Source: Mobula hypostoma
Taxonomy: Eukaryota
Direction of reading: 5' to 3'
NCBI RefSeq assembly: GCF_963921235.1
Contig: NC_086097.1
Location: forward strand, 48,486,001-48,550,000
Length of the DNA: 64,000 bases
In this document: positions 1 to 64,000 of the stretch, in pieces
How positions within the stretch are numbered: the stretch's first letter is position 1
Layout: each line of letters starts with the position of its first letter
Notes under the pieces: generated by a model
What the model was told of the DNA's origin: nothing
Database searches by the model: none
The model's input: the letters and a program-made list of their open reading frames with translations, nothing else
Translations under genes and position numbers: made by a program

Positions 1-2549
1 CAAATTACTGATTTATCAATATTCCATCAAACAGATAGATTGAAATTTATTTCAATAAACTGATTTGTTTATACAGTTTGCAACAACTCTATCTATCTTC
101 AAACCCTTGGTGAAATTAGTAGTACTGTTTAACATGTTCTTTTCAGCAATAATGTTTCATAATAAGTGAAAACATTTTACTTTTTAAAAAATGTTCTGAA
201 TCTTTGATGAGCACTCACAGTAAAGATTAACCCAAGTGGCAAGGTCAAGTAATAAGGAATATTGAGGAAGGCAGGTGGTAGTGAACTTAGAAACTGTCAG
301 GAAAAACTCTGGACCTTAGGGTGAAATTGCTTTCTTAAGAAGTCACACTGCCAGTAAGTGGACAGCAATAGCTAGATGAGAGCTTTGTAGAACTGATATT
401 TCCCAACAAATGGAGGTCAAAACAATAAAAGATATTCATTAACAATGGAACAGTTATGTTACGATGATCTATGTGCTACTGAATCATGAATGATCTATAT
501 CTCTATTGGTGTGGAAAAAACGTAAATAAAAGGAAAAACAAAAGGCATAAATTCCATGAAATTTTCTGATAAGGATGATTTCACTTAAATTGAGTCCCCT
601 GCCAGATTTGTGAAAAAAAACTGGAACAAATTGCTTTAGTGTGCAAATAAGATGCCAACGAGAATGTTTATGCACATGTAAATTGTACCATGCCTGCTGC
701 TTCTGTTGCTGCCAATATCAGGTGCAGTAGATTAGTGTCTGCACTGGGAAGCGAGACAGCAAAGTTGTAAATTGCTTTTTGCTTCTGATAGTGTAAGGAA
801 AACATCCAAAAGAAAGTTTACTGAGCTTCAATGTGCCTTGAGAACAGCTACGGGGCTCCTCAGTACCTTCAGGTTCGGATGAACCTTACTAGACATTAAT
901 CATTGCTTTGCCAAGAACCACAATAACATTAAAAATTCCCTTTCGTCCTCAGCTAAGCTTCCCTGTGACTATCGTCAATAATCTGGTGTTGATGCTTTAT
1001 TTCTTTAATGAGATGTGGGTGTCACTGAGAAGGCAATATTAATTGACCACCTCTTACTGCCTATTTAGCTAAATGTGCCTCAGAAGTCTACTGAGAGACA
1101 ACTACATTTAGTGAGTCTGGATACCATACTGAACAGTGGTGCTAGATTTCCTTTCCTGAGGCAGTTCAGGGAAGCAAAGGAATTTTTACAAGGTAGCTGT
1201 GGTCATCATTACCGATATTATTTTTTAATTGCAGCTTATTTCATGAACCTAATTTAATTATTCAGTAAATGAGCCAATGCTTCAATTTATGTTATGGATC
1301 AAGGATCAAAGATTGACTTTATTTTTAACATTGCACGTATTAGGAATTAGCTGTGGTGTGTTGGTGTGACATGCGTTAAAAAACATTCAATAATTATAGT
1401 AAAGAATTATATAAAAAATAAACTTAGAGGATAAAGTTCAAATATGGACTAAAATGTGCATAATCACATAAATAACATATACTTACAATGTAAACATTGT
1501 AAAAAGAGGTTTTAAGTATTTACAGTGCAGTGCAGTGACCGAGATAATAGATAGAGGAGGTGGGCTGGCTAACTAGAATGGTTGATCATCACTGTTACTG
1601 AACAATAAAAGAAAACACAGGATAAGACACCAAAACACTATGGCCGCCATTTTGGGCAATGCGATTAACTAGATAGGTTATTGTGCAGTTCATATTGTGT
1701 ATATTATTCATTTACTTTTTTATTGTTTGTGCAATTTGTTCTTTTTTTTGCACATTAGATATTTTATGGTCTTCGTTGTGTTGATATTTTTCATAGATTC
1801 TTTTGTGTTTCTATGTTGTATGGATGCCTGCAAGAGGATGAATCTCAGTATTTTGATTATATATGTATGTTGAACTTTAAACTTTGATAGCAGGATAACT
1901 TTATGAATAGAAATGACTCTACTGATCTTCTGTATCACACCAGAAAAACAAAGTTCTGACTAGTCTGTCTGTTGAATGTCAAGTACTGTCTGATGACTAC
2001 AGGCAAGTTCACACAGTCATTTCTATCACTGAAATCATCAGTCTTCTGCAGCACCTGTAGCTAACTACATGCTGTTAGAAAACGTCTCTGTATAGCTCAG
2101 TACATTCAATATCTAAAGGGTTAAATATGTAAGCACTTGATGATCTGCACTATCTTATGATTATTTTCATTTTATTTTAGCTTTATCGCAGATTTCTAGT
2201 TTAAATCAAAAATACAAGATGAATGTGTTTGAATTCCCCGTATTACGAAACAGGTGGAGAGATGCTATGCCTCTAATTTGTTTCAAACACAGTATAAATA
2301 TTAAACTTTCCCTATTAGAAAATCTGATTACCCTGGAGGGCTCTGTAAAGTGAATCACATCGTCCCACAGATATGTCTGGTGTTTTATTAAATCTTACTG
2401 ACCTCTCACTAAAACCAGGATCATCCTCCAGCCAAACAAATGGAATATTCAAAATGACTGTTTTGACACTCAGCCAAGGACATTGTTATTCTTCTATTTG
2501 TGAAGGCTTTAAGTTTTTTTTAACAAATGGAAAGTTGATTTTAAGTGGT

Positions 2550-3150
2550 CAAGCAATGTTAATATTCATTTTTAGAGGACTAGAATATATAAGCAAGGAT
2601 GTAATACTGAAGCTTTATAAGGCATTGGTCAAACCATACTTCGAGAATTGTGAGCAGTTTTAGTCCCTTATCTAAGAAAAGATGTGCTGGCCTAGAGGAA
2701 CTTCACAAGAATTATTTTGGAAATGAAAGGATTAACATATGAGGGCTGTTTGATGGCTCTGAACCTGACCTCATTTATTTAGAAGAATGAGGGGGATCTC
2801 ATTGAAACCGAACGAATTAGGAGAGACCTATATAGAGTGGATGTGGAGAAGTTCTTTCCTATATAGTGGGGGAGTCTCGGACCAGTGGGCACAGGCTCAG
2901 AATAGAGGGACGTCCCTTTAGAACAGAGTTGAGGAGAAATTTCTTTAGCCAGAGCATAGTGAATTTGTGTAATGGCTGAGGAGGCTGTCATTGGGTATAT
3001 TGAAAGGTTCATTAGTAAGGTCATCAAAGGTTATGGGGAGAAGCCAGGAGAATAGGGTTGAGAGGGATAATAAATCAGCTATGACGAAATGGTGGAGCAG
3101 ACATGATGGGCTGAATGGCCTAATTCTGCCTCCTATGTCTTATCATCTTA
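2550..3150 (+). mobile_element. Degenerate CR1 LINE 3' fragment
   Basis: Translates to IFRGLEYISKDVILKLYKALVKPYFENCEQF (CR1 ORF2 C-terminal region), followed by the CR1 3' UTR GGGCTGAATGGCCTAATTCTGC and a TATGTCT-type tail; many stops. Confidence 0.8.
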
Positions 3151-3389
3151 TTGTGCCATGTTCAGGAAAAGCGTACAAATTGGGGAGAAGTCTAAATGGG
3201 TGGAGTGCAGGGAGATGTCAGGAGTGTTAATAGCGTGATGTAGTCAGCACTTCAGGAACCTGCCAGTTTTAGGGCCTCACTCTTAATGTGTTGCCTTTGT
3301 GGAGAAACCCTCTTGGTGGAGATAAATTGTGTGTTTCAATGTCTTAATTTGTCCAATCTTAACATGCACGTTAAACTAACCAAGCATCT

Positions 3390-4540
3390 TCCTACAGAAA
3401 CAGGGGAAATGGATAAAGAAGGAGATAGGGCTTTAAACCTTCGGGGGTGGTGGGGGTGGGTCGGTTCAACAGATTGGAAAAGTATGGATAAAGTAAAAAG
3501 GAAGACGAGCACAGGAGAAGTTAATGAAATTGTCCAGAATAACAAAAAACTGAATGTTCAGAACGGGCTAAGTATTTAATTCTGGCAAGGTGGAAACAAA
3601 TTTAAGAAGCGGAGAGGCCTGAAGATACACACAGTATACAAAACAAGGTAATGGAGCTTATAGCACATTTAGAAATTGGCAGGTACAATGTTATGGGTAT
3701 CACAGTCATGGTTCTAAGAATATCACATCTGAGACTGAAGCATCCAAGGATACATTTCCTATCAGAAAGACAGGCAAGTGGGCAGAGGCGATGGATTAGC
3801 TCTGTTGGTAAAAAAAAATGAAATCAAATACTTCACAAGAATTGACACTAGATCAAAAGATGTAGAATATTTTTGAGTGGAGGTAAGAAACTGCAAGAGT
3901 AAAAAGACCCTGATGGGAGTCACAGTATATACGTGCTTGCGAACAGTAGTCAGGATGTGGGGTATAATTACAACAGGTGATAGAAAAGCCATGAAAGGGA
4001 CACAATGTTGTGTTGCCATGAGGGACTTCAATATGCAGATACACCCGGAAAATCAGGTTGGGCACTGGACCCCAAGAGGAATTTGTAGAATGCTTATGAG
4101 ATGGCTTTTTACAGCAGCTTGTAGTTGAGTCCACTAGGGAAAAGGCGAGTCTGGATTGGGTGTTGGATAAGTAGGCCATTTGGCCCATCGAGTCTGCAAA
4201 TGAACCAAATTTGATTAGGAAATTAAAGTTAAAGAAACCCTTAAAAGTCAGAGATCATAATATGATAGCATTCACCATGCAGTCTGAGAGGGAGAATTAA
4301 AATCAGATGTATCAGTTTTACAGCTGAGTAAAGGTAACTACAGAGGCAAGAGAGATGAGCTGGCCAAAGGTGATTGGAAGTGAACCCTAACAGGGATGAC
4401 GGTAGAGCAGAAATGGCTGAAATTTCTGACAGTAGTTCAGAAGACACAGGATTATTTCTTCCAGAAGAAGCCCTGTAAAAGGTGGATGAGGCAATTGTGG
4501 CTGCAAGGGAAGTTAAAGACAGCATGAAAGTGTAAACATG
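3390..4540 (+). mobile_element. Degenerate CR1 LINE fragment (APE endonuclease region)
   Basis: Motifs SIQNKVMELIAHLEIGRYNVMGIT, VEVRNCKSKKTLMGV, MRDFN and PTREKASLDWVL occur in broken frames. Confidence 0.65.
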
Positions 4541-6869
4541 GGAAATTATTAGGGTAATAGTCCAGCAGCATTCTGTACCACATGCAGGATATGTAATAGG
4601 TTTCACACTACAAAAATGTGTATTTGGTATGGACTCACCATCTTGATATGTTGGGGATAAAGTCTAATTCATAACATATCCTATTTCACATCACATGAAG
4701 AAGCTACTGGTCCTTTTCTTCTTGATAAGCAAATTCGACAGAGAGCTTGTGGATGTTTGGAAGTACAAAGGACAGCAATCACGCTCACTCACCAGGTTTG
4801 TCAGCATTTGTCCAGAGAACACATAGCCCGGCATCCTCACACTTTCAACACCGACTGGGCCATTTAATCTCACCCTTTCTGATTATGGATATGTTCTAAT
4901 TTTGTTTCAGAATTACAACATTTGCTGCTTTTTCACTCCACATATTATGGAAATTAACATCTGCATGGTATCTTCTCTCATTTGAGGTTTAATTTGAAAA
5001 GCCAACTGCTTTCACTAGTAACCTAGCATGCCCTGTACCAGAAAATCAGGTAGCAGCAAAGGTATTTGCATTTTGAACCGATCTATATTGTTGGAGCTAT
5101 TTATCCATTTTATTATTCCCACTTACTTTTAAATGCTTCAATTATTTTCTGACAGTAAAAGATAACTTTATTGGCCTAACCTAGATGTCGTTGAAACAGA
5201 TGGATTTTAGGTCATTTATATTGTGTGGTTATTTTCTACTCAATTGATGATGCCCAAATGATCCGCTATATTCAAATAGTCAAACTTACTCCCATCCATT
5301 GTGTCCTTATTTTCCTCCAGTTCCCAAATTCTGGCTAACATGTTAGTAGATTTCAGCTGCTGCTAACTTGAACCACTGCTTTGAATTCTAATGCTTCTGA
5401 GTTAATTATTTGTGGTTTTGAAATACCAGTCTTTGTAGTGAGATGAAAGTACTGTCTTAATAATGCATGAATGTATCTTCTTCTGAAAAAATAAATATTT
5501 GCCTGGTTGATTCTGAGCGGAAGAATATTGTCCCTGAATTAAACATACAAGAATACAATGAGCTAATGATAATGTATTTAATTAGCATATTCTGAACGAA
5601 CAATTCAACATTCAATTGCAGCAGAGCTTATAAAGAGCTAGGCAGAATTACTGTCTATAACAAGCCATCCATTGGCTGGTATTACATCCTTGGAGCAAGA
5701 GGATAAAAGCCTGCGCCAAGGCCGAAAGGCCTGCCCACGTTCAGGACAGGCAGCAAACTGACTAAAACAAATAATGGAAACTGGCCATTTTGTGACCACT
5801 GCCAGAATGTAAAAGGAGCATTTTCCATTAGGTCCCAGGGAGCCTTGAAGATATAAGAGCTCTGTGCCCTCATAAGATAGCAAATTTTATTTATAAAATG
5901 TGCAATTTCTTTCCTGATTCCATTTAATTTCCCAAGAATATGAATTGCCATCATACTGTGAAAGTCTGTTTAAAAAAAATACCCCAAGCTATACAAATAC
6001 TGGAAATGGACAGCATTTCTGCTGAACATTTAGCCTTTGGTTATGGCTTGTTTAATACATTTTGCTTTATTGCTCTGCACTGGTCTGAGCCTTGGGCTTA
6101 GTACATAGCTTTTGGAGATTGAGAAACGCTTGCAGACGTTGACAACGAGAATCTCCATTAAAAAATTATGTGAATATTTCATTTGAACCAAGGAATAAAA
6201 ATTATTGCTTCCAGAAACATGGAGAGGTGCCAACAGAATTACTTTATAAGGATAAGAAAAGCTGCCTTAACCCATTCAGGTTGTGTAGATGGACCTTCAT
6301 TCTTCCCTATACGTAATGAATGGGAGCAAATACTAAATATACCCTCCCATGGTCCTAATCTGGCAAAGATGACAAAATGGGCAGCCATTTGTGCTTTGCT
6401 GATCGCAAGGGATTCGTATGTTAATGTGAGAGGAACTCCTTATTTCTTAGGCAGGTTCTGAGGAACAAGGATGGAAACGCTTAATTTTGTGCTTTCTGAT
6501 GAAGCTAATATGGGATGTGCAGATTTTGCCACAAGTAGGACAGGAGGTGCCTGGTGGGGCAGACCTGCAGGTAGCTTGGGAAATGGTGCACTGCTCCTCC
6601 AATTACACAGGGCTTCTGTATGGTCCTGAGAGTATGACCTCAAGTTCTCAGTGGTACCCTGAACGCTGCTCCTCCACTTTGAACAGTCATAACCCAGCGA
6701 TCCCTGAAGTTAGTGGAATTGTCATATTTTTTAGATGGATTTTGAGAAGATCCTTGAAAACTTTTCCTTTGTTCACCTGGTAATATCTTCCTGTGTCAGA
6801 TCTCAAGACTTAGATCATCTGTTTCAGGGGTCTGGTGCCATGCCATGTAAATAAGATGGGCTGAAGACG

Positions 6870-8650
6870 ATTCACTGTCTGCTATGGCTGCATCACCGTC
6901 TGGTATGGGGTGGGGGTGCTACTACACAGGACACCAAGAAGGTGCAGAGGGTTGTAAATTTAGTCGGCTCCATCTTGAGAACTAGCCTACAAAGTAACCA
7001 GGACATCTTCAAGGAGCGGTGTCTCAGAAAGGCAGCGTCCATTATTAAGGACCCCCAGCAGCCAGGTTGTGCCCTTTTCTCACTGTTACCATCAGGCAGG
7101 AGGTACAGAAGCCTGAAGGCACACACTCAGTGATTCAGGAACAGCTTCTTCCCATCTGCCATCTGATTCCTAAATGGACATTGAACCCTTGGATGCTACC
7201 ACACTTTTTTAATATGTTATTTCAGTTTTTGCACAATTTTTACTCATGTCTGACGAATCTCATAGAATTTTTTGAGGATGTAACAAGTAGAGTGGATAGG
7301 GGAGAACCAGTGGATGTGGTATATTTGGATTTTCAAAAGGATTTTGACAAGGTCCCACACTGGAGATTAGTGTGCAAACTTAAAGCACACGGTATTGGGG
7401 GTAAGATATTGGTGTGGGTGGAGAATTGGTTAGCAGACAGGAAGCAAAGAGTGGGAATAAACGGGACCTTTTCAGAATGGCAGGCGGTGACTAGTGGGGT
7501 ACCGCAAGGCTCAGTGCTGGGACCCCAGTTGTTTACAATATATATTAATGACTTGGATGAGGGAATTAAATGCAGCATCTCCAAGTTTGCGGATGACACG
7601 AAGCTGGGTGGCAGTGTTAGCTATGAGGAGGATGCTAAGAGGATGCAGGGCGACTTGGATAGGTTGGGTGAGTGGGCAAATTCATGGCAGATGCAATTTA
7701 ATGTGGATAAATGTGAAGTTATCCACTTTGGTGGCAAAAATAGGAAAACAGATTATTATCTGAATGGTGGCCGATTAGGAAAAGGGGAGGTGAAACGAGA
7801 CCTGGGTGTCATTATACACCAGTCATTGAAAGTGGGCATGCAGGTACAGCAGGCGGTGAAAAAGGCGAATGGTATGCTGGCATTTATAGCGAGAGGATTT
7901 GAGTACAGGAGCAGGGAGGTACTACTGCAGTTGTACAAGGCCTTGGTGAGACCACACCTGGAGTATTGTGTGCAGTTTTGGTCCCCTAATCTGAGGAAAG
8001 ACATCCTTGCCATAGAGGGAGTACAAAGAAGGTTCACCAGATTGATTCCTGGGATGGCAGGACTTTCTTATGAAGAAAGACTGGATGAACTGGGCTTGTA
8101 CTCGTTGGAATTTAGAAGATTGAAGGGGGATCTGATTGAAACGTATAAAATCCTAAAGGGATTGGACAGGCTAGATGCAGGTAGATTGTTCCCGATGTTG
8201 AGGAAGTCCAGAACGAGGGGCCACAGTTTGAGGATAGAGGGGAAGCCTTTTAGGACCGAGATTAGGTAAAACTTCTTCACACAGAGAGTGGTGAATCTGT
8301 GGAATTCTCTGCCACAGGAAACAGTTGAGGCCAGTTCATTGGCTATATTTAAGAGGGAGTTAGATATGGCCCTTGTGGCTACAGGGGTCAGGGGGTATGG
8401 AGGGAAGGCTTGGGCGGGGTTCTGAGTTGGATGATCAGCCATGATCATAATAAATGGCGGTGCAGGCTTGAAGGGCCGAATGGCCTACTCCTGCACCTAT
8501 TTTCTATTTTCTATATACTGTAATTGATTTACTTATTTATTTTTACTTTTTTTTCTTCTATATTATGTATTGCATTGAACTGCTGCTGCTAAGTTAACAA
8601 ATTTCATTACACATGGCGGTGATAATAAACCTGATTCTGATTCCGGCTCT
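6870..8650 (+). mobile_element. Rex1/Babar-type LINE 3' end, split by a CR1 insertion (own sequence about 6870-7243 and 8515-8650)
   Basis: ORF 6942-7133 QRVVNLVGSI...RCLRKAASIIKDPQQPGCALFSLLPSGRRYRSL; the AT-rich 3' UTR resumes after the CR1 and ends AATAAACCTGATTCTGATTC. Confidence 0.8.
7244..8514 (+). mobile_element. Young 5'-truncated CR1 LINE (RT domain plus 3' UTR)
   Basis: RT motifs [25 protein letters not shown] and KFADDTK; one premature stop at 8269; 3' tail TTTCTATTTTCTAT. Confidence 0.97.
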
Positions 8651-9197
8651 GATTCCAGCTTTTTGCTACAGAGCCTGATGTGGGAAACGTTCAGAAGCAT
8701 ATTGGCAGGGAACATGGTCGCCTAGAATACCTTGAGGTCTGTGGCCTTGATCTTCAATAACTCTCTTCCTTAGACTTCAAAAGGCTGTGGTAGTTGTACT
8801 GAAAGAGATAATGAATCTAGTTTTTTGTGCTTTCCTACAGTCAAGGTCTATGACAAGATCTTGGAAACAGAATTGGAAAACTGTGAATGTAAGTTTGTTT
8901 TGAATTCCAAAGAAAGGAAGGGGAAATGGTATGAGCATAAAGGAAGATCTTGGTCAGGAGAATGGCAGAGATAGTGAACGATTGTATATAAGTGGTGATG
9001 GAGTGGGTGTGGGAAGTAAAGCAAAACATAAATCTAGAGGAACTATACGTAGGAGAAATTGAATGAAATCAGAAAGCACCAGAAGAAGGAAAATGTGAAT
9101 GCGGGAAATGTGATAATTCAGAGACTGGAAATGGTAGCCAGTCAGATACTTGCTTGTCTTAGGAAGTTGGAGATTCTGGTGCCAAGAGAGGAAATTT

Positions 9198-10941
9198 AAG
9201 TTCAATTTCAAGTTTATTGTCATTCAACCGTACACATGTATATAGCTCAACGAAACAACATTCCTCAGGGACCAGCATACAAACCACAGTACGTACATCA
9301 CATGGAAGCCTCAGGATCCACAGTATGAGGTTCAGGAATAGTTATCACCCCTGAACCATCAGGCTTCTGAACCAGAGGGGAAAACTTCACTCAACTTCAC
9401 TCATCCCATCACTGAACTCTTCCCACAACTTATGGATTCACTTTCAAGAACTCTTCGTCTCATGTTTTCTATTTATTGTTTATTAATTTATTTATCTATT
9501 TATTATTTTTATTTCCTTTTGTATTTGCACTGTTTGCTGTCTTTTGCACTTTGGTTGATTGTCCATCCTGTTGGGTGCAGTCTTTCATTGATTTTGTTGT
9601 GTTTCTTGTATTTAGTGTGAATGGGCACAAGAAAACGAATCTCAGGGTTGTATATGGTGACATAGAATGTACTTTGATAATAAATTTACTTTGAACTTTG
9701 AACGTGCAGAGCATAAAATAATATTAATACAATACAGATGAGAAAAGTATTCTGTAGATGACCAAGTTGACATAAATTCCATGTACGACATATACAGTAG
9801 TTAAATATACAATACTACACTGGTACTGGCACTATTATAAATAATGTGTACTGGCTGGTAGTAAGGTGTTCAGAAGTCTCACAGCCTGGGGGAAGAAGCT
9901 GTTACCCAGCCGAACAGTCCTCGTTCCTATACTGCTGTGCCTCCTGCCTGATGGAGGGTGGTCAGAGAGATTGTGGGATGGATGAGAGGGATCATTGACA
10001 GTGCTGCATTTCTGGTATTTGTCCGGATTGGACAGAGAGAAACCTAGATAATTCTCTATGTGGTCCACGCTATCCACTGCAAGGTCTTGCGGTCAGATGG
10101 CTTGCAATTCCTATACCAGATGGTGACACAGTTGGTCAGGATGCTCTCGATGGTGCTTTAGTTGAATGTGGATAGAATGGGGCTGGGGAGCCTTGTTCAC
10201 TCGATCTCCTCAGGAAGTGGAGGTGCTGCTCTGCTTTTTTAACTAAACAGGTGGCATTGAGGGAGTAGATGAGATCATCGGTGATGTGCACTCCGAGAAA
10301 CTTGGTGTTCCTGACTCTCACCACGGATAGGCTGTTGATGTGCAGAAGGGTGAGGTCAGTCAGTACCTTCCAGATGTCCACAGTTACCTCTTTAGTCTTG
10401 TTCAAGTCGAGAATCAAAATGGTGTGTTTACCCCAATCCACAGGCCACTCTGTATGCTGACCCATGACTGCTGCTGTTGAGACCAACTACGTAATGATGT
10501 GGTCAAAGCTGGATCTAACGGTACAGTTCATGTGTCTACAGTGTGAACAGCAGCCCTGGGGAGTGCCAGTGCTCAGCGTGATGGAGTTGAAGATATTGCT
10601 GCCGACACTTTCCATCAAGATCCAGTTGCAGACGGAGGTGTTGTGATCTAACAAGGACAGTTACCCACCAGTTTCTGAAGAATGATTGTATTGAACACTG
10701 AACTGAAGTCGATGAACAGAGTTCTGATGTAGGAGACACCATTCTTCGGGTGAGACAGGTCTATGTAGAAGGCAAAGGATATTGCATTATTACTGGACTG
10801 ATTTGGGTGATATACATACTGATAGGGATCTATTGCAGTGGAAAGGCAGGATTTAATGCAGTTTATAACCAGCTGCTCAAAGCACTTCATTATTATTGAT
10901 GTCAGTGCCACTGGACAGTTGTCATTAAGGCAGGTTACCAT
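9198..10941 (-). mobile_element. Degenerate Rex1/Babar LINE, with a second Rex-type 3' end inserted in opposite orientation at about 9303-9702
   Basis: Minus-strand fragments CLNDNCPVALTSIIMKCFEQLV, LFIDFSSVFNTI, KFLGVHITDDL and PSGRRHSSIGTRTVRLGNSFFPQAVRLLN; the nested piece ends AATAAATTTACTTTGAACTTTGAA. Confidence 0.85.
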
Positions 10942-11199
10942 CGGCCTCTGTCTAAATTATATTTAGCCAAATTATACTTAACCAGCAGTGTTCCATATGG
11001 CATAAGCTGAAAATCCTTCAATTGTCTGGCCATCAGTCACCAAGTTAAGCTATACTTGTGTGTAGGTTTCTGCTCGTGAATGGCCAGAATCATCTTTTTA
11101 TCAGGATGATTGCCCACAAGGGATAGGCTGACGATCTTCATGAAGATAAGTCCATGAGGTTCAGTCACTCTGGCACCTAATAGAACCAACTGATTCTGA

Positions 11200-11400
11200 A
11201 AGGCAACACACATCAGAGTTGCTGGTGAACGCAGCAGGCCAGGCAGCATCTCTAGGAAGAGGTACAGTCGATGTTTCAGGCCGAGACCCTTCATCGACTG
11301 TACCTCTTCCTAGAGATGCTGCCTGGCCTGCTGCGTTTACCAGCAACTTTGATGTGTGTTGCTTGAATTTCCAGCATCTGCAGAATTCCTCCTGTTTGCA
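11200..11400. mobile_element. Palindromic Penelope-derived insert with 9-bp TSD
   Basis: Inverted arms 11203-11273 and 11292-11362 (about 71 bp, 2 mismatches); TGATTCTGA repeated at 11191-11199 and 11401-11409; the centre is a damaged hammerhead motif. Confidence 0.8.
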
Positions 11401-12846
11401 TGATTCTGACAGGAAGCACTAGGGAATGGCAGACAGCACCAACTTACCAGTAAGAGGATTAGCAGCGTCCACACTAATTGCAGACTAAAAAATGGTTGTA
11501 GTATAACATCCACTAGTAGCAGGTCCAGGAAGAATACTGCAGATTAGTCTGGTAGGCTCCCTTAGTTTATACTTTACTTCATCGATCCGGTCAGTTATTC
11601 TGTTAGTGCAAGCAACAACTGCAGAAGATTTATCTTTCACAACCCCTACCTTATATGCTGAGTACACCTGGACAATTCATCGGCTATAAAACATCTTACT
11701 TTGTTCTGAAGATAATGAGCTTTACATTCATTCAGTGATTTCTCAGAATCTGCTTTAATATCAAGCTTGGTAATGCTGCCATGTTGATGGATAGTTGATT
11801 GTTTTCTTGTGTGTGTGTATATATGAATATTCATAAAATTCATAAAAAGTGTACCTTATTTGGCTTGATTACTTCAGAATCGCTAATTTGGACCTACAAC
11901 AGCTGTAGAAAAAGTCAAATGTCAGCTCCACGGTGATCCCTATTTATACAGAATTGAATGGGAAATGGATATAAACAGAATTACAGTCGATGGCAGTTCA
12001 TGGCAACAGCTGTAGATATCCTACAGCAATCATGTTAAAAGAATACAGAAGATAAATAAACTGCTTTGAAATCATGAATCATCTGTAAACAGAAATTTCT
12101 CATAATTGTATACACAGGGTCCAAATTTCCAGTGGTGATATTATGCCACCAGAACTGAGGCAGAGAAGGAAATCTGATCACCCTAATGGTATTTGTATTG
12201 CACTTTGACTGTCGACTTCCAAGCTTAGGCAGGCTGTGTGCTGATGCAGGTCTTTAGGTTTCATTGTGTTGCTGCTTGCATTAGGATATAAACAGGCAGA
12301 GCTAGGAAAAGAGCATTGTTTATTGAAGGAAATAACTTTTAACTAAACTGCAGTTCTCAAGTACTAAAATATTGTCAAGAGTCACATTATATGATACAAG
12401 CTTATTCTGAGAAGTATATTTGGACACCTCCTCCCCTTTAAAAAAGGAAAGGAATATCATCAATAAAATATTTACACATAATAACTTCTACAGTGGGTAA
12501 TTATTTAAATCAGTACACAATTCAATGAATTATAATGGCACTTGATCTCTTTGTTCACTGCTAGCTGCAGTTGATATGTTCAGAATAAAAATTCCAAGCA
12601 CTAGAAATTCCAGTGCATCACGTCTATTTTCCCTAGCTTAGGCTCAAGTCTTTAACCCTTTTCTGTTGTTTCTTTTTGCTTTAGTCTTGTGTTCCTGTGC
12701 CCTCAATAGTCAATGCTTGGGTTTTGGAATTCATTATACTATCTCCCACCCAATGCAAATTATTTTCGAGCAGCTTTCAAGGCCCTTATGGCTCCTGAGC
12801 CAGTGTGGATAATTTCATCTCAACACTGAACTGATTCCACAACCTT

Positions 12847-12962
12847 TACTCACTCTTCCTTCAGTTAGTCCTGACGAAGGGTTTCGGCCTGAAACGTTGA
12901 CTGCACCTCTTCCTAGAGATGCTGCCTGGCCTGCTGCGTTCACCAGCAACTTTTATGTGTTG
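12847..12962 (+). mobile_element. 116-bp Penelope-derived insert with 10-bp TSD
   Basis: CCACAACCTT at 12837-12846 and 12963-12972; same family sequence as 11292-11362 and 37527-37622; inserted in a Rex-type 3' UTR. Confidence 0.85.
12866..12903 (+). ncRNA. Minimal type I hammerhead ribozyme motif
   Basis: TAGTC-CTGACGA-AGG GTTTCGG CCT-GAAA-CGTT-GACTG: stem I, CUGANGA core, stem II, GAAA, palindromic mini stem III, predicted cleavage after GUU at 12898. Activity not shown. Confidence 0.7.
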
Positions 12963-13039
12963 CCACAACCTTAAGACTCACTTTTATGGACTTTACAACT
13001 CAGTATTGTTTATTTATTTACTTATTCATTATTAATGTA

Positions 13040-13545
13040 GAATTTCATTTTCCTCAGCTCAAGTTGGTAAAACCTGAGGTACAGGCATCGCCAAGCACAC
13101 TCATTACTCAATTGCTAGGAACTTTTGGACTATTCTAGTAGTGTTTAATATTGTAGCATTCTGAAGATGTCCATAGACATTACTGTGTAGCTTTAATTGT
13201 TTAAAGCTATTGTGTAGTGCCTTTGGCACGATACCAGTTGTAGATATTACTATTGGGACAAAACAGACCCAGTACATGTTCCAAAGCCTTTCAATTTCCT
13301 CTTTTAACTCAACATATTTCTGGTGTTTTTCACTTCTTGATTTCTGTAAGTTATGTGTGTTTGGAATGGCTATATCTATTGCTTGTTTATCCTGTATTAT
13401 CACATCTGGACAGTTATTATGGATTGTCCTATCTGTAATATGGATCGATTGTAATATAATTTGTGATATCCTGACTCTAAAACCGGATCAGGCTTGTACT
13501 TATAGTAAGGTATGATTTATTTTATGAGTTTGTATTTTAAAGTAA
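13040..13545 (-). mobile_element. R4/Dong-clade non-LTR retrotransposon 3' fragment (restriction-like endonuclease domain)
   Basis: NNCPDVIIQDKQAIDIAIPNTHNLQKSRSEKHQKYVELKEEIERLW...VPIVISTTGIVPK matches the PD..D...K..KY RLE motif; flanked by TTA/TAA-rich sequence. Confidence 0.8.
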
Positions 13546-16414
13546 TTATTATTAATATTATTTTATTTGAACAGTTGTCTTCTTTTGGACACTGGTTGTT
13601 TGTCAGTCTGTTTGTACGTAGTTTTTCATTCATTCTACTGTATTCCTTTGTTCTACTCTGAATGCCTGCAAGAAAATGAATCTCTGGATAGTATGTAGTG
13701 ACATGTACTTATTTTGATAATAAATTTATTTTGAACTTTGAACATCCAGTAATTTCTACAGAGAATGGTTACTTTGTCACTTTTGACTTCAATCATATGT
13801 TTTAATCAGTTGTAGCCCACTTGTGAACTCATTGCATGTTACTGTGATATATGGGTATGTCGTCAAGAATGTAGGAATTGCTGGATGATAAACTGGCCAT
13901 TTACCAGCCCAGCTGTCTCACAATATTATTGCAATAGATGCACTTACTGATTATAGAACTCAATCTCTATTGGCTTGTTGCAGAGAGTTTTGAGAATTTT
14001 AGTTTAGAGATCATCCTTTTCCTCCTACATTCCACAATTACCACATCACAACACTTAAATTACATTACTGCTTCTCATGATCTAATCCCTCTGTACCATC
14101 AACTACCTTTTCCACATCATTATGATAGCTTCATCTTCTATGCGTCCAGGATGGTACTTCTTCCAAGTGAGTCACCAATGGTTTACAATTTGAGAGCATC
14201 TGAATCAGAATCAGGTTTATTATCGCTAACAAATGTTGCAAAATGTGTGTACAGTGAAGGACAAGCCAAATTGCCTTTGAAGAGTTTTTAGAACAGAAGC
14301 AGCGGCGTCCTCTGAGCTGGTCCTTTGAGCATACTGCAGTGAAAAGTGCTTCCTGTCACCAGCTAACTGTGTGAAATATTCATACTTTAAGAAACTGGTT
14401 TAACAAATGAGAAAGTGGAAAGGAGGGATGTAATCGTTCAACGACTGCATTGTTTCATACCTCACATTAATGATTAGAGCAGGATTATATGAACAAACTT
14501 CAATACAAGAGGGAACATGAATCTCACAAATTGCCGCACAAACAGATTGATAGAAGAGATGTTTCTGTGCCAGAAAAAGTAACAATCAATAGTGAGAACT
14601 TGAAATACAAATTACCATTCTAAAATCCGCCAGGGGTTATAAATTCAGAGAGGATAACATGAGTAACATTTAAAAAAAATCATTTTACAGTTCAAAAGTA
14701 ATGGGACAATAAGATAGGATTGTTACATCCTCTGTTCTACAAGATTATACCCTCAGAGGGGAGGCAGGTTCTGTATTATTTAAACCATCTCGCCTTTCAG
14801 ACATTTAGATAGACCTACTAATCGAATTTCCTTCATATCTATGCTGACTTTCTTTTGCGGTACCCCATGTCAGAAAAAAAACACATTTTCACAGTGATTC
14901 ACCTTGCCCCCAATCTCCTCTCTAAGTGCAAACATCAAATAAGAACATTGTTTTTCTCTCTGTTTGGTTGTGGCTGCCTTCCAAACTTCACCACATCTCT
15001 TGGAGAGCACATCCCATTGTTTGAATAGCTCAGCTCAGAATGGATCTTTTCAAAATATGCCACGTAAATGCTTACTGATATTCATTTTTGTTGTAATGCA
15101 TTCCTTTCCCTTTCTGTCTGACTTTCTTCATGGGCTTGTTGATATGGAAAGAAAACCTCAAATAAGGCCTCCTATAACTATACCTAATAAGTATGACCAC
15201 AGTTAAAAAAAGTGTGTCACAACTGAGGTGAGAGCTTGTATTATGTTGTGTAATCAGTTTAGCCACATTCTTTTGTGTGACACTTTGACGCTTTAATGCA
15301 TTTTACTTCTAGAAGGAGAATGCAATCAGCCAACAATATGTTAAGGGAGTCTGACCATTAAAATTGATGGCGCCTCCCACTTTTGCTTCACAATCCATTT
15401 TCTGCGATATTTCCCCGAGTGAAAGTTAAAATTCCTTAACCTTACATGGCAGTGAGGATTGAGATGTAAAATACTAAGAGGGAGAAAGAACAAATTATGA
15501 CCTGGTAATGAGAAGGGGAACGATTAATGGAGAATCACCAGCTGTGGTTAAACAGGTACGACCTGAAACATAGAAATAGGCCTATTGAGAGGATCAAAAA
15601 ACATAGGAACCATAGAATCTAGAAACTCATGGAATGCAATATGACTTTTAGCCCACAGTGCTTATTTCAGTCAGCAATAGATTGATTTTAATCTCACTCC
15701 TCAACTTTTGTGGAAACAGCCTTGTGGATTGTGGCTCTTTGAATGATCATCCAGATGCTTCTTAAAGGCAAATATATCTGTCCCCAACACTCTTTCAGAT
15801 GGTGTTGCACATCCCCAATACTTGTTGAGTGGAAAAATATTTCCTGAACTCCAATCAACATCCAGTTAGAAAGGCAATGGAGCTTGATCAGCCTACAAAC
15901 AGATGGTTGGATGAATCCTGTGTGCATTAAGATCAAGGTTCCTGGTCTCTAAAGTTGTTTGGATTTTTGCATTGTCTCGGAAAAGTACTCGTAAGAAGAA
16001 TCCCAAGAGAAATATAAATTTTAACAGATAATACTACCAACAAAACCCTCAAAGCTAAAAAGCTGTCAGCAGTTGACTCCTTGCAAATTGGCTTCTTTCA
16101 ATATTAAGTTAAAAAAAAGTTGGAATAACTTTCACATGAAAAGTCAAATACTTTGAGCATTAGTAAAATCATTTGAAGCAATAAGAAGTCAGCAGACATA
16201 AAGTCTAAATATACCATTCAAGTGAAAGTGTTAAAGACATATTGACTGAAGTGGGATCTTAAACAGAATTACAAAAAGCTTGTGAGTTTATTTCCTGAAT
16301 TCTTCATTCTGCTACATATCCTATAAACAGAGGAAGCCAAACAGCAGAAGTGAAGCTGACTTCTCATGCTAAGGGAGGAGGTCCAGTGGTACAATGAGGG
16401 TCCCATTTACTCAC

Positions 16415-16532
16415 CATCATACACGTCCACGTGACAAAGCAACATCTGGGGAGAGGCAGTTAACGGCCCCCAAACACCCTCTGCAGCCCCCTCCACCATC
16501 TGCATGCTGGCTGTGATTGTGCCAAGCACCAT
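16415..16532 (-). other. Candidate host exon (unverified)
   Basis: Donor G/GTGAGT at 16415; internal acceptor TTAACTGCCTCTCCCCAG gives a 31-nt exon 16415-16445; open frame from ATG 16532; non-repeat context. Confidence 0.25.
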
Positions 16533-16779
16533 TATTTTATAAGGAACAGGAACAGCACTTCCTAGGCAGAGAGCATTGGGAGGAGCAAATGAAAAGCTGG
16601 ACTCCCACAGCAGATTGGAATCCAGTTTGGCCTTCTTACTTCTGCAGTTATTAATGAGGCTTTAGAGGACAAATCTTGTCCAGGTTCAAAGTATCCATTA
16701 TTTCCATCAGGGGTCTTGAATTATGTAGAAGCTATGTTTAGTTTTCCTTAATAAAGCTATTTAGTTATGTATTTATAGA

Positions 16780-17170
16780 ATAAGCTCAAGCCTCTGAGCT
16801 GGTAGGTCAAGGTTTCAAGTTCCCCTCCTGAGTCATGTGCCCAAGGTCCAGGCCAGCACTCCAGTGGAGAACAGAGGGACCACTGCAGACATCATCTTTC
16901 AGGAGACATTAGAATAAGGACCTGTTTGCCCTCTGAAATATGGGTGAGTTCCCCTAGCAGGATTTCAGAGAAGAGCAGTTAATTATCTCTAAGAATTATC
17001 ACTTTGTTGACATCCGGCTGTACTCTCATTGTGTTTTCATAGAGTTTGCAGAGCACATATTGGCTGCCCTCTTTTCTATATTATGACAGGAACCATGCTT
17101 GAAAAGTACTTTATTGGTTGTAGTGCACTTTGAGACCGCTGATGATATAAAAGGCGGCAAAAAAAAAAGG
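16780..17170 (+). mobile_element. Deu-domain SINE (SacSINE1/AmnSINE1-like), degenerate
   Basis: tRNA-like head (GGTTTCAAGTTCC), central GAAGAGCAG block, ATTGGCTGCC and AAAAGTACTTTATTGGTTGTAGTGCACTTTGAGAC 3' block resemble the remembered SacSINE1 consensus. Confidence 0.7.
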
Positions 17171-18309
17171 ATTTTTTTCTTTCTCGTTTAAAAATGCTGC
17201 TAATCTGCTTTGAGCCTTCTGATAGTAGTCTGTTCTGAGAAATTAACCAGATGTATGTCTCGTTAGTACATGGGTGGGGAATGCTCCCAACATGGCTTTA
17301 TCTGGGGAAGAGACAACAGTCACAAGACCGCCCTGCCTAAGAATCTTAAGAATCTCCCATGATGTACACGTTCCTATATCCAAAGGGACTCAATTGTGTT
17401 CTCAAACTGACTTTGAATCAATTTCAAATCGGTGATCACTTCATTTTGATTGATAGAAGATATTTCTGCTTCCGCAATATTTGAAATTTCCACAGCCTAT
17501 CACTGTAGCATATCAAAAGGTAATTTACTGGTCATAAATAACAATAGGAGTTGTGTATGCAATTATTGTCCAACCATCTTGAGCACCATAGACTGAGAAA
17601 AACAAGTCCTACAACTTACAGCAATGAAGTACTGTCTGTTTTGGGTGGCCCCCAGAGATATCTGAGAAATGGCTTAACAAATTTCTGTTTGGTTATTGGT
17701 TTATTTCTTTCACTTCCCATTTTATAGATGTTTTCAATTTTCTCACACAGATCTTTGGCATTGAAGATGACTTAGGTGTGATGGGTTGAGCTACAGGGTG
17801 AGTGGCTGGGTAGTTTGAGGTTATCTGCTCCCTTTGCTGTTTACAGAGGACCGCTCTGTGTTCCTGATGCATGGACTCAGGATTCTTAATGGCAGGCTGT
17901 TCAGTTATGGAACAGAGATGCCCAGGAGTCAGTGGGGATGTTTTCTTTCTTCAAGAATGCATTGAGGACATCCTTACGTGTAAAAAGCATATAACAAACT
18001 TTTGTTTATACTTATTTTGTGTGACTGGAAAGTTCCATCCTGAACATTAAAGGTAAGGCCATGGCGATAGTAAAAAGTTAATAATTGTGACTGAATCACT
18101 GCAAGTTGATTAAGTGATAATGGGCCTTTGATTACTGGGGAAATCTATTTTTCTTTTACAGTTCGACAGCACAACCAGAGTCCCCAGTGATGTATACTTT
18201 ATATGTTAAAATAGCAGAGTCTAAAAGGCAATAGAAACATAAAGGGCACACATGATTACTTAAAACAAAATATAAATACTTCAGGCAGAAATGCCAAATA
18301 AATAGACAA

Positions 18310-18770
18310 CCAGCAAGGTACAATTGAAGAAAGAGCCTGATCCTTGCTCACCCTGGTTAAGATGAGTGCAGCTCCAATAACACTCAGATGTTGAACATTA
18401 TCCAAGTTAAGACAACCTGCCTGATTCATGCTGCATCCATTGCTCCAAACATTGACTCCATCTGCCAGAACTGCTCTGTGTCTACAGTGTGCACTATCTG
18501 GAATATTCACTGCAGTTACTTGTCCAGCAGCACCTCCCAGTCCTTTCTTCTTTATCATCAGGCATGAGGCAACACTACCTCCTGCAAGCTTCCCTCCCCT
18601 AATATGAACGTATATTGCCATTCCTTTGCTGTCACTGAGTTTAAATTCTGGAACTGCCCAGCTGACAGGACTGGGAATACCTCCATTGTAAGCACTGCTG
18701 TAGCTCAAGGTAGCTCACCACTTACCTTCTAATAGGCAATAAGAGGTGTGCGATAAGTACCTGCATCCTG
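18310..18770 (+). mobile_element. Old LINE 3' fragment (clade uncertain; related piece at about 62270-62468)
   Basis: GAGTGCAGCTCCAATAACACTC, CAGCACCTCCCA, AAATTCTGGAACT and GCTCACCAC blocks typical of an abundant elasmobranch LINE end; no open frame. Confidence 0.5.
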
Positions 18771-19140
18771 TCAATCCTGTAGAAATGTGCATCATGCCTG
18801 AGGGTAAGGAAGACTTGCATTGGAATAAACTGTTTAAAAGAATTTTGATTCAGTTAGCTAGAACATGTAAATGCAAAGAATCATGGTAGAATCTGTTAGA
18901 GTGAGTTTTTGGGCAGATGATTCATTTACACTTAAATGACTCTGGCCACCAGTCTTCTGTTTGGTAAAGTACTGTGGATTGAGTTCACAACAATGCATTT
19001 CCTAAAAGCTGTGAATATCAAATACTAGCCAGGCACTGCGGATGGAAGTGTGAAGATTACAGGTAGTTCTGAAGACAGCCTTATCCATACTTTATAAATA
19101 TTAATCGTGCTCTATGTTAGCACATAAAATACCAAATAAA

Positions 19141-19483
19141 TGTATTGTGGATTTGACTTGCACTCCTAAAGGCTGTGAATACCTACCCAGACATGTTGGC
19201 GTCAGAAGGAAAGGATGAAGTCAGAAGGTGTGATGTTTTGTATGTAGCTTCAAAAGAAAGCATTGTCTATAACTTTGTAAATAGCGATTGCCCTTTGTGT
19301 TTAGCATATAAATATCAAGCCCACATTGGGCTAGCAGACCTTTCCACTGAAAGCATCTCCGTCCGTATGATGCCTGTTGTACCTTGTTGTGTCGAATAAA
19401 GAAGCTGCTTTGTATCTACCAGTGACTGTCTCTCCAGTGATTTCATCCACCCCACAACATTTGGTGTCAGGAGTGGGATACGA
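19141..19483 (+). mobile_element. Isolated LTR followed by a tRNA-Leu primer-binding site
   Basis: TATAAATA near 19307, AATAAA near 19395, LTR end ACAACA at 19459, then TGGTGTCAGGAGTGGGAT (19462-19479) complementary to the 3' 18 nt of tRNA-Leu(CAG). The 5' boundary is uncertain. Confidence 0.75.
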
Positions 19484-21727
19484 ATCCATCAATGAAAAAC
19501 TGCACACAACAAAGACGGCCAAATGATCAATGGGCAAAATATGACAAACTGTGCAAATACAAAGAAAACCCCACAATAACAATAAATAAATAAGCAAAAA
19601 ATATAGAGAACATGAGATGAAGAGTCCTTGAATAGTTGTATAATGCTCTTACATAGAGTGTCATATAAAGTTAAGTTTCTGTTTCTAGATCATTGACTTG
19701 CTGTGAAGTGGGGACATTGGATGAAGTTGGGATTGGACTCAGCTGGGATACCACCCATACTCAAATCACCTCTGACTATGATGGACTAAACCCATAATAG
19801 TCATTCAAAAGGCTTAATAACCAGTTCCTGTGAAACTGAACTTAGGACTTTCAAGGGAAGAATGAAGAATATTTCGTGGTGAAAAAAAAACAGTAAATAT
19901 CTACGAATGAAATTATGTAGAAGTCAGGAATGAGTATGGTGTAGTAGTTCTTTGAGGCTTGTTTTGGTACCCAAGCTCCCATCATAGTGTCCAGCAGTGT
20001 GTTCAGCAGTTTTGTCTCAACCGTTCTGTCTGGCAGACCATTCCAAAATTTATCATAAATATAAGTTATAACCATGAGGAGTACAGGGTTAGTGAGGTTT
20101 AGTTGATTTATTCATGGATGTAGTTGTCAGCTTCGATCATTTCTGAAATACATTGAGCAATAGACCAAAATTCAATGTGTTGTTATATCATTCATTATAT
20201 CAAGAGCATGCCAAAATTGACAAGATTTTACTTCTCATTCATTCAACTAGAAATGCAAAGCATGAGTTTAATCTTGTCTTGACTGGATTCAAGTAACTTC
20301 ATCAGAAATTATGAAGTTGATACTTCAATAAACATATGTCACAAAATATTTGAAAATGGAATTGAAATGAATTTTGCTTTCCACTAAATGAATGATGTTG
20401 ATGGGGTTGAGTTCACATGTGAACCAAAAAAATCATCTGAGACACAGCAGTGCTGTTAAATCTTATGGAGAAAAGCCAGCACTTGATTGAATTGAACATT
20501 TGAATAATGATTGTACACCCAAAGGAAATACTGTGTTTGTCTCTTTGCTTCTAGTTCAAAACTGTATCTCTGAGTTAACAAAAATGGCAATAATTGTATA
20601 CGACACAGACTAATTTGCCATATTTGTTTGTTGAACTGTACCAATTTTGAGCGCTTTTGGGGGGATGCAAGTTCAAGTAGGCCAAGTTATTTTGAGATGA
20701 GGAACATTATAATTTGTCAAGCAGGGAATGTGAAAATCAAAAATTGCCAATTTTGTTAGTTCTGTGCTTTTTAATATCCTTAACTAATGAGATGAGATTT
20801 CATTATTTAATGCCATACTTAGTAGACAGAATTTCCAGCATAGTTCACATTATTGACTCAGATGGATATCAGAAGTGTTGGTGATTTAATTTTTATGCAC
20901 CTTGTTGAAGTACAATGTTGCTATCTCAAAAATAGCTGGACAGATTCACACACACTTCTGAATGTAAATCTAACCGGCAAAACTATGTGTAAGACAAGCA
21001 AGGACTTTTGATTTATCTTGTTTTCAGATAATGTTTTACATAAAAATCACACATATAAAAGACTGATTAAATGCAGTAAAATAAACACAAAGGAAAAGCA
21101 CTTGAAAAACTCATTTTTGGTGGCACACTTCAGTGCTTCTGGAAAACATAATGACCTAATATATTCAGCACATTGCCTGGATAGAAAGCATCGTATTGAT
21201 AACAAGCATAGATTTCCAACTTGTCGTCTGAAAGATACTCCAGAAATCTATTCTGTGCAGATGAAAGCACACAGCACAATGCACTCCCCTTATCATTTCA
21301 CTCCAAATCCACAGAATACATAAAATGGTCGATAGTTCCTAAAAGCACAGGGTCCAATGTTCGACTATGCATTTCCTGTTGTTAATGTGACATAGTGAAT
21401 AATTTGCTTCTAAACTGCTGGGCACTGCCTGTGTGGAAATTTGTAGTGCGAGCCTTCTTTACTAAAAAATTGGGAAGGCCAAAATAATGGTGACGCTCTA
21501 ACTGACTGTGTTGTCAATCCTTGTACGAAACTGATTTGATGATAAATTGTTCAGGTTCAAAGTAAATTTATTATCAAAATGCATATGTGTCACCACTTAC
21601 AATCTGATATCCATTTCCTTGCAGGTATTCACAGTAGATATCAGAAACACAATAGAATCAATGAAAGACCACACCGACCAGGACGGACAAACAATCAATG
21701 TGCAAAAGACAACAAACTGCAAAATGC

Positions 21728-23820
21728 AATAGAAACATAGAAAATAGGTGCAGGAGTAGGCCATTCGGCCCTTCGAGCCTGCACCGCCATTTATTATGAT
21801 CATGGCTGATCATCCAACTCAGAACCCCGCCCCAGCCTTCCCTCCATACCCCCTGACCCCTGTAGCCACAAGGGCCATATCTAACTCCCTCTTAAATATA
21901 GCCAATGAACTGGCCTCAACAGTTTCCTGTGGCAGAGAATTCCACAGATTCACCACTCTCTGTGTGAAGAAGTTTTTCCTAATCTCGGTCCTAAAAGGCT
22001 TCCCCTCTATCCTCAAACTGTGGCCCCTCGTTCTGGACTTCCCCAACATCGGGAACAATCTTCCTGCATCTAGCCTGTCCAATCCCTTTAGGATCTTATA
22101 CGTTTCAATCAGATCCCCCCTCAATCTTCTAAATTCCAACGAGTACAAACCCAGTTCATCCAGTCTTTCTTCATAAGAAAGTCCTGCCATCCCAGGAATC
22201 AATCTGGCGAACCTTCTTTGTACTCCCTCTATGGCAAAGATGTCTTTCCTCAGATTAGGGGACCAAAACTGCACACAATACTCCAGGTGTGGTCTCACCA
22301 AGGCCTTGAACAACTGCAGTAGTACCTCCCTGCTCCTGTACTCGAATCCTCTCGCTATAAATGCCAGCATACCATTCGCCTTTTTCACCACCTGCTGTAC
22401 CTGCATGCCCACTTTCAATGACTGGTGTATAATGACACCCAGGTCTCGTTGCACCTCCCCTTTTCCTAATCGGCCACCATTCAGATAATAATCTGTTTTC
22501 CTATTTTTGCCACCAAAGTGGATAACTTCATATTTATCCACATTATATTGCATCTGCCATGAATTTGCCCACTCACCCAACCTATCCAAGTCGCCCTGCA
22601 TCCTCTTAGCATCCTCCTCACTGCTAACACTGCTGCCCAGCTTTGTGTCATCCGCAAACTTGGAGATGCTGCATTTAATTCCCTCATCCAAGTCATTAAT
22701 ATATATTGTAAACAACTGGGGTCCCAGCACTGAGCCTTGCGGTACCCCACTAGTCACCGCCTGCCATTCTGAAAAGGTCCCGTTTATTCCCACTCTTTGC
22801 TTCCTGTCTGCTAACCAACTCTTCACCCACACCAATACCTTACCCCCAATACCGTGTGCTTTAAGTTTGCACACTAATCTCCTGTGTGGGACCTTGTCAA
22901 AAGCCTTTTGAAAATCCAAATATACCACATCCACTGGTTCTCCCCTATCTACTCTACTAGTTACATCCTCAAAAAATTCTATGAGATCGTCAGACATGAT
23001 TTTCCTTTCACAAATCCATGTTGACTTTGTCCGATCATTTCACCGCATTCCAAATGTGCTGTTATCACATCCTTGATAACTGACTCCAGCAGTTTCCCCA
23101 CCACTGACGTTAGGCTAACCGGTCTATAATTCCCCAATTTCTCTCTCCCTCCTTTTTTAAAAAGTGGGGTTACATTAGCCACCCTCCAATCCTCAGGAAC
23201 TAGTCCAGAATCTAACGAGTTTTGAAAAATTATCACTAATGCATCCATTATTTCTTGGGCTACTTCCTTAAGCACTCTAGGATGCAGACCATCTGGCCCT
23301 GGGGATTTATCTGCCTTCAATCCCTTCAATTTACCTAACACCACTTCCCTACTAACATGTATTTCGCTCAGTTCCTCCATCTCACTGGACCCTCTGTCCC
23401 TTACTATTTCTGGAAGATTATTTATGTCCTCCTTAGTGAAGACAGAACCAAAGTAATTATTCAATTGGTCTGCCATGTCCTTGCTCCCCATAATCAATTC
23501 ACCTGTTTCTGTCTGCAGGGGACCTACATTTGTCTTTACCAGTCTTTTCCTTTTTACATATCTATAAAAGCTTGTACAGTCTGTTTTTATGTTCCCTGCC
23601 AGTTTTCTCTCATAATCTTTTTACCCTTTCCTAATTAAACCCTTTGTCCTCCTCTGCTGAACTCTGAATTTCTCCCAGTCCTCAGGTGAGCCACTTTCTC
23701 TGGCTAATTTGTATGCTTCTTCTTTGGAATTGATACTATCCCTAATTTCTCTTGTCAGCCACGGGTGCACTACCTTCCTTGATTTATTCTTTTGCCAAAC
23801 TGGGATGAACAATTGTTGTA
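21728..23820 (-). mobile_element. Young 5'-truncated CR1 LINE, inserted in a Rex-type 3' UTR (21550-21727 and 23821-23911)
   Basis: ORFs 21819-22997 (392 aa RT), 22979-23497 (KSPGPDG, NYRPVSLTS) and 23621-23812; same subfamily as 7244-8514. Confidence 0.97.
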
Positions 23821-24190
23821 GGGAAATAGGGAAAACAATAAATAATACTAATGAATAAATGAATAATAAATATAGAGAACATGAGATGAAGAGTCCTTGA
23901 AAGTGAGTCCAATTATGCAGTTAATACCATGAGTTAAATTCTAACAAGGAATTTCTTTTTCTCCAGCCTTTTACCTTTGCCACCTAACACCACCCAGTTT
24001 TACCCCACACTCCCCCATCCACCTTCCCCTATCACCTTCTAGCTCGTCCTTCTTCTGCTCTCATCACCTTATTCTGGCATCTTTCTCCTTCCTTTCCAGT
24101 CTTGCTAAATGTCAACTGCTTATTCATTTCCATAGATGATGGCTGACCTGCAGGGTCCCTCCAGCATTTTGTGTGTGTTGCAAGGGATTC

Positions 24191-27100
24191 TGTTATGAGA
24201 TGCTCCCAACCACTCCAGCTTCCGAGATTTAAATGCTTAACTCTCTGGAGTATGGATAGCGGGCATGGTCTCTTTCAGGGCTTAGGATGTTCCTGTTAAT
24301 TGATAATCATGCTTCGGGCACCAAGAAATGGGTATTCAAGGAACACCTGAACATAGGCTCAGTGCTTAATCATAAGCCTCAGCAATAATTTCATCAAGTG
24401 TTTGTTTTGTGCTCAGTTTTCGATTCAGTTTGATTCCATGTCTCCATCCTAGCTTTGGATACTCCAGCATTCGGGTCCAAACCTTCCTCGTTGAGGGTTC
24501 TTATCACAATACAACTGAACCAACATGGACCCAACGGGTATAAGAGTCTTTCATCAGCTGTGGCCAGCCACAGTGAGAAAATTTCAGGACAGACCCTGGA
24601 GATACATGTTACCTGTTGCTCTGTGGAGCCAGTCCATTTTCCAACCCTGGAGAGAGTTGACAGGGACCCGGGCTCTTGCTGTAGCTTCTTCAGCCAGTGT
24701 TTGAACACCAGTGTTCCTGGTTGTCTTCGGAGTGTGAATAGGTGGCCTTCATTATCTCTCTTCTGACTGGAAAAGCCCTGGCCTGGGCCATCGTGCATTG
24801 GGAATGCAGGTTAGAGAGTTGCTCAGATTCGGAGGAATTATTGGCTACAATGAGGAAGGTGTTTTATCACTCTGCCAGAGCCAGCCAAGCCTCAGACCGC
24901 TTGATGAAAATTCAACAGGGTGGAAGGTCAGCAGTCAACTATACAATTGATTTTGGACCTTGGCCCAAGAGAGTGGCTGGAACGGTGAGACTTTGACCAT
25001 GCTGTACCACCACCGACTCTGAGATGAACTGAGGGATGTCCTTGCCTTGGGAGAGCCAGCAGAGAACGAGTTTCTTATCAACTGGTCCATCCGTCTCCAT
25101 AGTTTTCTGGCAGAGCGAAAGTGGGACCACTTCAGGAGGTCGAAGAGAGCCGGTCTGAGCCCAGTCCCTACGCATCGCAGTTCCACCCCCCAACCTCGGG
25201 CCATGACCAGACCGTCTCTGGCTTAAGATTCAGTTGAACCCATGTAGGTTGGTTGCACTAGACCTTCTGCCGATGAGGGGACCCAGCAGCAGAGTCACAG
25301 TTGCTACTTTTACTGCGGGGAAGCTGATCATCTACGGGCCAAATGTCCAAAGCTGCGGCCACCTGGGGAACTGCAAAGACCATCCAGTATCAGGAGGACT
25401 GTGACAGTAGCAGCCAGTACACCCAATCCCATTTATTCTGGTTTTTGTGCCAAAGGCGGAGTTCATCTGGGGTAAGAACTTGAGGCAGTGAAGGCTTTTT
25501 TGGATTCTGGGGCAACGGGCAGTTTTCTGGATTTAGGAACTGCCCATTAGTTCACGATACAGCTGTGAGAGTTAAGGCAAGCCTGGACGACCTGGATGGC
25601 CGACTGCTAAGTTCTGGGCAGATGCAGCAACAGACTGTGATTTTCTTGATGAAGATAGGGGATCATGAGGAAGACATTAGTTTTTACATTATTGACTCTC
25701 CACTTGTACCCTGATCCTCGGGTACCCTTGTCTGTCGCAGAATAAACTATCTGTGGACTCGAGAGGGGGGGAGAATCATTGCTTGGTCCAGTCATTGTAC
25801 GAGGCTTTGTTTATAGCATTGTGTTCTGACACCCAGACTCTCCAGTGACCAAGGGGGCAGGCTTCAGGGTCAGAGAACCTGAGACCTTCTGGGGACCTAG
25901 TCCAGTCTTTAAGAGTGGACAAGCAGGTTCTGGCCAATTGGACAGTATGAGTCCTGACACAGTCTAGTCAGAATCCCACAGGGACTAGGGAGAGAGAATT
26001 TCTAGCTCAGGAGATGCCCGAGCAGTCTGGGAGACTTGCCGCTAAGCTGACGGGAACCAGCCACCAGGTCTCAAGGAAGGGAAAGACTCCTTTATGCTGA
26101 GCCTTGAAGCCAGGGATGCAAGAAATGTAACACCTCGGGGCCATTGCCTGTGGATACAGGCGGGGAGTTGGACTCTGATTTGGCCACTGTTCCCATGGAT
26201 GAACTTTGAGCTTGGAGAGCGGGCTCTGAAAAGCCCTTTGAATCACCCTGTCATGAAAAAAGTCACAGGAGTTGTCCTCAAAGGAAGATCTAGAGGAGAT
26301 AGCATCTCCCAAACAGGTTGAAATCTCCTCTGTTTCCAAAGATTTAGAGGAGGTTTTCAGCAAGGGACAGGATTTGACTCTTCCGCCACACTGACCCTAC
26401 AACTGTGCCATTGACCTGCTGCCTGGTACTTGTCTTCAATGGGGTCATTTGTACGTGCTCTCAGGCCCAGAGAGAGGCACAATGGAGGAGTATATAAAGG
26501 AAGCTCTCGCCACGGGCTTCATTCGGCCCTCTACCTCACCTGCCAGCACAGATTTCTTTCTCGTACAAAAGAAAACGGGAGCCTGCGGCCACGCATTGAT
26601 TACAGGGGAATAAAATGCATAATGGCCAAGAAACACTATCCCTTCCTCTTGTAAATACAGCTTTCGAGATGCTCCAAGGGGTGAGGATATTCACAAAATT
26701 AGACCTCCAGAGTGCCTACAGTTTGGTCTGTACCAGGGAGGGCAATGTGTGGAAGTCGGCATTCAACACACCGACAGGTCACTATGAGTATCTGGTTATG
26801 CTCTTTGGCCTTGCAAACACCCCAGTTGTTTCCCAAGCCTTTATAAACAACATGCTCTGGAATACTCTTCATAAATATGCTTTCATCTATTTGGATGATA
26901 TTCTAATCTTCTTGAAGTCCATGGAGGAGCACATTGCTCATGTAAAGGACATTTTAAAGAGGCTACTAGACCATGGACTTTACGTCAAGACCAAGTTTCA
27001 TGTGATGACTGTTTCATTTTTGCATTTCATCATCTTTAATGGTAATCCAGAAATGGGGTCGACCAAGCCCTAGGCAGTCAGAGTCTGGCCATCATTATCC

Positions 27101-29426
27101 AATATGAAACAGGTCCAATGATTCCTGGGGTTTTCTAACTCCTACTGGAAGTTCATCAGGAACTTCAGTTCAGTGGCAGCTCCACTGATGGCCCTAACCA
27201 AGAAATCCATGGAACTTTTGCCTGGATGATTGAAGTGGAGGCTGTTTTTGCAGAGCTTAAACAGCAGTTTACTACAGCTCCCATTTTGGTTTCTCCGAAC
27301 CCAGATCTCTCCCTCATCGTGGAGGTGGATGGCACAGACATCGGAGTAAGCGCCATCTCGTCTCAATGATCACTTTCGGACAGCAAACTGCACCCGTGTG
27401 CATTCTTCTCCAGGTGGCTATCCCTGGCAGGGAGGAACTATGACAGCAGGAATTGGGAGCTTCTTGCGGTTAAATTAGCCTTGGAGGAATGTGTCATTGG
27501 CTAGAGGGGGCCAAGAACCCTTCTATTGTTTGGACTGACCGTAAAAACCTGGCCTATATTCAGGAGACCAAGAGGCTGAATTCCAGGCCAGACAGGTGGT
27601 CTTTCTCAACCATTTTAATTTCATCCTGACCCATCAACTGGGATCTAAGAATCAGAAGCCTGATGCCATGTCCCACCAGTTTGATGAAACGGAATGAGGG
27701 GGGAAGCCTACTACCATTTTGCCCCAGGCCAGGGAGGTAGCATCAATTCATTGGGGAGTCAATGCTCTTGTTCACAAGGACCAAGCAAAAGGGGAGGATC
27801 CTGAGAATGGTCCTCCTGGTCAGCTAATTGTCCCAAGTTCTGTCCAGTCCCAGGGACTGCAATGGGGACACTCGTCAAGAATGACTGCACACCCAGGAAT
27901 TGCCAAGGCCCTGGAGTTTATCAAGAGGAGGTATTGGTGGCCCAGAATGATGAGAGAAGTTCGGCAGTACGTGCAGGCATGCGAGGTGTGTGCCTGGAAC
28001 AAGAAGTCTCGTACCAGACCACAAGGGCTCCTCTACCTCCTACCTGTTCCGAAAAGCCCTTTAGCACACATCTTCATGGACCTTGTCACAGATCTCCGGA
28101 CATCCAAGGGAAGTCACTCATTATGGTATTTGTTGATTGATTTTCAAAAGCCTGCAGGTTCATTGTCTTGTAGAAGCTACTTTTTGCAGCAGAGACAGCA
28201 GAGGTTGTTCTGGACCAGGTCTTCAGGGTCCATGGATTCTCAGTGGATATTATCTTGGTTCATGGACACAATTTTCTTTCCATTTCTGGAAAGATTTCTG
28301 TAAACTGGTAGGGCCAAGAGCAAGCCTTTCCACTGGGTTTCAACCACAGTCCAATGGCCAGACGGAGCAAACGAACTGAGATTTAGAATGTACCCTGAGA
28401 TGCATGACTTTGGAAAGACCCAAAGAGTGGTGTGACCATTTAATGTGGGCAGAGATCACCCACAACACCTTACAGCACCTGGCACATGGGATGTCACCAT
28501 TCGCGTGCCGATTTGGTTATCCTCTGTTTCTGAACAAGAAGCCAAGGTTGGGGTCCCCGCTGCAGGAGATCTCATCCAATGCTGCAAGGAAAAAAGGATG
28601 AGGGCAAGAGAGATTTTGCTGGCCTCTACCTGGAGAGTGGAGCCAAGGCAAACTGAAGAAGTCTGGAACCTGCGTTACAGCCTGGGCAACAGGTCTGGCT
28701 GTCCCCTCATGTCTTTCCTCTCCGAGTGGAATCTGGAAAGTTGGTGCCCAAGTTCATTGGTCCCTTTAAGCTCCTGAGGAAAGTAAACCCAGTGGCTTAC
28801 ACCTTGCAATTCCCCAAGACCCTAAATATCAACTCCACCTTCCACATCTCTAAACTAAAACCTCTCTGCACCATCCCCTTAGCCCCACCACCATCAGCCC
28901 CAGCACCACCCAGGTTTATTGATGGGAACAGGTCTTCACGGTGAAAAGACTTTTGGACTTGCAAACTTAAGGAACACCTGAACATAGGTTCAGTGCTCAA
29001 TCATAAGCCTTACTAGTGATTTTGTCTAGCAGTTGCTTTGTGCTCAGTTCTCGATCCAATTTGATACCGTGTCTCCATCCTTGCTTTGGGTATTCCAGCA
29101 TTTGGGTCCAAGCCGTCCTCATCAAGGACCCTTGTCACAGTACAATTGACCCAACATGGGCCCAGCAGTGTATTGGAGACTTTAGTCAGCTGTGGCCAGC
29201 CACAGCAAGAAAATTTTAAGACAGAGCCTGGAGATACACGACCTCCAGGTTGCCATGTGCCAACTATTGCAGGGAGGAAGCCAAAATCGCTCGGGTGAGG
29301 GTGTTGGTTGCTCAGTGGAGCCAGTCCATTTTCTGACCCTGGAGAAATTTGATACTGTGTCTCAACCTTTGTTTGGCTACTCCAGTATTTCTGTCCTAGC
29401 CACCCTCATCAAGGACTCTTGTCACT
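24191..29426 (+). mobile_element. Ty3/Gypsy LTR retrotransposon (sushi/chromovirus-like), degenerate
   Basis: 5' LTR TG..CA 24191-24508; gag from ATG 24525 with a CFYCGEADH knuckle near 25300; protease FLDSGATG near 25500; RT FTKLDLQSAY and YLDDILIF; RNase H VEVDGTDIGV; integrase HPG...[10 protein letters not shown] and LVPKFIGPF; TSD GATTC at 24186-24190 and 29427-29431. Confidence 0.95.
28970..29139 (+). repeat. Second (5'-deleted) LTR copy of the Gypsy element
   Basis: Aligns without gaps to about 24340-24508 with roughly 32 mismatches in 168 nt by hand count. Confidence 0.9.
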
Positions 29427-29479
29427 GATTCAGTATTTTGACACAGATGCACACATATAGAGATGGCACTGTGGTGTAG

Positions 29480-29860
29480 AAAGGCAGCCCAGTAGCAGAG
29501 CTGGTAGACTTGCAGACCAAGAAATCCAGTGAACCAGGCTCACTACTGACTATTGGTGCAGTATGTGGAGTTGTGTGACATTTTCCTGGGTGTTCCTATT
29601 TTCTGCCACATCCGAAAGAAGTGTGGGTTGATAGGTTAATTGACCACTGTTAATTGAACCCCGAGTACAGGAGTTCCCAAACTTTTTCATGCCATGGAGC
29701 AATGTCATTAATCTAGGGCTCCTGGATGTGTGGGTGTAGATATGAAGGTGATGGTGAGCTGATGAACGTGTGGAAAGAATAAAAATGAAATTGGTGCAAA
29801 TTGTGTCCAACAGTTGGTTTGTGTTTGGTGGACCAAGGGCCTGCTTTCACACTGAATGAC
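29480..29860 (+). mobile_element. V-SINE (HE1-like), degenerate; further minus-strand pieces at about 30000-30125 and 31700-31880
   Basis: V-domain-like TGTGGAGTT...TTTTCCTGGGTGTTCCTATTTTCTGCCACATCCGAAAGA...GGTTAATTGACCACTGT. Confidence 0.6.
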
Positions 29861-31135
29861 TCTATGTCACACTTTTTCTGCTTAAAGACACTTGTGATGT
29901 GGAGAGTGGTGAGGTGCAGCAAAAAACAAAATGTCGTCTCTTTATTTCATAGTTCTGGTAAAAGTTCAATGTGTGGACTCATTGATTATATTCACTTAGG
30001 AACGTACACACAATCAAGAGGGAGAACATGCAAACTGCATACTTACAGGCAGGAACAGCACCGGAGATCAGATTTGATCCCGATTGCTATGATACAGCTG
30101 TTCTACTTGCTGTGTCACTGTGCCAACTTCCCCTCAATGTAGCCACTCAGTGGTCTCTCCTTTGGACCTTCAAGATCCCTTACCCCGCGACTGAGAATGA
30201 TTGCCTCCATCCCAACAAGCTAGCAATCGTCACTTGCCCCATTCCCTCACCACTGTGCCCAGCTACCCACCAATCAACAACTATAAACAGGTTTTCATCC
30301 TCCTACTTCTCAGCTACAAAGGCATGCAAACCCTCAGCTGGACACTGATCCTAGAACCCTGGTTCACCTCACTTCCTCTCACAATCTCCACCAGCTCACC
30401 TTCCTCCTTGTCCCTCTCCCCTTCACCTGAATCCCCTTACATCCTTTGTCTCACAACCAATCCTCTCAGCCTCTCCCCTATACTCCCAAGTCTCTATTCC
30501 TTCCAGAGTCTGAAGGTGACTTGATTTCCCATGTGTGCTCCATTTGCACTGGGCCTTGTGGAGTGCTGACCTTTCCAGTGTTAGGGTCATGAACAAAGAG
30601 TGCTACAAACAGTCTGGCTGACATGCCTTGAGAGAAGCCAACTAGTTCCTAGCCATCTGTGTCTTTCTGTTCCCAGGGAACTAACATCTGAAAAAAGTCA
30701 GCACAACACTGCTCTCTGTGGAACGTGTTTTAATAAAGCTATTACCATCAGCATCTCCCCACCCTGTATCTAACTAATTGTTATGAGAGGAACTAGTGGC
30801 CTGGCCAATGAAACAAAGGAGCAACACATATAATGCCACATGAGAAAACTGTCTAAACAAGTGCTTCGACACTCTAACCTTGTTGATAATCATGCCAAAA
30901 TATATCTCTCCCAGGAAACTAATGACATTTAAAGCTCTCTGGCATTTGAATGTCATGCAGGATCAAAGAAGGATGAGTACAGGCTTCCAACTGCATACTG
31001 TGAACAACCTCTGCATCAATAACAGGAAGATAAGGCCTCCAAGAAATCAATCTTATTGTACTACAACATCCTTCAAATTTGGTGGTGGGTTAACTGGAGA
31101 ATGTTTGCTCAGTGACAATGTTTTGAAGAACTCAC

Positions 31136-31263
31136 CATGTATGTTATTTTGAAGAGCCCTATGAGCATACTGAATCTCCCCAGCAGAGAACTCGGAGTGG
31201 TCCACGGCGGCAAGCCGAGCATGGGCCAGGGTGGAGAGCATCCCATATTTTGGTCAAAGATGT
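31136..31263 (-). other. Candidate host exon (unverified)
   Basis: ATG 31241 opens MLSTLAHARLAAVDHSEFSAGEIQYAHRALQNNIH, ending at donor G/GTGAGT; locally CpG-retaining; weak acceptor at 31263. Confidence 0.3.
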
Positions 31264-31899
31264 CTAGAACATTATTACTTTGAGGTATATTGATTTTGCT
31301 ACAATTCAGGAAACAACATATAGACTTTTCAGGTCCTTTCAACAGATGTAATCAGGAACACTGAATCACATCCAAACTCAACGACTTTTATACTTTCATT
31401 AGTCCCAAACAAAATGCTTGCATAATCATACGTCTCATTAATTTCAGTCCTTGCTGTTGAGGTTCCATTTGAACCAAGAGCTCTCCACTTAATTATTCTT
31501 CACATAGAAGACAATTATGTGACACATTACACACATTGTCTAAAAGTGCATTTCACCCAATTACATATCTTTAATGTTATTTCTAGTTGACGTTCCCCCC
31601 TATTTCTCTCTCTCTCTCTATATATATATGTCAATTAGCAATTTCATTAATTCCATTGCATCACATTTCCCTGTAAGCTACTCTCTCTCAGTTGCCTTCC
31701 CTCATTAACCCACATGAGGGGTAATTTAGAGCATCACATGAACCGACCAACTGGCATGCTTTTGGGATGTGAGAGGAGTGTCACAAGGCAAACTTTCCAC
31801 GCAGACGGTACCAGATGTCACAATTGAAATCAGAGTTGCTGGATCTGTGAGACAGCAGCACCACCGGCTGCATCTCTGGGACAGCAAATTTTATTTTCT

Positions 31900-32085
31900 T
31901 TTACCTTAGGTATGCATGCCAGGGTGTAAACAGACCCTCCGTTCAAAATCTCATCCAAAAGGTTCAATTGTGCAACAATGAAGTATCAGCCTAGAAATTT
32001 GTGCTCAAGTCTGTGAAATGTGGCTTAGACCCATACAATTTTCACTCCAGGCCAGACAGGTTCCACCATCTCACCTGTAGCTGAG
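31900..32085 (-). mobile_element. Deu-domain SINE 5' fragment
   Basis: Reverse complement reads GACTTGAGCACAAATTTCTAGGCTGATAC...GGATGAGATTTTGAACGGAGGGTCTGTTT. Confidence 0.6.
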
Positions 32086-32429
32086 ACCTAAAACTGTTAC
32101 TATTTTGCATGACTTCCTGTTGGAAAGTGAGAACTAGCACGTAGAATGTTACTTCCAATTAATATAGAGTTCCCACCAGAAAGGAGGCATATATATTCAA
32201 ATGTTTACATCATGTTGTGCAAAATGCCTCAATGATAAATATGTTAACCATTACTACCTCTTCTAGCTAAATTACTTCTACTTTTTTTGAACAGTTTTTT
32301 TCCTGCATTGATTACAGTGGAAAGTTACATGTTGGGCTTTTATCTTCATTCAAGGCCCCTCATCCAACAGTTAACAGCCAAGCAATATTTCCAAGGGAGA
32401 CCACAATGTGCACACATTCTACACCTTAT

Positions 32430-33645
32430 ATAGTCATAGTCATACTTTATTGATCCCGGGGGAAATTGGTTTTTGTTACAGTTGCACCATAAATAATAAA
32501 TGGTAATAAAACCATAAATAGTTAAATAGTAATATGTAGGTTATGCCAGGAAATAAGTCCAGGACCAGCCTATTGGCTCAGGGTGTCTGACCCTCCAAGG
32601 GAGGAGTTGTAAAGTTTGATGGCCACAGGTAGGAATGACTTCCTGTGACGCTCTGTGTTGCATCTCAGTGGAATGAGTCTCTGGCTGAATGTACTCTTGT
32701 GCCCAACCAGTACATTATGTAGTGGATGGGAGACATTGTCCAAGATGGCATGCAACTTGGACAGCATCCTCTTTTCAGACACCACCGTCAGAGAGTCCAG
32801 TTCCATCCCCACAACATCACTGGCCTTACAAATGAGTTTGTTGATTCTGTTGGTGTCTGCTACCCTCAGCCTGCTGCCCCAGCACACAACAGCAAACATG
32901 ATAGCACTGGCCACCACAGACTCGTAGAGCATCTTCAGCATTGTCCGGCAGATGTTAAAGGACCTCAGTCTCCTCAGGAAATAGAGACGACTCTGACCCC
33001 TCATGTAGACAGCCTCAGTGTTCTTTGACCAGTCCAGTTTATTGTCAATTCGTATCCCCAGGTATTTGTAGTCCTCCACCATGTCCACACTGACCCCCTG
33101 GATGGAAACAGGGGTCACCAGTACCTTAGCTCTCCGCAGGTCTACCACCAGCTCCTTAGTCTTTTTCACATTAAGTTGCAGATAATTCTGCTCACACCAT
33201 GTGATAAAGTTTCCTACCGTAGCCCTGTACTCAGCCTTATCTCCCTTGCTGATGCATCCAACCATGACAGAGTCATCAGAAAACTTATGAAGGTGACAAG
33301 ACTCTGTGCAGTAGTTGAAGACCGAGGTGTAAATGGTGAAGAGAAAGGGAGACAAGACAGTCCCCTGTGGAGCCCCAGTGCTGCTGATCACTCTGTCGGA
33401 CACACAATGTTGCAAGCACACGTACTGTGGTCTGCCAGTCAGGTAATCAAGAATCCATGATACCAGGGAAGCATCCACCAGCATCGCTGTCAGCTTCTGC
33501 CCCAGCAGAGCAGGACGGATGGTGTTGAACGCACTGGAGAAGTCAAAAAACATGACCCTCACAGTGCTCGCTGGCTTGTCCAGGTGGGCGTAGACATGGT
33601 TCAGCAGGTAGACGATGGCATCCTCAATTCCTAGTCGGGGCTGGT
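32430..33645 (-). mobile_element. Young 5'-truncated Rex1/Babar LINE (RT)
   Basis: Open 330 aa ORF 32570-33562 with FFDFSSAFNTI, GAPQGTVLSP, KFSDDS and YKYLG; 3' tail (GACTAT)n. Confidence 0.95.
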
Positions 33646-34289
33646 TATCTCAAGGTAAAACACAGGGACGATTTCATCCTCTTACTGGACCATCAGCAAA
33701 GAGTCAACAATCCCATTCTCAGGCACCAACATCATTTGCAACTATAACCAATAAACATTAGGCAACTACAACAGATACACAGACATTACTTGTAATCAAG
33801 ATAAATGTCTTATTTTATTTGTAACAGTATTATGAGATGAAAGAACAGGAATATGATTTAGCATTCTTATCTGCCAGCACTATTTTTCTCAGACAAATGC
33901 TTCAGAGGACCATAAGCTTCCTGTGTATCTGATTAATACCTATAGTTACACCTTCATTTTTGAAGACAAGGTAATGATTTGAAACAGCTGACTCACCTTC
34001 AGGTGTATTGGCAGCAGGTTCTCATCCAGTGGGAGCTTTATCCTGTTGAAAATCACCTACTGATTAGACTAAATTACCCTAAGCATTTCATCACTGACAC
34101 TTCATTCCTGTGGAAACTGACATATGGGTTGTGGTCATGCATCATAGCCCAAGTCCTGTTGAAGCTTCTCCATTCGAATCATCTACTTTGCCATTTTGGG
34201 GATTTATGTCTGACATTACTGTTGTATGTTTGACTGATCTTTCATGTGAATATGGAAGACAATTCCAAAGGTTCACTAACAAACAAGCA

Positions 34290-34517
34290 ATAATCTGCAG
34301 ATGCTGAAAATCCGAGCAAAACACACAAAATGCTGGAGGAACTCAGCAGGCCAGTCAGCATCTATGGGAAAAAAGCAGAGTTGGTGCTTCGGGCCAAAAC
34401 CCTTTGGCAGGACTGGAGTAAAAAGCTGAGGAGTAGATTTAAGTTTACTCCTCAGCTTTTTCTCTCCAGTTCTGCTGAAGGGTTTTGGCCCGAAATATTG
34501 ACTCTACTTTTTTCATA
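34290..34517. mobile_element. Penelope-derived palindrome with two inverted degenerate hammerhead motifs; right arm resumes at about 41127-41163
   Basis: Hairpin centred near 34440 (AAAAAGCTGAGGAGTA / TACTCCTCAGCTTTTT); CTGCTGAAGGGTTTTGGCCCGAAA at 34472; the arm continues TAGATGTTGCCTGGC after the CR1. Confidence 0.75.
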
Positions 34518-37500
34518 AAACATAGAACATAGAACAGTACAGCACTGTACAGGCCCTTTGGCCCACAATGTTGTGCTGACCCTTAAATTCTGCCTTCCAT
34601 ATAATCCCCCACATTAAATTCCTCCATATACCTGTCTAGTAGTCTCTTAAATTTCACTAGTGTATCTGCCTCTACCACTGACTCAGGCAGTGCATTCCAC
34701 GCTCCAACCACTCTCTGAGTCAAAAACCTTCCTCCAATATCCCCCTTGAACTTCCCACCCCTTACCTTAAAGCCATGTCCTCTTGTATTGAGCAGTGGTG
34801 CCCTGGGGAAGATGCTCTGGCTGTCCACTCTATCTATTCCTCTTAATATCTTGTATACCTCTATCATGTCTCCGCTCATCCTTCTTCTCTCCAAAGAGTA
34901 AAGCCTTAGCTCCCTTAATCTCTGATCATAATGCATACTCTCTAAACCAGGCAGCATCCTGGTAAATCTCCTCTGTACCCTTTCCAAAGCTTCCACATTC
35001 TTCCTATAGTGAGGTGACCAGAACTGGACACAGTACTCCAAGTGTGGCCTAACCAGAGTTTTATAAAGCTGCATCATTACCTCACAACTCTTAAACTCTA
35101 TCCCTCGACTTATGAAAGCTAACACCCCATAAGCTTTCTTAACTACCCTATCTACCTTTGAGGCAAGTTTCAGGGATCTGTGGACATGTACCCCCAGATC
35201 CCTCTGCTCCTCCACACTACCAAGTATCCTGCCATTTACTTTGTACTCTGCCTTGGTGTTTGTCCTTCCAAAGTGTACCACCTCACACTTCTCGGGGTTG
35301 AACTCCATCTGCCACTTCTGCATCCTATCAATGTCTCTCTGCAATCTTCAACAATCCTCTACACTATCTACAACACCACCAACCTTTGTGTCGTCTGCAA
35401 ACTTGCCAACCCACCCTTCTACCCCCACATCCAGGTTGTTAATAAAAATCACAAAAAGTAGAGGTCCCAGAACCGATCCTTGTGGGATACCACTAGTCAC
35501 AATCCTCCAATCTGAATGTACACCCTCCACAACGACCCTCTGCCTTCTGCAGGCAAGCCAATTCTGAATCCACCTGGCCAAACTTCCCTGGATCCCATGC
35601 CTTCTGACTTTCTGAATAAGCCTACCATGTGGAACCTCGTCAAATGCCTTACTAAAATCCATGTAGATCACATCCATTGCACTACCCTCATCTATATGCC
35701 TGGTCACCTCCTCAAAGAACTCTATCAGCCTTGTTAGACACAATCTGCCCTTCACAAAGTCATGCTGACTGTCCCTGATCAGACCATGATTCTCTAAATG
35801 CCGATAGATCCTATCCTAAGAATCTTTTCCAACAGCTTTCCCACCACAGACGTAAGGCTCACTAGTCTATAATTACCTGGACTATCCCTACTACCTTTTT
35901 TGATCAAAGGGACAACATTCGCTTCTCTCCATTCCTCCAGTATCATTCCCGTGGACAATGAGGACACAAAAATCCTAGCCAGAGGCTCAGCAATCTCTTC
36001 CCTCGCCTCGTGGAGCAGCCTGGGGAATATTCCATCAGGCCCCGGGGACTTATCCGTCCCAATGTATTTTAAGAACTCCAACACCTCTTCTCCCTTAATA
36101 TCAACATGCTCCAGAACATCAACCTCATTCATATTGTCCTCACCGTCATCAAGTTCCCTCTCATTGGTGAATACCGAAGAGAAGTATTCATTGAGGACCT
36201 CGCTCACTTCCACAGCCTCCAGGCACATCTTCCCATCTTTATCTCTAATCGGTCCTACCTTCACTCCTGTCATCCTTTTGTTTTTCACATAATTGAAGAA
36301 TGCCTTGGGGTTTTCCATTACCCTACTCGCCAAGGCCTTCTCATGCCCCCTTCTTGCTCTCCTCAGCCCCTTAAGCTCCTTTCTTGCTACCCTATATTCC
36401 TCAATAGACCCATCTGATCCTTGTTTCCTAAACCTCATGTATGTTGCCTTCTTCCACTTGACCAGATTTTCCAACTCATTTGTCACCCATGTTTCCTTCA
36501 CCCTACCATTCTTTGTCTTCCTCACCAGGACAAATTTATCATTGACATCCTGAAAGAGATCCCTAAATATCGACCACATGTCCATAGTACATTTCCCTGC
36601 AAAAACATCATCCCAATTCACACCCGCAAGTTCCAGCCTTATAGCCTCATAATTTGCCCTTCCCCAATTAAAAATTTTCCTGTCCTCTCTGATTCTATCC
36701 TTTTCCATGATAATGCTAAAGGCCAGGGAGCTGTGGTCACTGTCCCTCAGATGCACACCCACAGAGACCTGTGACCTGACCTGGTTCATTACCTAATACT
36801 AGATCTAGTATGGCATTCCCCCTGGTCAGCCTGTCAGCATACTGTGACAGGAATCTGTCCTGGACACACTTAACAAACTCTGCCCCATCTAAACTCTTGG
36901 AACTAATCAGGCGCCAATCAATATTAGGGATGTTAAAGTCACCCATGATAACAACCCTGTTACTTTTGCAGCTTTCCAAATTCTGCCTCCCAATCTGCTC
37001 CTCGGTATCTCTGCTGCTACCAGGGGGCCTATAGAATACCCCCAATAGAGTAACTGCTCCCTTTCTGTTCCTGACTTCCACCCATACTGACTCAAGAGGA
37101 TCCTGCGACATTACCCACCCTTTCTGTAGCTGTAATAGTATCCCTGAGCAGTAATGCCCCCTCCTCCCCTTTCCCCCTCTCTATCCCTTTTAAAGCACTG
37201 AAATCCAGGAATATTGAGAATCCATTCCTGCCCTGGTACCAGCGAAGTCTCTGTGATGGCCACTGCATCATAATTCCATGTACAGTATATATTCGAGCTC
37301 TCAGTTCATCACCTTTGTTCCTGATGCTTCTTTCATTGAAGTACATGCACTTTTGCCCTTCTACCCTACTGTCTTTACACTATTTATTCTACTTCTCTTT
37401 CCTCAAAGTCTCTCTATATGTTAGATCTGACTTTACTCCATGCACTTCTTCCATTGCTCTATCGCTCTGGGTCCCATTCTCCGTTGCAAATTAGTTTAAA

Positions 37501-37526
37501 CCCTCCTGAACCATGCTAGCAAACTC

Positions 37527-37622
37527 CCTGACGAAGGGTCTCGGGCTGAAACGTCGACTGCACCTCTTCCTAGAGATGCTGCCTGGCCTGCTGCGTTCAC
37601 CAGCAACTTGTATGTGTGTTGC
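37527..37622 (+). mobile_element. Penelope-derived hammerhead-bearing fragment inserted in CR1 ORF1
   Basis: CTGACGAAGGGTCTCGGGCTGAAACGTCGACTG...TGTGTGTTGC; the 5' strand of stem I is absent; junctions show microhomology (CCTG, TGC) rather than a TSD. Confidence 0.8.
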
Positions 37623-37787
37623 AAGGATATTGCTCCCCCTCGAGTTCAGGTGCAACCCATCCAATCAGTACAGGTCCCACCTTCCCCAGAAGAGATCCTA
37701 ATGATCCAAAAATCTAAAACCCCGCGCCCTGCACCAACTCCTCAGCCAAGCATTCAACTGCCATCTCCTCCAATTCTTAGCATCACT

Positions 37788-40058
37788 ATAGAAATATAGA
37801 AACATAGAAAATAGGTGCAGGAGCAGGCCATTCAGCCCTTCGAGCCTGCACCGCCATTCTGTATGATCATGGCTGATCATCCAATTCAGAATCCTGTACC
37901 TACCTTCTCTCCATACCCCTGATCGCTCTAGCCACAAGGGCCATATCTAACACCTTCTTAAATATAGCCAATGAACTGGCCTCAACTGTTTCCTGTGGCA
38001 GAGAATTCCACAGATTCACCACTCTCTGTGTGAAGAAGTTTTTCCTCATCTCGGTCCTAAAAGGCTTCCCCTTTATCCTTAAACTGTGACCCCTTGTCTG
38101 GATTTCCCCAACATCGGGAACAATCTTCCTGCATCTAGCCTATCCAATCCCTTTAGAATTTTATACGTTTCAATAAGATCCCCCCTCAAACTTCTAAATT
38201 CCAGCAAGTATAAGCCTCGTTGATCCAGCCTTTCATCATATGAAAGCCCTGCCATCCCAGGAATCAATCTGGTGAACATTCTTTATACTCCCTCTATGGC
38301 AAGAATGTCTTTCCTCAGATTAGGGGACCAAAACTTCACACAGTACTCCAGGTGTGGTCTCACCAACGCCTTGTACAACTGCAGTAGAACTTCCCTGCTC
38401 CTGTACTCGAATCCTCTTGCTATGAATGCCAGCATACCATTTGCTATTTTCACTGCCTGCTGTACCTGCATGCCCACTTTCAGTGACTGGTGTACAATGA
38501 CACCCAGGTCTCGTTGCACCTCCCCTTTTCCTAATCGGCCACCATTCAGATGTTAATCTGTTTTCCTGTTCTTGCCACCAAAGTGGATAACCTCACATTT
38601 ATCGACATTAAATTGCATCTGCCATAAATTTGCCCACTCACCTAACCTATCCAAGTCACCCTGCATCCTCTTAGCATCCTTCTCACAGCTAACACTGCCG
38701 CCCAGCTTCGTGTCATCTGCAAACTTGGAGATGCTGCATTTAATTCCCTCGTCTAAGTCATGAATATATATTGTAAACAACTGGGGTCCGAGCACTGAGC
38801 CTTGCGGTACCCCACTAGTCACTGCCTGCCATTCTGAAAAGGTCCTGTTTATTCCCACTCTTTGCTTCCTGTCTGCCAACCAATTCTCTATCCACATCAA
38901 TACCGTGTGCTTTAAGTTTGCACACTAATCTCCTGTGTGGGACCTTGTCAAAAGCCTTTTGAGAATCCAGATATACCACATCCTCTGGTTCTCCACTATC
39001 CACTCTACTAGTTACATCCTCAAAAAAATGCTATGAGATTCGTCAGACATGATTTTCCTTTCACAAATCCATGCTGACTTTGTCCAATGATTTCACTGCT
39101 TTCCAAATGTGCTGTTATCACATCTTTGATAACTGACTCTAGCCTTTTCCCCACCACCGATGTCAGGATAACCGGTCTATAATTCCCTGGTTTCTCTCTC
39201 AGTCCTTTTTTTAAAAAGTGGAGTTACATTAGCCACCCTCCAATCCTCAGGAACTAATCCAGAATCTAAAGAGTTTTGAAAAATTATCACTAATGCATCT
39301 TCTATTTCTTGGGCTACTTCCTTAAGCACTCTACGATGCAGACCATCTGGCCCTGGGGATTTATCTGCCTTTAATCCCTTCAATTTACTTAACACCACTT
39401 CCCTACTAACATGTTTTTCCCTCAGTTCCTCCATCTCACTAGACCTTCAGTCCTCTACTATTTCCGGAAGATTATTTATGTCATCCTTAGTGAAGACAGA
39501 ACCAAAGTAGTTGTTCGATTGGTCTGCCATGTCCTTGTTCCCCATGATCAATTCACCTGTTTCTGACTGTAAGGGACCTACATTTGTCTTAACCAATCTT
39601 TTTCTTTTCACATATCTATAAAAGCTTTTACAGTCAGGTTTTATGTTCCCTGCAAGGTTTCTCTCAATCTTTTTTCCCTTTCCTAATTAAGCCCTTTGTT
39701 CTCCTCTGCTAGATTCTGAATTTCTCCCAGTCCTCAGGTGTGCTGCTTTTTCTGGCTAATTTGTATGTTTCTTCTTTGGAATTGATACTATCCCTAATTT
39801 CCCTTGTCAGCCATGGGTGCACTAACTTCCCTGGTTTATTCTTTTGCCTAACTGGGATGAACAATTGTAGTAGTGCATCCATGCAATCTTTAAATGCTTG
39901 CCATTGCATATCCACCGTCAACCCTTTAAGTATCATTTGCCAGTCTATCTTAGCTAATTCACGTCTCATACCTTCAAAGTTACCCTTCTTTAAGTTCAGA
40001 ACCTTTATTTCTGAATTAACTATATCACTCTCCATCTTAATGAAGAATCCCACCATAT
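37788..40058 (-). mobile_element. 5'-truncated CR1 LINE nested in ORF1 of the full-length CR1
   Basis: ORF pieces 38079-40092 belong to the same subfamily as 7244-8514 and 21728-23820; own tail at 37788; possible TSD ATCAC (37782-37786 and 40057-40061). Confidence 0.93.
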
Positions 40059-42089
40059 CACGTAGCACTGGCAGCAATCCTGAGAACGCCACCCTTGAGG
40101 TCCTGTTCTTCAGCCTAGTTCCCGAAACTCACACTTCAGGACCTCATCCCTCTTCCTGCCTACGTCGTTGGTACCAACATGTACCATGACTTCTGGTTGC
40201 TTTCCCTCTTGTACCAGGATGTCGTGCACCTGGTCAGAGACATCCCGGATCCTGGTACCCGGGAGGCAACAAACCATGTGGGTGTCCTTCTCACGTCCAC
40301 AAAATCTCCTGTCTGCTCCCCTGACTATAGTGTCCCCAGTGACGACAGCTCTCCTCTTCTCCATCCCACCCTTCTGCACCACAGAGTCAGACTCAGTGGC
40401 AGAGGCTCTGCCACCGTGGCTCACCCCTGGTCGGTCGTCCCCTCCAACAGTATCCAGGACGGTATACTTATTTTGCAGGGGAATGGCTACAGAGGTGCTC
40501 TGCACTACCTGTCTTCTCACCTTTGCTCTCCCCCCTCTGACTGTCACCCAGCAACCTGCTTCAGGCAACCTAAGTGTGACTACCTCCCTATAGCTCTCAT
40601 CTATGACTGCCTCATTCTCCTTCATGAGTTGAAGGTCATCCAGCTGCTGCTCCAGATTCCTTACACGGTCTTCCATATCGCCCAGCCGCATGCACTTCTG
40701 GCAGATGTGACTCTGTGGGAGAGGGGAGTTCCCCCAAGACTGCCACATCTCACGTGAGTGGCACATCACCATCTCAGGAGGCATTGTAGAGCCTAACTGG
40801 GGGCAAGCTCATCCTCTGCCCCTTCTCGTCGAAGCCTCTCGAGTCAAAGCCTCAAAGCTCCACTCCTTCACTAGCCCACTCACTCACTGGCTGCTCTGTT
40901 TGAGCTACTCCTCTATTAATTTGTTTGAGCTTTTCAAACTACTTGGTCACCTGACCTCGATTGCCCAATCAGCTACATTCTGCTGAATCTGAGCTGTTCA
41001 AATCTTGATTGTCTAATCAACTGCTTTCTGCTGAGCTATTCAAATCTTGCTTGACTTGATTGCACAGTCCAACTGCAAGAATCTCTTGAGTCAAAGCCTC
41101 AAAGCTCCGCTCACCCACTGGCCACTTAGATGTTGCCTGGCTCTAGCATTTTGTGAGTATTGCTGCAGTGGTTCACTACCTTGCAGGTGAAGAAATTCTT
41201 TCTCACCTTTGTTCTGACTGGACTGTGAGTTCTGGTTTGACGCACTCTAGCCAAAGGAAATATAGCTCTGCATCTGCTCTGACAAGACCAGGAGGAATTA
41301 TATACTTTTTAATGATAAAGATGTCATTTTTCTGAAACCGAAGTATGTAATTGTTACTGATATTATGTATTTAAAGATCTGATCAAGGAAGTGACTCATT
41401 TACAGAAGTGCAGTAGGTATTCACAGAGAATTTTGAGTTTAATTTTTTTTCTCTCCGTTTATGACCTTTTCTGGGTGGCGGGGGGGAAAGGAGTTTTCAT
41501 CAGTGAGCCTTGGCTCCATCATCAGGAAATTGGCATGTGATGAATAAAGGTATCAAAGGCTTTGTGGTTATAAATACCACAGATTGTCAATCACAGGGGT
41601 AAAGGTGAGATTGCTCTACAGACAACTCCCAGTGTATCATAGTCAGACTTTGAAGAATTGAGGATATGTATGTTATGGGTTGAATGCTCTCTGGTAAATT
41701 TCAACTTTTTTGCTGATCAATATCCTCAGATCTGAATGACTGGCATCGATAAACTGCTGTCAGACTGTATGGTTCTGTAAACCTCTGACTGTTTCACCAT
41801 CCTCTAGAGTGACTTCAGCAGAGCTACCCATAGTACTAGGTTGAAATGTGATGCACTGAGTTTTAGCCTTTTGTTGGTCGATCTTTGAAAGACTTACACA
41901 TAAGGAGCTGCTAGGTAGCTTTTCTTTTTTTTTAGGAATTTCCATACCTCAAATATTCAGAGGAATCTGGCAAAAATTTGTCTACCTGACCTGAGTTGGT
42001 TTCCATTCCTCCATGATATTAACAGATGTAGCTCCACGTTCCGAATGACCAACCAATTGGTTTGATGATTGAATAGGTGTATGAGGGAG

Positions 42090-42465
42090 GAACTTTGATG
42101 TGGATAATAAAAAGCTCTCCTATTCTATTTGGAAAACTGTCAAGAGCTTTTCAATAAACGCAAGGGATCCTGCAGACACTGTAAATCTAGAGTAACACAC
42201 ACAAAACGCTGGAGGAACACAGCAGATCAGGAAGCATTTATGGACAGTCGATGTATCAGGCCAGAACCACTCACCAAGACATTGAGGTTCTCAATGTCCA
42301 CTTGAAAAGCCAGACATAGCCCAAGTTTAATATTTCATCCCCATGACAGTACAATTCCCCTTCAGCACTGCACCAAAGTGTCAGCATTTATATGGTACTT
42401 AAGTATCGGAGGTGCTTGAATTTATAATTTTTAGACACAGGATGGATAGTATTATAAATGAGGTG
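42090..42465 (-). mobile_element. Deu-domain SINE fragment interrupted by a Penelope-derived piece (about 42157-42280)
   Basis: CCTTCAGCACTGCACCAAAGTGTCAGC and AGTTTAATATTTCATCC blocks; the insert has ACACACAAAACGCTGGAGGAACACAGCAG. Confidence 0.55.
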
Positions 42466-42984
42466 AATCTGAAAGCTTAAACAGGTAGCTTTCAATTCTC
42501 TGTGATGTGATAGATGTTATGAACTGCTTCAGGGAAGTAATGTCCTACTGTTCATTGATATATGTGTGCAAACGACATCCATTGAATTATTCTTTGTTCA
42601 GCCTTGCAGAGTAGACTCACTTTTTAGCTAGGATTGAAATGGCCACTTAGAGCTCTCCTGCCATGATCACTGTCAGCATGAGAAATATTTTCAACAAAAG
42701 TCATAGGAAAAAAAAAGATCAGATAGTTTGTTTAAGGGACAACGGATCAGTAGTGACAGTATTATGTTTGATCAGCATGAACATAAAACATACAACAGTT
42801 GGAATTTACTTCCATAATTTCCCATATCTGCCAACATGATGAAAATACCTTGCAAATAATCCCTTCCATAATTCAAAGGCAAATATTTTTATTCAGTGGT
42901 GTAGCGATATCAAAAGCTATCAAGGTAGACACACAATCTTTGCAACCACTTCTGCAAACTTGAGGGAGATAGAGTTAGAATGAT

Positions 42985-43840
42985 ATAAGAATATAATACC
43001 ATAAGATATAGGAGCAGAATTAAGCCAATCAGCCCATCAAGTCTCCTCTGCCATTTCATCATGGCTGATCCATTTCCTTCTCAAACACATTCTCCTACCT
43101 GTAATCTTTCATGCCCTGACTAATCAAGAACCTATCAACATCCAGCTGAAATGCATCTAGTGACTTGGCCTCCACAGCTGTCTGTGGCAATGAATTCCAC
43201 AGATTCGCCACCCTCTGGCTAAAGAAATTCCTCTTCATCCCTGTTCTAAATGAATGCCTCTCCATTTTGAGTCTATGCCCTGTGGTCCTAGACTTCCCCA
43301 TCAAAGGAAACATCCTCTTCACATTCACTCTATCTAGGCCTTACAACGTTCAATAGATTTCAATGAGATGCCCCCTCACTCTTCTAAATTCCAGTGAGCC
43401 ATCAGTCACTCCTCATACGATAAGCCTTACATTCTCAGAATCATTCTCATAAAAACTCCTCTGAAGCCTCTTCAATGTCAGTGCATCCTTTTTAAATAAG
43501 GGGACCAAAGCAACTCAGTACTCCAAGTGAGGTTTCACCAGTGCCTTATACAGCCTTAGCATTACATCATTGCTTTTATATTCTAGTCCTCTTGAAATGA
43601 ATGCTAGCATTCCATTCGCTTTCTTTACCATCGATTCAACCTGCAAATTAACCTTTAGGGAATCCTGTACAAGAACTCCCAAATCCCTTTGTAGCTTGGA
43701 ATTTTGAATTTTCTCCCCATTTAGAAAATAGTCTATGCTTTATTCAATCTACCAAACTGAAAGACCATACTCTTCCCTTTATTGTACTCCATCGGCTGCC
43801 TCTTTGCCCATCCTCCAAATCTATCTAAGTCCTTCTGCAC
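42985..43840 (-). mobile_element. Older CR1 LINE 3' fragment
   Basis: ORF 43095-43328 RMFPLMGKSRTTGHRLK...RNFFSQRVANLWNSLP; tail ATAAGATATAGGAGCAGAATT. Confidence 0.9.
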
Positions 43841-44619
43841 AGGTCAGGTGGGAAATCATCAAGTTGGGTTTCTGGCAAGTATTGCTTGTTATTCAGGCAG
43901 TTTCGATATGTGGAATTATTATGACCATCTCATCCTGTTCATACATAAATTTATATGAAATATGTGTGATGTACATACTAATTAATCAAATGTATAGAAT
44001 ATTTATTATTTAAATTATGTGCAAGTCTTTAATGAATAATGTTGGTCATATTCTCTTGAAAATGTTAGATTTTGCCTCCAGAACAAACATGAGGCCAATG
44101 ATGGTTGCTGCTGTTTATGAGTGAAAGTCTCAGCTGTATCAGATTAGGAATGGATAGACAGGTAAATATGAACATTCCAATGTTCCCTTCCAAGGAGAAT
44201 GCTGTGAAACTATTGTATTTGTGTGGCAGATACAAACTATTCTTATCAAAGAAAGTTGGCTTGTTGTTACATATATAAGCACCTCTATCAATGTGATAAG
44301 ATATTAGTGTTATCCGATCCTCTGGTGTTGCAAATTAATTGTCAAATGTGTAGAGTCTAATTTTTTTTCTGATTTTAAATTTAGTTACCAATTGAAAAAA
44401 AGTTAATTTGCTTACAGTCTATTTTTATTTCTTAAAAACTATTTTCTTTTAGTTTATTTTTCTTTTTTCACTGACTTTGACAGGAGATCATCTTTCCTTT
44501 CCTCCCTTCCTGACGTATCTCTTAGTCTGTCAATCTGATTGTTTGAGAAGAGGTGCAATTACTTTACCTCTGCAATTTAACAGGCAAAAATACTTTAATC
44601 TGAAAGTGCAAAAGCCTGA

Positions 44620-44900
44620 ATCTGGATCAGAAACCAGCTTATTACTAACGTATGACACAAAATTTGCTGTTGCTGTTATACAACAACAGTACAGTGCCAA
44701 GATAACAAAAAAAACCTATACTTTACAAAAATAAACACAAAGTGCAAAAAGAAATAAATAACCAAGTGGTGTTCATGGATTCATGGACTGTTCAGAAATC
44801 TGACGGCAGAGGAGAAGAAGCTGTTCCTAAAGTATTTAACAGTATGTGGGTCCTAAGGCTCCTCTACCACCTCACTGATGACGGCAATGTGAAGATTGCA
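44620..44900 (-). mobile_element. Rex1/Babar-type 3' end
   Basis: GTTCAGAAATCTGACGGCAGAGGAGAAGAAGCTGTTCCT (reverse complement of the SFF.SAVRFLN terminus) with an AT-rich UTR. Confidence 0.6.
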
Positions 44901-45084
44901 GGACATTACATGCCCTGATAAAGACAAGATCTATTTGTTATATTCCTATTTATGCACTGTTTATGTCTTGCTAGAAAACCATGAATTTTCTGTGTGTGTC
45001 CTTCTTCAGAAGTATTAGGTTCAGTTCCCTCCAAACAGCCTTATTCTGGGGGGAGGCTGGGAGGAGATCAGAATGCCATTCCGA

Positions 45085-45420
45085 AGCAACATACACAAAT
45101 TGCTGGAGGAACTCAGCAGACCAGGTAACATCAATGAAAAAGAGTAAACAGCAGATATTTCGGGCCGAGACCCTTCTTCAGAATTGCAGAAAGGTCTCAG
45201 CCCAAAACGTCTGATGGCTCTGGGACTTTACTCACTAGAATTTAGAAGAATGAGGGGCATCTCATTGAAACCTATTGAATATTGAAAGACCTAGATAGAG
45301 TGGATGTGAAGATGTTTCCTTTACTCTTTTCCATAGAAGCTGCCTGGCCTACTGAATTCCTCTAGCACCTTGCATGAGTTGCTTTCTGGATTTCCAGCAT
45401 CTGCAGATTTCCTCTTGTTT
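45085..45420. mobile_element. Penelope-derived palindrome containing an internal CR1 fragment (about 45212-45320)
   Basis: Inverted arms with TTTCGGGCCGAGACCCTTC and AAGGTCTCAGCCCAAAACGTC; the insert reads TACTCACTAGAATTTAGAAGAATGAGGGG (YSLEFRRMRG). Confidence 0.75.
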
Positions 45421-45810
45421 CTGATGCCATTCTGGATTGATATCTGGTGATTTGCAAGTTTCATTTTGCATGATATTGAGGTGATTTGCATATGTTGATA
45501 ATAGTTATCATAGTTCTTCCTGCTGCTTGCCCCAGCTGGTCACATGATTTATGTCAAATAGTTTGCTCAGTTTTTCTAAGCAATAGGAATAGGCTGTATT
45601 GCAATCCAATCTATATAAGTGTTTTGTAAGGTTGGTAAGCTTCTTTAAACTTGTATTGTATCCCATAAAAAAAAATCAGGTAAAATTTGGGCTGAAAACA
45701 GAAGAGACCTTCAGTTCAGTTTTGTAACCTTCCATTGGAGAGTGTATATACTCTGCAAAGAATTACCTGATATTCTTTCAGGGAATTCACTGTACATTGG
45801 TATGTCTAGT

Positions 45811-46536
45811 CTAAGGAGCTGGTGGTAGACCTGAGGAGAGCCAAGGTACCGGCGACCCCTGTTTCCATCCAGGGGGTCAGTGTGGACATGGTGGAGGATT
45901 ACAAATACCTGGGGATACGAATTGACAATAAACTGGACTGGTCAAAGAACACTGAAGCTGTCTACAAGGAGGGTCAGAGCCGTCTCTATTTCCTGAGGAG
46001 ACTGAGGTCCTTTAACATCTGCCGGACGATGCTGAGGATGTTCTACGAGTCTGTGGTGGCCAGTGCCATCATGTTTGCTGTTGTGTGCTGAGGCAGCAGG
46101 CTGAGGGTAGCAGACACCAACAGAATCAACAAACTCATTCGTAAGGCCAGTGATGTTGTGGGGATGGAACTAGACTCTCTGATGGTGGTGTCTGAAAAGA
46201 GGATGCTGTCCAAGTTTCATGCCATCTTGGACAATGTCTCCCATCCACCACATAATGTACTGGTTGGCCACAGGAGTACATTCAGCCAGAGACTCATTCC
46301 ACCGAGATGCAACACAGAGCGTCACAGGAAGTCATTCCTGCCTGTGGCCATCAAACGTTACAACTCCTCCCTTGGAGGGTCAGACACCCTGAGCCAATAG
46401 GCTGGTCCTGGACTTATTTTCTGGCATAATTTACATATTACTATTTAACTATTTATGGTTTTATTACTATTTAATTATTTATGGTGCAACTGTAACAAAA
46501 ACCAATTTCCTCCGGGATCAATAAAGTATGACTATG
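45811..46536 (+). mobile_element. Young 5'-truncated Rex1/Babar LINE, same family as 32430-33645
   Basis: ORFs 45822-46091 and 46158-46400 are nearly identical to the C-terminal part of the 330 aa ORF; tail TATGACTATGA. Confidence 0.95.
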
Positions 46537-49435
46537 AATCTCTCAGAAACTAGGTTATGCAGGAAAAGAGGTTCATTGCTGGTGGTAAATCACTGTGGAA
46601 TTTTAGGAATGAAAATAATTAACAGCCCAGTAAGTACCATTCTATTGAGCAAAAGCTGTGAATGCTGGAAATCAGAAATAAAACAGAAAATGTTGGAATC
46701 ATTCAATGAGACAGGCAGTGCTTGTGGAGAGATTTAACTTTTTAGGTCAATGTCATTTAATTAGATCTGCTACAATTGATAATGAAAAGGAACCTGTAAA
46801 AGTAGTTCTTAACTTAGCAACAAAAAAAAACTCAGTAGGTCAAGCAGCATTTGTAGGAGGAGAGGAATTGTTCTTTGAGATTGAAATCCCCCACCTGCCC
46901 TGAGAGTAGAGAGGCAAGAAGGCCAGTGCAAGGGAGAATGGGAGAAAGGGAGTAGTGAGAATGGATTCCAAGGTGGATTGAGTGGAGGTGTAAGACAGTG
47001 GGCAGGTGGTGCCAGATAGGGGAGTAGGTCTCATACCAGAGAAGGGAAGGGTAGGGAAGGGGAAGTAGTTTTTGCCAGCTTCCTCGCGCTTTCAGCAATT
47101 TCAACCCTTACAGATGAATCTCAAGCCAAACCTAGAGGCCAGCTACTCTGTACAGATGGGAGAGACAACTGACGAGGTGGATGATTAGGCAAGATGCAGT
47201 TGTATATTGTATCCACAAGGCCACCATCATTAAATATGCAAACACACAATTATTAAATATGCAGCTTGGGTCTCACTGAGTACAGCATCCTTACATACAG
47301 AACCAGAAGACAAGCAAGGAAAGATAATTTAATTTGTTAAACTCCCTACACTGCTACCCTCGAGCCCTTCAGCTGACTAGTAGTGCTACGAACTGTCCCT
47401 CCTGGATTGTGGTGACGCCTTCTTGTCCAGCTTTTAATTGTTGGCCAGAATGTTCAATCAGGATGGTTTTGTTTGGAATGTTTGTTGAAGCTGAACACTA
47501 CAGGCCCTGCCACCCCTCTGATCCCAGATGGACTGGCTGCTCAGTCCCTCTCTGGGCATGGTGTTGCACCATCATCCCTGTGGGTATAACAAAATGTTTT
47601 AACCTTGATGAAAACTTCTGATTCCACTGTAAAAACTCAAATGCAAAGAATAAATTAAATCACACCAGCCAGTCGAACTACTTCACAAATGTTTCTGATA
47701 ATAAATTGCAAGTCAGCACAGTAGAAGGATAACGCTTCAATTTATATATTTACAAACAAACTAACCGAACGATTCAAAATACGATGGATTTAAATGTTTG
47801 CTTCATAGAGATAATCTGATTTTGTTACCTGCTGTGTGCTGATTTTCTTTGAATTTAACTAATACATGTTTATAAAGTAGTTTGAAGATTCAGCTTATAA
47901 TATTGAATACAATATTCGATTTACTGAAAAGGATAGAGACAAAGTGCTTTCCTCAGTGAAGTGTGACAATTGTTATTCATATATATTATCAGTGTTGTAA
48001 ATGTAACAGTAATGGTGATGAATTTTTAGTATATGTACCAGATAATGTCATTATTAACTTCCTTCAGGTCTTTTGCCCAACTAAGCAAACACCACCCTTC
48101 AACTCCTCTCTCCCCTTCACCAACCCCTCCAGACAGGTGCCAGACCCAGGATTTGAAAACTTTTTGACTGCTAAAGGGTTGTTGTGCCTGGCTGATGCTA
48201 TCATTCATCTGCAAAATTCTTGCTTTTTCTGTGTGGAGACCTCAGCTGGAGATGAATCACCATCAGAGACTACAGAAATTACTGGTAGCAGCCAATATAA
48301 AACATTTACTGCTTTATTGTCTGGATTTAATTCATTTTCACCATGATTGAAGTAAAAAAAAAATGGAATGGAATATATTTGTTTTTTTTATTGCCACTGC
48401 CTTATCTGCCAAGATGGGATACTTCATGTTCTGCATCTCGGGCTGCTTAAGTCTCAATCATGTAGGTTTCAGGGAAGCTGAAGATAAAAACTGCAGATTA
48501 GTTTCATACTTACCAGCAATACAACCTAATATTTCACTGGAAGTGGCCATGGATTGTGGTTACGCTGTTGTTCCTGCATTACATTTGTGACTGTTTAAAG
48601 AGACGGGGAAAAATGATTGCTTGCAGGTTCTGATTATTTGCTTTTGTGCTTGAAAGCATATGGAAGCTATTTTAAGTGGAAAACTGTGGATAATTATTGA
48701 GAGGTCCGTTGTGGCATATGTGCATCCTGCTGACTGCATGACAGACTTTACAAGATGGGTACAGCTTGGCAAATTAGTATTGTTCATAGCTTTGCGGAGG
48801 ACAAATGAGCAAACTGCACACCATTGTCAGCTAAACAAAATATCAAGAAATAAGCATCAAAACAGTGGAAAAATTAAACATGAACTCAGAAGTGTTTTAT
48901 GCACAGCAATCTTGGCTTGTGCTTATGTAAAGCTGCATATTCCTCTTTATATAATCACTGAACTTTTGATGTTGTATGCTTAACTTACTCCTTGCCTGCT
49001 TCTCCAGGGATTTAGTTCTTAGTAAGGCCTGAAATCATTCAATACTAAGCTGTCCCTGTCCATCTGTCAGTGTAACACTTCCTTATTAAAGGGCCACTTG
49101 CATCTGTTTTTTCGCCTGACAAGATGTTTAGTGAAAAGAGAGGATAGCAATGTGATTGATGAAATCATAATACTGCTGTATTATTGATCATTCTTGAGAC
49201 TTATAAATTAATGCTGTCTTCAATGGAAATTGACGATATTCAGGATACTTTGTCAGGGTTTGTGTATCAGTATTTTCTTCATATTATGTGTCAGCTATGC
49301 TTCAGTTGGTTTGCACTCTTGCATCCAAGTCAGAAGGTTGTAGATTTCAGCTTCTCTCCAGTGGCTTAAGCACATAATCGAAACTGACATACATAATCAA
49401 AGCAAGAAAATATTGCATTGTTGGAGGTGGTATCT

Positions 49436-50668
49436 TAGACCATAAGACCATAGGGTATAGGAGCAAAATTAGGCCACTCAACCCATCATGGCTGATTTAT
49501 TATCCCTCTCAATGCCAATCTCCTTCCTTCTCCCCATAATCTTTGGCACCCTGACTAATCAAGAACCAATCAACCTCCACTGTAAATACACTCAGTGACT
49601 TGGCCTCCATAGCTGTCTGTGGCAATGAATTACACAGATTACCCACCCTCTGGCTAAAGAAATTCCTCATCATCTCTGTTCTAAATGGGCATCCCTCTAT
49701 TTTGAGGCTGTGTTCTTTAGTCCTAGACTCACTCGCTAAGAAACATCCTCTATCTAAGCCTTTCAATATTCAATAACTTTCAATGAGATCTCTCCTCATT
49801 CTTCTGAACTCCAGTGAGAACAGGCCCAGAGCCATCAGAAGCACCTCATACATTAACCCTTTAATTCCCAGCATCATTCTAGTGAACCTCCTCTGGATCC
49901 TCTCCAATGCTAAGACATCTTGTCTCAGATAAGGAGCTGAAAACTGCTCACAATACTCCAAGTGCAGTTTCACCAATGCCTTATAAAGTCACAGTATTAA
50001 ATCTTTTCTCTTATATTCTAGTGCTCTCAAAATGAATGCCAACATTGCATTTGCTTTCCTCACCACTGACTCAACCTGTAAGTTCTGGAATTCTGCACAA
50101 GCACTCCCAGGTCCTTTTGTACATTTGATTTTTCTCCCCATTTAGAAAATAGTCTATGCTTTTATTCCTTCTACCAAAGAGCATGACCTTACACTTCCCT
50201 ACACTATATTCCATCTGCCACTTCTTTGCCCATTTTTCCTATCTGTCCAAGTCCTTCTGCAAGGTGAACACTACCTGCCCCTCCACCTATCTTTGTATCG
50301 TCCACAAACTTAACCACAAAGCCATCAATTCCATCATTCAAATCATTGAAATATAATGTGAAAAGAAGCAGTGCCAATACCTCTGCAGAACGCCACTAGT
50401 CACCGGCAGGCAACCTGAAAAGACCCCCTTTATTCCCACTCTTCGCCTTCAGCCAGTCAATCTTCTGTCAATGCTTGCATCTTTCCTGTAATACCATGGG
50501 CTCTTTTCTTGTTAAGTAACCTCATGTGTGGCACCCCATCAAAAGCCTTCTGAAAATTCAAGTAAACAACATCCACTGGCTCTCCTTTGTCTAAACTGCC
50601 GGTTATTTATTCAAAGATCTCCAACAAATTTGTCAGGCGTGATTTCCCCTGAAGGAAACCATGCTGAT
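49436..50668 (-). mobile_element. Older CR1 LINE RT/3' fragment (short continuation at about 53640-53700), inserted in a Deu-SINE head (49290-49435)
   Basis: ORFs 49509-49766 and 49770-49976; [20 protein letters not shown] at the right edge. Confidence 0.88.
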
Positions 50669-50853
50669 GAGAGGGGGAGAGGGGGAGAGGGGGAGAGGGG
50701 GAGAGGGGGAGAGGGGGAGAGGGGGAGAGGGGGAGAGGGGGAGAGGGGGAGAGGGGGAGAGGGGGAGAGGGGGAGAGGGGGAGAGGGGGAGAGGGGGAGA
50801 GGGGGAGAGGGGGAGAGGGGGAGAGGGGGAGAGGGGGAGAGGGGGAGAGGGGG
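50669..50853 (+). repeat. Perfect (GGGGGAGA)n tandem repeat, about 23 copies
   Basis: Pure purine 8-mer array read directly from the sequence. Confidence 0.97.
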
Positions 50854-53640
50854 ACCTCCAAGGTAGTAATCTCTGGATTACTCTAGGTGCCATGAATTAG
50901 AGCAGGTAGGAATGGGATGAAAGCACAGATGAATGAATGTTGAGGAGATGTTGCAGAGTTCAGGGTTTCAAGTTCTTGGATCATTGGAACCTTTTCTGGG
51001 CAAGGGAGGACCTGTACAAGAGGGAAATAGAGGGAAACCTATATCCTGGCCAGGAGGTTTGCTAATGTTACTCAGAAGAGTTTAAACTTGTTTTGCAGGG
51101 TGGGGGTAGGAAGCACCAGGTCAGTAAGTGAAGGATTGGACAGGAAGATAGATATCAGGGAAAGAATTGAAAAGTAAAAATCAAAATAACATGTATTGTT
51201 ATTTATAACATGGATAGTTTGAAGATTGTATATTGTAATGCTAGGCGTATAATGGGTAAAGATGATGAACTTAGAGCATGGATCAGTGCATGAACAATGA
51301 CGTTGTAGCCATTACATGGTTGAGAGAGGGGTAGGAATGGGTGATTAAGGTACCAGGTTTTTGAAGTTTTAGAAATTATAGAGAAGGAGGTAAAAAGGCA
51401 GGGGGTGGAGTTGCACAGCCAGAGACAATATCGCAGCTGTAGTAAAGGGAGACATCATGGAAGGTTCAGACACTGAGTCCATTTGGGGGAACTCCGGAAT
51501 AGGAAGTGTGCAATTACATTGATGGGATTGTACTATAGACCCCTCAATGCTCACCTGGACATTGAAGAATAGATACACAAGCAGAAAAAAGAAATGTGTT
51601 AAAATAATAGGGTTGTTGTCAAGGGGGATTTCAGCTTCCCCAATTTAAACTGAGGCCTTCTTAGTGCAAGGGCAGAATTTGTTAAGTGTATTAGGAAGGG
51701 CTTATTAAATCAATATGTGGGTGGTCCAGTGAGATTAGAGGCTGCACTTGACCTGGTGTTGGGTAATGAGCTTGGCGAGGTGACCGACCTGTCAGTGGGT
51801 GAGCAGTTAGGGAACAGTGACCAAAACTCCTTAATTTTCAAGTAGCTATAGATAATGATATGTAGGGTTCTTGTGGGGGAGTTTTAAATTGGAGTAGGGC
51901 AAATTATGAGAGCATTAGGCTGGAAATAAGTAGAGTTAATTGAGAACATCTTTTTACTGGCAAGTCCACATCAGACGCATGGAGAGTGCTAAAAGATATA
52001 TTGCAGAGTACAGGAAGGATATGCTCTTATCAGAAAGAAGGACAAGGATGGAAAGATAAGAGACCCTTGAATGTCCAGAGAGGTGATGAATTTAGTAAAG
52101 GAGGAAAGGAAAAAGTATGTAAACTTTCAGAAGTTCGGATCATAGAAAGCACATAAGGATTATAAAGAAGCCAGAAAAGAACTAAAGAAGGGAATTAGGA
52201 AAGTCAAGAGAAGCCATGAAAAGTCCTTGGCAAATAGGATTAAGGTGAATCCCAAGGCATTCTATACATACATCAAGAGCAAGAGGACAACTAGGGAGTG
52301 GATAGGACGACTCAAAGGTAAATAGGGAACATTTGTTTGTGCACGGAGAATGTGAATGAGGTACTTAATAAATACTTTGCTTCAATATTTTTCAAGGAAA
52401 AGGACATGGAGGACCATGAGATCAGTGATGAGTGCATAAATATGATATGGCATTTAGAGGTCAAGGAGAAGGAAATGTTAGGCCTCCCAATGAGTATTAA
52501 GGTGGATAAGTTCACAGCACCTTATGATGGAATTTATCCCAGGTTTTTGAAGGAGGCAAGAGACATGGGATTGCTTGGGCCCAGACCAGTATCTTTGTGT
52601 CCTCCCTAGACATAGGTGAGGTCCTGGAGGACTGGTGAGCAGTAGATGTTGTGCACCTATTTAAGAAAGGAATAAGGGAAAATCCTGGGAACTATAGGTT
52701 GGCAAGTCTTACATCAATTATATGGAAATTGCTGGAGAAAATTCTTAGGGATATGATATATGAGCATTTGAAAGCCCGTGGCCTAATTAAGGACAGTTAT
52801 GGATAGTGTAGAAGACTGGCAAAAATATGGCACGGTATAGATCATTTGCAGTTATGGGTAGAGAAATTGCAGATGGAGTTTAATCCAGGCAAGTGTGAGG
52901 TGTTGCACCTTGTTAGGGCAAATGCAAGGAGACAATACACTGTTAAGGGAAGACCCTTAACGTTGCTGAGCGGAGAGGTCTTGGGATCCAAGTTCATAGC
53001 TCCATGACAGTGGCTACACAGGCCAATAGGATGGTAAAGAAAGCTTATGGAATGCTTACTTTTCTTAATCGAGGCACCTTTGTAAAACTCTGGTCAGGCC
53101 AAATCTGGAGTATTGCATAAAGTTCTGGTTGCCCCCCTATAGGAAGGATGATGAGGCTTTGGAGAGGGTGCAGAGGAGGTTTAAACAGGATGCTGCCTGG
53201 CTTAGAGGGCATGTGCTATCATAAGAGGCTGGATAAACTTGGGTTGTTTTCTTTGGAGTGGTGGAGGCTGAGGGGAGATCTGATAGAAGTTTATAAGATT
53301 ATGAGAGGCACAGCAGAGCAGACAGTGAACATCTTTTCCTCAGGGTAGAAATGTCTCATACCAGAGGGCATGCATTAAAGGTAAGGAGGGGGAGATTCAG
53401 AAGAGATGGGAGGGGTAAGTTTTTTTACTCAGAGTGCTGGATGCCTGGAATGCACTGCCTGGTATGGTGGTAGAGGCAAATAATTACAGGCTTTTAAGAG
53501 ACATGAGGAAGATGGAGGGATAGAGTCATTGTGTAGGTAGGAGGGATTTTTTTTGGGGGGGGGTGTTGATTTGCTTTTCATCTGGTTCACTATAACATTG
53601 TGGGCTTGTTCCTGTGCATAATTATGTTCTATGTTCTATC
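50854..53640 (+). mobile_element. Degenerate CR1 LINE (ORF1 esterase end plus ORF2 with the RT core deleted near 52795)
   Basis: [63 protein letters not shown]; tail TATGTTCTATGTTCTA. Confidence 0.88.
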
Positions 53641-53705
53641 TTGCCAACCAGTGAAGTCAGGCTAACTGGCCCACAATTTATTTCCTCTGTCTTAGCTCCT
53701 TCAAG

Positions 53706-54260
53706 GTTCAAAGTAAATTTATTATCAAAGTACATATGTATATGTCACAATATACAACCCTGAGATTCACTTTCTTGTGTGCATTCACAGCAAAGACAAG
53801 GAACACAAAGAAATCAATGAAAGACCATGCCCTACCAGGCAGACAACAATCAATATGGAAAAAATGTGCAAATACAAAAGAGGAAAAAGAAATAATATTC
53901 ATCATCAATCAATAGATAAATAAGCAATAAATATCAGGAAAATGAGATAGAGTCCTTGAAAGTGAGCCACCAGTGGAAACAATTCAATGGTGGGGCAAGT
54001 GAAGTTGAGTGAAGTTACCCTCTGGTTCAAGAGCCTGATGATTGTGGTAACAACTGTTCCTGAACCAGGCTGTGCAGGTCCTGGGTCCCCTGTACCCGCT
54101 TCCTGATGCTAACAGTGAGAAGAGAGCATGGTCTGGGTGGTGGCTATCCCCAACAGCGGATGCTGCTTTGCAGTGATAGTGCACCGTGTAGATGTGCTCA
54201 ATGATGGGGACGGTGTTACCTGCGATGGACTGGGCCAAATCCATTACTTCTTCTAGGGAT
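53706..54260 (-). mobile_element. Rex1/Babar-type LINE 3' end
   Basis: ORF 53984-54304 CKAASAVGDSHHPDHALFSLLASGSGYR; tail AATAAATTTACTTTGAAC on the minus strand. Confidence 0.8.
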
Positions 54261-57185
54261 TTCTTTGTTTTTGTAACTCCAGAAATTAATTGAAAGAAAT
54301 GCATGGGGAGACTGGGATAAACGTGTACTCTTCATTTTTACCTATAGTGAGGTGCACACATATGATATGGTGGCATACTGAAATATGCCATTCACATACT
54401 TTTACATAACCCTTAATTATGTCAACAGAAAAGGATGCTTAATGTCTACAATATTACTGAAGTATTAAATACACAACATTCCTCCCTATTTAGCTATAAG
54501 CTCCAACTCAATAGAAAATGCATCTCAACTAAATACACAGTATACTATATAATACAACATCCATAGCATAGTACATTTTAAATTGTACCATTCAGTCCAA
54601 AAGATTAAATTGCTGTGGAGGATTTATTAATCTTGTGGGATAATGTATTCCTTGGCAGGACAGACTTGAGGCTGTGGAACAATCTCAGGTTCTGGGGCCT
54701 ATTCTGTGTTGGTTGCAGGAATTGACTCAGACTGCAGGATGCGGTTCTGACAGCTCTGGATAGCTTTCTTCTCCTTTCTTCTTCTCACCTACTTTAGCTG
54801 TCTGTTTGGATGGTAAAACAACTCTGAATCCCCTCATAAAGCAACCCCCTTCAAGGCTAGGTTCATCCAGGTGCTGGTAAAAATGGAGGAATTGGAATTT
54901 CTGATGAACATTACAGCCACCTTGGGTTACTACGTAGACTGGAGAATGTGTGGAGTCTTTTCTAGTTTTCCTTTCCATCACATCTACCATAAGAGTGAGA
55001 TTTACAATTTGCACTAGAGAGCAGAAACTTTTTTAGTAAAATTTTCTGGTATTTCCTTTTCCAAGGGTAAACAGGACAATCCATCAGCATTTCCATGATG
55101 AGTCATCCTCTTGAATTTGATCTTGAGAATTGTGCCCTACAAGAAACAGAGCCCATCCCTGCATTCATGCTGTAGCTGCTAGAGGAACTCCCTTCAGTGA
55201 ACTGAAAATGGACACCAGTTTGATGATCAGTAATGAAGGTAAACTTTCTCCCATACAAGTATCGGCTAAAATATTTTACACCCTCAGCCAGACTCTAGGC
55301 CTTTCTGCCAATCTGTGTGTAATTTTTTTTCTCTGCAGAGGTAAGGTAATGTGATGAAAAGGCCATGGGGCGTTCACTTCCATCACTCATTACATGTGAC
55401 ATGACTGCACCTATACCAGAAGGCGAGGCATCACAGGCAAGCTTCATTGGGTGACGTGGATAATAATGTGTGAATACAGTATCTGATGTCACCATTTTCT
55501 TTACCTTTCGGAAAACCACCTCACATTGTTCTGTCCACTGCCATTTCCTCCCGATCTGTTGTAATAAGTTCAAGAGGTTCAGCACAGTAGCCGGGTTTGG
55601 CAGGAACCTGTTGTAGTAATTGACATGTCCTAGTAAGGACTGCAACTATGACATGTCCTTAGGTCTTGGGGCATCCACCATTGCCTGAATTTTCTCAGCG
55701 TATTTGTGCAATTCTTTTGCATCTATAGTGTGAACATGGTAAGTGATGCATGGTTTGAAGAATTCACACTTGATGCATTTTGCTCTGAGCCCATAATCAC
55801 CTAATATTTTTAACACTGTCCTGAGATTTGAGATGTTACTTGTCATCCTTACCAGTAACAAGCATATTATCCAGGCAACAACAAGCATCAGGACCTCCTT
55901 AACTCACCTAGTCCATAGTTTTCTGCCAGACTGCAGGTGCAAATGCTACACTAAAAATAAGCCTATTATAGTGATAAAGCCTATGGTGAGTGTAGCCCCC
56001 GGTAAGCTTCAGGCTCGCTCAGCTCGCTTTCCTCTAGGGGGAGCAGCCTTCAGCCCCGCCAAACTGAGTAATCAAGTTTGTGTAGATGCTGTGTGATGTT
56101 CCCCACTCCGCCAAATAACAGAACAGTACACCATATGCGATTAAATAATTAGTCTTTCTAAGTATTTACTGGAACTATGTAATTAATAGAGATACAATAT
56201 AAAAGGAAAGTAAAAGGCGCTAGACTTATCAAATTTCAACCACTTCGTGCACAACCTTTGGAGCTCAATTAACAGTCTTCTTTCCCCCATTCGATCTTCT
56301 CCGGCCGCCTCGACCCGCTGCCTGGGATCAACCATGGTGGTCGGCCAGATGCTCCACACGAGTCTGTTCTCGTCTCCTCTCCTTGCTGAAGACCCTGGGC
56401 CTCAGACTCTTGCACAGGGTCCGTTCTGTCACCCAGTTTACAGCATCATGTCTCCTCTCTCTGTCCCCATCGCACCTTCTGCCACAAAGCCCACGAAAAA
56501 CAATAGCTTACCAACACACGAATAGTATCTATCCCAATTGGTTAGCAAATGAATACAATTCTCTCTATCAGTAATTACAACCCAAACAAGCGGCTATAGA
56601 GAAGCACTTTCTCAGCAGTTAGCATAACAAAGAAGCCATTCTATTAGCCTTAGCAGTAACATAAAAGAAGAAACCTCTTACATTCTCCCCCCACCAAATT
56701 TAGTCATGTCCTCAACTTCTAAATAACTCACCAACCCTTCCTGCAGTCACAGAAACTCAATCCAGGTACAAACAGTGACATTGCTCCCCAAACAGTGGAC
56801 CTTACGCCCTGTTCCTCAGGCGCTACATAGGCCAAACTATCTGGGAGTTTCCTAATCCTCCGAGACTTCCGTACCCCCTCACCTAAACCCTTCAGGCTCG
56901 GACACTACTGGGGATACCTCGGGTCTGCTTGCCAAATCCTCTCTCAATCTCTCACTCATGCCCCCACTGCAACTCGAGGCCCCCTGTCCCATGTCCAGGC
57001 CCCCACTTCTTTTCCTTCAGGGTCCTGCTGTAACCCAGGATGCCCACAGATAGCCCTCCTCAGTACCCCTGACTCAGTGGCAGAAGGGCCAAAAGTCTCT
57101 TCATCCAACAAGGGAAAGTTAGCGAAAGGCAGCATGTACCACACATCCAGCACATCATCCTTCAAATCCAAACTCTTCCCCATTT

Positions 57186-57620
57186 CCTCAGTTGGTAGCT
57201 GCTGTTTGATTTTCTCCAAACTGAAGCACTTAGCCTGGGCTGCCTCTGCAGCGTCTTCAGCCTCCGGCAATCAAGACGTCAGCATCTTCTTTGGCTCCTC
57301 TGCCTCCAGCCGCAGCTGCAGCACTTCGTGTTCATCTCCATCTGGAATGCAATTACACCACCAGCTTCTTCCAATATGTTCTGGATCGATTTCTTGAGTT
57401 TCTGCTGATCCTTTCAAAGTTTGGTCATTGTTTCGTCTCTCTGGATTAATTCATCAGTAAATGACCGCAGTTTTGGCTCGGAATTCCATTTCCCCGTCTC
57501 CACTTTGACGAGCGTGGACTCCAGTTCTTCAATGGTTGTCCCAAAATTGCAGCCCTCAGTCTCCAGCCTGCATCTCTGAGTGTTCAGTTCAGCGGTGCAA
57601 ATCTCCTCACTCAGGAGCTG
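57186..57620 (-). pseudogene. Captured fragments of class II (sarcomeric) myosin heavy chain rod coding sequence
   Basis: EEICTAELNTQRCRLETE..IEELESTLVKVETGK..EPKLRSFTDELIQRDETMTKL, LEEAGGVIAFQMEMNTK and [34 protein letters not shown] match three separate MYH rod segments in the correct order. Paralogue not determined. Confidence 0.88.
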
Positions 57621-58867
57621 TGACTTTCTCCAGACCTGGCACTCGTCCAAAGAAAGTTTTACTTTGTCAATCCCTAGTCGCCTGGGATCCCTCACTCGCC
57701 TCACTTCATAGTCTCCCAAGGCGAATCCAAACCCTAGGCGATCATCCACATACGCCAAAGCTCCAAACACCTCCACATCTCCCATGGTTTTCCCATGCCC
57801 CACAGGAAGGTTGCAGGGGCTCCAGATATGCCTTGTGGCATCTTTTCAGACCAGAAGAATTCTAGGGGACCTATAAAGGCCGCCTTCTCCTTGTCACCCT
57901 CACTCATTGGGATCTGGCAACATCCACTCCTCAGATCCAGCACATTAAACCACATTGCACCATTCAAACAGGCCATCGCGTCTTCGGCCCTCAGGACTGT
58001 ATACTGGTCAATGAGTGCACCTGTTCAGAGTCCTATAATCCACACGCACACTGCCTATGTCTTCCACGGCTGCAGGGGCCAGTCCAAACAGCTCTCACCC
58101 GGCTCCTCCTGGCAGGCCCCCATGCCTCCTCACCAGTGAGGTGTTGGTCCCCTCCAGAATCGAAACACTGCCCGTCGCACCAGGGTTCAGACACATCAGC
58201 ACTAACGATTCATGACCCTCTGACCCTCACACATTGGCCTCCAAGAACTCCAGTTTCACTGACCAATAACCGTCATCTGGATAATCACTGGCATTGGTAC
58301 CCCAAATCTCCAGTGCCCTTAATGTTTTCAAGGGTAAATGCTTCAGAAACCAGTTGTAAAATGAACTGGACAACAACTTGACCTGCGCCCTGGTGTTGAG
58401 GATGGCTTTAGCATAGCTTCTATCTATCTGTAATGACACTCGAGGGCATGGTCCCTCTAAGCCTTCAGGAATAGGGTCTTTTCCTTTCAGGAGTTCCTTG
58501 GAACATTGCTGGGAACATGATCCCTCAGAGACCCCAAGCTGTTCCCCCACTGGGCCTCCACTAAGTTTCCCGACACCTCTGATCAGCTGAACAACTGAGG
58601 GAGGGGCTGATCCCCTTAAATGATCCCTCTGGCACTGCAAGCAATTTAGCTGCCCCCCTAGCCAGAGAAGATACACAGAAAGGTTTTCCCCAATCTCCTG
58701 ACACAGGTATGGAAAGCCCCCCCAGGTGCTGCATTTTACTTTCAGTTGAATGAAACTCATTTTCCCCCCATTTTCAGATAACTGGCAGCTGTCACTACGG
58801 GGTAATTGAACCTGACAGTTCTAACACTGTCAACAGCCCACCTACTCAAACTCTCAACCAATCCCTG

Positions 58868-59251
58868 TCACTCTCTCTCAACCAAGCACTGCCACTCATC
58901 TAACAACTGAGAGATCCGTTCCGCCCACATCTCGTAGGCCTCCGCTCCTTTAGGGGTGGACAATATCCCAAAAGCCAGGCGGAGCCTACCATAGCTGGAA
59001 CATTTATTTGCCGACACTACCTCCGAATCAGACCACTCTTTCCTCTCTCTCCTAACAGTATGGACAGCCCATGGTCCCGCCTCACCCGGGGCACCAATAG
59101 ACACTGGCCGTCCCACCACCATTTCATCAGCGCTAATCTGAACTCGAACAAAGACCTCTGGGGTACCAACAGCCACCCCACCCAACATGCATGCAGTAAC
59201 AACCAGCAATCCCACAGAGGCACACCAGCTTTCCGTCCCCACAGCATGCAT
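58868..59251 (-). pseudogene. PNMA/Ma-like Gypsy gag remnant
   Basis: ESWC...ACMLGGV N-terminus and [36 protein letters not shown] resemble the YRxLRxFSG..P..GEE.F..W......EW block of PNMA-type gag. Confidence 0.75.
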
Positions 59252-60149
59252 AATTTAAAGAGGGCGATCACACAGCTTCCTACAAAAATCCATATTCCGG
59301 ACGAGTAACCCCACAATGTAGCCCCGTGGTAAGCTTCAGGGTCGCTCAGCTCACTTTCGTCTAGGAGGAGCCACCTTCGGCCCCGCCAAACTGGGTAATC
59401 AAGTTTGAGTAGATGCTGTGTGATGTACCCCACCCCGCCAAATAACAGAACAGTACACCTTATGTGATTAAATGATTACACTAAGTATGTACTGGAATTA
59501 TGTAATTAATAGAGATACAATATAAAAGTAAAAGATGTCAGACTTATCAAAGTTCAACCACTTCATGCACAACCGTTGGAGCTCAATTAACACAGTCTTC
59601 TTTCCCCCATTCGATCCCCTCCGACCCCCTCAACCCACCACCTGGGACCAACCACAGTGGTCGACCAGACGCTCCACACAAGTCTGTCCTCGTCTCCTCG
59701 CCGAAGACCCTGGGCCTTGGACTCCCACACAGGGTCCGTTCTGTCACCCAACTTACAGCATCACGTCTCCTCTCTCTGTCCCCATCGCGCCTTCTGCCCC
59801 AAAGCCCGCGAAAACATTAGCTTACAGACACACAAGAAAGAATAACTTCTATCCCAATGGGTTAGCAAATGAATACAATTCTCTCTATCAGTAATTATAA
59901 CCCAAACAAGCAGCTATAGAGAAGCACTTTCTCAGCAGTTAACATAACAAAGAAGCTATTCTATTAGCCTTAGCAGTAACATAAAAGAAGAAACCTCTTA
60001 CATGAGAAAACTTTGGACTCTTCTTCCATCTCCGATTAGCGCTTATTGTGGGGTCCTTGTTTTGAGAATGATTCATCTTACGGTGCTGCTCGGTCGATCT
60101 ACCAATATTCTGTTGGAATGCCAATGAATAAACTATTATTGGTGCCTCT

Positions 60150-61255
60150 ACAAGGGAGTGTCATTTCTCTGCACCTGGGTGCAGACATTTCTCAGTGCAC
60201 ACCATGACAGTGGGTACCTCAGACTGACAAACAAGAGGTTAAAGATATCAGTGAGCTCTTCAGCCAGTATATAAGCACAGGTCTTTAGTACTCTGCCAGG
60301 TACCCCATCTAGGCTGGATGTTTTCTGTGTGTTCACCCTTCTCAATGAAGCTCTCCCACTGACCTCAGACTGAAATAACAGGGTCAACTGGAATATTGCT
60401 AGTGTCTTCCACAGTGAAGACTATGCCCAACATCTCTATAAAATTACAAAGTTATTACTAAAGTACATATATGTCACCATACATAACACTGAGATTTGTT
60501 TTTTCTGCAGGCATACTCGGTAAATATGAGAACCATGATTCAATCATTGATTGAACCCAAAGGGAAGGGCAAGGAACCGATGTGCAAAAGGCAAGAAACT
60601 GCAAATACAAAAGAAAAAAAGTTAAAAAATAAGCAATAAATAATGAGAACATGAGATGAAGAGCCCTTGAAAGAGAATGCATCGATTGTGGGAACAGTTC
60701 AGTGAAGGTGAGTGAAATGATCCCACTGGATCAAGAGTCCGAGGGGTAATAACTGCTCCTGAATCTGATGGCGCGAGTCCTGAGGCTCCTGCACTGTCTG
60801 ACAGCAGAAGTGAGAAGACAGCATGACCTGGGTGGTGGGGTTCCTTGATGATGGCTGCTGCTTTCCTGTGACAGTGCTCCATGTAGATGTGCTCAGCATA
60901 ACCCGTAATGGACTCAGCTGATTCTACTACATTTTGTAGGCTTTTATATTATGAGACATTGTTGTTTCTATACCAGGCCATGTTGCAACTAGTCACTATA
61001 CTGTACACTGCACATCTACAGAAGTTTACCGATGTTTTAGTTCACGTGCTGTATCTACGCAAACGTTTGAGAAAGTGGAGCCATTGCTATGCTTTCTTCG
61101 CAAAGGCTCTTACATGCTCAACCCCTGACAGATCCTCTGAAATAACACTAAGGAATCTTAAGTTGCTGACCCTCTCCACCTGTGATCCCCCACTGAGGAC
61201 TGGCTCATAGTCTTCTGGTTTCCTCCTCCTGTAGTCAATAATCATCTCCTTGGTG
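60150..61255 (-). mobile_element. Degenerate Rex1/Babar LINE fragments (about 60150-60430 and 60445-61255)
   Basis: LRRVNTQKTSSLDGVPGRVLKTCA..L..ELTDIFNL; HCHRKAAAIIKEPHHPGHAVFSLL; Rex-type 3' UTR. Confidence 0.75.
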
Positions 61256-62469
61256 TTTTAGGCTTTCTTTGTGCATAAAACCAGGGAAGAAAAAGTTTTC
61301 TATAATCATACATCTTAGCTAAGTAGCACGGATTTCAAAATTTCAGTCCTATAATAGTGAATTCTGCGTTAGTTCATTGCATTTGTTTTAACTATATAAA
61401 CATTAAAACTCAAAAAAACCCAAAATGTTGCAAATGCTCAGCAGGTCAAACCATGTATCTGATAAAATGGCTTAAAATTGTAACATTTGCTCTGTTTCTC
61501 TTCTGACAAATACCACCCAACCTTCTGAATATTTACCATTTTACTGTTTTTAGTTAAGATTTCCAAAATCTGCAATTCTTTTTAAAAAATTTTTAAACAT
61601 TCAAACTGGTCTGATAATTATCAGCCACTTTCACTTTAGATATTCCTTAATATTCTCAATATGCTTTGAACTTAGAACTTTTTATTCTGGCAAAATATCT
61701 CAACTACAAACTACAGATGTCATAGAATACAACCACACAAGGTGTAGAACAGTGAAAACAAATGCATTTAGAAAACACTGGGCTTGTCCAGTTTTATAAA
61801 TTTGGCTCTTCTGTTTCTTACTTATAAAGAAGGAAACCTACAGTGAATTCTTTTTTTAAGTATTTCCTATCATATGCTTTTAGAAACATTACAAATGGAA
61901 GGTAAGGATCATGAATTGCCAAAAAAAAAAATCACAAAAAATGTGACTTGGAGAGTAGGTATTTGAACTTAGCCTGATCTTAGAATTGTAATAAAATGCT
62001 TAAGCTAGAGAGAGTCTATCCATATTAATATTATTATTATTAAAACACTTTATTATTGCTGAGGACCCAGCAGCTTCATCCTGAGGTGCACAGTTGACCA
62101 GTGTGTTAACTGGACCAGCCATTTAAACACCACAGCTGTAACAGCAAGCCAGAGGTTTGGCAGCTTCTGTAGAATGACTCACGTTCTCTTCCTAAAATTT
62201 TTCCACCATCATCAAAGCAAAAATCAGGAGTGTGATAGAATAGATTCAGTTTTCCAGGATAACAGCATCTCAATAAGTTTGATGCCATGCAGAATATAAT
62301 GGATGATCGGTTTTGAAGTTCTCACCTGGCACTCCATCCACCATTCTGTTCTTTCATTGTCCCTCTACCACCTACATGCCATAACTACTGTATATACCAT
62401 CCATAAAATGTATTTTAGCAACCTCATGAAAGCTCCTTCAAAAGCACCTCCAGAACTATTGACCTCTTG

Positions 62470-62885
62470 TGTCAGGTTTCAGTGGGACTCAAGTGCAGAC
62501 CAATGAATACTTTTTCACCAGGATTTATTAAGGACCACAAAGGCAACAGTCTTTCAAAAACAGAAGGCAGGCACAAATCCAAAATGGCAGGCAGAGGTCT
62601 TACCCAGGAAAGGCAGTCAGGCAAGGGCAGACAATCCAGAGCACACAGGCAAAAATCAGGTCCAAGAACGGGCAAAATCCAAAGCACAGAATCAGACAAA
62701 ATCAGTTGGCAGAAGTCACAATAACAGACTAGGACAACACAAGTCAGAACTGGGATGAACTGGCAGAGGATGCTAGTCAAGTTGAGGTTTAAATGGACAG
62801 GGTAATGAGTGAAAATTAGAAACAGGTGGGTGCAAATGAGGAGACAAGCAGGTAGTTGGAGGAAGTCCAAAAAAGGAAAGGGGCT
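62470..62885 (-). mobile_element. Probable Gypsy LTR fragment, cut by the following LINE
   Basis: Starts TGTCAGG; AATAAA on the minus strand near 62525, GGCAG/CAGG-rich body, TTTAAA and CAGGTG elements. No second LTR in the window. Confidence 0.5.
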
Positions 62886-62889
62886 GGGT

Positions 62890-64000
62890 CAAACCAACAT
62901 GGGAGGTTTCAGAGGGATACCTTTAGTCGGGTAGGGAATGATATCGCGAAAAATGTGGAGTGTTTGATCTGAGGATAAGTCCTTCAGTAGTTTATCCGGT
63001 TGTAGCTCCATGGAAGCTTGGCTCCATAGACTGGCATTTGTTAGAGGTAAAAAGGAAAGAAAGATATAAAACAGATTTGGTAAATGCATTTAACTGTCAT
63101 GTGATGGAAAAGTATAGTGATTATACTCACATTTATACGGATGGTGCGAAGGAACCTGAAACAGGAGTGACAGGGTTTGGGGTGGTAATACCAGCAAAAG
63201 AAATTGGAATCAGCAGAAGAACATCTAATAAGTTAGGGGTGTTTACAGTGGAGATGCTGGCAGTGTTGATTGCGTTGCAATGGGTGCAGAAAGCCAGACA
63301 AGCCAAAGCATTGATATGTTCAGATTCATCCTCAGTTCTAGCAAGTTTAAGGTTTTTTCACACAAACGGTCGGCAAGATGTACTTTATGAAGTCCTTCAG
63401 TTAGTTACAAGAATTGCAAATCAGGGAGGTCAGGTAAAATTTCTATGGGTTCCAGCACATGTAGGGGTGAAGGGGAATGAGAGGGTGGATGAGTTGGCAA
63501 AGAGGGCGTTAAAGAAAGTAAATGTGGAAATGCACATTAGTATCAGTAAAGCAGAGGTTAAGTGTGTAATCTGGGAAAAAGTCAACCGAATGTGGCAAGA
63601 AAGATGGACAGGGAGGGGAAAGGGAGGCATTTATATCAAATACAAAAGAGTGTTGCAGGTACTAGGGTAGGTAGTGGAAACAGAAGAGAGGAAACTGTGT
63701 GGACTAGGTTAAGGCTGGGGCATTGTGCATTAAACAAAACATTGAAAATGATAGGGAAACACCAGACAGGATTGTGTGAGAAATGTCAGGAAGAGGAGTC
63801 AGTAGAACATGTAGTTTTGTGTTGCAGGAAGTATGGGATACAGAGAGAGATGATGAGAAATAAATTAAGGGAGTTGGGGATGCAGGAATTCACATTAAAA
63901 GGGTTGCTGGGCATGGGTGAGAGAGCACAAGTCCAGGTATTTTTAGCGTTTTTAAGGGGTACAGGGGTTTTTTATAGAATATGACGAATAAACAGGAATA
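62890..64000 (+). mobile_element. I/Nimb-clade LINE 3' part with RNase H and CCHC finger
   Basis: ORF 62960-63670 has IYTDGAK, VEMLAV, ICSDSSS and WVPAHVGVKGNERVDELAK; frameshifted continuation 63562-63984 has TRLRLGH and CEKCQEEESVEHVVLCC. Confidence 0.9.

Follow-up and report, generated by a model that had tools for sequence, protein, structure and literature searches.

LTR-mediated retroposition is known in animals, under the name of 'pseudo-LTR retrotransposons' (Tan et al. 2016, Genome Res 26:1663, PMC5131818). In the retrocopies described there, a partial, intron-free host mRNA replaces part of the internal ORF, both LTRs are kept, no poly(A) is present and the chimera is capable of further rounds of retroposition, with microsimilarity at the junctions as a hallmark. 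The cases covered by that paper are young and occupy one or a few sites, with two fly retrocopies at more than one site, and mRNA capture by animal LTR elements has been documented mostly as young, single-site retrocopies. We describe here a Ty3/Gypsy-like family of rays that is alike in structure and in its further rounds of retroposition, and that differs in yielding 872 to 3,131 first-look candidates per query, in comprising several deletion subfamilies and in occurring in four ray species. Its insert derives from the rod of a sarcomeric myosin heavy chain, and the case shows that such capture can give rise to a vertebrate family that persists for long and reaches high copy numbers (in the manta and devil rays and the stingrays).

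Gene capture by plant LTR elements has reportedly been reviewed in the literature, and Bs1 of maize is a low-copy element, in contrast to the high copy numbers of the myosin-bearing family. Bs1 carries pieces of three cellular genes (Elrouby and Bureau, as cited in PMC5131818). Like the family described here, it is non-autonomous, has coding sequence transduced from the host at the pol position of an LTR element, and still transposes; it differs in belonging to a plant rather than a vertebrate and in holding pieces of several genes rather than one.

In acutely transforming retroviruses, spliced host sequence replaces replication genes, and the defective genome depends on a helper. The capture of v-onc sequences has been treated by Swain and Coffin (1992) and by Goodrich and Duesberg (1990), both as cited in PMC5131818. 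The likeness lies in the spliced host sequence standing in place of replication genes and in the dependence of a defective genome on helpers. Unlike these viruses, the myosin-bearing family is germ-line and endogenous, carries a structural coiled-coil fragment with no sign of a selected activity, and has no envelope gene or infectious phase in evidence.

Among vertebrates, a HERV-K with captured FAM8A1 is likewise an LTR element with a processed host gene copy, and differs from the amplified myosin family in being a single untranscribed locus (Jamain et al. 2001, as cited in PMC5131818). Intron loss (in two relatives, L069 and L068), replacement of the ORF with both LTRs retained, and further retroposition are all found in the myosin-bearing family, and its structure and inferred mechanism match LTR-mediated retroposition as described by Tan et al. 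2016 (PMC5131818), a mechanism that is already known. The original prediction knew of no described myosin-carrying vertebrate Gypsy element, and a literature search agreed with it: no myosin-carrying LTR element was found, the ray and shark genome papers returned being without myosin or Gypsy and a newt genome paper having myosin as a stain only.

Architecture of the window copy and identity of its insert

The window, a stretch of 64,000 nucleotides of Mobula hypostoma (NC_086097.1, positions 48,486,001 to 48,550,000 of the forward strand), contains at 55991-60002, on the minus strand, a dead, decayed copy of a non-autonomous Ty3/Gypsy-like LTR retrotransposon family that is 4,012 bp (~4.0 kb) long. 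It had been credited with both LTRs, a PBS, a PPT and a TSD; LTRs, PPT and TSD were all read directly, and the PBS stands as a PBS-like site. The LTRs (687 and 692 bp, located by direct-repeat blocks and direct reading) both run TGTAAG...GGCTACA, with TG..CA ends, and are 90.5% identical (613 matches, 64 mismatches and 25 gap columns; K2P 0.102). The 4-bp TSD CTCA (minus strand) is found at both element ends. Three bases past the 5' LTR lies the PBS-like TGGGGTTACTCGTCCGG, which may resemble a tRNA-Pro primer site, and the PPT GGTGGGGGGAGAA adjoins the 3' LTR. In element order, the features are as follows.

60003..60006, minus strand: 5' TSD CTCA (direct reading; same four bases after the 3' LTR)
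59316..60002, minus strand: 5' LTR, 687 bp (direct-repeat blocks, ends read)
59296..59312, minus strand: PBS-like site TGGGGTTACTCGTCCGG (direct reading)
58871..59254, minus strand: open frame in gag position, 128 aa (ORF list; called gag from position alone)
58230..58820, minus strand: open frame in protease position, 197 aa (ORF list, position)
58084..58085, minus strand: site of a private 207-208-bp deletion in the RT N-terminal region (comparison with other copies)
57621..58024, minus strand: RT remnant in two frames, ending after KLSLDECQVW (RVT_1 match below cut-off)
57381..57620, minus strand: myosin piece 1 (gapless PDB alignment; ~MYH7 924-1003, P0029 ~915-991)
57295..57380, minus strand: myosin piece 2, LEEAGG...EMNTK...LEAEE (P0029 ~1138-1172)
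57196..57294, minus strand: myosin piece 3 (MYH7 ~1385-1424; PDB matches)
56696..57195, minus strand: tail of unassigned origin (common to all subfamilies and stingray copies)
56683..56695, minus strand: polypurine tract GGTGGGGGGAGAA (direct reading)
55991..56682, minus strand: 3' LTR, 692 bp (direct-repeat blocks, ends read)
55987..55990, minus strand: 3' TSD CTCA (direct reading)

The gag-position and protease-position frames matched no Pfam family, and the DNA of the latter shares 85% identity with the region where the long open frame of L068 begins. The RT remnant is real but weak, RVT_1 matching 57737-58024 with E 1.8e-5 and 25 bits against a cut-off of 29.6, and its YVDD codons lie at 57741-57752. 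This remnant is all that the window copy keeps of pol, and it is the domain order of the relatives that fits Gypsy elements and retroviruses, not Copia. The tail has no Pfam match; its DNA is 77-84% identical to that of L068 and L069, and it is present in the stingray proteins P0045, P0046 and P0049.

The 207-208 bp missing at 58084..58085 are present in all four copies checked (L003, L004, L019 and L029), and the alignments of other copies break at the corresponding element position, 1919/1920. The RT/myosin junction of the window copy lies within about 57603-57620. Downstream of it, in-frame TGAs interrupt piece 1 (57414-57416) and piece 3 (57271-57273), and a frame-shifting 13-nt deletion lies in piece 2 at 57323/57324, the 13 nt being present in L004 and in contigs of two runs. 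On direct reading, no A-run follows the myosin-derived part. Vertebrate neutral rates are 1-2.5e-9 per site per year, with slower rates reported for cartilaginous fishes. With these rates and an LTR K of 0.10, the window copy would be about 20-50 million years old, and older if the slower cartilaginous-fish rates hold.

Other repeats surround the element. Just past the 3' LTR, 55298-55903 (minus strand) holds a different Gypsy-type pol (RT_RNaseH_2, E 3e-19; RT_RNaseH, E 1e-9), which is unrelated to the myosin-bearing family. On the other side, a 90-aa open frame at 60148-60420 (minus strand) contains ..DGVPGRVLKTCAYILAEELTDIFNLLF.., by which, judging by eye, we take it to resemble the N-terminal part of a LINE reverse transcriptase. 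A direct repeat of 87 nt, 78% identical, flanks the element at 54114-54200 and 60809-60895 with 6.7 kb spacing and may represent two copies of another repeat.

The window peptide of 57186-57650 (minus strand), with X at the TGA stops, was searched against the PDB by phmmer. Its residues 11-95 align gaplessly with Myosin-7 924-1008 (E 5.3e-6), which bears out the proposal that the RT remnant is followed by about 80 residues of sarcomeric myosin rod; 11 of the 12 PDB sequences at E<=1 are striated-muscle myosin heavy chains, and the other is unrelated (E 0.2). Residues 41-90 of the frame 56959-57450 align to MYH7 1377-1426, with E 2.2e-6 against an MYH7(1361-1425) chimera and 1.2e-4 against full-length MYH7, and all ten PDB matches of this frame are myosins. 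Muscle myosins alone give significant PDB matches to the window peptides. A second and a third myosin stretch had also been proposed, and the third is upheld by these values. The second, LEEAGGVIAFQMEMNTK compared with a LEEAGG..EMNKK stretch, is a weak match by itself in the window (domain 3 of Myosin-4) and is clear in the open-frame sister P0001 (47% identity over 77 residues to a shark myosin-16-like protein), the piece 3 of which is 59% identical to P0029 1365-1413. The three pieces are colinear with the rod and lie in sense orientation relative to the element.

The Pfam profile Myosin_tail_1 (PF01576), put forward as a check on 57186-57620, did not recognise the insert: window peptides, P0001 and L068 had no match, and L069 stayed below significance with 13.8 bits (E 0.013), the cut-off being 38.1. 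The Pfam searches also returned weak matches to Tropomyosin, Spc29 and CdvA. Since the cut-off is missed, the insert is a decayed, internally deleted derivative rather than a member of the family in the Pfam sense. The decisive evidence for its identity comes from the longer relatives, namely the DNA match to host exons described below and the protein match of L069, which is 48% identical to P0029 881-1126 over 246 contiguous residues (E 3.6e-50). As judged from these comparisons, the insert is colinear with a sarcomeric myosin heavy chain rod and derives from a myosin gene.

Family size, longer relatives and internal deletions

A 571-bp query covering RT, myosin and tail gave 872 first-look candidates in the 3.48-Gb genome. 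Of these, 40 were scored, and all 40 cover at least query positions 19-559, the same RT-myosin-tail stretch; apart from the self-match, the other 39 show 85-89% identity and are spread over many contigs. The whole-element query gave 11,003 candidates, 35 of which were scored. All 30 loci of window type are colinear with P0001, and only three of them are without a stop or frameshift.

Target sites were compared in the window copy and nine copies that have their 5' end at query position 1-2 and their 3' end at hand. These ten copies have ten different flanks and ten different 4-bp TSDs, which are perfect in six (CTCA, TGTA, AGTA, TATA, GAGT and CTGT) and match in three of four bases in the other four. 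It is confirmed that the chimera transposed, and its copies would occupy hundreds or thousands of sites. The original prediction of a mobile, non-autonomous LTR family with captured myosin, recognisable by a junction search that finds many loci with their own TSDs, agrees with these results; a myosin segment unique to one copy and carrying its own poly(A), which it had named as counter-evidence, is not what is found, the block being shared across copies with no A-run after it.

Over the whole of their overlap with the window element, two longer relatives show a DNA identity of 77-85%, and myosin piece 1 of the window copy is 82-84% identical to the same piece in both. L068 (G000:C58) has an open frame of at least 642 aa that passes through protease and RT remnants and the start of RNase H; its myosin consists of residues ~915-1078, LEEAGG..ELKES and piece 3, followed by the tail. 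The L068 subfamily has 3,131 candidates, and among the 40 of them that were scored, the 39 non-self matches are 90-94% identical. L069 (G000:C5) has RNase H (RT_RNaseH, PF17917, E 1.1e-7) followed by 246 contiguous myosin residues, which jump at ..VEELEE straight into piece 3 and the tail, without piece 2. RNase H thus persists in the longer relatives, and their myosin extends over as many as 258 contiguous residues.

A third element, L071 (G000:C76:3023700-3025000), has a 1,714-aa open frame with RT_RNaseH, then Integrase_H2C2, then rve. The RNase H of L069 is 74% identical to that of L071, and the likeness ends ~15 codons before the L069 myosin, which begins ~15 codons past the ..NIDxD end of RNase H. 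None of the three element types read has an integrase, and both LTRs are kept. Since the relatives keep RNase H and the likeness to L071 stops near the myosin start, we conclude that the capture replaced integrase. A GACGAG shared at the 5' capture junction is possible, the comparator being an integrase-bearing relative only 76% identical in DNA.

The longer myosin and the RNase H of the relatives also indicate that the RT/myosin junction of the window subfamily is a secondary deletion, and that the gaps between its three pieces represent internal deletions of a once longer insert. The claim that myosin stands in place of RNase H and integrase is therefore sustained for integrase, and for RNase H it holds in the window subfamily only, the relatives retaining that domain. 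Deletion variants at repeated coiled-coil words provide a natural record of deletion and recombination during reverse transcription.

Relatives with an RNase H 64-81% identical belong to open frames that reach 1,714 aa; integrase-bearing ones are found, for instance, near G000:C76:3.02 Mb and C40:64.40 Mb. The abundant Gypsy family to which L071 and others belong has open frames of 1,000-1,714 aa with intact RNase H, integrase zinc-finger and core domains, and elements of the L071 type are candidate helpers.

The parent gene

The protein query P0057 led to G000:C68:14612355-14612513, where an exon of 150 bp (C68:14612356-14612505) is bounded by canonical AG and GT splice sites; the next exon, C68:14615495-14615596, follows after ~2,990 bp. 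L069 holds the two back to back, matching the first with 96.6% identity over 147 nt and the second with 92.9% over 99 nt; L068 does likewise, at 79.9% and 81.6%. As exons 2,990 bp apart adjoin in both elements, their captured insert is intron-free here. These matches place the parent gene of the captured myosin at G000:C68, about 14.61 Mb. Neither the window element nor L004 has a match to the two exons; the window subfamily lost the block that they occupy, and it is L068 and L069 that connect it to the parent. No further parent exon was found in the 6.3 kb upstream (C68:14606000-14612355), and a 40-nt pattern from L069 found itself and one sister copy only, with no further parent exon.

The original prediction had placed the source by its likeness to MYH7, of which the sarcomeric part stands and the MYH7-like part gives way to a paralogue related to myosin-16. 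The parent exons are 59-64% identical to the shark myosin-16-like P0029, whereas P0029 shares 77-94% identity with another gene, at C36 near 112.7 Mb; the source is thus a divergent, myosin-16-related sarcomeric paralogue and not the orthologue of the named myosin-16 (MYH16). Over 175 residues of L069, a region independent of the shared-word search, proteins named myosin-16 reach 150-155 bits (53-57% identity) against 114 bits (47%) for one myosin-7-like comparator. In a ranking whose candidates were chosen by shared words in one stretch, the closest full-length relatives of the source likewise appear to be named myosin-16, not MYH7.

Other loci were rejected as the source. The C36 gene at ~112.7 Mb is a paralogue only, with 76.6% identity over 64 nt to L004; one of its exons starts with ATTGAGATG directly after the AG and an exon ends ..EELEETK, positions that show the introns of a relative and not those of the parent. 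Four myosin genes found with PF01576 (C45, C36:126.09 Mb, C68:25.5 Mb and C80; 131 kb) have no DNA likeness or useful protein likeness.

The distances to the parent exons are unequal, at ~4-5% for L069 and ~20% for L068, despite the shared start, 3' junction and tail, which is not what one capture followed by clock-like divergence would lead one to expect. As to hypermutation, there is no G>A or A>G excess among 37 parent-to-L068 changes.

Two further observations concern the surroundings and relatives of the parent locus. At G000:C68:15305205-15899595, ~0.7 Mb from it, lies a tandem array of at least nine sarcomeric myosin copies, ~70 kb apart and 62-69% identical to P0029. P0057 itself, a 225-aa protein of Narcine bancroftii named myosin-6-like X4, is 60% identical to the L069 myosin frame with one 29-residue gap, close to 90% over the last 86 aligned residues by our own count, and 90% and 80% identical to the two parent exons; it is either an orthologue of the parent gene or an element copy.

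Origin of the chimera, alternatives and occurrence in rays

The analysis shows the structure of the element, its membership of a family whose copies inserted independently, the loss of introns, the gene of origin and an occurrence in four species of ray. Taking these together, we consider it very probable that a Gypsy-like element captured a spliced sarcomeric myosin mRNA, was amplified as a family and later underwent internal deletions. In the ancestor, reverse transcription would have joined element RNA, just past RNase H, to the spliced mRNA of the C68 parent, presumably by template switching, and would then have returned to element sequence, with at least rod residues ~881-1413 taking the position of integrase. 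The chimera would have kept LTRs, PBS and PPT and could have been copied in trans by integrase-encoding relatives, spreading to hundreds or thousands of sites. The subfamilies would have arisen by additional internal deletions, several of them at repeated ELEE-type coiled-coil words, the window type losing the C-terminal part of RT, RNase H and two blocks within the myosin and being left with three colinear pieces. The myosin part of the window copy would be a passenger without function.

Read-through capture of the retroviral-oncogene type, in which an element in or upstream of the myosin gene gives a read-through or deleted transcript that is spliced and packaged and 3' non-homologous recombination restores the 3' LTR, would give the same product and differ in the first step only. 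An insert that is sense-oriented, intron-free and truncated at both ends fits this route, which Tan et al. 2016 (PMC5131818) name as an alternative; however, in the paralogue L049 an exon starts ~9 residues upstream of the capture start, and a 5' junction on an exon boundary is therefore unsupported in that paralogue. We regard read-through as the unlikely form of the first step.

The near-parental myosin of the L069 type could be a later 'refresh', in which the RNA of an old element underwent homologous template switching with co-packaged parental mRNA. Such an event would suit the 93-97% identity of L069 to the parent exons against ~80% for L068, the near-equal identities of L069 to the window type in myosin (84.5%) and tail (84.4%), so that its myosin is no closer than its tail, and the jump from ..VEELEE to piece 3 that leaves out piece 2. 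Yet L068 and L069 have myosin extending upstream as far as the same ..QV.(D/N)L.E stretch, which suggests a shared old 5' junction, and in the one L069-type copy read the uniform distances fit a single origin with unequal rates equally well. A refresh is accordingly held to be improbable.

The preferred account of a captured and amplified mRNA treats the myosin part as a passenger; it is doubtful that the coiled coil was instead kept for the benefit of the element, perhaps by letting a fusion protein oligomerise. Long frames in the L068 subfamily run via the protease and RT remnants through myosin and tail (L068 itself has at least 642 aa, and the longest listed has 677 aa); by our own count, no stop falls inside the match in 40 of 59 such rows, and pairwise dN/dS is 0.5-0.9 in the myosin parts against 1.1 in the RT remnant. 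The 59 rows, however, are the best-scoring ones and biased to intact copies, and neutral decay of copies 6-10% apart would, on a rough estimate, leave a median frame of ~360 aa. The dN/dS values come from single decayed copies and local alignments with transition bias ignored, and the frame is intact in only 3 of the 30 window-subfamily loci. An extended version, to which we give little credence, is that an L068-type master encoded an open fusion of ~680 aa (protease and RT remnants, then ~280 aa of myosin coiled coil and tail) whose rod aided entry into helper particles, and that the family may also recombine repeatedly with the parental mRNA, keeping some lineages near-parental. If an L068-type fusion did serve the element, a host structural domain would have been recruited as a transposon protein.

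A chimera formed in the DNA itself, with a LINE-made processed myosin pseudogene inserted in one Gypsy copy and the nested copy becoming the master, is very unlikely. Intron-free myosin stretches like processed pseudogenes do exist in the genome, but the insert has no 3' UTR, poly(A) or TSD of its own and ends mid-rod, and element sequence is replaced rather than interrupted, with integrase absent in every type seen. The example at hand, G000:C18:48745314-48746731, is intron-free, matches Myosin_tail_1 positions 514-993 with 432 bits, has 6 stops in its main piece and has the look of a normal processed pseudogene of myosin that does not belong to the element family. Finally, the reading of the myosin likeness as generic coiled-coil composition (to which the Myosin_tail_1 failure and the weak Tropomyosin, Spc29 and CdvA matches might point), or of the block as private to the window copy, is refuted by a family member with 96.6% DNA identity to a spliced host myosin exon, by the L069-P0029 alignment (E 3.6e-50 over 246 residues) and by the presence of the block in 40 of 40 scored matches, and its probability is negligible.

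Protein annotation extends the family beyond the window. P0001 is 100% identical to the translation of L004 and is filed as Mobula hypostoma 'myosin heavy chain, skeletal muscle-like'. A HMMER search against 1.84 billion representatives gave 49 matches with E<=0.001, and identities were taken for the 20 of these 49 that rank directly after P0001. They include annotated element ORFs, often named as myosins, from two species of Mobula (M. hypostoma and M. birostris) and from the stingrays Hypanus sabinus and Hemitrygon akajei, and the stingray ORFs share with L068 the tail and the deletion junction that joins ..SLTAAFQV to.VEEA.G. At least five of the short models inspected (P0001, P0092, P0045, P0047 and P0050) carry element parts and are named myosins, an annotation hazard in which element copies are mislabelled as myosin genes.

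No RNA record is listed for the element stretch. In contigs of four runs (from two organisms, and possibly DNA), all 30 bins of the stretch are covered at a likeness of at least 85% and both junctions are bridged. In Hypanus sabinus, P0049, named succinate dehydrogenase assembly factor 3 (SDHAF3) isoform X1, consists of element sequence in residues 55-163; these last 109 residues correspond to myosin pieces 2-3 and the tail, are 64% identical to L068, and reflect either exonisation or mis-annotation.

Follow-up and report, generated by a model that had tools for sequence, protein, structure and literature searches.

Acutely transforming retroviruses carry host mRNA that was captured by template switching and fused in frame to gag, and they depend on helpers. 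The element described here differs from them in that no env-like frame was seen between its tail and its polypurine tract and its cargo, a piece of a sarcomeric myosin, bears no sign of function. Gene capture by LTR elements, i.e., LTR-mediated retroposition, is of a known kind. In the LTR-mediated retrocopies reported by Tan et al. 2016 (PMC5131818, of which part was available to us), partial intron-free host sequence takes the place of part of the internal ORFs between the LTRs and the product spreads secondarily as a non-autonomous element, both as found here, and short words are shared at the fusion points, with a median of 6 bp. Those retrocopies are young, occupy few insertion sites and have a known parent gene, whereas the ray chimera is common to two ray families, highly amplified and serially deleted inside its cargo; the word "shark" is absent from the main text of that paper. 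The maize element Bs1, as covered by the accessible part of PMC13317346, is likewise an LTR element, in which fragments captured from host genes share a chimeric frame. Bs1 combines pieces of three genes and is reported to be transcribed and translated, whereas the pieces in the ray element, known from sequence alone, all derive collinearly from a single myosin class. As to the cargo, the masticatory myosin MYH16 (PMC6402096, seen in part) provides its best-scoring full-length relatives and its neighbour in trees, from which the cargo differs in having no motor and in carrying, at many of the diagnostic sites, residues of MYH7/fast or cyclostome type. Among the open-access papers listed, we found no report of a myosin-bearing element in rays.

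The DNA analysed, here called the window, comprises 64,000 nucleotides of Mobula hypostoma (GCF_963921235.1, NC_086097.1, positions 48,486,001 to 48,550,000), numbered from its first letter. Our preferred reading of the locus, to which we assign a probability of about 0.78, is that a Gypsy element captured a spliced myosin mRNA, after which the chimera would have lost sequence stepwise between short homologies, spread in trans and decayed.

A defective Gypsy LTR element of 4,012 bp (4.0 kb) on the minus strand encloses the myosin pieces; all of its features given below lie on that strand, apart from the TSD, which is unstranded. The sequence TGAG occurs as TSD at 55987..55990 (left copy) and 60003..60006 (right copy), so that both LTRs and a TSD surround the host piece, from which the inferred introns are absent. 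LTR-LTR alignment places the 5' LTR at 59317..60002 and the 3' LTR at 55991..56682, each of the form TGT...ACA. By sequence, a primer-binding-site-like stretch, presumably of tRNA-Pro type, lies at 59296..59316 and a polypurine tract (PPT) at 56683..56695. Protein matches delimit a gag (PNMA-type) remnant (58576..59077), a protease-region remnant (58098..58589, matching residues 491-645 of P0075 and 111-314 of P0213) and a truncated reverse transcriptase (RT) remnant (57630..58054) with YVDD at 57752-57741. The PNMA domain is found with an E value of 0.0042 in the sister P0213 and 1.5e-48 in the relative P0075, the protease-region remnant has lost the DSG that intact relatives have, and the RT remnant matches RVT_1 at E 0.023, below the Pfam cut-off, and P0071 at 72% over 68 aa. 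The two LTRs differ at 63 of 677 aligned columns (K2P 0.101), by 47 transitions, 25 of them in CpG context, and 16 transversions; as the LTRs are ~10% apart, the insertion is old.

The RT stops after the palm, soon past YVDD, and its frame continues into myosin. No match to RNase H or integrase, both of which intact relatives have, was obtained inside the element, including the part between myosin and the 3' LTR; the myosin cargo replaces this internal pol sequence rather than interrupting it. Myosin block 3 continues in frame into a family-specific tail (56962..57195) that matches the sisters P0063, P0079 and P0086; it may resemble the C-terminal tail of Gypsy pol, and it has no match among the Gypsy polyproteins compared. 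From this tail to the PPT no env-like frame was seen. The copy has no complete set of intact gag, PR, RT, RNase H and integrase, as an autonomous Ty3/Gypsy element would, nor the motor domain, full rod and exon-intron structure of a functional myosin. Its ~140 rod codons, fused to RT, are interrupted by two stops and one frameshift, and in this copy the myosin piece is cargo without function.

The window as a whole is vertebrate DNA that is rich in repeats and contains several reverse-transcriptase fragments. One Gypsy RT/RNase H fragment, separate from the element, lies ~160 bases to its left on the minus strand (55223-55831; RT_RNaseH_2, E 2.3e-25). We considered it as the missing part of the element and rejected it, as it belongs to another family, with 28-32% identity to the relatives of the element. 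A second decayed Gypsy element on the plus strand (26568-28303) has RT and integrase zinc-finger matches, with possible LTR-derived frames near 24394-24810 and 29013-29405. LINE fragments, which we take to be CR1/L2-like, are found at 7049-8484, 21760-23620 (with an RVT_1 hit at 21822-23039), 34583-37494 and 38553-40808. At 32570-33649 (minus strand) and 62942-63984 (plus strand) there is RT with an ALKBH8_N-like C-terminal match, presumably Rex/Babar-like, and an RNase H-bearing LINE end. A frame at 13104-13487 (minus strand) gave no Pfam hit and resembles, in our estimation, the restriction-like endonuclease of site-specific non-LTR elements. Short direct repeats of 70-84% identity at 53857-54558 and 60590-61733, ~6.7-7.2 kb apart and on either side of the element, are probably dispersed repeats.

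Within the element, three sarcomeric-myosin rod blocks follow one another in native order. Block 1 (57367..57611) corresponds to residues ~920-1000 of ray MYH16, block 2 (57298..57374) to ~1140-1172 and block 3 (57196..57300) to ~1378-1412, with 143 residues missing at junction 1 and 208 at junction 2. Compared with Mobula MYH16 (P0357), block 1 is identical at 28 of 75 positions (914-988), block 2 at 11 of 17 ahead of the frameshift (1141-1157) and block 3 at 25 of 54 (1371-1424). Block 1 also matches MYH7 925-1009 in a PDB search (E 2.6e-6) and residues 915-1001 of the shark MYH16-like protein P0047 in a single 87-residue tblastn hit, and block 3 matches MYH7 1377-1424. Pfam left the myosin pieces of this copy unrecognised, and a search of the ESM Atlas returned only generic coiled coils. 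The preliminary description of this DNA had placed the joints of the blocks, in native order, at L-E-E near 57374 and at E-E near 57300. The codons bear this out, reading TTG GAA GAA at 57374-57366 and GAG GAG at 57300-57295, with K|L at 57471/57470. What it had overlooked is a second TGA (57416-57414) and a frameshifting 13-nt loss inside block 2 (57322..57324), detected from one contig and from the change of frame against P0063. The in-frame border between RT and myosin (57607..57614) is itself a secondary deletion; the sisters P0069 and P0212 retain more upstream myosin, and loose contig ends lie behind 57612 (2 contigs in X1, 4 in X12).

Sister copies, including the less-deleted ones that had been called for, were found both as proteins (P0069, P0212, P0070, P0077, P0079) and as loose contig ends. 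A search with the read-through of blocks 1 and 2 yielded, from 133 candidates, a single protein, XP_062925742.1 of Mobula hypostoma, which is 83% identical and in which RT and myosin form an open fusion that has all three blocks as well. A HMMER search with it gave 283 hits, of which the best 150 were inspected, and among the matches listed were RT-myosin-tail chimeras from M. hypostoma, M. birostris, Hypanus sabinus and Hemitrygon akajei. The order RT-myosin-tail is common to the sisters of these four ray species, several of which are named as myosins, and the sister models lie on different chromosome-scale records in all four; secondary retroposition has carried the chimera to further sites. 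In Hypanus, a cluster formed at 90% identity contains 10 members, among them the 729-aa models of three loci, all sister proteins being automatic gene models that may hide predicted introns. Contigs from four runs aligned to 56950-57900 (951 bases) with 1678, 1638, 1937 and 123 records, which is more than 1600 for each run of DNA type, counts that, like the summed depth of these runs, do not equal copy number. The family is abundant. No sister DNA was found in metagenome contigs (profile and 21-base pattern), viral contigs or prokaryote genome contigs, and no RNA record of the family was listed; run X12 is possibly RNA and was given no weight as a sign of expression. In P0213, P0086, P0081 and P0136, parts of the element have been built into the models of unrelated host genes or bear the names of such genes (TMEM192, SDHAF3 and others), and copies inside genes may therefore be exonised or mis-annotated. 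Among the matches listed, the closest named intact Gypsy RT relatives (P0071-P0075) are teleostean, from Metynnis, Neoarius and Oryzias, and no intact ray parent was present among the relatives looked up, so that horizontal transfer of the element is possible.

That the captured myosin was spliced had been argued from the lack of intron-like sequence and from a single intron site of vertebrate MYH genes, placed at 57470-57471. Intron sites were deduced here from skipped exons and erroneous read-through in a set of 163 myosin gene models, 19 of which were inspected, so that the boundaries assigned to the cargo are borrowed from gene models of other species and not from the donor gene. The site at 57470..57471 (NK|V; models P0312, P0052, P0053) is indeed crossed uninterrupted; its only occurrences were in models of MYH7/fast type (3 of 86, against 0 of 77 of MYH16 type). 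Two sites of the MYH16 type have their equivalents in block 1. KEKQ|ALD, at 57485..57486 and 15 nt upstream of NK|V, is broken in 4 MYH16-type models from monkey, seal, skate and turtle (P0243, P0220, P0034, which is the skate model, and P0266), and Q|KTLDD, at 57380..57381, in three (P0243, P0220, P0299). In one lizard, two models have their break near E-A-G-G. At 57486 one X12 contig reads V-E-K-E-L-Q-N, nearer to MYH16 than this copy, and is also intronless. We take the exact human MYH7 intron site to be K974/V975. By a table in the accessible part of PMC8767027, 183 bases between codons 917 and 989 of human MYH7 would be non-coding. All three inferred sites in block 1 are crossed uninterrupted, so that with a donor of either class at least one intron is missing; this shows that the cargo passed through spliced RNA and upholds the spliced origin that had been proposed.

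An end product just as intron-free would result if read-through or recombination had brought in intron-containing myosin DNA, the introns of which were removed in later RNA cycles, and transduction is described for Bs1 in the part of PMC13317346 that we could consult. Against this route, the cargo replaces internal pol sequence and is no extension of an end, it spans rod residues ~900-1412 and thereby a dozen exons, human MYH16 extends over 68 kb (PMC6402096, in part), and no intron remnant appears within the 64-kb window or in the 24 of 609 loose ends inspected. We consider such genomic capture very unlikely, and capture of mRNA is the simpler reading as compared with later splicing of captured DNA.

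The sisters also give the order in which the cargo shrank. At junction 1 (57366..57374) the break, 57367/57366, falls inside TTG GAA GA, as judged from loose contig ends and from the sisters P0069, P0212 and P0070. P0069 and P0212 extend block 1 as N-R-L-E-D-L-Q-V-G-E-D to residue ~1074-1078, P0070, P0077 and P0079 extend it to residue 1094, and all five then join F-Q-V-[RG]-V-E-E-A-[GV]-G at ~1139. In the 24 of 609 loose-end rows inspected, 5, 7 and 3 contigs of X1, X5 and X12 part from this copy before 57367 and continue as E-D-L-Q-V-G-E-D-Q, which confirms the left side at the DNA level. Junction 1 is a later deletion of ~100 codons, from R-L-E-D to R-V-E-E, out of an already deleted chimera, and not a jump along the myosin mRNA. 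Its left partner is L-E-D / L-D-D and not L-E-E. For the right partner, known as protein only, 6 of 11 positions must agree and an exact overlap of 2 nt is guaranteed, which may rise to 7 nt if that partner uses the commonest codons.

Junction 2, between blocks 2 and 3 (57292..57306), joins R-E-L-E-E-S to E-E-L-E-E-T of MYH16 within a shared E-L-E-E, which in this copy has drifted to E-A-E-E-P. As this junction is common to Mobula, Hypanus and Hemitrygon copies, it is older than junction 1. A shared run of four residues has a chance of 0.0009 among in-frame pairs of the MYH16 rod. A further case was seen directly in DNA. Three X12 contigs, with a loose end before 57440, lack 60 nt between two 7-nt direct repeats, ATCCAGA, that this copy retains along with the 60 nt (57380..57446; repeats at 57446-57440 and 57386-57380); the loss in that sister lineage is in frame, protein P0064 has a similar deletion, and a fraction of 0.00009 of the pairs within the myosin part share an exact 7-nt repeat. 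Other joints in sister contigs have net lengths of -141, -48 and -216 nt, the -141 type with an overlap of only 3 nt (GGG), and some junctions overlap by only 2-3 nt. Judged from junction 2 (p 0.0009) and the 7-nt repeat deletion, microhomology at internal junctions exceeds chance, in line with the microhomology that the preliminary description had expected, at the protein level for junction 2 (E-L-E-E) and to a guaranteed 2 nt at junction 1. Its claim of a collapse at repeated motifs holds as far as the breaks do lie in R-[LV]-E-[DE] and E-L-E-E words; a heptad register as the basis of the deletions was rejected, since none of the offsets (143, 208 and 20 residues) is divisible by 7, and the matches are therefore similar local words. 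Cryptic splicing was likewise rejected, for junction 1 and the 60-nt deletion as the skipped part does not begin with GT, and for junction 2 as the spacing of S-[KE]-K-K-L would suit a break in the E-L-E-E word but would not suit a splice donor in the E-S codons.

Reverse transcriptase can delete sequence between direct repeats, and serial reverse transcription is expected to give concentrated nested deletions. Such a pattern, many nested deletions within a few hundred bases, each marking several copies or contigs, speaks without being decisive against the alternative that the deletions arose in the genomic DNA of master copies, by replication slippage or microhomology-mediated end joining, and were then amplified. 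Microhomologies of 2-7 nt suit either process, and the out-of-frame 13-nt loss in this copy looks post-insertional. We regard a DNA-level origin of the deletion series as possible though doubtful; RT jumping and DNA-level microhomology deletion both fit the observed breaks, which do not separate the two. In the parts accessible to us, PMC12906968, PMC5583752 and PMC12789967 give neither intron positions nor a deletion mechanism; the review consulted for RT deletion between direct repeats does not state that mechanism.

All six large DNA-level junctions of known length are in frame (the two here, -60, -141, -48 and -216), and the three Hypanus loci within the 90% cluster of 10 have models of 729 aa, as would be expected if the RT-myosin frame had been selected in the spreading lineages, either for RNA stability or for a coiled-coil product. 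Microhomology alone gives each junction an in-frame share of 0.38-0.62, however, and hence p 0.003-0.057 for the set, which comes from the 15 joints listed out of 37 and the 12 fillers listed out of 27, seven of the listed joints having no filler given. In addition, the heptad register is lost, this copy has two stops and a frameshift, its 13-nt loss being out of frame, and gene models are biased towards open frames. The bias towards in-frame junctions is a hint only, and selection on the frame seems to us unlikely.

Identification of the source gene, which the preliminary description had left as a check, succeeded at the level of the class; the gene itself was not found. A profile of five less-deleted sisters, with 1435 hits from the 8000 best candidates, ranks MYH16 first (best 120 of 1435). 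An invertebrate donor is disfavoured, as vertebrate myosins outrank insect and spider ones and fill these best 120 hits. Chondrichthyan MYH16-like proteins score best of 165 full-cover myosins, with 35, 44, 64 and 61% identity in four regions, the cargo being only 35-44% identical to MYH16 in the S2 part. Of 25 aligned element rows, 10 entered the comparison, and the second tree was built with 6 rows fewer. Trees group the cargo with the MYH16 class at a support of 97 and on a long branch. From these comparisons the donor is of MYH16 class.

Within that class the position is less simple. Free tree searches place the cargo outside gnathostome MYH16, a tree constrained to cargo plus gnathostome MYH16 is 5.2 lnL better than the quick free tree, and the AU test does not reject cargo plus batoid MYH16 (p 0.198). 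Site counts were made after low-confidence short segments of the jump alignment had been removed. The cargo keeps 63 of 99 near-invariant sites and the MYH16 state at 12 of 34 MYH16-diagnostic sites (Fisher p 0.005); at 10 of the 34 it has the MYH7/fast state, 7 of these 10 being also found in lamprey or hagfish and three needing two base changes. Block 1 of this copy matches Hypanus MYH16 at 17 of 26 invariant and 15 of 53 variable sites (p 0.003). As neutral decay should not separate diagnostic from near-invariant sites, we favour a donor that was a paralog, old or young, which would have evolved under protein constraint before capture and is not today's ray MYH16; this we hold to be moderately probable. 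If the donor was instead an ordinary ray MYH16 and the cargo has merely long decayed, the top rank of chondrichthyan MYH16-like proteins, the elasmobranch state at 4 of 14 sites against the bony-fish state at 3 of 14 and the AU value would be accounted for, whereas the three site comparisons above would not, and we give this explanation a minor share of our belief. A mosaic of two donor mRNAs was considered and set aside; MYH16-type and MYH7/fast-type states alternate along the cargo. No donor gene turned up among the proteins searched, those of 437-2000 residues, a result that gives limited evidence for its loss. More tentatively still, the cargo may be the fossil of a lost or unannotated ancient MYH16-class paralog (less likely a myosin of another host), carried by spreading lineages that were filtered for an open RT-myosin frame and shrank via serial short-homology deletions across two ray families.

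The decay of this copy is evident from its stops. At the TGA at an Arg position (57271..57273), the letter at 57273 is another one in 356.5 of 367, 1480 of 1620, 197 of 218 and 75 of 75 of the contig depth in the four runs; at the second TGA (57414..57416), the corresponding values for 57416 are 5345 of 5386, 6067 of 7089, 6037 of 6735 and 246 of 279. At both positions the other letter gives a CpG-bearing Arg codon. The TGA near 57272 had been ascribed to CpG decay of a conserved Arg, and with most of the sister contig depth carrying the CpG codon there, this origin is confirmed for both stops.

Based on these data we propose that an ancestral PNMA-gag Gypsy element in a myliobatiform ray lineage would have co-packaged a spliced MYH16-class mRNA, that its RT switched onto this mRNA past the palm-coding part of RT and returned close to the 3' end, and that rod sequence would thereby have replaced RNase H and integrase. 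The chimera kept its LTRs, primer site and PPT and spread as a non-autonomous family, as seen from the LTRs, the TSD and the dispersed sisters, presumably by trans-mobilisation. In the order shown by the sisters, the oldest deletions (~1094 to 1139, and E-L-E-E to E-L-E-E) predate the divergence of Mobulidae and Dasyatidae copies, and those at junction 1 and at the RT/myosin border came later, in the sub-lineage of this copy, with RT slippage as the likely cause of the stepwise losses. The present copy inserted already collapsed and then decayed, as its LTRs, 10% apart, its two CpG stops and its frameshift attest.

Being decayed, this single copy is of modest value; it yields the order of the deletions, a direct case of microhomology, corrected intron sites and a doubt about the donor. 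In ray annotations, copies of the family raise the number of myosins counted, and they are incorporated into unrelated gene models, such as those bearing the names TMEM192 and SDHAF3. The cargo may record a myosin paralog that current gene sets lack. From one capture arose a large vertebrate family, and the nested deletions of its copies make up a series that is a natural data set on the homology needed for short-range template switching and on the selection of open frames in non-autonomous elements.
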